A stretch of 21,730 nt of DNA from positions 1 through 21,730 of the forward strand of contig JAZDJN010000116.1 of the NCBI GenBank assembly GCA_043803945.1. Reading direction: 5' to 3'. The notes under the pieces were generated by a model. That model was not told where the DNA came from and did not search any database. It saw only the letters and a list, made by a program, of their open reading frames with translations. Positions 1-21,730 of this stretch are shown here, piece after piece; within the stretch, counting starts at the first letter, position 1, and each line of letters opens with the position of its first letter. A program made the translations under genes and the position numbers. This DNA is from a bacterium. Its GTDB lineage: Bacteria; Bacteroidota; Ignavibacteria; UBA10030.

Positions 1-3000
1 ACTCGTGATGCCAACGAGTGAGCTTAAGGCGTAGATGCCGTTTGTCTGATAGTTCACTCCCGGTCCGCTCTGGTAGGTTACAGTTGCTGGATATTCCTTT
101 CCTGCCTGTCCATCCCAGATCTTGAACTGGATGAGCTCGCCTTCGTTGAATCCATCCTTCAATGTCGTCGTCTGATCGTTATCGCCCCAAACAGCAATAG
201 CTGCATTTTGTCCTTCCTGCCAAATACTGTAACCGGCACAGACCAGATCGTTATCCCGCTGGAAGAAGACACCGATAGCATCACCGGTCTTGAGCGGAGA
301 TGTAGCAATCTTCGGATTGATTGCAAACGGAACTGCAATCGTGGCATTTTTTCCCGTTGACTGTGCAAAATTCCATGAAGCAGGAGGCGGGAGAGTAGAT
401 CGAATAAACATCTGAACCACAGGACCGTCAAAACTAGAGCATCCGATATAACAGGTATCGCCTGTGGGGCTGAATGCAATCCCCCGCGGGCGGTACTGTT
501 CTGTTCCGGAAATCATATTCCAGCCGAGAGTATCGACAATCTGTTTTGTAATTGGATCAAATGCGTACCAGGTCTGTTTAGTGTATGGCGGCACTGGTGG
601 ATTCATGTCTGATCCGGAACTAACCCAGAGATAGCCGGTTATCGGGTGTCGTGTCATTGACTCGATCGCAAGTCCATCAAACAGATTTTCCATCTTTGTG
701 TACGGACCTACTGCACCATTATCGCTGTGATATCTTATCAGCGCTTTGGTGTACTGATACTCAGGCCAGAACACGTCTTTACCATCCCTTGTCACTCCAA
801 TTGATCTTGAGTAGCCGGTTGTTGCCGTCTCAACATTGCCCAGTGCAGTGAATCCTGAATTGAATACCTGAATAGAATACCCTGGCGTAACTTTTCCAAT
901 AAAAATATTTCCAGATATATCTGCCGCGGCGGCAGTTAACGTTACATTCGATTGCGGAGTTACTTTATTCAGTCCCTGTCCGGTCTTATAATCGATCCGA
1001 TATAACACAATCGATGATGAATAGAGGATGTTTCCTTGATGATCTGTTGTAAGCCCGCGGCTTGAGTTATAGAGCGTATCAGTAACCCCACCGACAGTAA
1101 TCATCTTGATAGGAGAGAACGGTGCTTGAGTACCGTTCGGGTAGAAGACATAGAGTACGCGAGTTTTAAGATATACCGATCCGACAAGTATGCTATCGGA
1201 CGCGCCATACGGACTAACCCAGACTTTGCCTTCCGGATCGACAGCAAGGCCTTGAATACCGAGTGAGCCGGTGGTTGAATTGAAAAATGTCTTGATAAAT
1301 TGCCACGTCCTCGAAACCGGAGGCGGCAGGATATTCTGTGTTGTAAAGCTATAGATTGTCGACCACCCACTTGCTCCCGCGCTATTTACGGCACTTACTC
1401 TCCAATAATATGCTGTGTTTCCTGCTGGAGTAATTAACAAAGAAGTTGATGTCAGATTCGCCTGATCATAAAGAATTGTTGAAAAATCCTGAGTACTGGA
1501 GATTTGAATTCGATATGATTGCGCACCGATTGATGCATTCCAGGTTAAATTGAACGGAATGAGAACACCGGTTGAAGCATTTGCAGGAGCAAGTAATGCT
1601 GGTGGAGCCGGAATGCCCGACGCCCTTGCATAACTCATGTTTTCGAATCCCGTTGAATCAACCGCCCCGACGCGGTACACATAGATTGTCCCTTCCGTTA
1701 CTCCCGTGTTTTCATACGTTGTTTGAGTTGTCGAATCGATCAGCGAGACATTGATTGAATCGGAGCCACGGTAGATTCTGTACTTGAACAGACCAATACC
1801 GCCGCCTGCATCCTGCCAGGAGAGATTAACAGTTGTGCCGCTTGTCGATGCGGTAAGGTTTTGCGGAGCCAGATGTAAGTTGAACTGCTGCGGCGTGCGG
1901 GCGATATTGGAGATGCGAATTTCATCGATAATGCCAGGAAAAATATATGGAGAATTCTGAAACCCTATTAACACTCCCCACGAAATCATCTTTACACCTT
2001 GAGAATAAGTCTGTGAAGCGAGTTGTCGACCGTTAAGATACAGCGTACCAACCCGATTGCCAAAGGTTCCTGCAAGATGATACCATTTATTCATGGAGAG
2101 GGCTGCGGCGTTTGAACTCAATCCACCACCAATTGAACCATCGGAAAGCGTCAAACCAAACATCACACTCAAGTCTGGATTGACATGCAAACGGGCTCCA
2201 GCCGCACAGAGAAAAGTCCAGACACCTGCTGGTGCGGCTGAAAGCTTCACCCACGCCTCAATTGTAAAGTGTTCCCCAAGGCCGGCAGGTATAAAAGATT
2301 GTACATAAATGCCATTGCTGGTCGCAGGCAAATAGCCATTTCCCATCTTGGCAGGTACGAGAGAGCCAAAGCCAAACGTTCCATTATTGCCATAGCCGCT
2401 CGCATCCATCACCGTTGGACCGCTTGCTTCATTCATATGCAGCAAGAATACAGTATTCGCATCCGGTTTGTACTCACCGGCAAGTGTCATGGGTCCTTCA
2501 GGCATAATGAGTCCGGGCCAACTCTGTTTCCTTGTCGGAAACCAATTGAGATCTCCCGCCGGAAATCCACCGGTCCCGCCAGCGTATGCTGTCGATACCG
2601 TCGAATACGAACAATTGAGCGAATCCCGCAGCCATGTATATCCTTTCCGATCGTAATCGTTCGGGTCGCTTGCACTACCATACACCCATGCACCCGGAGT
2701 ATTCTTCGACTTGTTCCCGCCAGTCGGATCTCTGTACCACCGCATCTCCTGTGTCATCAACGCAGGGACTTTGTTTAAGGTGACAGGAATTTTCTTGAAT
2801 GCATTCACTGAATCTGCACCAAGCTTACTGTTAATATGCCACGTCAACGGTGCGCCTTCACCCGTGACACCTGCAGAGGCAAACTGGTTGAAGAATGCCT
2901 GACCAGAATCAGAGATGCCATAGTAGTTGTTGGCAATGGTCCAGAGCGTTGTGGATGTGGGATACGAGAAAATCCAACTCATCCGGGGATTACCAGATTG

Positions 3001-6000
3001 ATCCAATTCACCGCTCGGAATATATTCTGCCTGGCGCGTTGGATCTGTATCATTCCCCAACGCAAATGCATCGAGAAAGAGATTATTGATGATGATGGCG
3101 TTACTCCCCAACGTTCCCAACGAAAGAAGCCCATGGAAAGACATACCATTGACGAGTGTGTTATGATCGAACAAGAAGTAACCAAGAACACCAGTGCTGC
3201 TTGCACCGCTGGCAGGATAGTGACGGACTATGCGATCTTGCCAATTCGTAAATGTGTTATTCACCAGAATTAGAGAATCACAAGGTGAATTACGCAAATC
3301 GATTGCTTTTCCTGCTCCAAGATTGGAGCGACCGAGATATCCCATATTGGCAAAAATTGTATTCGTTACTTTAATGACAGAGGCAGCACCATCTGTCCTG
3401 ATGTGATTGCCATTGGTATTCGACAGGATACAGCTATCGATTGTGATATTGAGGCCAGACATCGTTGAGGGGATGTTGATCAATGCCCCTTGCATATTCC
3501 ACCGATTGGTATCGACAAGCTCGTAGTAACCGGTGATTTCAAGATTCTTTAGTTCCAGATTTCCATTGAGCTGGAAAAGATTACCAGGCGGATTCCAAGG
3601 TGTTGAGCCTGCGTAAGCTGGAAAGAGCATAATAACCGGTTTCTTTGTTGTCGAGCTATCATTCGCTCTGAGTCTCAATGTCCAGTTACCACTGTTGATA
3701 AATACCGCGTTTGCAAGATACAATCCGCCACGCTGTAATTCATAGACGCGACTAGGCAGCTTTCCACTTGCCAGTGTGTCGTCGGCAATTTGCTGATTGA
3801 GATATTTTGCCGAAATGTTATATGGTGGAAGGCGAAGTACATTTCCTGGCTCTGTGAGTGTATGGTACTGATCAATTGCCAGGTTGGTGTAAATGTTGAC
3901 GTTGCCTTTGGGCCATCGTATGATGACAGTATCAACCGTCGCTGCACTTCCCAATCCAAAATGTGCCCAGAGGTCACCATTGGTTATTCCTCCAGCGCCT
4001 GCCTGGATATCACGCACCTGCCTCATGGCTCCCGTCACAATAGTGATTCGTGCCCCAATCCCTGCAGTGTTATTAAATATTCCCTTCGGTTTAATACCGA
4101 TCCAATGATTCGAATTGCCACTGTTATGAAGCGGTAGCTTTGACGGGCTTCCTGAATAAGAGACACCCTCATTGAAATAGAGGTCCAGCACACCGTCGGT
4201 ATCATAATCAACAAAGACAGCACTCCTGTAAGCACCTATGAAACCGGCACCAGTTTCACTTCCCACTTCGACGAATGTGCCATTGTCATTGCGATAAAGT
4301 TGTTGGATACCATTCGACTGAGCTCCGATCACTAAATCCAGATCACCATCGTTATCATAATCGCCCCAATAGGTACCACGTGAAGATGAAAATGCCGAGG
4401 CCAAGCCTACACTGCCGGCGATATCTGTAAACGTGCCGTTGCCATTATTTCTGAACAGTTTTGCCACACCATCGTTATCGCCGGTCCACGGTATAAGGAA
4501 GAGATCCATATCTCCGTCATTATCAAAGTCACCCCAGGAAGATGTAATCGCAGACCTTGCTTTTAATCCTGTTGCATTCGAGTCACTCAAAACTAGCTGT
4601 CCTCCCTGATTAAGTAGAAGCGCACATCCATAGTTTGGAGTTCTTATCGTCGGCATCCAGAGATCAAGGTCACCATCGTTGTCCACGTCCACCCAGGCTG
4701 GATTCCATGATTCTAAATTCGGAATAGACGGGGCGATTGTTGAGCCTGCCACTTCGGTAAACACGGCGCTGCCATTGTTACGAAGTATCCGAACAGGGAG
4801 TGCTAAAGCATTTGCACCTGCGAATGCAACATCAAGATCTCCATCCTTATCATAATCGCCCGCTGTGACCTGCCAGAGTGCAACTCCAGCATCGATAGTA
4901 GAAACGCCTGATTGTGCTGAAATATCCGTGAAGGAGGTAATATCATTTCTAAAGAGTCTCAAACCGCCATCGGTTATCAGTAGATCCAAATCTCCGTCAT
5001 TATCGAAATCTGCCCACACTGCACCAAATGCCGCTCTGTTATAAGGTCCTGCAATTCCCATTGAGACAGCAACATCGGTGAAGTGGCTCCCGCCGTCGTT
5101 TCGATACAAGACGTTGGGCTTGGCTTGACCGGGAATGAAGAGATCAAGGTCTCCATCGTTGTCATAATCTCCCCAAGCACAACCGAATTGGCCAAATGAA
5201 GTTGTGATACCAAGGTTATCATCGCTCGGCATGAAGAGCGCCGTTGACCTGTTGATCCTGAACATGTTGTCACTTACGTCATTCAATGTTCCATCAACAA
5301 CTTCGGAAATCCTGATACGGCATCGTGTGGAGAGTACGTTCGGTATTGTCCATGCAAACGATCCTGTTCCTCCCGGTGTGCTCGCTGTGATTTCACTCCA
5401 GGTGAGTCCGTTGTCGAGTGAATATTCAAGCCGTACATTGTCTACGGCACTGCTCGACCATGTGATATTTTGTTGTGTTCCGAATTTCCAATTATCCCAT
5501 CCATTCGGTGCCGTCAGTGTAAGAGATCGATTTCCGGTTGCTACGAAATTGGAACTCATTGCTTCAAATCCGGTCGAGTCTAAGGAAGAAACACGATAAT
5601 AGTAGACTGATCCAACAGGAACATTCAAATCGGCATACGCGGGAGAGGTTGTTGAATCGAAGAGTGCAAAGCTCCCCGGATGCCTGCCGCGATAGATTCG
5701 ATATTTCAGAAGTCCAACCAGTCCGCCTCCATCCTGCCATGTGAGATTGACAGTGGTACCGGAGATCTCGAGTGCAAGGTTTTGAGGAGGAAGATGTAAA
5801 TCAAATTCCTGCGGTGAACGCACTCTATTCGAGAGGCGCACCTCATCAATCAAGCCACTGTAGATATAGTTGCTCCCTCCTCCTCCGATGATGGTATTGG
5901 ATGAACTCGAAGAGGAAGGTGTTAATCCTGCCACATTTTTATTGAAGACCTGCACGCCGTTGATATACCCGATAATTCTTCCATTGGCATAATCATAAAT

Positions 6001-9000
6001 ACCGGCACAGTGAGTCCAAACGCCAAGAGAGATTGCTGTTTGTGAACTATCATATCGTAAATCTCCATTGGACATTCGCACGCCCATCATAAGTTTTCCT
6101 CCCGGGTTGATGGAGACAAACGATTCAAGTGATAACCCATTGAAGAATATATCGCCGGCTGTAGCTGTAAACCGATCGGCTTTGATCCATGCTTCAAATG
6201 TATACGTGGGTGCTGAGGCAGAGAGGAGAGGCTTACCCAGATCAATAACGTCGCTCGTTCCATTGAATGATCGCGCTTTATCAAACCTTCCATCTCCAAT
6301 TGTTGTGCCGTTAGCAGTGCCATAGTTGCCATGTCCGCTGGCATCATTGACGAACGATCCACCTGGTTCATTCATGTGCATCAAGAGGATGGTATTTGCA
6401 TCTGGTTTGTATTCACCTGCCAGTGTTGGCTGTGGTATGGTGCTCCGAACAAACATTTGAACCGCACCATTGTCGACATTGAAGCAGGCAACATAAGCCG
6501 TATCGCCAGTTTGGCTGAATGCAATTCCTCGGGGTCTCGCAGAGGATGACCCTGCGAATTGATCCCATCCAATGGAATCGATAATCTGTTTCGTTGTCAC
6601 GTTGTACCCGTACCATGTCTGAATAGGATACGGCAGGTTTGGAGGAAAAATATCATACCCCGTACTGAACCAGAGCAATCCCGTACTCTTTTGCCATGCC
6701 ATCGATTCAGTAACAAATCCGCTGATGCTATCGAGTTTTGTATACGGACCTGCTGCTCCATTATCGCTATGGTACTGATAGAGCTTCATATTGCTATACT
6801 CAGGCCAATAAACATCATTGCCATTTGCAGAAACAGCGATTGTGCGCGAAAAACCGGTTGATGCTCCAAAGACAGTTCCTGCAAAATTGAAATTCGTGTC
6901 ATAGATTCTCAACGGATTAGAGATGTTCACATGGCCGATAAAAATGTTTCCAGCGGCATCCCTGGCGACAGATGTCAGAGTCACACCTGCCTGGGGAATG
7001 ACCTTATTCATTCCCTCGCCGGTTTGATAATTAAAACGATAGAGTGCATCTCCGGAGGAATAGAGAATATTCCCATTCTGATCTGTTGTTAATCCTCGGC
7101 CACTATTATAGAGGGTATCGGTAATCGATGAGACAGTGATTGTCCGGATCGGCGAGAATCCGACAGATGAGCCATCTGGATTTAAAATATACAGGGCACG
7201 AATTTTCTTATAAACTCCACCCACGAATATACTGTCGGTTGCTCCATAGGGTGCAATCCACACTTTTCCCGAAGGATCGACTGCTATTCCATGGACACCC
7301 ATAGTATTCAAGGGAGTACTATAGAAAGTCTTTGCAAAATTCCACTGCAACGATACCGAAGGATTTATAATGAGCCGTGTCTTGAAATTTCGAACTTCAG
7401 ACCAGTTGCTGCCACCTACCGAATTGATCGCCTTCACTCTCCAGTAATAGGTAGTCAATGAGGCAAGTGTTGGCGTGTTCACCGAAGTCCCAGTGGTTGT
7501 CATATCCATCATCAGCGCAGCAAAGCCAGCATCGGTGGCGACCTGTACTTGATAGGAACCCGCACCAACAACCGTATTCCAGAAGAGAGACATTTGCACA
7601 GGCTGATCGATATATCCAGTTGAAGGGCTGGTTAATGTTGGAATTGCCGGTATGGTAAGATTGAGCGGTGTATCATTCCACCATTTCCAATAGAGCGTTG
7701 TGTCTTTTGGACTGGCCTTGGTGGGAATGGACCTCCAACTATCTGTGGCGACAACATTCGCATTGGGATCATCAGCATCGACGATAACAAATTTGTAAGA
7801 GATATTATCAACAAATTCTGAAACAGGAAAACGTATTGAGCCCGACCAGAAATTCGAACCATCATAAGGATTGCTGACATTCGGGCGAGGTGATTCTTTT
7901 CTCAGAATAAATGTCTTACCATAATAGCCTAGAGTATTACCTCCGCCACGCACACCCACTAACTGCCCTGCTTGCGTGAATCCTTTTACTTGCATATTGA
8001 CACGGAAGTATACATCGATTGAATCGGGCTGATCGACATACGGTTTCCAGTACTGTGGTTGCGGTGTGCGGCCATTAACAAATTCCAATGGCAAGGTTGT
8101 GTCTGCAGCACCAACAATAAGAACACGGTTATTCGTTGTAGGATTCACAACCTGGAGATCCGTCTCCCAACCATTGTTTTGTTGACCCGTTGGTAATGGA
8201 TTTGCGACATGAGTAAAATACTTATATTGAAGTGTATCACCCGGAGTCAGGAGGATCGTTTTTCTCCAGTAATCTCCTCCGATATTGGTCATGATACCTT
8301 GTGAGGTTTCATTCCAAGGACCGAGGTATAGGATATTCCCCCGGATTTGTATGAAGGAGTTCGGTTTCAGTGTATCCGGAACAGTTGAGGTGTTAGCGGT
8401 GAAAGTCACATTGACAGGACGTGGAGGAATAGTTGCTTTAAATACACCTCCACAGCTTGTCCCCGCGTACACGAATCCGCTTGTGTGGATGAGAAGGGAG
8501 AGTACATTGAGATTCGTCAAACCGTTATTGGTTTGTATCCAGGTTGCACCGTTATCGATAGAACGAAATACACCCCCACCACTCCCCGAATAAACGCACC
8601 AACTAGAATCGATCGCTAAAGCCCTAATGTCGGTATTTAATAACCCCGTGTTCACCTGGTTCCAACTACTGCCACTATTTGTTGAAAGGTATACACCGCT
8701 GCCAGCCGTCCCTGCAAAAATGGAATTGGGCCAATTAATTACAAGAGACCTCACCTGGGCAGGGAAGAACGTAGAGAGTTGGGTCCAGGTCACCCCATTG
8801 TCTGTCGAGCGAAATATGATCCCTCTAAAGCTCGGTGTGCCCTCGGTGGCCCCCGCAAATAGGTCGCCATTCCAATTAATTGCAAGTGTTCTAATTGCTT
8901 CGCCTGTTAAACCTGTGCCCACCTGTGTCCAATTAGCACCATTATCAGTCGATCGGAATATCGCTGAAGTATAATTCCCATTGAGGAACACCTGGCCGCC

Positions 9001-10284
9001 TGCGAACAAATAACCATTCGACTTTGCTGCAAATGCAAAAACCCAGGGCCATTGCCCCGATGAAAGGTTGAGCGTTGCCTGTGTCCATGTTGCTCCTTCA
9101 TCTGTCGACCGGAATATTCCAGACTGGGAACCGGCAAAAACGTGTCCGTCTGCATTCGTCCCCATTGCTTCGGTGTAGAGTTGGTTCAATCCTGTATTCG
9201 CATGGTACCAACTTCCACCGCCATCCGTCGAACGCGCGACTCCATCCCCATAGACACCGGCAAAGAGATGGCCGTTGGGAGTGGTGACAGTAGCATAGAC
9301 GACGGTAGCCTTCAATGGAACTTCAGTCCAATTATCGGCATTGTCGGTAGAGCGAAAGATGCCACCGCTGGTTCCTGCATAAATAGTCCCGCTCGAATTC
9401 ACGAGGAGGTCAAACGTGAGGGGGCTGGCAAGACCGGTGCTTGTCGTTGTCCAGTGTTCACCGTTATCCGTCGAGCGAAAAATTCCTCCAACAGCACCGG
9501 AGGCAGTACTTGCGAAGAGAACACCAGATGAATTGAAGGCGAGGCTCGTAACATTCGTGAGAGTTAAACCGGTGTTAATTTGAGTCCATGTGTCGCCATT
9601 ATCCGTAGAACGAGAGACGCCATAGTTCCCGCTGCCGATAAAAAGATGTCCGCTTGAGTTGAAAGCTGTCGAATTCACATAATCATACACTGTGCCTGTC
9701 CTTACCTTCACCCAACTATCCCCATCGTCCTGCGATCGGAAGACACGACCACTGTCACTGCCCGCGAAGATAGTTCCACTGGAGTTGACAGCAACCGAGT
9801 AAAAAGTACCGTTCAGCAATCCTGCGCCTACCTGAGTCCAATGTCCACCGTTATCGGTTGATCGAAAAACTCCCTCACGCATTCCAGCGAAGAGATACCC
9901 GTTTGTATGAATTGCTAAAGATTGGATAGACATGTTGCCGGGAAATCCTGTATTCACCTGAGTCCATGTTATACCATTGTCTGTGGATCGCTGCACACCC
10001 CAACTTCCGCAGAAGACGTGGCCGGAAGAGTTAATCGCGATTGCCTCGATCCCTTGCATTGACACGCGTGCCCATGAGGTACCGCCATCTGTCGAACGAA
10101 GCAGTCCGCTGTAGGCACCAGCGGCGAACAAGCGGCCGTCTGCATCAATTGCCAGTGACCTGAACACACCTCCGGAAGGTCCACTTGTCTGCTGCCAGAT
10201 GCTTGACTGAGCGCTAAGCGTGGTGAAAATAGAAAGAAGGGTGACAATACAAAGAGCAATGCGATGAATGGACGAACGTGTCAT
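1..10284 (-). CDS. Giant secreted multidomain surface protein, >=3428 aa, 3'-truncated by the window edge (signal peptide, Asp-box propellers, 2 CBM20-like, FN3, NHL-like propeller, LamG, FN3, Ig-like, FG-GAP propeller + ASPIC/UnbV, beta-helix, LamG, 2 FN3, NHL-like propeller, unknown domain)
   Basis: Manual translation from ATG at 10284 (RBS TAAGGAGG upstream) found no stop down to position 1. N-terminus MTRSSIHRIALCIVTLLSIFTTLSAQ is a Sec-type signal peptide. Recognisable domain motifs occur throughout in the same frame. Absent from the ORF track because there is no stop in the window. Confidence 0.95.
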   Translation of the reverse strand, partial: MTRSSIHRIALCIVTLLSIFTTLSAQSSIWQQTSGPSGGVFRSLAIDADGRLFAAGAYSGLLRSTDGGTSWARVSMQGIEAIAINSSGHVFCGSWGVQRSTDNGITWTQVNTGFPGNMSIQSLAIHTNGYLFAGMREGVFRSTDNGGHWTQVGAGLLNGTFYSVAVNSSGTIFAGSDSGRVFRSQDDGDSWVKVRTGTVYDYVNSTAFNSSGHLFIGSGNYGVSRSTDNGDTWTQINTGLTLTNVTSLAFNSSGVLFASTASGAVGGIFRSTDNGEHWTTTSTGLASPLTFDLLVNSSGTIYAGTSGGIFRSTDNADNWTEVPLKATVVYATVTTPNGHLFAGVYGDGVARSTDGGGSWYHANTGLNQLYTEAMGTNADGHVFAGSQSGIFRSTDEGATWTQATLNLSSGQWPWVFAFAAKSNGYLFAGGQVFLNGNYTSAIFRSTDNGANWTQVGTGLTGEAIRTLAINWNGDLFAGATEGTPSFRGIIFRSTDNGVTWTQLSTFFPAQVRSLVINWPNSIFAGTAGSGVYLSTNSGSSWNQVNTGLLNTDIRALAIDSSWCVYSGSGGGVFRSIDNGATWIQTNNGLTNLNVLSLLIHTSGFVYAGTSCGGVFKATIPPRPVNVTFTANTSTVPDTLKPNSFIQIRGNILYLGPWNETSQGIMTNIGGDYWRKTILLTPGDTLQYKYFTHVANPLPTGQQNNGWETDLQVVNPTTNNRVLIVGAADTTLPLEFVNGRTPQPQYWKPYVDQPDSIDVYFRVNMQVKGFTQAGQLVGVRGGGNTLGYYGKTFILRKESPRPNVSNPYDGSNFWSGSIRFPVSEFVDNISYKFVIVDADDPNANVVATDSWRSIPTKASPKDTTLYWKWWNDTPLNLTIPAIPTLTSPSTGYIDQPVQMSLFWNTVVGAGSYQVQVATDAGFAALMMDMTTTGTSVNTPTLASLTTYYWRVKAINSVGGSNWSEVRNFKTRLIINPSVSLQWNFAKTFYSTPLNTMGVHGIAVDPSGKVWIAPYGATDSIFVGGVYKKIRALYILNPDGSSVGFSPIRTITVSSITDTLYNSGRGLTTDQNGNILYSSGDALYRFNYQTGEGMNKVIPQAGVTLTSVARDAAGNIFIGHVNISNPLRIYDTNFNFAGTVFGASTGFSRTIAVSANGNDVYWPEYSNMKLYQYHSDNGAAGPYTKLDSISGFVTESMAWQKSTGLLWFSTGYDIFPPNLPYPIQTWYGYNVTTKQIIDSIGWDQFAGSSSARPRGIAFSQTGDTAYVACFNVDNGAVQMFVRSTIPQPTLAGEYKPDANTILLMHMNEPGGSFVNDASGHGNYGTANGTTIGDGRFDKARSFNGTSDVIDLGKPLLSASAPTYTFEAWIKADRFTATAGDIFFNGLSLESFVSINPGGKLMMGVRMSNGDLRYDSSQTAISLGVWTHCAGIYDYANGRIIGYINGVQVFNKNVAGLTPSSSSSSNTIIGGGGSNYIYSGLIDEVRLSNRVRSPQEFDLHLPPQNLALEISGTTVNLTWQDGGGLVGLLKYRIYRGRHPGSFALFDSTTSPAYADLNVPVGSVYYYRVSSLDSTGFEAMSSNFVATGNRSLTLTAPNGWDNWKFGTQQNITWSSSAVDNVRLEYSLDNGLTWSEITASTPGGTGSFAWTIPNVLSTRCRIRISEVVDGTLNDVSDNMFRINRSTALFMPSDDNLGITTSFGQFGCAWGDYDNDGDLDLFIPGQAKPNVLYRNDGGSHFTDVAVSMGIAGPYNRAAFGAVWADFDNDGDLDLLITDGGLRLFRNDITSFTDISAQSGVSTIDAGVALWQVTAGDYDKDGDLDVAFAGANALALPVRILRNNGSAVFTEVAGSTIAPSIPNLESWNPAWVDVDNDGDLDLWMPTIRTPNYGCALLLNQGGQLVLSDSNATGLKARSAITSSWGDFDNDGDMDLFLIPWTGDNDGVAKLFRNNGNGTFTDIAGSVGLASAFSSSRGTYWGDYDNDGDLDLVIGAQSNGIQQLYRNDNGTFVEVGSETGAGFIGAYRSAVFVDYDTDGVLDLYFNEGVSYSGSPSKLPLHNSGNSNHWIGIKPKGIFNNTAGIGARITIVTGAMRQVRDIQAGAGGITNGDLWAHFGLGSAATVDTVIIRWPKGNVNIYTNLAIDQYHTLTEPGNVLRLPPYNISAKYLNQQIADDTLASGKLPSRVYELQRGGLYLANAVFINSGNWTLRLRANDSSTTKKPVIMLFPAYAGSTPWNPPGNLFQLNGNLELKNLEITGYYELVDTNRWNMQGALINIPSTMSGLNITIDSCILSNTNGNHIRTDGAASVIKVTNTIFANMGYLGRSNLGAGKAIDLRNSPCDSLILVNNTFTNWQDRIVRHYPASGASSTGVLGYFLFDHNTLVNGMSFHGLLSLGTLGSNAIIINNLFLDAFALGNDTDPTRQAEYIPSGELDQSGNPRMSWIFSYPTSTTLWTIANNYYGISDSGQAFFNQFASAGVTGEGAPLTWHINSKLGADSVNAFKKIPVTLNKVPALMTQEMRWYRDPTGGNKSKNTPGAWVYGSASDPNDYDRKGYTWLRDSLNCSYSTVSTAYAGGTGGFPAGDLNWFPTRKQSWPGLIMPEGPMTLAGEYKPDANTVFLLHMNEASGPTVMDASGYGNNGTFGFGSLVPAKMGNGYLPATSNGIYVQSFIPAGLGEHFTIEAWVKLSAAPAGVWTFLCAAGARLHVNPDLSVMFGLTLSDGSIGGGLSSNAAALSMNKWYHLAGTFGNRVGTLYLNGRQLASQTYSQGVKMISWGVLIGFQNSPYIFPGIIDEIRISNIARTPQQFNLHLAPQNLTASTSGTTVNLSWQDAGGGIGLFKYRIYRGSDSINVSLIDSTTQTTYENTGVTEGTIYVYRVGAVDSTGFENMSYARASGIPAPPALLAPANASTGVLIPFNLTWNASIGAQSYRIQISSTQDFSTILYDQANLTSTSLLITPAGNTAYYWRVSAVNSAGASGWSTIYSFTTQNILPPPVSRTWQFIKTFFNSTTGSLGIQGLAVDPEGKVWVSPYGASDSILVGSVYLKTRVLYVFYPNGTQAPFSPIKMITVGGVTDTLYNSSRGLTTDHQGNILYSSSIVLYRIDYKTGQGLNKVTPQSNVTLTAAAADISGNIFIGKVTPGYSIQVFNSGFTALGNVETATTGYSRSIGVTRDGKDVFWPEYQYTKALIRYHSDNGAVGPYTKMENLFDGLAIESMTRHPITGYLWVSSGSDMNPPVPPYTKQTWYAFDPITKQIVDTLGWNMISGTEQYRPRGIAFSPTGDTCYIGCSSFDGPVVQMFIRSTLPPPASWNFAQSTGKNATIAVPFAINPKIATSPLKTGDAIGVFFQRDNDLVCAGYSIWQEGQNAAIAVWGDNDQTTTLKDGFNEGELIQFKIWDGQAGKEYPATVTYQSGPGVNYQTNGIYALSSLVGITS
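390..1612 (-). repeat. FN3 + NHL-like beta-propeller, copy B
   Basis: AYYWRVSAVNSAGASGWS, QGLAVDPEGKVWVSPYG, DTLYNSSRGLTTDHQGNILY, YHSDNGAVGPYTK, RPRGIAFSPTGDTCY, VQMFIRST. Confidence 0.85.
1625..2490 (-). repeat. LamG + FN3, copy B
   Basis: TLAGEYKPDANTVFLLHMNE, FTIEAWVK, KWYHLAGTF, YLNGRQL, GIIDEIRISNIART, APQNL...VNLSWQD...KYRIYRG...VYRVGAVDSTGFE. Confidence 0.88.
2520..3835 (-). other. Probable right-handed beta-helix (pectin-lyase-like fold) module within the giant CDS
   Basis: Asn-ladder-type strands ITIDSCILSN, VTNTIFAN, LVNNTFTN, FDHNTLVN, IINNLFLD, IANNYY; ends in GFPAGDLNWFP. Fold is inferred. Confidence 0.6.
3845..5200 (-). repeat. Seven FG-GAP/VCBS Ca-binding repeats followed by an ASPIC/UnbV domain (CRTAC1-like unit)
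   Basis: Seven DxDxDGxxD motifs (WGDYDNDGDLDL, WADFDNDGDLDL, GDYDKDGDLDV, WVDVDNDGDLDL, WGDFDNDGDMDL, WGDYDNDGDLDL, FVDYDTDGVLDL), then NHWIGI...GIGARITI...AHFGLG...VDTVIIRWPKG. Confidence 0.92.
5545..6425 (-). repeat. LamG/concanavalin-like + FN3, copy A (paralog of 1625-2490)
   Basis: TLAGEYKPDANTILLMHMNE, YTFEAWIK, VWTHCAGIYD, YINGVQV, GLIDEVRLSNRVRS, then PPQNL...VNLTWQD...KYRIYRG...YYYRVSSLDSTGFE. Confidence 0.88.
6440..7655 (-). repeat. FN3 + NHL/SMP30-like beta-propeller, copy A (paralog of 390-1612)
   Basis: TTYYWRVKAINSVGGSNWS (FN3), then HGIAVDPSGKVWIAPYG, DTLYNSGRGLTTDQNGNILY, YHSDNGAAGPYTK, RPRGIAFSQTGDTAY, VQMFVRST. Confidence 0.85.
7680..8420 (-). other. Two tandem CBM20-like (starch-binding-type) beta-sandwich modules within the giant CDS
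   Basis: VNVTFTAN...IQIRGNILYLGPWN...GDYWRKTILLTPGDTLQYKY...WET and DVYFRVNM...LVGVRGG...FWSGSIRF...YKFVI resemble the CBM20 pattern (V-x-F...G...LG-x-W...W...YKY/F). Family call is by resemblance. Confidence 0.55.
8435..10200 (-). repeat. Asp-box/BNR repeats within the giant CDS (13 S-x-D/N-x-G-x-x-W type motifs, probably two beta-propellers)
   Basis: Repeated units of about 40-48 aa such as GVFRSTDNGGHW, GVSRSTDNGDTW, GIFRSTDEGATW, GVFRSIDNGATW. Boundaries approximate. Confidence 0.9.
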
Positions 10285-10403
10285 GACACAATCCTCCTTA
10301 AGAAAAGATTCAAAAAAGCTTCCAACTTCTCCAACATCATCCCAACGGGATTCTCTTGCACGAAAACAAGAACTATGTCGAATAGTTGTGTGGCGCTATA
10401 ATC

Positions 10404-10508
10404 TCAGAAAAGTGGTTTGGAAAGAAACTGAAGATTACGATGGTGGGCGGTGAATATTGTGCATTGTGTACTGCACGTAAGAATCTGAAAGGATTGTCGA
10501 TGAATCAT
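10404..10508 (-). CDS. Possible 34-aa upstream/leader ORF (MIHRQSFQILTCSTQCTIFTAHHRNLQFLSKPLF)
   Basis: ATG at 10508 preceded by AAAGGGGA; lies inside the predicted 5' leader of the giant gene; no recognisable homology. Confidence 0.25.
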   Translation of the reverse strand: MIHRQSFQILTCSTQCTIFTAHHRNLQFLSKPLF

Positions 10509-10542
10509 GACGCCCATCCCCTTTAGTGGGAAACGGAATGTT

Positions 10543-10562
10543 CTGTAGTTGTTGAACTACAG
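10543..10562. promoter_or_regulatory. Perfect palindrome CTGTAGTT-N4-AACTACAG at the predicted transcription start (candidate operator or 5' hairpin)
   Basis: 8-bp perfect inverted repeat 5 nt downstream of the minus-strand -10 box. Confidence 0.5.
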
Positions 10563-10567
10563 TGCGC

Positions 10568-10596
10568 AATGTAGAGAATTTGTTCAGTAGTGTCAA
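10568..10596 (-). promoter_or_regulatory. sigma70-type promoter for the giant gene
   Basis: TTGACA (10596-10591), 17-nt spacer, TACATT (10573-10568). Confidence 0.7.
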
Positions 10597-10765
10597 CGAC
10601 TGGAATCACGCCTGGATATTGGTAAATAGTAGCGGTGAATTACTTAATACCTAAGGGATACCAGCGGCCCTGAAGCGTTTATCAACCATCTTTATTGTGA
10701 GTAACTAATTCGGCAACTCCGAAATTTGTTGAGTCACTGTGAATTGCGTAAGCAATTCAAATCCA

Positions 10766-10794
10766 TTGCATATCGGAAAAAATCGAATTATACT
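10766..10794 (+). promoter_or_regulatory. sigma70-type promoter for the DHS-like/ODC genes
   Basis: TTGCAT (10766-10771), 17-nt spacer, TATACT (10789-10794). Confidence 0.7.
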
Positions 10795-10820
10795 TTGTCC
10801 GTAATTGCTCAGTAAGACCT

Positions 10821-10948
10821 CCACGGATGAAACACCGATTTGCCCCGTTCAACGGGGTGAACACAGATAATGATTTTATGTGTTATTTCTTCGAACCAGA
10901 TCTAATACTGCTTCCTTTTCTCAGTGATTTTCAGTGTGCCATCGGTGG
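10821..10948. repeat. Degenerate REP/MITE-like inverted repeat with an inner 15-nt palindrome
   Basis: Left arm CCACGGATGAAACACCGAT...GAACACAGA is imperfectly complementary to TCAGTGATTTTCAGTGTGCCATCGGTGG. CCCCGTT-C-AACGGGG at 10843-10857 interrupts the left arm. Confidence 0.5.
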
Positions 10949-11147
10949 TTAAATTTGACTCGAAATTGCCGTTCGTACAACTATCAGGATGCTGAACAAA
11001 GATAGCCGCCAAAACGCCAAGAGCGCCATGATGATAATTACATTACATTTTTAATCGGATACGAGCACCTCTGCTCGCCTATTTCTAGATCGGCAAGAAA
11101 GAAAACAAAACCTTTTTTCTAAAAAGCAGCACGAGAAAGGAATAATC

Positions 11148-12335
11148 ATGGAACACCACCACAAAAAAGAATGTCCCGGAAAGGATAAATATTTATCAGG
11201 AAAGCGGGTACTCCCAAAGCCAATTACCAAGAAGAGCACCATCGCCTCCGTCATCGACAACCTGGACGCTTATAATGGCGGAAGATTACGTGCAGCTTGT
11301 CAATTGATGCGTGATCATTATTCGAAAAAGGATGTCACAATCGGCTTGAGCATTGCCGGCGCATTGACCCCTGCCGGACTCGGCCCCTCCACCATTATTC
11401 CGCTGATGAATCATGGATTTGTGGACTGGTTTGTCGCCACAGGTGCGAATATGTACCATGACCTCCACTTTGCCTTCAACATGCCGATGTTCCGCGGCAG
11501 TCACAATGTCGACGATGCCGATTTACGCGACAAGGGTGTTACCAGAATCTATGATATCCTCTTCGACTATGAGGATGTCCTCATGGCAACAGACCGCATC
11601 CTGCGGAAGATCATGCTGCGCCCCGAGTTCCAGAAAGAAATGGGAACGCGGGAATTCTACCACCACCTGGGAAAAGTGGTAAATGATATTGAGCGAAAAA
11701 ACAAATTAGGAGAGGTCAGCGTCCTTGCGGCGGCATACCGAAACGGTATTCCCGTCTTTACTTCATCACCGGGCGATTCGACCATCGGCATGAACGTCGC
11801 CGGCCTTGAACTCCTCGCCGAAGCAAAAGGACTCAAAGACTATTTTAAATTGAAGATCAATCCGAGTATCGATGTCAACGATTCAACCGCAATCATCCTG
11901 AACGCCAAGAAGTATGAAAACAGCAAGACCGGCGTGCTCCTCATCGGCGGCGGCAGCCCGAAGAATTTCCTGCTCCAGACCGAGCCGCAGATTCAGGAAG
12001 TGCTGATGATACCGGAGGCAGGACAGGACTACGACATCAATATCACCGATGCACGCCCTGATACCGGCGGACTTTCCGGCGCCCCGCCAAGTGAAGCAGC
12101 AAGCTGGGGAAAGATCGATCCGACCAAATTGGACGAAACGGTCACTGCGTACATCGATGTGACAGTCGCATTTCCCTTGTTAACGGCCTACGTCATCCAG
12201 ACGACGAAACCAAAGAAACTGAAACGGTTGTATGAACGCGGAGATGAGCTGCGTCAGAAGTTGATCAAATCGTATCTCGAGAATAATCAGGAAGTCGGCG
12301 AGCTCAGCGGTATGATGAAGCAGCTCCCGCGCTAA
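11148..12335 (+). CDS. speY: Deoxyhypusine synthase-like protein (SpeY-type, probable homospermidine synthase)
   Basis: 395 aa. Motifs AGALTPAG, TGANMYHD, DSTIG, GGGSPKNF and DTGGLSGAPPSEAASWGKI with the imine-forming Lys of DHS. AAGGA RBS. Confidence 0.88.
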   Translation: MEHHHKKECPGKDKYLSGKRVLPKPITKKSTIASVIDNLDAYNGGRLRAACQLMRDHYSKKDVTIGLSIAGALTPAGLGPSTIIPLMNHGFVDWFVATGANMYHDLHFAFNMPMFRGSHNVDDADLRDKGVTRIYDILFDYEDVLMATDRILRKIMLRPEFQKEMGTREFYHHLGKVVNDIERKNKLGEVSVLAAAYRNGIPVFTSSPGDSTIGMNVAGLELLAEAKGLKDYFKLKINPSIDVNDSTAIILNAKKYENSKTGVLLIGGGSPKNFLLQTEPQIQEVLMIPEAGQDYDINITDARPDTGGLSGAPPSEAASWGKIDPTKLDETVTAYIDVTVAFPLLTAYVIQTTKPKKLKRLYERGDELRQKLIKSYLENNQEVGELSGMMKQLPR

Positions 12336-12347
12336 AAGATATGCAAG

Positions 12348-12390
12348 CCTTCCGAAGGTCATTCTGGAATCTCATAGAACCTTCGGAAGG
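12348..12390. repeat. REP-like inverted repeat between the DHS-like gene and ODC
   Basis: CCTTCCGAAGGT (12348-12359) and ACCTTCGGAAGG (12379-12390) are perfect 12-bp complements; each arm is itself a small palindrome (CCTT-NNN-AAGG). Confidence 0.7.
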
Positions 12391-12429
12391 TCGCTCATTA
12401 TTTTCACTTGCATGAGGAATAGACCTGCG

Positions 12430-13563
12430 ATGAAAAAAGAACTGCTTACGTCGGTGGAGGAGCATGGCACTCCGTTATTCATCCTCGATCACAACATCCT
12501 CCGGGAAAATTACAGAACATTCAAGACACATCTTCCGCGGGTGCAGTGTTATTATGCAGTCAAGGCAAACTCCACCCAGCAGATCGTCGAGACTCTCTTC
12601 AAGGAGGGATCAAGCTTCGACGTCGCCTCGTATAATGAATTCATGCAGGTATACAAGTATATTAAAAACTTCGATAAAGATGAAAAGAAGCGCTTTGTCT
12701 GGGACAAGATAATCTTTTCGAACACCATAAAAGACCGTGCAACGCTGAGCAAGATCAAACAATACAAACCGCTCGTCACGTACGATAACATCGCCGAGTT
12801 GAAAAAACTGAAGGAGTATTGCGATACCGCAGGGCTTGTGGTTCGCCTGAAGGTTCCCGATACCGGCTCGCAGGTGGAGATGGCGTCAAAATTCGGAGCT
12901 GACCCATCCGATGCACAACAACTGATTCAGCAGGCGTTCGATATGGGATTAAACGTTGAAGGCATCAGCTTCCACGTCGGTAGTCAATGCACTCACTTTG
13001 ACAACTATGTTGCTGCGCTGGCACTCACGTCGGAAATATTTCATGACGCCCGGAAGAAGGGCTTTAACTTAAACCTGATCGACATTGGCGGCGGATTCCC
13101 GGTACCATACGATCCACAGGTCCCTGAGTTCCAGAAGCTGGCTGCTCTCTTGAATGCAGAATTCAAACGCTTGTTCCCCGACGATATCGAAATTCTCGCC
13201 GAACCAGGGCGCTTTATTGTTGCCACAGCGGCAACCCTTGTCTCGGAGATAATCGGCAAGGCACGTCGCGACGGTAAAATATTTTACCACATCAACGACG
13301 GTGTGTACCATACATTTTCGGGCGTCGTCTACGATCATTGGATCCCCAACTTCAGTGCGTTTAAAGAAGGAGAACATGAAATTTGCGCTGTGGTCGGACC
13401 AACATGCGACAGCTTCGATAAGATTACGCTTTCCGCAGAGTTGCCGGCAAATTTGGAAGTCGGCGATTACCTGTACACAGAAAACATCGGCGCATACAGC
13501 ACAGCATCATCAACCAAGTTTAACGGCTTCGACGGCGCGAAGATTATCCATACAAGTTTTTAG
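12430..13563 (+). CDS. Fold-type III PLP decarboxylase, ornithine (or lysine/ornithine) decarboxylase
   Basis: YAVKAN (PLP Lys), FDVAS, SKFGA, FHVGSQ, DIGGGFP, AEPGRF, YDH specificity element, GPTCDSFD, GAYS. Start 12430 is preferred over 12412 because GAGGA at 12414-12418 can serve as RBS. Confidence 0.9.
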   Translation: MKKELLTSVEEHGTPLFILDHNILRENYRTFKTHLPRVQCYYAVKANSTQQIVETLFKEGSSFDVASYNEFMQVYKYIKNFDKDEKKRFVWDKIIFSNTIKDRATLSKIKQYKPLVTYDNIAELKKLKEYCDTAGLVVRLKVPDTGSQVEMASKFGADPSDAQQLIQQAFDMGLNVEGISFHVGSQCTHFDNYVAALALTSEIFHDARKKGFNLNLIDIGGGFPVPYDPQVPEFQKLAALLNAEFKRLFPDDIEILAEPGRFIVATAATLVSEIIGKARRDGKIFYHINDGVYHTFSGVVYDHWIPNFSAFKEGEHEICAVVGPTCDSFDKITLSAELPANLEVGDYLYTENIGAYSTASSTKFNGFDGAKIIHTSF

Positions 13564-13594
13564 GTTACACCAAGGTTATCCAAAATATACATTC

Positions 13595-13901
13595 TAGTGC
13601 GAAGGCGTCCCCGCCGAGCATAAAAAATTTTCCTAATGCCCTCGGCGACCTGCCCGTCTTCTAGAACTGTGAATGACCGCTGTCAAAGACGGCGGCTTCC
13701 AAAAGAAAACGCAAAGTCATTCCGTGATGCTTCAACACGGAATCCAGATCAAAGAAATCATTTGATTTCTGATCTGCTGTCCGGTATCAATGCGTTCTCT
13801 CTTAAACGCAAGAGAGGCATAGCCATATGTACATAACCACCGTCAGAGACGGTGGGTTTCTACGCTTTACTAAACGAGCAGGCGGGGACGCCTTCGGGCT
13901 A
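13595..13901. repeat. Nested palindrome cluster (REP/BIME- or MITE-like)
   Basis: Outer perfect 16-bp IR CGAAGGCGTCCCCGCC (13600-13615) / GGCGGGGACGCCTTCG (13881-13896) encloses at least five hairpins. Confidence 0.75.
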
Positions 13902-13976
13902 ATGCTTTAATTACTTTTTGGTCTACCTCATTCGGTTTTCACTTCTCCCCCGCACAATCTTTTACTATCTTCCTCT

Positions 13977-14711
13977 ATGGCAAAACGCGCACTCTCATTC
14001 AATCCTATTGGTGTGGTGAAAACACCCCACAACTCAAAGTATGATGCACCCCGGCAACCGGCTTCGGCAACAAAGTCATCTGTCGGTGTTATTACATTGA
14101 ACGAAGGATCAAACTTTGAGCAGGCGCTCGAGGATCTCCAGGGATTCGATTATATCTGGGTGCTCTTCTGGTTCCATAAAAACAAGAACTGGAAGCCGAA
14201 GGTGCTTCCACCCCATGGAGTAAGAACGAAGCGCGGTCTCTTTTCCACCCGATCACCTCATCGGCCAAATCCGATAGGATTGTCACTCTGCAAACTGATC
14301 GATGTCAAAGGCCGTACCATCCGCATTGAGAATCCTGATATGCTCGATGGCACTCTCGTACTGGATATCAAACCTTATCTTCCTCATGCAGAAGCATTTC
14401 CGAATGCACGAAGCGGTTGGATTAATGAATCAAACGAACAGAGCTACCCTGCCTATTCAGTACTCTTCGCTCCAGAAGTCACCAGAGTATTGGAGGAATT
14501 GGATGCCGATAAGCGTCAGGAAATCACTACATACCTCTCAAACCTTCTGGCGCACGATCCCTTCCCCCATTCCTATCGGAGGATCAAAGTATTGAAGGAT
14601 GGCACATCGATGATTGCCGTCAAGCGCTGGAGATTTATTTATGGCATAAAAGAATTGAACGTGCACGTCTTCGGAATCGCTCACGACAAAGAGCGGAGAA
14701 GCAGGGCATGA
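13977..14711 (+). CDS. trmO: tRNA (N6-threonylcarbamoyladenosine37-N6)-methyltransferase TrmO with RelE-fold C-terminal domain
   Basis: PIGVV, APRQP, LQGFDYIWVLFWFH, RGLFSTRSPHRPNPIGLS, DMLDGTLVLDIKPY are TrmO/TsaA/YaeB motifs. Confidence 0.93.
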   Translation: MAKRALSFNPIGVVKTPHNSKYDAPRQPASATKSSVGVITLNEGSNFEQALEDLQGFDYIWVLFWFHKNKNWKPKVLPPHGVRTKRGLFSTRSPHRPNPIGLSLCKLIDVKGRTIRIENPDMLDGTLVLDIKPYLPHAEAFPNARSGWINESNEQSYPAYSVLFAPEVTRVLEELDADKRQEITTYLSNLLAHDPFPHSYRRIKVLKDGTSMIAVKRWRFIYGIKELNVHVFGIAHDKERRSRA

Positions 14712-16528
14712 GAAATCGTTCCACTGTTCTGGAGTTGTTATCGCCGGCCCGCGATCTGGAATGCGGCCTTGCGGCGATCAATCATGGCGCTGATGCAGTC
14801 TATATCGGAGCTCCGAAATTTGGCGCCCGTGTTGCCGCTGGGAACTCCTTTTCCGATATCGCAGCGTTGATCACCTATGCCCATAAATACTGGGCACGCG
14901 TCTATATCACGCTGAATACGATACTCTACGATAATGAATTGGAAGAAGTACGCTCTATTATAGAACAGGTGTATGAAGCCGGGGCAGATGCCCTTATCAT
15001 TCAGGATATGGGGCTTCTGGAGCTTGACCTCCCGCCCATTCCCCTGTTTGCCAGCACGCAAACGCACAATTACGAGATTGAAAAGATCCAATTCCTTGAA
15101 CATGTCGGTATTCAGCGGGTCATCCTTGCCCGTGAATTATCATTGAAGCAGGTGCAGGCAATCAGAGCCGCCACGACAATCGACCTGGAGTTTTTTATTC
15201 ATGGAGCACTCTGTGTAAGTTTCAGCGGGCAGTGTTATTTCAGTCAAGTGACAAAAAGCCGAAGTGCCAACAGAGGCGAGTGTGCCCAGCCTTGCCGCCT
15301 CCCCTATACACTCACCGACAGCCGGGGCACAACACTCGCGGACAATCAACATCTGCTCTCACTGAAGGACTTGAACTTATCGGAGTATCTTACCGATCTT
15401 ATCGATACCGGCGTAACATCGTTTAAAATCGAAGGTCGCCTGAAAGAAGCTTCTTACGTAAAAAATATTACTGCATTCTACCGTGCGAAACTCGATGCCA
15501 TCATTGAAGAGCGGGAAGGACTTCAGCGTTCCTCTTCAGGCAACACAACATTTACTTTTACTCCAGATCCCGAAAAGACTTTTCATCGCGGTTCTACTGA
15601 GTATTTCATCCGCGGCCGAAGGAGTGAGCTTGTGTCATTGCGGACTCCAAAGTCGATTGGCAAACATATTGGTACTGTCCAACGCGTCGGGAAAGAGTTC
15701 TTTACGTTGAAGACTGCTGAAGAGCTTCATAACGGGGATGGCATTTGCTTCTTCAATGATCAGGATGACTTAATCGGATCCAACATCAACACGGTGACTG
15801 GAGACAAGGTATTCCCGAATTCAATGGAGGGGATAGAAACTGGTATAGTTCTGTACAGAAACTATGATCATCAATTTATACAGCAGTTGAAATCGGAAAG
15901 CGCAAAGCGTAAGGTAGGGATCACTCTCTTGTTCGATGAGATTGAAGAGGGCTTTCAATTACGGGGTGTCGATGAGGATGGAAACGAAGCGGTTGCTCAC
16001 ATCAACCATGGAAAAGAACAGGCAAGGAAAGCCGGAACAGCGAACACAACCATCTGGACACAATTCTCGAAGCTCGGCGATACGATTTTTGAGATTGAGA
16101 ATATCACGATTGCATTGAATGAGGAGTATTTCCTTCCAGTATCTGTGCTTAACAATCTCAGGAGGGAGTGTCTTGCTGCACTTGAAATGGAACGTTATCG
16201 GAAGTATCAGCGACCGGTCTCGAAGATAATTCCCAACGAGGTACCCTACCCTCAAACTACACTCGACTATTTTGCAAATGTTGTCAATGAACGAGCTGTG
16301 CAGTTCTACAAACGTCATGGCGTGCAGAAGATTGAACAAGGATTGGAACTTCAGGAAGATACTGCGGGAAAAGTACTGATGACCACCCGCCATTGCCTCA
16401 AGTTCCAGCTTGATCTCTGCCGCGGCGATCGAGAACATGCGGAAGTACTCTACCTCTCGGATGGAAAAGCAACATACAAGGTGGTGTTCAATTGCGATGA
16501 ATGTGTGATGAAGATTGTATCGATGTGA
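14708..16528 (+). CDS. rlhA: U32-family Fe-S RNA hydroxylase, long form (23S rRNA ho5C2501 synthase RlhA-like)
   Basis: 606 aa. ELLSPA, GADAVYIG, EFFIHGALCVSFSGQC, SANRGECAQPCRLPY, SFKIEGR, and a C-terminal DUF3656-like region with LMTTRHCLK. ATGA overlap with trmO. Confidence 0.85.
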   Translation: MRNRSTVLELLSPARDLECGLAAINHGADAVYIGAPKFGARVAAGNSFSDIAALITYAHKYWARVYITLNTILYDNELEEVRSIIEQVYEAGADALIIQDMGLLELDLPPIPLFASTQTHNYEIEKIQFLEHVGIQRVILARELSLKQVQAIRAATTIDLEFFIHGALCVSFSGQCYFSQVTKSRSANRGECAQPCRLPYTLTDSRGTTLADNQHLLSLKDLNLSEYLTDLIDTGVTSFKIEGRLKEASYVKNITAFYRAKLDAIIEEREGLQRSSSGNTTFTFTPDPEKTFHRGSTEYFIRGRRSELVSLRTPKSIGKHIGTVQRVGKEFFTLKTAEELHNGDGICFFNDQDDLIGSNINTVTGDKVFPNSMEGIETGIVLYRNYDHQFIQQLKSESAKRKVGITLLFDEIEEGFQLRGVDEDGNEAVAHINHGKEQARKAGTANTTIWTQFSKLGDTIFEIENITIALNEEYFLPVSVLNNLRRECLAALEMERYRKYQRPVSKIIPNEVPYPQTTLDYFANVVNERAVQFYKRHGVQKIEQGLELQEDTAGKVLMTTRHCLKFQLDLCRGDREHAEVLYLSDGKATYKVVFNCDECVMKIVSM

Positions 16529-16587
16529 AATGAACTTCCACTCTCCCTGTCCGATCCACACTAAGAAATTCCGTGATTCACAGGCAC

Positions 16588-16621
16588 AAAAAAAGGCCCG
16601 GTATGTTACCGAGCCTTTTTT
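16588..16621. terminator. Bidirectional intrinsic terminator between the convergent rlhA and lamin-tail genes
   Basis: A7-GGCCCGGTA-TGT-TACCGAGCC-T6. The stem is fully paired (one G-U) on the minus strand and has one mismatch on the plus strand. Confidence 0.85.
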
Positions 16622-16648
16622 ACTTTCGTACCAGACAAAGAAGAAATA

Positions 16649-17821
16649 TTATCGGAGCAGAAGCATCTTTGCTGATTTGGCGTATGTTCCGGTCACCAAT
16701 TCATAGAAATAAGTACCACTCGATACATCTCGCCCTGAGTTATCCTTGCCGTCCCACACGAGTACATGTGATCCTGCCTGTTGCTCGCTATTCACCAGAG
16801 TCCTGACCCGCTGTCCAATTGAATTATAAACCTGCAATTGGACAAATTCCTGGTGTGGAATGAGAAATGAGATCGTGGTTGATGGATTAAAAGGATTGGG
16901 ATAGTTTTGATGGAGATCATATTCTATAGCAATGGAGGAATAATCTTGCACCGCCGTCGCACTGCCATTCGATGTGCCACGGGTTATCGTATTCAGAAGC
17001 TTCCACGCACCTCCGTCCGGAGATCTGCCAAACGTCTGTGAGACATCCATCGCTGCAAAGGTAACTGTATCGATGATCGTTCCACTCGAATCTTCCAACC
17101 ACACCATTTCACCAGAGCTCGACAGCCCAAAATCTGAAGTCGCTGAGCCATCTGTAACAATAACGAAAAAACCCTTTGCAGGAATCATCGTGCCTGCAGG
17201 GATGTCCTTCTTGGGTTTTGTACCACTCTGTCCGCCGACATTGTAAATTTTGTATCCTGTAAGATTGATCGCTATCGACGATGCATTGTAGAGCTCGATC
17301 CAATCAGGGTCCGTGGTTGTGCCTCTCGAATAGATCTCGTTCATCATAATCGGTGCATTCGCGGTTCCTCTCGTTATCTTGTTCAGCAACTTCCATGATG
17401 CTCCATCAGGATACCTTCCATAGGTCTGCGAAACATCCATCGCTGTAAATGTGATCGAATCGATAATCGCTCCGGAGGCATTTCCCAGCCACACAGTTTC
17501 ACCAGAGCTCGACAGCCCAAAATCTGAAGTCGCTGAGCCATCTGTAACAATAACGAAAAAACCCTTTGCAGGAATCACCGTGCCTGCAGGGATGTCCTTC
17601 TTGGGTTTTGTACCACTCTGTCCGCCGACATCGTAGATCTTGTATCCGCTGATGTCGATTTGTGTTGCAGATCCATTATAAATTTCGATCCAGTCTGGAT
17701 CGGCAGTGACTCCCCTCGAATAGATCTCATTCATCTTAACGGCAGATGATTGAGCAAAGCTCTGGTTATTAACCAGAGAAAGAGCGAGGAGAGCTAGAAC
17801 GAGTAGGCTCAATTGTTTCAT
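16649..17821 (-). CDS. Secreted protein with two lamin-tail domains and a FlgD-Ig/T9SS type A sorting domain
   Basis: Signal peptide; two copies of MNEIYSRG...DWIE(I/L)YN...L/I-(S/T)GYKI...FGLSSSGE-x-VWL...GR-x-PDG...W; C-terminal LHQNYPNPFNPSTTISF...VRTLV...WDGKD...SSGTYFYEL...KMLLLR. AAGGAG RBS. Confidence 0.92.
   Translation of the reverse strand: MKQLSLLVLALLALSLVNNQSFAQSSAVKMNEIYSRGVTADPDWIEIYNGSATQIDISGYKIYDVGGQSGTKPKKDIPAGTVIPAKGFFVIVTDGSATSDFGLSSSGETVWLGNASGAIIDSITFTAMDVSQTYGRYPDGASWKLLNKITRGTANAPIMMNEIYSRGTTTDPDWIELYNASSIAINLTGYKIYNVGGQSGTKPKKDIPAGTMIPAKGFFVIVTDGSATSDFGLSSSGEMVWLEDSSGTIIDTVTFAAMDVSQTFGRSPDGGAWKLLNTITRGTSNGSATAVQDYSSIAIEYDLHQNYPNPFNPSTTISFLIPHQEFVQLQVYNSIGQRVRTLVNSEQQAGSHVLVWDGKDNSGRDVSSGTYFYELVTGTYAKSAKMLLLR
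17107..17631. repeat. 135-bp near-identical direct repeat (17107-17241 vs 17497-17631), period 390 nt
   Basis: Only one mismatch (17188 T vs 17578 C) by manual alignment, while flanking parts of the two lamin-tail domains are clearly diverged. Confidence 0.9.
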
Positions 17822-17884
17822 CGTAGCTCCTTAGTATTGATTAGTAAAAATATCATGCAATAATTTGTTCCACATGGATTCTTA

Positions 17885-18302
17885 TCACTGCGGCTTTTGA
17901 AAAACATATAGCTTACCATCCGCATCCGAAATAATATATAGTTTATTCTGGACGATTGTAATTCCTTCTCCCTTGGAAAATGGAATGGAGTATTCGGAAA
18001 GCACCGTGCCGTTCATATCGAGCTTCAAGACCTTCTGCGATTCATCGCTGACAATCCATAAACAATTTGCCTGTTCCTTATAAAATATATCCGAGAGGTC
18101 AAGAGCTGCAGTAATTTCTTTCCGCGCGAGCTCCTGTCCTCGATAGTACTCCAGCATCAACCGGGGTGCCTTTTCATTGAGAATAAAAAGATGGTTCCTC
18201 TTATCGATCGTGACACCCTCAAGCGCATTGTTCGGAACGGTGGCAACCTTGACCATGAAGGAAGAAATCTTTGTTCCATTTGTCAGATAGGCTGTAACCA
18301 TT
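17885..18302 (-). pseudogene. C-terminal fragment of an SdiA-regulated/YjiK-like beta-propeller protein (5' part missing)
   Basis: NNALEGVT, LFILNEKAP, DLSDIFY, LWIVSDES, KGEGIT, LYIISD motifs. No signal peptide or convincing RBS; abuts the porin fragment directly. Confidence 0.7.
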
Positions 18303-18408
18303 GGATCCACATGTCTCGAAGATCAAGAACCGCTTCGGCAAAATCAATATCCATCTCGGCTTGCCAATCCTTCCAGAGGACAGACTTGAAGGCGAAGGTC
18401 AGTCTTCT
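18303..18408 (-). pseudogene. Internal ~35-codon fragment of an OprO/OprP-like phosphate-selective porin
   Basis: (F)RRLTFAFKSVLWKDWQAEMDIDFAEAVLDLRDMWI matches the N-terminal RR-x-R...W...(E/D)-x-DFA...(K/R)D-x-(W/Y)I strands of Porin_O_P and is unlike a helical DUF47 C-terminus. Confidence 0.6.
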
Positions 18409-18922
18409 AAAAATCGTGCGTTTGATGCGTTCGGCAATCTTGTTCGTTTCCTTCTTGTAAAACTGTACCTTCGTTACATAATCCCTCACAGCATCGATAT
18501 TCTTGAAGTAGGATCGGATGCCGCTCACTGTGTTCTCCAGGCATGAGACTGAACTATCGGCGAGTTCCATAAAATCCTGTTTGAGCATTGCGGTGATATC
18601 TGGTATCTCCACAGAAAACTCGAGCAAGGTTTCTGTCGTTATGTTCAGCACCTTGTCACAGCTTTCCAGCAATCCGAGCACATCACCCCGCGCCTCAGGG
18701 ATTAGTGTCCTCGTATATAGCTTGATCTCGATATTCCTTCGCAAATCATCCGCCCGGTCTTCGATCTTCCGGAGGTCGCTGAGATAACTTTCAAATTCTT
18801 CAGACTGATTCTCGAGATAACACCTGATCCCATTTTTAAAGATCACCCCCCTTGATCACCAGATCAAGATATTCATCGATTTGGGATTCTAACTCTCTTG
18901 TGCGCTTGAAATACAGTGACAT
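18409..18922 (-). pseudogene. DUF47/PhoU-like phosphate transport regulator, frameshifted and 3'-truncated
   Basis: ATG 18922 after AGGTGA gives MSLYFKRTRELESQIDEYLDLVIKGG. The frame changes at the G6 run (18846-18851), then IEDRADDLRRNIEIKLYTRTLIPEARGDVLGLLESCDKV. Homology is lost after RIKRTIFR. Confidence 0.8.
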
Positions 18923-18929
18923 TGTTGCA

Positions 18930-19076
18930 TCACCTGATTATCGGTGATTCACCGTTTGGATTATCGACATTATTCCGTACAAGATCCCGGAAGAACACCA
19001 AATACAGAATTCCGACGAGGGAGAGAACAATTGCCAGAACGGGAGATTTTGTACGTGATTTAAACTGCATTTTCAC
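18930..19076 (-). pseudogene. Probable chimeric remnant: signal-peptide-like N-terminus joined to a membrane-protein C-terminus (possibly PiT)
   Basis: MQFKSRTKSPVLAIVLSLVGILY from 19070. Another frame reads SGILYGIMSIIQTVNHR-stop (stop 18940-18938), ending just before the DUF47 RBS where PiT genes often lie. Identity is inference only. Confidence 0.3.
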
Positions 19077-19144
19077 ATAGGCATGTTCACCCAGTTTGAG
19101 CTTGGGCGATTGAAGAATGACGCAATTTCTGGTACTGCGGCTGT

Positions 19145-20448
19145 TCAAAATGGCGCTATCCCCAGGAATCTAAACCAGGTGAGTCCTGCCAGAACGAATA
19201 AGAATACTCCTATTGTAGCGATGATAATGCCATACTTCAGGTTGTCAAGGACAGAATACTGGCCTGTCGTGAAGAGGATGACATTCGGTTTGGCACTGAT
19301 CGACAGTCCAACCACCCAATCGATAGTAAAAGCGGCGGGCAACGCCAGCGCCAATGGATTGATCCCCAATTCCTGGGCGAGGGCAATAGTAAAGGGAATC
19401 AAAATTATCGTTCGCATAGTCTTGGAGGTAAAAACGAGATGCGAATACATCATCACGGCGATAACGATAGTATACAGTACCCAGAAGTTGATGTCTTTTC
19501 CAATATTCAGCAGCACAAATAAATTCTGGATGACCCACTTTGCGGCACCGGTATCATTGAGTGCTAACCCGCCGGCATAGGCGCCCGCACTGAACAACAT
19601 CAAATGCCATGGAATATCGCATTCATTCCATTTGAGCAGGCCAACTTTGGGAAGCAGCGTGATGATGCCGCCAATCATAGCAGCCATCACCGGATCAATC
19701 TGAAAACCAAAGAGTTCAACATGAAATCGATCCGTCACCCATAAGATAACCACAATTCCAAAAATGACGGTACCTTTTTTTTCCAGGGAGCTCATCTTGC
19801 CCATGGCATCGAGCTGCTTTTTTAACGCTTCGATGCCGCCCTTTACTGCAGGCAGCTTTTCCTTCGTGCGGAGTTTGAACAAGAGCTTTGGACCAATAAT
19901 CCACGCAATCGCCATCGTAACAAGTACGACCGGTAAATTGGCAATCATCCAATCGGTATAATAGACTTTTGTTCCGGCCATGCTAAAGATGAAAGAGATC
20001 GCTATCAGATTAGCAGTGCTGCCTGTCATGAAACCGGATGAGAAGATATTAATGCCCAGAAGATTCTGGAGAAAGAGATTCTTGCCAAATCTGTTCGGAT
20101 TATCATTGGTCGATCCATAAATCGATGCCACGATAAGCATAATGGGAAGTGTAATCACTGTGCGTGCGGCGGTTGCCGGTATCATCGGAGCAAGCACTAA
20201 TTGCAAAATACGAAATGCCGCCATCATCAGCATGGCGCTGTGTCCAAATTTGACTATCAGGGTGAGTGCAATTCGCTTCGCTATCTTTGTCTTGACAAGC
20301 AGAGAACTCAGAATAAAAGCGAGCACATTCAACCAGATAACATCAAATTGTGCTTATCGAGATCTAACAAGTCATCCAGATTTTGGCCATTCACTTTACC
20401 CACCATGCCGTTTGCCGCAGCCGATCTGGCGTCTCTCGAGGCAGTCAT
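19145..20448 (-). pseudogene. DASS/SLC13 sodium:anion symporter, disrupted near the 5' end
   Basis: IPATAART, FMTGSTANLIA, IPWHLMLFSAG, ISAKPNVILF motifs over about 400 aa. The frame extends to FDVIWLNV near 20347 without a proper start or RBS. A short N-terminus from ATG 20448 (MTASRD...LDDLLDLDKH) is out of frame, and the first TM helices are missing. Confidence 0.75.
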
Positions 20449-20452
20449 GGAA

Positions 20453-20926
20453 TTATGACTTCTCCCACGTGGTGTAAGGATTCTTGATCAGATTGGAATT
20501 GAAATAGCGCGGATCGCCCGAGACTTCCCCGCCAACCCATGCCGGCAGATCGATCTTGACGTTCTCATCGCTCAATTCCACTTCTGCAACGACCAGCCCT
20601 TCGTTCACGCCATGGAATTCATCAATTTCCCATGTGAGGCCGGCGTGCTCGATTTTGGCTCGATACTTTTCGATAATCGGCTTCTCGCATAAATTATCCA
20701 GCATGATGTTGGCATCTTCCGCCGGAATTTCGTACTCGAATTCGCTCCGTGTAACACCAATGGTGATTCCCTTGATTGTCAGGAATCCCTTCTCGCTGAT
20801 CGTTCGTACACGAACCACCCGCTCCTTCACGGTGGAGAGATATCCCTGCCTGTAGTATTTTCCTTTGGCGAGTGATTTCCATTCATCGGACTTGATTAAA
20901 AATTTGCGTTCTATTTCTTTTCCCAT
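20453..20926 (-). CDS. CYTH/triphosphate tunnel metalloenzyme (157 aa, intact)
   Basis: True start ATG 20926 after TAAGGAG: MGKEIERKFL, RQGYL, VRVR, LTIKG, RSEFEYEIP, IEKYR, WEIDEF, GLVVAEVEL, EVSGDPRYFNSNL. Confidence 0.92.
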   Translation of the reverse strand: MGKEIERKFLIKSDEWKSLAKGKYYRQGYLSTVKERVVRVRTISEKGFLTIKGITIGVTRSEFEYEIPAEDANIMLDNLCEKPIIEKYRAKIEHAGLTWEIDEFHGVNEGLVVAEVELSDENVKIDLPAWVGGEVSGDPRYFNSNLIKNPYTTWEKS

Positions 20927-20937
20927 CGCAGCTCTCC

Positions 20938-21155
20938 TTATTTCATACCGACCAGGTTTTTTAATCCACTGCAGTGTTTTGATGTCCATGAGGTTATCGC
21001 GAACTTTGGTATTATCCATACTCACTTCAGAGAGGATATAGACTTCTGAGCTTTCCCCGGGTCTTTCCTTCAGGAAATTTCCTGATGTTTTCTTCAGCTT
21101 TTCCAAGATCATTTGTGAATGTGCGCCATTCCCAGCGTGGGATAATTTCTTGCAT
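20938..21155 (-). pseudogene. Divergent CYTH-like protein remnant (frameshift plus probable internal deletion)
   Basis: AGGAG RBS, then MQEIIPRWEWRTF...GKTR. One extra G in the run at 21055-21058 shifts to ESSEVYILS...NTKVRDNLMDIKTLQ. A short tail GLKNLVGMK-stop overlaps the next RBS. Far too short for a CYTH barrel. Confidence 0.6.
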
Positions 21156-21529
21156 AGGATCTCCTAGCCCAAGTTCGACAGTTGTGAAGAAAAGATGGCG
21201 ATTCTGTTGAGCATAGGGCATAAATGTTAAAAAGTCGGCACTACATTTTTGAGTTTCAATTCGAGCCGTTCAGGTGGTCTCAGGTCGAGTCTCTGAAGCA
21301 AGAGAGCTAAAGGTGGCTCCGGTTTTGAGATGCACCGGAGTCTAATGTCGATCTGTGTGCGCGTTAGAAGAACGACATCGATGAGCGTCAGGCTTTTAAT
21401 GTCTTCAAGAATAGTCCTCGGCTCGTTGCCCAAGCCTGATCGCTTACATATCTGGCCGAGACATTTCCATATCACATACGCAAGGAAGCACACCAGGATG
21501 TGAGCCTGCACACGATCCTCTCGTTGGTG

Positions 21530-21545
21530 TCCCGACAAGTCGGGA
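21530..21545. repeat. 16-nt palindromic micro-insertion TCCCGAC-AA-GTCGGGA in the transposase
   Basis: Perfect 7-bp IR located exactly at the frameshift between LKLR and HQREDR. Confidence 0.8.
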
Positions 21546-21642
21546 GACGAAGCTTCAAGTCCTGTTTGTGAATGCGGAAGGCTGCTTCCGCTTCTGTCAG
21601 TTGGATGTAGGCTTTCCAAAGATCCTCAGGCGTCCAGTCTTT

Positions 21643-21672
21643 TCAGCCAGAGGCTGATAAGCCTTTGGCTTA
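21643..21672. repeat. 30-nt double-hairpin micro-insertion TCAGCC-AGA-GGCTGA / TAAGCC-TTT-GGCTTA in the transposase
   Basis: Two adjacent 15-nt palindromes. Exact removal restores LLRTNIKDWTPE in frame. Confidence 0.88.
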
Positions 21673-21730
21673 GATGTTTGTGCGCAGGAGATAATATCCT
21701 TCAGTGAGACGGGCCCAGTCGCTGTACGTA

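Follow-up and report, generated by a model that had tools for sequence, protein, structure and literature searches.

A giant mosaic protein of an Ignavibacteria-class bacterium and its probable role as a surface scaffold

An open frame that runs off the window

What is encoded by a single bacterial frame of more than 10 kb that was predicted to string together unlike secreted modules, and is such a frame one gene at all? In the window analysed here, a stretch of 21,730 nt, the frame occupies 1..10284 on the minus strand, the strand of every feature given below for the giant protein. It starts with an ATG at 10284-10282 and continues for 3,428 sense codons with zero stops, until the gene exits the window at base 1 with its 3′ end open. 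With ∼5% stops per random codon at 47.6% GC, the chance of an open frame of 3,428 codons is near 1e-77. The hidden ORF of the original prediction is a genuine frame, incomplete at its 3′ end; as also stated there, it is missing from the default ORF listing, because that listing omits frames running off the source.

The start region was read directly. A Shine-Dalgarno-like AAGGAGG (10293..10299) lies 8 nt 5′ of the ATG, where a ribosome-binding site had been claimed. The promoter claimed with it did not hold up: a consensus scan of 10200-11200 gave two sigma-70-like matches against 2.1 expected from shuffles, the minus-strand match lying 284 nt upstream. Sigma-70 hexamers are perhaps inapplicable to this bacterial group. 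By inspection, residues 1-27 (10204..10284) form a plausible Sec-type signal peptide, as predicted, with a basic n-region (MTRSSIHR), a hydrophobic core and a likely cleavage site between LSA and QSS, which would place Gln at +1. The same A-Q cleavage context recurs in the signal peptide of a neighbouring gene product, and stand-alone relatives show it in their consensus. A lipoprotein signal was considered on inspection and rejected, the sole Cys of the leader being residue 12, ahead of the hydrophobic core.

The frame represents a true gene on the chromosome of a bacterium of the class Ignavibacteria. Its divergent neighbour encodes a deoxyhypusine synthase that shares 91-92% identity with proteins whose names come from Bacteroidota and Ignavibacteria metagenome-assembled genomes. 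A cluster look-up of four proteins of the window and of P0002, a related giant described below, for named near-identical members gave singletons for every cluster found, two of the sequences having no entry in the collection. No RNA genes were found in the window.

Modules of the giant protein

Pfam, self-comparison and two confident AlphaFold models confirmed ∼17 modules in the giant protein, which accommodates the "at least 14" of the original prediction. Part of the Pfam results come from tiles of the protein. The three β-propeller families that had been named are present (Asp-box, NHL-like and FG-GAP), and the protein combines unlike modules instead of repeating one unit, again as proposed.

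Directly behind the signal peptide, residues 28-620 (8425..10203) form an Asp-box (BNR/Sortilin-Vps10-like) β-propeller region, probably two propellers. Thirteen Asp-boxes at residues 64-582, with blades about 41-52 aa apart, and Pfam matches to Sortilin-Vps10 (92 bits), BNR and BNR_2 support this assignment, and self-comparison showed the internal repeats to be 33-45% identical to one another. Asp-box blades are common to this region and to GH74 and Sortilin-Vps10 propellers. GH74 enzymes have 14 blades, seven in each of two propellers, and a cleft that holds the catalytic Asp residues, whereas the repeats of the giant are consensus-like, with 13 recognisable boxes. Against PDB sequences, the region gave weak matches, the best of them to designer 'Cake' propellers, which points to consensus repeats rather than an active site. 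Further weak matches (5jwz, 6p2m, 4lgn and 6p2o; E 4.6e-6 to 2.5e-4) are to chains labelled cellulose-binding or xyloglucanase. The NCBIfam model 'F510_1955 family glycosylhydrolase' scored 188.5 against a cut-off of 175 and was set aside, as the score is a sum over four repeat stretches and thus poor evidence for a hydrolase.

Two CBM20-like modules had been predicted to follow. The first (module a, residues 621-745; 8050..8424) passes the Pfam threshold, with 33.9 bits for PF00686 against a cut-off of 23.3; its sole solved match in the PDB, 2z0b, reaches no better than E 0.0042. The second (module b, residues 746-880; 7645..8049) is weak, reaching on its own 19.9 bits for PF00686, under the cut-off; it is kept beside module a in two related giants, P0002 and P0044.

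The four FN3 and two LamG modules of the original prediction were all recovered. An FN3/Ig module of the Ig_Rha78A_N type (residues 881-978; 7351..7644; PF25788, 39.7 bits) and an FN3 module (residues 2803-2888; 1621..1878; PF00041, 48.1 bits) reach Pfam cut-offs, and the other two are 36-57% identical to these: the FN3 module paired with the first LamG (residues 1498-1590; 5515..5793) is 57% identical to the fn3-positive segment 2808-2884, and a sub-cut-off FN3/Ig module of the Ig_Rha78A_N type (residues 2889-2988; 1321..1620) is 36% identical to residues 896-1000. LamG module 1 (Laminin_G_3, residues 1326-1497; 5794..6309) was called by Pfam and LamG module 2 (residues 2611-2802; 1879..2454) by Pfam and self-comparison, with 129 bits over the two stretches. 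Residues 1591-1682 (5239..5514) form an Ig-like domain with weak Kre9_KNH and Reelin subrepeat B matches; repeats in giants with PF10342 or PF21471 share 39-49% identity with it. This domain was absent from the original list of modules.

At the centre of the protein, a seven-bladed FG-GAP propeller (residues 1683-2070; 4075..5238) with seven DxDxDGxxD motifs is followed by a UnbV_ASPIC domain (residues 2071-2150; 3835..4074; PF07593, 56 bits). FG-GAP_3 scored 122 bits over six stretches, and the unit matched human CRTAC1 in the PDB (9etn_A) with E 1.7e-23, in line with the complete FG-GAP/ASPIC unit that had been claimed. The layout of the CRTAC1/ASPIC family, seven FG-GAP blades with Ca-type DxDxDGxxD motifs and then UnbV_ASPIC, is the same in the giant; here, however, the unit is embedded as one module within a giant bacterial protein. 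To our knowledge, no function is known for it, in CRTAC1 or in the bacterial giant.

AlphaFold modelling followed by Foldseek was run on the NHL-like propeller and on the β-helix and supported both predicted folds. The propeller occurs twice, as copy 1 with a linker (residues 979-1325; 6310..7350) and as copy 2 (residues 2989-3335; 280..1320), which is 50-57% identical to copy 1. Its AF2 model (pLDDT 87.3) has about 25 strands, that is, six blades, and its best TM-score to a solved structure was 0.62, for the NHL-type propeller 3fvz. As a single sequence it had no match among solved structures; its profile matched Pizza6 (E 4e-13) and PknD (3.9e-8), and Brat and TRIM71 weakly. Pfam NHL was borderline (20.9 bits, cut-off 20). 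The family invariants W31, G60, G86, G93, R169 and R274 are kept in both copies of the window.

Residues 2151-2610 (2455..3834) form a right-handed β-helix with a polysaccharide-lyase-like fold, which the AF2 model (pLDDT 90.1, pTM 0.92) bears out. Its structural neighbours in Foldseek are PL6, PL3 and RbmB lyases, PL6 being best (7dmk, E 1.3e-4, TM 0.41-0.45, identity 13-17%). The right-handed parallel β-helix is common to the module and to PL6 lyases such as alginate lyase 7dmk and chondroitinase B 1dbg, but the resemblance is weak, at TM 0.32-0.45 and 13-17% identity, with no sequence-level match to any solved lyase or PL Pfam family. PL6 enzymes use a Ca site and a Lys/Arg catalytic pair. 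No Pfam family was found on the module (tiles 18-20), the Chondroitinas_B profile included, and neither the single sequence nor the profile matched PDB sequences over the module itself. Profile matches that did appear were discarded, as the alignment included stand-alone relatives and their sorting tails were the sole source of these matches. The nearest Atlas clusters were Beta_helix, DUF4957, DUF5123 and Chondroitinas_B, with Chondroitinas_B on 34% of members in clusters among these neighbours. The family, with 511 representative relatives, has nearly invariant D, R, H and N residues clustered at module positions 179-226, and the window copy keeps its invariants D19, D200, R204, G235, N303, G427 and P445 (module numbering).

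These modules could be read as a multi-enzyme for polymer attack, in which degradation would be the main job, the Asp-box region acting as a GH74-like endoglucanase, the β-helix as a lyase, and CBM20 and LamG modules as targeting devices. The cellulose-binding and xyloglucanase labels, the NCBIfam model above its cut-off, the lyase neighbours of the β-helix and its cluster of near-invariant residues all speak for it, as does the fact that CBMs are usual companions of enzymes. We nonetheless consider it unlikely: the Asp-box repeats look like consensus designs, the NCBIfam score is a sum over repeats, the Pfam scan found no GH or PL family anywhere in the 3,428 residues, and most of the mass consists of FN3, LamG, FG-GAP and NHL-like modules without known catalysis.

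A second possibility is a surface adhesin whose targets are cells, proteins, or the surfaces of minerals and particles, and which would act in biofilm formation, in aggregation or in encounters with prey or partner cells; the carbohydrate-type modules would then be structural only. Protein-binding adhesins are often built with FG-GAP/ASPIC, NHL-like and Asp-box propellers and FN3 arrays, CRTAC1 matches with E 1.7e-23, and the relatives of the giant are largely arrays of Ig, FN3 and FG-GAP. Two CBM20-like and two LamG modules, together with a lyase-fold β-helix that keeps its family invariants, point instead to glycans, and we regard a purely non-glycan adhesin as improbable.

Relatives, stand-alone forms and the missing C terminus

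At least 39 other mosaics of 1,898-5,149 aa reuse the modules of the giant in other orders, and by best local alignment no relative covers more than 21% of the query. The architecture, which the original prediction had not recognised, is not an isolated one. Judged by these sequence comparisons, the protein is one of many similar shuffled giants, not a one-off.

Its closest relative is P0002 (4,066 aa), encoded on another contig and starting with a similar signal peptide. The two proteins have the same backbone: CBM20a-CBM20b (67-68% identity), FN3-propeller-LamG-FN3 (40-72%), a variable cassette, LamG-FN3-FN3-propeller (33-83%) and the C-terminal domain (92%). P0002 is cut at exactly the last residue of the giant, and the last ∼45 residues are identical. 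It differs in its N-terminal block, a short Ycf48-like BNR followed by FN3 and then LamG-FN3; in its central cassette, an unrelated stretch of ∼400 aa where the giant has Ig-FG-GAP-ASPIC-β-helix; and in an extra FN3-LamG with a block of ∼550 aa ahead of the C-terminal domain. Five further giants (P0044, P0004, P0009, P0011 and L001, the last from Ignavibacteria bacterium RIFCSPLOWO2_12_FULL_56_21) are T9SS (type IX secretion system) type A cargo with the same module vocabulary, each differing from the window protein in module order and number. The complete ones among them have a signal peptide, and the giants share a C-terminal cassette that consists of the C-terminal domain, ∼270 aa, a second copy of the domain and the sorting tail. 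A keyword search of open-access full text found no paper on this mosaic family.

In the giant, residues 3336-3428 (1..279) form this conserved C-terminal domain, at which the end of the window cuts the gene. The domain is of no known family: there was no Pfam match, and an Atlas search gave unnamed clusters only. Copies in P0002, L001, P0009 and P0044 are 59-92% identical, and beyond the domain L001, P0009 and P0044 continue for 394, 401 and 391 aa, respectively, ending in a T9SS sorting tail. As these three complete relatives run 391-401 aa further, the full protein is probably about 3,820 aa long. A genome scan returned no contig extending the giant gene and one relative, also cut at a contig end. 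Since the sorting tail would lie outside the window, T9SS export of the giant protein is predicted from its relatives; PF18962 is present in 20 of the 39 other giant matches. The window holds no T9SS machinery gene. A neighbouring gene (16649-17821) encodes a protein with a signal peptide, two LTD domains and the tail QNYPNPFNPST...KMLLLR, which matches FlgD_ig (49 bits) and scores 24.5 bits for Por_Secre_tail, under the cut-off of 27.

Many of the modules had been said to occur as stand-alone T9SS cargo, and this was borne out for the two tested. Among near-length relatives of the NHL-like propeller, 105 of 110 carry PF18962 and 103 of 110 measure 420-480 aa; their source names include Ignavibacteria, Balneolaceae and Rhodothermales. 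For the β-helix, Por_Secre_tail was found in 14 of the 16 relatives scanned, and 67 of the 148 other relatives listed are 500-619 aa long with the module starting near residue 30. Between the embedded modules and the passenger domains of stand-alone NHL-like (430-450 aa) and β-helix (540-580 aa) cargo, identity is 30-73%, and the invariant residues are the same in both. A signal peptide and a sorting tail belong to each stand-alone form, whereas the embedded copies have neither, and the 3,428 residues contain no internal N-x-PNPF motif and no internal Por_Secre_tail. The embedded parts are thus passenger domains rather than whole cargo proteins, which contradicts the proposed concatenation of whole cargo proteins.

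Phylogenetic trees of the two families, which are unrooted and come from quick searches with SH-aLRT support only, further argue against that proposal for the propellers. Five of the six embedded NHL-like propellers fall in one clade (SH-aLRT 96), and copy 2 of the window pairs with the equivalent, last propeller of P0002 (SH-aLRT 100), suggesting that the propellers spread by duplication within giants and not by repeated capture. The β-helix tree requires at least 4-5 changes from one state to the other, stand-alone or embedded, a count that, in an unrooted tree, carries no direction (fusion or fission).

The same comparisons bear on the soundness of the frame. An assembly chimera of separate cargo genes, or a decaying pseudogene, might be suspected from a fragmented assembly in which a contig end truncates the gene, from modules that are found elsewhere as separate genes, and from some difference in codon usage among segments and relative to the neighbours. 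GC3 is 0.451 in the giant gene and 0.552 in four housekeeping neighbours, and codon-usage correlation between segments of the giant is 0.39-0.67; as the segments are short and have no size-matched control, codon usage is uninformative as a chimera test. Set against this are the 3,428 codons without a stop, joins that all keep the frame and coincide with domain borders, where neither a signal peptide nor a sorting tail has left a relic, and the invariant residues kept in the β-helix and NHL-like modules. Internal DNA repeats in 1-10284 (the best 44-89 nt at 60-80% identity, none long or near-identical) are too short and dissimilar for mis-joining. In addition, alignments to independent proteins from other contigs span 14 of the 16 module junctions with 40 aa or more on either side, strongly for P0002 (56-76% identity), P0011 (69%) and P0044 (55-61%), and weakly in several cases (29-44%). 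The junctions between signal peptide and propeller and between propeller 2 and the C-terminal domain were crossed by no independent protein. Overall, we consider a chimera or pseudogene very improbable.

A probable surface scaffold, possibly built from exchangeable passengers

PMC8545088 and PMC8754138 describe the CTD as the signal for export across the outer membrane, which is then cleaved, and in P. gingivalis the cargo becomes attached to anionic LPS after CTD cleavage. Gliding motility is named among T9SS functions in PMC8754138. From its sequence and its relatives, the giant protein is most likely a scaffold that is exported by the T9SS, stays attached to the surface and binds glycans. 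An adhesin for gliding motility of the SprB type, which the gliding machinery linked to the T9SS moves along the cell surface, would also be a giant T9SS-type surface protein of the FCB group, but is hardly credible here, as SprB carries a type B sorting tail and SprB repeats, whereas the tails of the relatives are type A (PF18962), the Pfam scan found no SprB-repeat family, and the modules of the giant differ from one another instead of forming a repeat array.

The best overall explanation, to which we assign a probability of roughly 0.6, is a T9SS-exported surface scaffold for glycan binding and adhesion, drawn from a population of giant mosaics. In this model, the N-terminal signal peptide would direct Sec export, and a C-terminal sorting domain beyond the window would be recognised by the T9SS, which would carry the protein across the outer membrane; there it would most likely stay attached to the cell surface. 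At the surface, it may act as a long multivalent scaffold for glycan binding and adhesion, in which lectin-type modules (the two CBM20-like and two LamG modules) would be combined with three kinds of β-propeller, the FG-GAP/ASPIC unit being a Ca-binding one, and FN3/Ig spacers, and the polysaccharide-lyase-like β-helix may cut or grip acidic polysaccharide. Within the population, giant mosaics would keep a backbone and the common C-terminal export cassette while passengers are gained, lost, duplicated and reordered, several of these passengers also circulating as small stand-alone T9SS cargo genes.

How such shuffling might proceed is a more speculative matter. One doubtful idea is cassette exchange, in which the near-identical C-terminal export cassette and the backbone of giants that are paralogues within one genome would serve as recombination anchors, and passengers would be swapped among giants and stand-alone genes, rapidly diversifying the surface repertoire for binding and degrading glycans. 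The break of two independent contigs at the same residue would fit this idea, with the identical final residues described above, as would the common backbone and variable cassettes of P0001 and P0002 and the switches between stand-alone and embedded forms in the β-helix tree.

In the FCB group, giant surface proteins with many domains are generally common, and the protein described here neither opens nor settles a long-standing question. Its lesson for annotation is that loss at contig ends, and in ORF callers that discard frames without a closed end, hits the largest genes most often. Two abundant uncharacterised families, the lyase-fold β-helix and the NHL-like propeller, emerge as worth biochemistry. 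If the proposed reading is true, uncultured Ignavibacteria would draw on a common kit of T9SS passenger domains to build surface proteins of very large size.

The open frame and its modules

With open-ended frames included, ORF listing recovered a single minus-strand frame at 1..10284 of 3,428 codons that starts with ATG and is open at the window end. Its translation contains no stop codon, confirming the one long frame of the original prediction; at the window GC of 47.6%, about 1 in 20 random codons is a stop, and by our own arithmetic the chance of 3,428 stop-free codons is near 1e-77. The default listing indeed does not show the frame, because it omits frames running off the source. AAGGAGG at 10299-10293, 8 nt 5' of the ATG, matches the ribosome-binding site expected there. 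In contrast, the promoter claimed upstream was not borne out, as sigma-70-like matches in 10200-11200 were no more frequent than in shuffles (two versus 2.1 expected). The 863-bp gap to the divergent deoxyhypusine synthase gene (10285-11147) is unusually long; Rfam found nothing in it, two small ORFs (61 and 69 aa) are the only ones to reach into it, and its plus strand bears two terminator-like hairpins.

Pfam searches, run on the entire protein and on 250-aa overlapping tiles (27 in all, seven of them without a Pfam family), gave the module map, which we refined by tile-versus-whole self-BLAST and motif counts. Residues 1-27 look by inspection like a Sec signal peptide, ending LSA↓QSS. They are followed by an Asp-box propeller region (28-620; window 8425-10203, minus strand) with 13 Asp-boxes, CBM20-like modules a (621-745; 33.9 bits against a cut-off of 23.3) and b (746-880; 19.9 bits alone, below the cut-off), FN3/Ig (881-978), propeller 1 (979-1325), LamG 1 (1326-1497), FN3 (1498-1590) and a previously unlisted Ig-like domain (1591-1682) with weak Kre9_KNH and Reelin-B matches. 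Next come an FG-GAP propeller (1683-2070) with seven DxDxDGxxD motifs, UnbV_ASPIC (2071-2150), a β-helix segment of no Pfam family (2151-2610), LamG 2 (2611-2802), FN3 (2803-2888), FN3/Ig (2889-2988), propeller 2 (2989-3335) and a C-terminal domain of no family (3336-3428), cut by the window end. The FG-GAP/ASPIC unit matched solved human CRTAC1 (E 1.7e-23). Self-BLAST aligned residues 896-1286 with 2909-3301 (50-57% identity) and 1287-1577 with 2600-2884 (33-57%), indicating that an FN3-propeller block and a LamG-FN3 block are each duplicated. The NCBIfam equivalog 'F510_1955 family glycosylhydrolase' scored 188.5 on residues 28-620 (cut-off 175) only by summing four repeat stretches, so automatic annotation might wrongly name the entire giant a glycosylhydrolase.

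Folds of the β-helix and propeller modules

Segment 2151-2610 matched 511 representative clusters with E <= 1e-3, of which 248 had E <= 1e-10 and 98 had E <= 1e-30; no related solved-structure sequence was found. From an alignment of 42 sequences, AlphaFold2 gave a confident right-handed β-helix (pLDDT 90.1, pTM 0.92). The top Foldseek match in the PDB was PL6 alginate lyase 7dmk (E 1.3e-4, TM 0.41-0.45), with further matches to chondroitinase B, RbmB and PL3 pectate lyases; identity was 8-17% throughout. The nearest Atlas clusters were Beta_helix, DUF4957 and DUF5123, with Chondroitinas_B on 34% of members in one cluster. The family invariants (D19, D200, R204, G235, N303, G427 and P445, module numbering), accompanied by a near-invariant run of D, R, H and N at positions 179-226, are all retained in the window's copy. 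The β-helix assignment thus proves right; a lyase-like role is a lead, with the segment at most a candidate member of PL6.

For propeller 979-1325, the single sequence gave no PDB match. Its model (pLDDT 87.3, pTM 0.85) has ~25 strands, indicating six blades, and reached its top TM-score, 0.62, with the NHL-type propeller of peptidyl-hydroxyglycine lyase (3fvz), whereas seven-bladed WD40 proteins scored 0.50-0.54. A 46-sequence profile matched the NHL/PknD-derived Pizza6 designs (E 4e-13) and PknD (3.9e-8). The NHL-like label thus holds on both the structural and the profile matches.

Relatives, assembly and the missing 3' end

Among 1,761 candidates scored, a full-length search returned 39 other proteins of 1,898-5,149 aa (E <= 1e-3), 20 of them with PF18962 in the precomputed column; the best local alignment covered <=21% of the query in every case. 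When we mapped the query modules onto 11 of these giants and eight long proteins from the β-helix search, the modules recurred in differing order and number. One protein, P0003, has eleven LamG-FN3 pairs, and the complete 2,887-aa P0044 reads signal peptide, CBM20a, CBM20b, LamG, FN3, β-helix, Ig, FG-GAP, ASPIC and LamG and, farther on, C-terminal domain, tail region and sorting domain. The closest relative, P0002 (4,066 aa), has the same backbone at 33-92% identity: CBM20a-CBM20b, then FN3-propeller-LamG-FN3, a variable cassette, LamG-FN3-FN3-propeller and finally the C-terminal domain. Its cassettes at the N-terminus, in the centre and before the C-terminal domain are different ones. No other protein in the collection searched has exactly the window protein's architecture.

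Alignments to independent proteins spanned 14 of 16 module junctions with at least 40 aa on each side. Strong crossings came from P0002 (56-76% identity), the relative P0011 (69%) and P0044 (55-61%); of the rest, several are weak (29-44%) or may in part be a product of approximate module borders. The junctions signal peptide/propeller and propeller 2/C-terminal domain had no independent crossing. DNA repeats inside the gene are short and diverged (44-89 nt, 60-80% identity), and per-segment GC is 0.449-0.508. A codon-usage comparison on the artefact question, run without a size-matched control, was indecisive. GC3 of the giant gene (1-10284) is 0.451 versus 0.552 in four adjacent housekeeping genes (11148-16528), a difference that might stem from low expression, from amino-acid bias or from a foreign origin.

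P0002, from a separate 13,956-bp contig, terminates at the same residue as the window's protein (window 1-3), and the final ~45 residues of the two are identical. As two independent contigs break at one spot, a repeat common to paralogous tails probably breaks the assembly at window base 1. The only genomic relative found, L001 (Ignavibacteria bacterium RIFCSPLOWO2_12_FULL_56_21), is likewise truncated where its contig stops; its order is propeller, LamG, ~550 aa, C-terminal domain and, after another 394 aa, a sorting tail. In P0009 and P0044 this domain is followed by 401 and 391 further aa, and all four complete relatives examined (L001, P0009, P0044 and P0011) carry a second, weaker copy ending 119-128 aa short of the C-terminus. 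From these extensions of 391-401 aa, the full giant probably measures ~3,820 aa and ends in a type A T9SS tail. The next L001 gene (4533-5282), overlapping the giant by 4 nt, encodes 249 aa consisting of signal peptide, C-terminal domain and sorting tail, and a larger T9SS-tailed protein at 5300-7954 has several stretches resembling the domain by eye, so the C-terminal domain also circulates alone.

Origin of the mosaic, neighbourhood and role

The original prediction held that many of the modules occur as stand-alone secreted or T9SS cargo proteins and that whole cargo proteins had been concatenated. The first part holds for the two modules tested, by their relatives' lengths and tails. Of 110 near-length propeller relatives, PF18962 is present in 105 and the N-x-PNPF tail motif in 104, and 103 measure 420-480 aa; among the matches listed, 67 of 148 other β-helix relatives are 500-619 aa (tail motif in 52 of the 67), and 14 of 16 scanned with Pfam have Por_Secre_tail. 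The second part fails: motif search and Pfam on the whole protein and tiles found no tail motif or sorting domain inside the giant, so only passenger domains are embedded. In a quick, unrooted tree of 51 propellers, one clade holds five of six embedded copies (SH-aLRT 96), window copy 2 pairs with P0002's last copy (support 100), and the sixth, the N-terminal propeller of another protein, P0043, falls among stand-alone forms. A quick, unrooted β-helix tree (48 sequences) requires five changes between embedded and stand-alone forms, four forced by well-supported branches, and places the window's copy as sister to a 762-aa protein. By these patterns, modules are both copied inside giants and exchanged between them and small cargo genes; as both trees are unrooted, fusion and fission are indistinguishable.

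Beyond the deoxyhypusine synthase gene, 863 bp upstream of the giant, lie genes for an Orn/DAP decarboxylase, TrmO and a U32 peptidase; the synthase-like and decarboxylase genes adjoin (11148-13563, plus strand) and may form a small polyamine operon. Proteins named by their sources as from Bacteroidota and Ignavibacteria MAGs match the synthase at 91-92% identity, and an Ignavibacteriales protein does so at 87%, and the window's own proteins form singleton clusters at 90%. A 390-aa protein (16649-17821, minus strand) has a signal peptide, also A↓Q, two LTD (Lamin Tail Domain) modules and a T9SS-type tail (...QNYPNPFNPST...KMLLLR), and its gene is likely a second T9SS cargo gene. Two minus-strand ORFs look truncated: an SdiA-regulated ORF (17885-18310; profile positions 104-242 of 249 only) and a Na/sulfate symporter ORF (19145-20332; beginning at profile position 90 of 472). 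Their stop-to-stop frames extend by few codons only; each could be a gene fragment, a frameshifted gene or a short variant. No RNA genes were found within the window.

The signal peptide, the relatives' tails and the T9SS-tailed neighbour point to a protein that T9SS would export and that would stay attached to the cell surface (mechanism outlined in PMC8545088 and PMC8754138). According to PMC5837995, cleavage of the signal peptide leaves Gln exposed in most SPI substrates of Bacteroidetes, which the A↓Q context fits, and BLAST suggests that T9SS may occur in Ignavibacteriae. Given the lectin-type modules and the lyase-fold β-helix, our best guess is a multivalent glycan-binding scaffold in which one module may be catalytic; the live alternatives are a chiefly enzymatic protein and an adhesin for non-glycan targets. 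General work on giant bacterial proteins exists (for example 10.1101/2023.11.21.568195 and PMC11573180), and keyword searches of open full text found none on this mosaic family. Overall, giant T9SS surface proteins of modular build are familiar from the FCB group, and unnamed relatives of this kind are plentiful. The boldest idea left by the data is cassette exchange among giants, in which a shared C-terminal cassette and backbone would act as recombination anchors for the swapping of passenger modules; the break point common to two contigs and the pattern of one backbone with differing cassettes hint at it.

Follow-up and report, generated by a model that had tools for sequence, protein, structure and literature searches.

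Content and state of the locus

The segment between positions 16649 and 21155 of the window (the whole 21,730-nt stretch that was analysed) carries, on the minus strand, a conserved accessory operon in a copy that was inactivated recently. In order of transcription it holds the remains or genes of a TTM-like protein, a small CYTH enzyme, a DASS carrier, the tail of a 262-aa protein, a DUF47 protein, a porin scrap, a beta-propeller and a secreted LTD protein with a T9SS tail. Each piece was mapped to its intact counterpart in a related locus (L014) by Pfam, NCBIfam, tblastn and custom HMMs, the last built from orthologues in 76 related loci and run over the 797 stop-to-stop pieces of the window. 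The cluster measures 10.3 kb when intact (L014, 6524-16779) and 4.5 kb here; 5.7 of the 10.3 kb have been lost through at least five deletions and two frameshifts, and only the CYTH and LTD T9SS genes remain whole. The first-pass annotation had described a ghost operon, and every element that it listed does lie on the minus strand where it was placed, except for one misreading, a supposed PiT remnant.

The first gene, a pseudogene at 20941-21155 (minus strand), encoded a 194-aa TTM-like protein with the motif RWEWR, and was recognized by tblastn with the intact L014 protein and by the custom HMM (E = 4.7e-14 and 5.6e-11). Residues 1-33 are encoded at 21155-21057, and a frameshift separates them from residues 17-64 (21097-20963). 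A deletion has taken out about 120 codons, the final 12 residues (20976-20941) stand out of frame, and alignment of the DNA to L022 leaves a 369-bp gap. The domain matches no Pfam model; its AlphaFold model (pLDDT 96.4) retrieved thiamine triphosphatase, YgiF and AtTTM3 in Foldseek (E = 3e-6 to 3e-5), which bears out the earlier label of "CYTH-like". RxExR replaces the family's ExExK, the first Glu of which is missing, and the protein may bind its ligand in place of cleaving it.

The second gene is an intact CYTH/TTM gene of 157 codons (20453-20926, minus strand; PF01928, 56.5 bits against a cut-off of 23.2, in the open frame 20453-21112). It starts with an ATG at 20926, with AAGGAG just 5' of it, and covers positions 1-156 of 156 of the custom HMM (E = 1.8e-81). 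The closest solved chain is NE1496 (NeuTTM; 2fbl/3typ, E = 1.4e-9), which we take to be a specific tripolyphosphatase, and the enzyme here keeps the EIERKF motif. This predicted enzyme differs from NeuTTM in its setting, an operon with genes for a carrier, a porin and another, divergent TTM; our literature search found no such operon context for NeuTTM.

The DASS pseudogene (19145-20391, minus strand) aligns with positions 90-471 of 472 of PF00939 (Pfam span 19145-20332) and 125-523 of 525 of the custom HMM (E = 6.6e-222), and scores 174.8 bits with TIGR00785, under the cut-off of 198.6. A scrap of residues 23-38 lies out of frame at 20391-20344 (12 of 16 identical, not significant alone), residues ~39-129 (about 90) are deleted, and residues 130-528 (20347-19148) are open up to a stop, forming 399 codons that are 84% identical to the intact L014 carrier over 399 aa (tblastn). 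The nearest solved relatives are dicarboxylate exchangers or carriers at about 25% identity (LaINDY, E = 1.4e-24; plant DiT1/2; SLC13); among the solved chains, in a PDB copy that may hold none, no DASS protein carrying a phosphorus anion was matched at E <= 0.001. The cluster carriers share the fold family of LaINDY, DiT1/DiT2, VcINDY and SLC13 (the L014 protein scores 222 bits with PF00939 and aligns with LaINDY over its full length), but they form a separate, tightly conserved subfamily, with 53-90% identity across phyla against 23-32% to paralogues, a mean column identity of 72% and a conserved N-terminal motif, LDxLLDLDKHKL; the remnant copy lacks the N-terminal quarter. It is 41-42% identical to the carriers of three loci labelled Bacteroidales (L076, L077 and L079).

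Next come the 51 C-terminal residues of the 262-aa protein (18975-19127, minus strand), including its membrane anchor and the motif YLxFFRD (tblastn residues 205-255, 55% identity; custom HMM positions 175-237 of 240, E = 4.6e-22; no Pfam match); the first ~204 residues are deleted. In intact loci this membrane-anchored, two-beta-sandwich protein comes after the carrier, its start overlapping the DASS stop. A predicted complex of the two scored 0.58, against 0.20 for the best control, although passes in this range of scores are wrong more often than right unless the pairing is likely beforehand. The stretch 18930-19148 had been read as a signal peptide or possible PiT remnant; we rejected this candidate, since the custom HMM identifies the C-terminal anchor of the 262-aa protein and the PiT HMM finds nothing.

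The DUF47/PhoU_div pseudogene (18406-18916, minus strand) matches PF01865 with 50.9 bits (profile positions 34-177 of 214, open frame 18283-18846) and its custom HMM with E = 1.4e-76, plus 6e-8 in another frame. By tblastn it retains residues 1-24 at 18916-18845 and, beyond a frameshift, residues 24-171 at 18849-18406; residues 172-212 are deleted. Fused to it in frame, with the junction near 18403-18462, are about 55-59 residues of an OprO/OprP-type porin (18289-18459, minus strand; residues ~72-130 of 426; tblastn 48% identity over 62 aa, E = 6e-13). The fragment has no Pfam match at E <= 0.1, yet the original porin call passes the family HMM (positions 74-125 of 421, E = 1.5e-17, in the same open frame as DUF47). 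Neither end of the porin gene remains, and PiT is missing altogether.

Of the beta-propeller (SdiA-regulated/phytase-like) the C-terminal 143 residues survive (17885-18316, minus strand; PF06977 profile 104-242 of 249, 51.8 bits, in the open frame 17885-18310; tblastn residues 109-251; custom HMM 113-249 of 250, E = 2.2e-62); the signal peptide and residues 1-108 were deleted together with the upstream LTD lipoprotein gene. The last gene (16649-17821, minus strand) is intact and encodes a secreted 390-aa protein with a signal peptide, two lamin-tail domains (LTD; PF00932, 115 bits, two stretches) and a C-terminal T9SS sorting domain (TIGR04183, 37 bits against a cut-off of 23; custom HMM 1-395 of 395, E = 4.3e-151). 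A terminator had been proposed beyond it; terminator-like hairpins are present between this gene and the convergent U32 peptidase gene (16571-16611, strand unassigned; 2 against 0.1 expected in shuffles by a consensus scan), although there are only two and they are weak, with 5-bp stems.

On the other side, the C-terminal part of an IS1634-family transposase gene (21227-21730, minus strand; NF033559, E = 7.4e-8, 31.8 bits, below the cut-off of 100) occupies the expected position of the promoter and regulators, and 71 bp separate its stop codon from the first operon gene downstream. In a three-frame reading this copy is itself broken by frameshifts and one stop, and it continues past the contig end; copies with 89-97% identity lie at several other contig ends.

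The surviving pieces violate almost none of the invariant columns of their families (DASS 0/44, DUF47 0/27, CYTH 0/33, propeller 0/8, LTD 1/18), and we therefore regard the decay as recent. The same contig also has a 3428-codon ORF free of interruptions and four intact housekeeping genes, which shows that sequencing noise does not explain the breaks and that the decay is local. The genome is rated 100% complete, and searches of it with the TTM-like profile, Porin_O_P, and the L014 PhnD-like and PiT proteins brought up no second copy; Pst and a different PiT are present elsewhere. The window holds no custom-HMM match to PiT or to the PhnD-like binding protein, and of the ArrX-like sensor module there is no trace in the window, nor did the L014 proteins retrieve it elsewhere in the genome.

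Intact relatives and their regulation

The related loci number 76, come from several phyla and all belong to metagenome-assembled genomes. In L014 the order is TTM-like 194-aa protein, NeuTTM-like CYTH, DASS, 262-aa protein, DUF47 and PiT, porin, LTD lipoprotein, propeller and LTD T9SS protein. The core consists of the TTM-like protein, CYTH, DASS and porin: on the same strand and within 5 kb of the carrier lie a CYTH gene in 40 and a TTM-like gene in 41 of the 44 loci with at least 3 kb on both sides, and a porin gene in 34 of the 39 with at least 5 kb. The 262-aa protein occurs in 42 of 67 loci. DUF47 with PiT, the LTD and propeller proteins, and an ArrX-like binding protein with a kinase and a sigma-54 regulator are optional. 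The propeller and LTD are each found in 24/50 loci and the binding protein in 20/47. DUF47 and PiT form an adjacent pair in 19/39, always together, as in known PiT-DUF47/PhoU_div pairs; the remnant differs in having no PiT and a frameshifted, truncated DUF47. That DUF47/PiT, the sensor, LTD and the propeller each occur in only about half of the loci speaks against import. LTD, propeller, porin, both TTMs and DASS are again together in three loci with other lineage labels (L059, L077 and L088), in L077 in the order porin, LTD, TTM-like, CYTH, propeller, DASS. The remnant is instead a copy of the Ignavibacteria/Melioribacteraceae-type version, the one with an ArrX-like sensor.

Where the DNA reaches far enough upstream, about 4 in 10 loci encode the binding protein, histidine kinase and sigma-54 regulator divergently on that side. 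The PhnD-like binding protein is nearest ArrX (E = 1.9e-16), then PtxB and HtxB. A -24/-12 box precedes the TTM-like gene by 31-167 bp in 18/44 loci (17 of the 18 within 85 bp), the pattern occurring in 56 of 880 random 300-bp windows; no such box was found upstream in L014. The arrangement thus resembles the three-component oxyanion sensors ArrXSR/AioXSR, with the difference that it would govern genes for uptake and hydrolysis in place of those for arsenic redox enzymes. Since ArrX binds arsenate, another oxyanion is possible as the sensor's ligand.

A Ppx/GppA protein of 304-334 aa, adjoining the TTM-like gene, takes the CYTH slot in three of the four CYTH-less loci (L026, L038 and L088; PF02541, E = 7e-49 to 2e-58). 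The TTM-like domain is also fused N-terminally to Ppx/GppA in 17 of the 19 longer homologues, with a check of the architecture, and among the best 150 representatives 12 of the 22 members with a length of 275 aa or more carry the fusion as well; a weakly supported fusion joins it to PPK2. Replacement and fusion together strengthen the link to condensed phosphate. The window and most related loci, in contrast, have no Ppx exopolyphosphatase, and the fused N-terminal domain has no Pfam model. In L045, PPK1, PPX and a ROK kinase adjoin the cluster. PPX, CYTH and the TTM-like protein have no predicted signal peptide (read by eye); cytoplasmic PPX and TTM proteins would equally suit internal polyphosphate turnover with phosphate efflux, an observation against import.

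The intact porin matches OprP (E = 1.1e-20) and OprO (E = 1.2e-17). The two positions by which OprP (Tyr, Tyr) differs from OprO (Phe, Asp) are aligned, at low identity, with Val and Lys of the L014 porin. The Porin_O_P channel (189.6 bits) and the theme of phosphorus acquisition recall OprP/OprO scavenging in the Pho regulon of P. aeruginosa, but the cluster has neither Pst nor PhoBR; its inner-membrane step is DASS, with or without PiT, and its regulation lies with the binding protein, kinase and sigma-54 regulator.

Discussion

On balance, and with modest confidence, we favour a joint reading of the locus as a recently broken operon whose intact form imports condensed inorganic phosphate and hydrolyses it in the cytoplasm. 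The substrate would be extracellular tri- or short polyphosphate, crossing the outer membrane via the porin and the inner membrane via the DASS carrier, of which the 262-aa protein is perhaps a subunit. In the cytoplasm, cleavage would fall to the TTM-like protein and to CYTH, acting as a tripolyphosphatase, or Ppx, and DUF47 and PiT would handle the orthophosphate. Outside the cell, the LTD and propeller proteins could capture or trim the polymer, and the binding-protein sensor may switch on the operon through sigma-54. Which way the substrate moves, and what the LTD and propeller proteins do, is our inference. Such an uptake pathway had been suggested in the first-pass annotation; the co-occurrence of homologues, the porin fragment and the condensed-phosphate link lend it support, while its PiT remnant was wrong.

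The intact cluster could instead be a phosphate/polyphosphate homeostasis module, in which DASS and PiT move orthophosphate (luxury uptake, or efflux during polyphosphate breakdown, as in polyphosphate-accumulating bacteria), the porin passes orthophosphate, and TTM and PPX act on the cell's own polymer. This seems unlikely to us, though it merits serious attention: the absence of signal peptides from the hydrolases, the genes adjoining the cluster in L045, the Ppx/GppA and PPK2 fusions and the frequency of PiT with DUF47 all fit it, some loci come from wastewater- or sludge-type genomes (judged from record titles), and the eukaryotic DASS members Pho87/90/91 carry phosphate. However, three lineages combine the core with LTD and propeller proteins that are secreted or lipoproteins, and a periplasmic ligand-binding sensor is present, both of which indicate an external substrate; a second orthophosphate carrier next to PiT would be redundant, and the search of solved chains described above gave no phosphate-carrying DASS.

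Import of some other anion (carboxylate, sulfate, arsenate or an organic phosphate, such as breakdown products of inositol phosphates), with neighbouring TTM enzymes in an unrelated or regulatory role, we consider quite improbable. It would suit the dicarboxylate or citrate carriers nearest to DASS, the sensor's proximity to ArrX, PiT's sole NCBIfam match (the sulfate permease CysP model, under cut-off) and weak "Phytase-like" matches of the propeller (E = 6.4e-7 to 1e-12). Against this stand the distance of the DASS group from those carriers and its own tight conservation, a near-universal association with either a pair of TTM genes or a TTM-like gene plus PPX, reinforced by the fusions, and the phosphate-selective family of the porin.

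That the break is an assembly or binning artefact, or that the shortened genes still work and the operon is functional, is scarcely credible despite the draft state of the genome (118 contigs) and the clean remaining frames with their long open DASS stretch, given the sound genes on the same contig, the lack of a further copy of the cluster genes queried, five specific gaps of multi-hundred-bp to 2 kb, each within or between operon genes (tblastn and DNA alignment), that removed transmembrane segments, signal peptides, PiT in its entirety and the greater part of the porin, and our expectation that a DASS protein lacking its first ~130 residues or a 59-residue porin piece could not take the family fold.

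We return to the favoured reading of import and cytoplasmic hydrolysis. The first annotator knew of no named system of this composition, and our literature search likewise turned up no description of the intact cluster. Judged from its gene content and conserved associations, the probable role of the intact cluster is the uptake of condensed phosphates.

An intact cluster recurs across several phyla

With the DASS remnant of the window as bait, 76 related loci were recovered at 53-86% bait identity, except for three Bacteroidales-labelled loci at 41-42%; by record they are labelled as Ignavibacteriota, Acidobacteriota, Gemmatimonadota, Krumholzibacteria and Fibrobacterota, among others. The intact reference cluster (L014) carries on one strand, in order, the genes for a 194-aa protein, a CYTH protein (157 aa), DASS (528 aa), a 262-aa protein whose start overlaps the DASS stop, DUF47 (212 aa), PiT (498 aa), Porin_O_P (426 aa), an LTD protein (309 aa), an SdiA-regulated propeller (251 aa) and a T9SS protein with three LTD domains (520 aa). 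Divergent genes upstream encode a PhnD-like binding protein, a histidine kinase and a sigma-54 response regulator.

The first-pass annotation had proposed co-occurrence in other genomes as a check on its operon, and the cluster genes do recur together. CYTH lies on the same strand within 5 kb of DASS in 40 of the 44 loci with at least 3 kb on both sides, the gene for the 194-aa protein (hereafter TTM-like) within 5 kb in 41 of these 44, and the porin is present in 34 of the 39 loci with at least 5 kb on both sides. CYTH is directly upstream of DASS in 52 of the 66 loci with at least 700 bp upstream, and the 262-aa gene is just downstream of it in 42/67. DUF47 and PiT are found in 19/39 loci, invariably as a pair; the binding protein is encoded upstream on the opposite strand in 20/47 and the regulator is present in 19/40. 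The propeller and LTD proteins each occur in 24 of the 50 loci with at least 7 kb downstream. The TTM-like gene was missed in three loci, in two of which (L059 and L088) it is present slightly farther off. These two and L077, all under other lineage labels, combine porin, LTD and DASS with the TTM-like gene and either CYTH or Ppx, and the propeller is also found in L059 and L077.

When the ORFs of the 76 loci were clustered all against all, antisense ORFs made up many of the clusters, and the only additions were an MgtC/DUF4010 protein (seven loci) and an unnamed 315-aa protein (six loci). The former, a membrane protein, follows DASS in L050, L054, L078, L080, L082, L083 and L085, which bear Acidobacteria or Gemmatimonadota labels.

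In the window's phylum (by the tool's definition), the TTM-like gene was found in 7 of the 201 genomes searched, counting the remnant described here. Among 40 relatives, an orthologous DASS (42% identity) was found only in genome G003, a relative of the same family that has the whole cluster (L013; contig C15, 28000-47000). Judged by this distribution, the cluster is a patchy accessory trait. In L013, the TTM-like and CYTH proteins are 88% and 78% identical to those of L014 and DASS only 38%, which places this DASS as far from that of L014 as the Bacteroidales type (39%, L076/L077); a divergent type of carrier gene appears to have replaced the original one.

The binding protein is closest to ArrX, followed by PtxB, HtxB and AioX-type proteins, and the combination of binding protein, kinase and sigma-54 regulator has the layout of ArrXSR/AioXSR sensors. 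Intact loci have both the sigma-54 regulator and -24/-12 boxes: in 18 of 44 loci, a TGGCAC-N5-TTGC-like box (at most two mismatches) lies ahead of the TTM-like gene, at a distance of 31-167 bp and in 17 of the 18 within 85 bp; of 880 random windows, 56 contain this pattern.

The window holds a decayed copy of the cluster

The window was mapped by tblastn with the L014 proteins and then by searching HMMs built from the orthologues of the related loci against all 797 stop-to-stop pieces. The operon, on the minus strand throughout, spans 4.5 kb in the window versus 10.3 kb in L014, and on a three-frame reading most of its domain matches are gene pieces. The TTM-like gene (21155-20941) retains residues 1-33, a frameshift and residues 17-64; about 120 codons are gone and the final 12 residues are out of frame. 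The CYTH gene is whole (20926-20456; PF01928 match region 20453-21112), scores 56.5 bits against a gathering score of 23.2 and has the N-terminal ExExK motif (MGKEIERKF, from 20926 onward); its product is a candidate CYTH/TTM triphosphatase. DASS (20391-19148) consists of a 16-residue N-terminal scrap followed by residues 130-528; its PF00939 match, within 19145-20332, covers profile positions 90-471 of 472 and is thus short of full length, and its TIGR00785 score of 174.8 bits falls below the cut-off of 198.6, whereas the intact L014 protein scores 216.3.

Only residues 205-255 of the 262-aa protein survive (19127-18975). This stretch, its membrane anchor according to the tblastn and HMM mapping, had been taken for a signal peptide or possible PiT remnant; PiT itself (PF01384) gave no match in the operon region with either the custom HMM or tblastn. 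DUF47 (18916-18406; Pfam region 18283-18846) retains residues 1-24, a frameshift and residues 24-171. Its PF01865 (PhoU_div/DUF47) match covers profile positions 34-177 of 214 in one frame, with residues 1-24 in another and the C-terminal 41 residues missing, and is therefore neither full-length nor single-frame.

Fused in frame to DUF47 are residues ~72-130 of the porin (18459-18289). Here a family HMM from the related loci was used in place of the Pfam model and matched with an E-value of 1.5e-17 over model positions 74-125 of 421. The porin fragment had thus been called correctly, although Pfam's own model is blind to it: PF07396 (Porin_O_P), with which the intact L014 porin scores 189.6 bits, has no match on the window at E <= 0.1, and nothing barrel-wide is left. 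The LTD lipoprotein has left no trace in the window. The propeller (18316-17891; PF06977 in 17885-18310) is limited to residues 109-251, profile positions 104-242 of 249; lacking residues 1-108 of the L014 orthologue, this copy is neither full-length nor equipped with a signal peptide. The LTD T9SS protein (17821-16649) is whole, with two lamin-tail domains and a T9SS tail (PF00932, 115 bits against a cut-off of 34.3; TIGR04183, 37 bits against 23), and matches the orthologue model over its full length. Pfam and NCBIfam bear out the earlier domain calls of the double-LTD T9SS protein, SdiA propeller, DUF47, DASS and CYTH.

The rest of the contig is in a different state. The genome (5.54 Mb, 118 contigs) is rated 100% complete and groups, on its best matches, with bacteria of Melioribacteraceae/Ignavibacteria type; the window is its entire 21.7-kb contig C116. 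A giant ORF, at least 3428 codons long (1-10284, minus strand), runs off the contig edge; it contains Laminin_G_3, FG-GAP/ASPIC, Sortilin/BNR, CBM_20 and fn3 domains, and its product resembles a surface or secreted protein of very large size. On the plus strand, the genes for a deoxyhypusine-synthase-like protein and, behind it, an ornithine/DAP-type PLP decarboxylase (11148-13563) look like a polyamine (homospermidine-type) pair, and a TrmO-like gene is followed by a U32 peptidase/DUF3656 gene (13977-16528), the TrmO stop overlapping the U32 start at 14708-14711. These four genes are intact and the giant ORF is unbroken, which provides an internal control for sequence quality; the breaks in the operon are therefore not due to general sequence error.

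Decay is young and lies beside an IS element

Columns invariant among orthologues are violated in 0/44 cases by the DASS remnant, 0/27 by DUF47, 0/33 by CYTH, 0/8 by the propeller and 1/18 by the LTD protein. With hardly any invariant column violated, inactivation is young on the substitution clock. An IS1634 transposase fragment beside the operon (21227-21619 by profile, 21227-21730 overall, minus strand), itself frameshifted, ends 71 bp before the first gene. IS1634-type copies at 89-100% identity are found at many contig ends (C85, C14, C79, C58, C98, C64, C46, C72), and the fragmentation of the assembly is probably due to this element. Inspection by eye of the 71 bp left ahead of the first gene showed no -24/-12 box. 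Searching the genome with the L014 proteins revealed no PhnD-like binding protein and, for the kinase and the regulator, only paralogues at 32-43% identity; no three-component set of the ArrXSR/AioXSR type was found in this way. We infer that the promoter and regulators were removed by IS insertion or IS-mediated deletion, and that the deletions within the operon came afterwards.

A genome-wide search detected neither a further copy of any cluster gene nor a Porin_O_P elsewhere; Pst and a different PiT (contig C87) are encoded in the genome. On this gene content, the cluster is dispensable in the window's organism. The closest DNA relative, L022, is 71-80% identical in the enzyme and carrier genes of the operon and lower in the LTD gene; it is too distant in DNA for the microhomology at the junctions to be reconstructed, and this approach was dropped.

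Two protein families of the cluster

Neither Pfam nor NCBIfam has a match for the 194-aa family, and its profile found nothing meaningful among PDB sequences (the top match was DnaD-like, at E 0.041); a fold search was used instead. The AlphaFold model of the L014 orthologue (pLDDT 96.4, pTM 0.88) has the eight-stranded tunnel fold, and its best Foldseek matches are ThTPase 3tvl, YgiF 5a60, AtTTM3 and other TTMs (E 3e-6 to 3e-5, TM ~0.5). R7, E9, R11, Y39, K50, R52, K59 and K129 are invariant and R131, E142 and E159 nearly so; the motif is R7-x-E9-x-R11, not ExExK, and the window copy is also broken. As modelled, the 194-aa protein is a TTM with RxExR replacing ExExK. Of 1.84 billion cluster representatives searched, 2403 belong to the family at E <= 0.001, and 1715 still do at E <= 1e-10. 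Natural fusions are seen among P0121-P0138 and P0139: of the longer homologues, 17 of 19 join the TTM-like domain to Ppx/GppA, as in P0121 (TTM-like part at residues 6-197, PF02541 at 223-499), and one weak match is fused to PPK2. Among the best 150 representatives, 22 are at least 275 aa long; PF02541 is present in 12 of them and an unrelated domain in one, and nine have neither.

In the 262-aa family, a signal peptide is combined with two beta-sandwiches and with a C-terminal helix that carries YLxFFRD. Its fold was rejected as a clue to function, as the Foldseek matches were all of a generic two-beta-sandwich kind (OST1/ribophorin and the N-domain of M1 aminopeptidase, TM 0.3-0.48). The predicted complex of DASS with this protein scored 0.58, against 0.20 for the best control, with runs agreeing in at least 91% of contacts and a partner pLDDT of at least 78. 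Of 157 solved complexes, 116 pass the mark for such scores, as do 2 of 215 mismatched pairs; passes at or under 0.60 include only 18 of the 157, plus both passing mismatches. The prediction hints that the 262-aa protein may form a complex with DASS.

Links to condensed phosphate

The nearest solved chain to the small CYTH protein is NE1496, a specific inorganic tripolyphosphatase. In three of the four loci lacking CYTH, a gene for a Ppx/GppA protein of 304-334 aa (E 7e-49 to 2e-58) stands beside the TTM-like gene (L026, 6732-7646; L038, 6734-7648; L088, 3043-4047), in L026 and L038 in the very slot of CYTH just before DASS; the fourth, L040, begins inside the DASS gene. In L045 (184-5199), PPK1, Ppx/GppA and a ROK-family kinase are encoded directly beside the set of DASS, 262-aa, TTM-like and CYTH genes. 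A tblastn search of the related loci found PPK1 in no other locus and only weak Ppx matches, in L026, L038 and L088.

The L014 porin (12154-13431) matches both OprP and OprO, so that a preference for ortho- or pyrophosphate is not readable and assignment to either was dropped. In a low-identity alignment, it has GNFK at the column of OprP GRFY and OprO GRFD, and ELDV at that of QINY and QINF, two positions that set phosphate versus pyrophosphate preference. A PDB sequence search with the propeller gave no match at E <= 0.01.

The closest solved relatives of DASS are LaINDY, DiT1/2 and SLC13, at ~25% identity. LaINDY and DiT are exchangers, and by analogy an exchange mechanism is possible for the cluster DASS. 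Conservation within the subfamily is very tight, with a mean column identity of 72%; before the first membrane helix lies a conserved cytoplasmic N-terminal LDxLLDLDKHKL motif, part of which is kept in the N-terminal scrap of the window (20391-20344) and which may be a docking site.

Discussion

To our knowledge, bacteria use pyro-, tri- and polyphosphate only after hydrolysis outside the inner membrane, and we know of no bacterial inner-membrane importer for condensed phosphates; none appears in those portions of the searched literature available to us, nor is the gene set of the cluster described there. The main rival reading is that the cluster serves internal polyphosphate turnover accompanied by movement of orthophosphate. 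We prefer the reading that the intact cluster imports tri- or short polyphosphate. In such a pathway, the LTD surface proteins would bind the polymer, the phytase-like propeller would cut it and the OprO-like porin would admit the pieces, which the new DASS subfamily and its beta-sandwich subunit would take through the inner membrane, perhaps by exchange against orthophosphate. Hydrolysis would be finished in the cytoplasm by the NeuTTM-like enzyme or Ppx, together with the new RxExR TTM, and the ArrX-like sensor would control the operon. The cluster might then be the first bacterial route by which condensed phosphate (tripolyphosphate or short polyphosphate) crosses the inner membrane unhydrolysed, a proposal that we advance tentatively and with more doubt than confidence. 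Within that proposal, the trait would be dispensable and quickly lost after an IS element severs its promoter, as the window exemplifies.

The window is a clean example of early operon decay, with an IS element on the promoter side, and deletions and frameshifts built up in it before any change at invariant residues. The cluster also defines two families for which Pfam has no model, the RxExR TTM-like domain and the 262-aa beta-sandwich membrane protein. Across several phyla, a recurring gene set links an OprO/P-type porin and a distinct DASS with enzymes that hydrolyse triphosphate and polyphosphate, and the ties of gene order, displacement and fusion make it a concrete, testable candidate for a condensed-phosphate pathway.

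Follow-up and report, generated by a model that had tools for sequence, protein, structure and literature searches.

The end of a bacterial contig carries a 30-nt double hairpin, inserted into a transposase gene, that is one copy of a very small and apparently undescribed insertion element spanning many bacterial phyla. The family to which it belongs is physically linked to small GIY-YIG nuclease genes that lie beside tRNA genes. I propose, with moderate confidence, that the twin hairpin is an insertion element that folds as single-stranded DNA and is handled by a small GIY-YIG nuclease. If this reading holds, then the pairing of hairpin repeats with small nucleases, represented by REP with RAYT and NTS with Ssn, extends to a double-hairpin unit of 30 nt.

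The window, by which is meant the whole stretch of DNA that was analysed (GCA_043803945.1 JAZDJN010000116.1, 21,730 nt), is the entire contig C116 of a genome of 118 contigs, 5.54 Mb in all, with a G+C content of 46.5%. When window positions 21151-21730 are compared by BLAST with the genome, the last 567 nt prove to be the right-hand part of an insertion sequence (IS) of the IS1634 family, within which both contig and window stop. The same search found further 3' ends of this IS on contigs C85, C14, C79, C87, C58, C98, C64, and C72. Homology among the copies begins at about window position 21164, and the copies terminate on nine contigs. The features in question are these:

21164..21730, minus strand: right-hand 567 nt of the IS1634-family IS, cut off by the end of the contig
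21227..21642, minus strand: severed C-terminal coding part of the transposase, as judged by reading frames and by comparison with an intact 606-aa paralog; also frameshifted at 21530-21545
21530..21545, no strand assigned: second lesion, the 16-nt perfect palindrome TCCCGAC-AA-GTCGGGA, from the alignment of the window, C85, C46, and C87
21641..21674, minus strand: insertion site with flanks TC/AA (the slash marks the point of insertion); the empty site on C87 reads ...ACATC/AAAGA..., which fits TY/RA
21643..21672, minus strand (family orientation): the 30-nt double-hairpin element, TAAGCC-AAA-GGCTTA followed by TCAGCC-TCT-GGCTGA
21673..21730, minus strand: last codons of the open part of the transposase (...TYSDWARLTEGYYLLRTNI), in a frame that extends upstream on C46 and stops at the TAA of the element

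On the plus strand the element consists of TCAGCCAGAGGCTGA (21643-21657) and TAAGCCTTTGGCTTA (21658-21672), a pair of perfect palindromes set end to end, with stems of 6 bp and loops of 3 nt. They differ from each other by paired changes at stem positions 2-3 and 13-14 (CA/TG in one, AA/TT in the other). The minus strand, which is the coding strand of the transposase, reads TAAGCCAAAGGCTTA-TCAGCCTCTGGCTGA, so that TAA comes first and TGA last. An earlier note on this DNA had described two tandem 15-nt palindromes with compensatory changes, bounded by these two stop codons, and the sequence is just as it said. As single-stranded DNA, the minus strand is predicted to fold into two hairpins with an energy of -9.2 kcal/mol (z -3.35). 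The family orientation of the window copy coincides with the sense strand of the transposase.

The 30 bases were inserted as a unit, exactly, at TC/AA between two transposase codons. Four contigs cover the site, three of them filled (one of these, C46, is only partly read) and one, C87, empty. The alignment of the window with C85, C46, and C87 contains only one gap, which is in C87 and measures exactly 30 columns. It falls between ...CGCACAAACATC and AAAGACTGGACGCC..., that is to say between RTNI and KDW, with the flanks identical and no base duplicated. The C87 paralog thus has an empty site, which makes the difference an exact 30-nt insertion without target duplication. That paralog is an intact gene of 606 aa, scoring 337 bits against NF033559 (IS1634 family) where the cut-off is 100, and it lacks ten extra codons at the site, as the earlier note had supposed an intact homolog would. 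Its DNA is 73% identical to that of the window copy over 575 aligned nt, while the copy on C85 is 94% identical and carries the same 30 bases as the window. The same note had seen in the element a precise insertion at RTNI/KDW without target duplication, and an ultra-short, structured, mobile-looking unit that did not come from its flanks and was no MITE. The exact empty site and the family found in the genome and its relatives bear out this description, and the 30-nt unit has neither a target duplication nor IS-like ends. The window adds what amounts to a natural experiment, in which one IS family is both filled and empty within one genome and the target motif can be seen.

Could it be that nothing was inserted at all, and that the difference arose as an assembly artefact at a contig end or by deletion from the C87 paralog? 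The site is 58 nt from the end of the contig, and C46, which carries the body of the IS and overlaps the reverse complement of window positions 21662-21730, breaks inside the element. But C116 and C85, which have different downstream sequences, both read through the whole of the element, and the 30 nt have to be removed for the IS1634 reading frame to run through. Moreover, the same exact 30-nt difference is seen in an IS91 transposase relative to 11 homologs and in TsaD relative to solved structures, both described below. This explanation is hardly credible.

The frame on C46 is 464 aa long, with the C-terminus ...YYLLRTNI, and its stop codon is the first triplet, TAA, of the element. Since the variant of the element found here begins with this in-frame TAA, the transposase ends after residue 464 of about 600. 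It is shortened by 130-140 residues and lacks the C-terminal catalytic region. Stems beginning with TAA, TGA, or TCA, which are common in this genome, carry stops, and so the window copy truncates its host gene; stop-bearing variants of the element can silence genes, in this case a transposase. Programmed translational bypass of the kind known from T4 gene 60 needs a gap that opens with a stop codon within a hairpin, and the codons for take-off and landing on its two sides have to match. Here the take-off codon is ATC and the block is followed by AAA GAC TGG. The codons around the block do not match, and bypass was therefore rejected.

A second exact insertion, independent of the first, lies at C65:25937-25966, where the twin TAAGCCAAAGGCTTA TGAGCCCCCGGCTCA is found within a 400-aa transposase gene of the IS91 family (PF04986 and PF14319). 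It splits a CGT codon and adds ten in-frame residues, LSQRLMSPRL, leaving the frame open. This genome contains no paralogs of the IS91 gene, and outside homologs were used instead. The ten residues are absent from all 11 of the homologs aligned, which are 65-89% identical to the interrupted protein and mostly 390 aa in length. Exact filled and empty sites such as these suggest that the 30-nt unit is mobile.

There is more of the family elsewhere in the genome. The sequence TMAGCCNNNGGCTKA, with at most one mismatch, is matched three times in the window against an expectation of 0.08 (none of 100 shuffles reached three), and without mismatches it occurs 46 times in the 5.54 Mb. The commonest 6-bp hairpin stem in the genome is TCAGCC with a 3-nt loop, present in 42 copies. 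A generic census of hairpins (stem of at least 6, loop of 3-8) put the genome only mildly above a shuffled genome, so that the signal is specific to the family and is no general excess of palindromes. Counting as a twin site any pair of 15-nt units in which neither has more than one mismatch in its stem gives 15 sites for the genome. The copies share a common orientation, in which the first loop is rich in purines (for example AAA, GAA, or GTA) and the second is in most cases TCT.

Written in that orientation, the family reads T-NN-GCC-RRA-GGC-NN-A followed by T-NN-GCC-TCT-GGC-NN-A. Its traits are GCC/GGC at the tops of the stems, loops of RRA and then TCT, lower stems that are free in sequence but paired, and ends of T...A, and the minus strand of the window fits this strict pattern in its ends, its stem tops, and both of its loops. 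Expressed as TNNGCCNNNGGCNNATNNGCCTCTGGCNNA, the pattern has 138 matches in 23 of 41 related genomes, 36 of them in a single genome (G006), and the same pattern read backwards, as a control, has none in all 41. A scan of one genome per prokaryotic species found the pattern in many phyla, at 120 loci or more. The matches listed from that scan, loci L031-L150 in named genomes, come from Patescibacteria groups, Ignavibacteria, Chlorobi-type bacteria, Bacteroidota, Kiritimatiellae, Omnitrophota, Zixibacteria, Elusimicrobia, Chloroflexota, uncultured Gammaproteobacteria, and others. The motif is thus common in this genome and its relatives; had it been unique, the earlier note's reading would have been refuted.

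The pattern leaves four positions per hairpin free, and both stems are fully paired in 149 of the 165 matches listed, which points to strong covariation in the stems. In 74 of the 121 distinct copies among the matches listed, the two stems of one element differ from each other, and it follows that the conserved fold is one of two hairpins rather than a single long one. A single long hairpin of 30 nt, which the plus strand of the window copy is also able to form, was considered, but covariation favours two.

Rfam, searched at E of at most 1 with seven loci containing twins or cassettes, returned only tRNAs and chance hits, leaving the twin uncovered. A cyanobacterial HIP1 context was considered and rejected, there being only 107 occurrences of GCGATCGC in 5.5 Mb. 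A search of the literature by sequence, by GIY-YIG with hairpins, and by palindromes of Patescibacteria found, among the papers listed, no description of the 30-nt twin element.

Some of the copies in other phyla lie inside genes. At 21 of the 120 loci listed, a frame of 70 aa or more is open both before and after the element. Fifteen of these were given to Pfam, and ten (again among the matches listed) belong to known families: class II aminoacyl-tRNA synthetase (AspRS), TsaD, the beta and beta' subunits of RNA polymerase, the C-terminal domain of GyrA, S41 peptidase, DEAD-box helicase, HsdR, PMT glycosyltransferase, and a methyltransferase-like fold. The other five had no match. When the TsaD protein is compared with solved TsaD structures, there is a gap of exactly the ten residues encoded by the element. 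At the place of the element, 7 columns of the RpoB alignment are a gap, with 8 residues unaligned, and in AspRS the alignment there passes through a variable stretch. The peptide usually encoded in these genes is SA-x-GGSASGG, and the variant of the element with TCC stems, common in other phyla, contains no stop in any frame. For those who annotate genomes the element is a hazard, as it can give rise to false pseudogenes, to 10-residue loops of the SAxGGSASGG type in conserved proteins, and to breaks between contigs.

Within the 21 in-frame loci among the matches listed, the element starts between codons in 17. Its family strand is the sense strand in 15, the antisense strand in 3, and undecidable in 3. 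Both transposase copies in the present genome, in IS1634 and in IS91, are in the sense orientation as well. This sense bias could result from insertion into a displaced DNA strand or from selection on the encoded peptide. A different view is that the element spreads by way of RNA, being transcribed, folded, and copied back into DNA, a route that Elhai and colleagues reportedly proposed in 2008 for the small dispersed repeats of cyanobacteria. The prevalence of the sense strand in genes, including the two transposase genes, would suit such a route, as would the position of the home cassettes (see below) in tRNA transcription units. But the bias can also have either of the two origins just given, no Rfam family matches, and no link to a reverse transcriptase was found in a search that was unsystematic. 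I consider spread through RNA to be very improbable.

The earlier note had raised the idea of preferential hits on mobile DNA, and with it that of an anti-transposon system, one that would preferentially inactivate insertion sequences. Both IS1634 (truncated) and IS91 (in frame) have been struck in one genome, and a repeated flank accompanies 10 of the 15 twin sites, compared with 49 of 600 random positions. The excess stands, but the preference can be explained by tolerance of insertions in dispensable DNA, together with carriage along with host repeats. The counts are not independent, since C116 and C85 share one event; several of the sites are within one composite repeat that carries the twin along; and many are near contig ends, where repeats pile up. 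Insertions persist more readily in dispensable DNA, and this explains the excess in repeats more simply than defence does. Furthermore, the IS91 copy leaves its frame open, and in other phyla the element is found between genes and in housekeeping genes, in keeping with the 21 in-frame loci already described. The anti-transposon part of the idea is weak, and I would call it highly unlikely.

The places where the element is inserted have something in common. Among the 121 distinct copies from other phyla in the matches listed, position -2 is T in 93, position -1 is T or C in 102, position +1 is A or G in 101, and position +2 is A in 96. The family prefers flanks of the form TY/RA. Alignment of filled and empty IS1634 copies, from which the earlier note had hoped to draw a target rule, agrees with this preference: the empty C87 site already reads TC/AA, which means that, at least here, the motif was part of the target and did not arrive with the element. 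In the same 121 copies there is no covariation between positions -1 and +1, and runs of complementary flanking sequence do not exceed in length those obtained with shuffled partners. The flanks thus reflect a preference for sequence and do not extend a stem, and a T-shaped or three-way structure with paired flanks was dropped as a general feature on the same two counts. As a separate matter, some copies are found at the tip of a longer hairpin.

Then there is the evidence from the neighbors of the element. The earlier note had suggested looking for a nuclease or transposase gene flanked by the motif, and in related genomes there is such a gene, encoding a small GIY-YIG nuclease; the transposase side of the suggestion, concerning Y1 and RAYT, is taken up later and fared worse. 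At G021:C23 an 88-aa GIY-YIG gene has a twin on both sides. At G034:C248 the twin again flanks the gene on both sides, and two 383-nt units of gene plus twin lie in tandem. At G025:C1 a full twin lies to one side of the gene and a perfect hairpin with an imperfect partner to the other, and at G008:C157 and G013:C263 a twin lies no more than 30 nt from a small GIY-YIG gene. The twin-linked genes encode proteins of 84-88 aa in which PF01541 is the sole Pfam family. The cassettes abut genes for tRNA-Ser, Thr, Gly, and Pro, twice so closely that the nuclease gene, at its end, overlaps the first part of the tRNA. Twin and nuclease gene do not always have the same relative orientation.

How often does this happen? 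In the related genomes, 7 of the 138 matches have a small GIY-YIG gene no more than 300 nt away, where about 0.2 would be expected, this last figure being a hand estimate from some 170 gene hits in about 130 Mb. In other phyla, a search with a profile of the twin-linked proteins finds that 8 of the 120 loci listed have a GIY-YIG gene within the same distance. Solo copies predominate, as the remaining 112 of the 120 loci listed have no GIY-YIG gene so near. Such genes are carried by 36 of the 41 relatives, which makes co-occurrence with the twin at the level of genomes uninformative (the strict twin pattern is found in only 23 of the 41). Two relatives, G010 and G031, have twins and no match to the GIY-YIG gene at E of 1e-8 or below. 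No complete nuclease cassette with canonical twins turned up in the genome to which the window belongs. The closest homolog there (end of C103 / C22:42-203) stops after about 54 residues, and a more distant GIY-YIG gene, on C51, adjoins tandem copies of a variant twin whose loop measures 7 nt.

The solved proteins nearest to the twin-linked nucleases are UPF0213 (1ywl, 1zg2) and SLX1. The nucleases are also homologous to a GIY-YIG protein encoded on C112 of the present genome (hhalign probability 95.5%, 28% identity), and the C112 gene is flanked by hairpins, gtcATTCCCACGCAAGTGGGAATccagag, almost identical to the core of the Neisseria NTS.

These parts probably work together as follows. The element would fold in single-stranded DNA, and the fold would be recognised by a small single-domain GIY-YIG nuclease of the UPF0213/SLX1-like type, related to the Ssn single-strand DNases. 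The home cassette would be the nuclease gene with its twin hairpins beside tRNA genes. The nuclease would cut at the borders of the element and at TY/RA sites, after which joining or copying by the host would move or duplicate the 30-nt unit. GIY-YIG enzymes hydrolyse DNA, and rejoining is not known among them. For this reason the joining step must be assumed to occur by other means.

For the same reason, template switching that does not depend on a nuclease stays a serious rival. According to this alternative, copying needs no dedicated enzyme: during replication or repair, a polymerase switches template to another twin and back again, guided by microhomology of 2-3 nt on either side (TY and RAA), which almost every copy has in common, so that the 30-nt unit is copied into new TY/RA sites. 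It would account for the conserved flanks already present at the empty site, as microhomology-guided copying needs, for the absence of target duplication, and for the fact that most copies have no nuclease gene nearby. It would also suit the way in which hairpin halves appear to be re-assorted within this genome, with TAAGCCAAAGGCTTA joined to three different second hairpins, and the composite repeat that carries the twin along, in which hairpin modules are nested within each other. It is a lot to ask, however, that 2-3 bases of homology should direct two precise switches. The alternative also leaves unexplained why twins stand on both sides of small GIY-YIG genes and why the loops are conserved across phyla. 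Templated repair, which the earlier note had named as a route of spread, is possible, but as the full explanation of the family I think template switching unlikely.

Returning to the proposal that a small GIY-YIG nuclease handles the folded element, one may carry it further than I would care to defend with any firmness. The twin might represent the smallest class of DNA insertion that looks autonomous, 30 nt or 10 codons in length, moved as folded single-stranded DNA by an SLX1-like GIY-YIG nuclease of about 85 residues, at home next to tRNA genes, and crossing between phyla. In essential genes it would act as a harmless Ser/Gly loop when it has TCC stems, and it would be a gene killer in its TAA/TGA variants, as in the transposase of the window. 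This stronger form is tentative, and I would sooner bet against it than for it. Were it true, the nuclease would be a new kind of DNA-moving enzyme, needing no covalent intermediate for its work. The element would be a natural, programmable tool for inserting 10 codons.

Another enzyme known to be associated with hairpin repeats is the RAYT transposase of the HUH Y1 type (Bertels and Rainey 2011, PMC3116915), and the twin might be a REP-like repeat moved by it. The genome has 12 matches to Y1_Tnp, and a twin is found about 1 kb upstream of one of them, on C65. But that twin sits within the neighboring IS91 gene and not beside the Y1 gene, and the 12 Y1_Tnp loci have other hairpins or none at all within 1.2 kb. 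In the relatives, the RAYT loci of G006, G030, and G025 are flanked by different palindromes. G006 has 36 twin matches, yet its single RAYT gene is not flanked by twins. With a twin flanking none of the 12 Y1 loci here and none of the 3 RAYT loci examined in the relatives, the HUH/RAYT link put forward in the earlier note finds no support, and I regard movement by RAYT as quite improbable.

REP and REPIN do resemble the twin in being very small, non-autonomous hairpin repeats that multiply within genomes, and they are thought to depend on a single enzyme gene flanked by repeats (PMC3116915). They differ in the class of enzyme, since no twin flanks the RAYT genes examined here. They differ also in form: the twin is 30 nt long, consists of two tandem hairpins, and has copies inside genes, whereas a REPIN is an inverted doublet of REPs.

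Of the systems that have been described, the closest to the twin is Ssn with its SRM repeats. According to Chenal et al. (Nat Commun 2025, PMC11893778), hairpin repeats called NTS/SRM flank the genes of the Ssn family, whose small single-domain GIY-YIG proteins cut single-stranded DNA beside those repeats. As described there, the two systems are alike in having short, dispersed, oriented hairpin repeats, present in many copies and across phyla. They are alike as well in that the repeats flank a small single-domain GIY-YIG gene, often on both sides in the case of NTS/SRM. The present genome has in addition a classical Ssn-like pair, the C112 gene between its gtcATTCCCACGCAAGTGGGAATccagag hairpins.

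The differences are equally plain. In the same source (PMC11893778) NTS/SRM is a single hairpin with a conserved 5' flank containing GTC, while the twin is two abutting hairpins. The SRM pattern HGTCWY..RNCYNB has no match on either strand of window positions 21401-21730, and 50 matches in the genome as a whole. The twin-linked nucleases are only distantly similar to the NTS-type protein of C112, at the 28% identity given above, and stand nearer to UPF0213/SLX1 in the PDB. NTS is said to lie rarely within genes (2%; PMC11893778). For the twin there are exact pairs of filled and empty sites, as well as copies in frame within essential genes, and neither figures in the part of the Ssn account considered here (PMC11893778). 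If the proposed reading holds, movement of the twin can be read from such pairs of sites in a way that this part does not show for Ssn repeats. If the twin-linked nuclease is specific for the folded 30-nt DNA, it could serve as a reagent, a use for which the authors of the Ssn study argue in the case of their own family (PMC11893778).

Elements of similar appearance are known from other settings. Ogata and colleagues are said to have described, in 2000, the Rickettsia palindromic elements, selfish palindromic DNA found in frame within genes, essential ones included, and translated with them. Those elements are reportedly about 100-150 bp long and confined to Rickettsia, whereas the twin is 30 nt, is found in many phyla, and has a nuclease cassette. 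In the mitochondria of Allomyces and other fungi, Paquin, Laforest, and Lang reportedly found, also in 2000, double-hairpin elements with filled and empty sites, some of them within genes. Like the twin they are short and made of two adjacent hairpins, reportedly GC-rich in the fungi. The comparison, made by description only, also brings out differences, for the mitochondrial elements are said to be organellar, of other sequence, and 26-79 bp long, with no known nuclease. The small dispersed repeats of cyanobacteria, from the work of Elhai and colleagues in 2008 mentioned earlier, are reportedly 21-27 nt long, structured, marked by compensatory changes and nested insertions, and were proposed to be the smallest mobile elements. 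They differ from the twin in sequence and host, and the route reportedly proposed for them is through RNA, with no link to a nuclease.

The IS1634 copy in the window bears the mark of one more palindrome. Where the 16-nt lesion at 21530-21545 stands, other copies have 8 nt, CAATCTGG or CTATCTGG, encoding P-I-W, and the net gain of 8 nt shifts the frame. The lesion folds weakly (z -0.96). Its stem, TCCCGAY/RTCGGGA, occurs 27 times in the genome, and among the occurrences are hairpins around a GIY-YIG gene on C101.

Then there are the twin hairpins (30-nt elements made of two abutting 15-nt hairpins) that lie elsewhere in the window's own genome, G000. One of them stands in frame within a transposase gene, contributing ten residues that are absent from all 11 of the aligned IS91 transposase homologs:

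C65:25318-26517 (locus L194), IS91-family transposase gene, twin at 25937-25966

The twin is also carried by a composite repeat a few hundred bases in length (contigs C57, C30, C59, C95, C98 and C87). Some copies have a 24-nt module, CCTG followed by TCCGCC-N8-GGCGGA, placed exactly between the two hairpins of the twin, and in others an 18-nt palindrome, CCTGCC...GGCAGG, is nested within the loop of that module. The composite repeat of G000 thus has three levels of nesting, palindrome within module and module within twin. G000 also has tandem arrays whose units each contain a GGGCCC-type palindrome and two hairpins, TCAGCC and TCCGCC, the latter with an 8-nt loop:

C102:55754-56084, array of 99-nt period, at a contig end
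C60:19320-19786, array of 99-nt period, at a contig end

In the related genome G006 there are 36 near-identical copies of the twin, TGGGCCGAAGGCCCA TCAGCCTCTGGCTGA. In the four whose flanks were read (L008, L030, L186 and L187), a longer inverted repeat, CCTGAAC...GTTTCAGG, carries the twin at its tip. At L187 this composite comes after a ATTCCGAATCGAGTTCGGAAT hairpin, an arrangement present as two units with a spacing of about 149 nt. It looks like a composite element that has recently been amplified.

Small GIY-YIG genes, encoding putative nucleases, stand between hairpins at one locus and in tandem arrays at two:

G000 C112:9000-9860 (L195), 105-aa GIY-YIG gene between alternating hairpins
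G016 C2:365024-369130, tandem array of 14 small GIY-YIG genes, about 299 nt apart
G004 C9:1492190-1494262, tandem array of 7 small GIY-YIG genes, about 305 nt apart

One kind of hairpin at C112, gtcATTCCCACGCAAGTGGGAATccagag, is nearly the consensus of the Neisseria NTS repeats as given in PMC11893778. G000, the genome of the window twin, thereby also holds a locus of the classical Ssn type. Neither G016 nor G004 contains a match to the strict twin pattern.

Small GIY-YIG genes also meet tRNA genes, the 3' end of the former overlapping the 5' end of the latter by about 20 nt:

L177:642-973 and L179:657-966, small GIY-YIG gene overlapping a tRNA gene (Ser, Pro)

On contig C99 of G000, a 19-nt stretch of the 5' end of tRNA-Pro recurs at the opposite end of the nuclease gene; it looks as though the cassette inserted into the tRNA gene.

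The transposase gene of the window holds a second palindrome, which shifts its frame and is a replacement, 16 nt for 8, not a plain insertion:

21530-21545, perfect 16-nt palindrome TCCCGAC-AA-GTCGGGA, in place of 8 nt of the gene

The stem TCCCGAY...RTCGGGA occurs 27 times in G000. Three of the occurrences are 16 nt long and have TT at the centre, and among the rest are hairpins that surround a GIY-YIG gene on C101. The palindrome could be what is left of a second family of mini-hairpins.

The genes neighbouring the IS1634 copy in the window are ordinary:

20453-21112, minus strand, CYTH-domain protein (PF01928)
19145-20332, minus strand, 395-aa frame, judged by eye from its sequence to resemble a multi-pass membrane transporter
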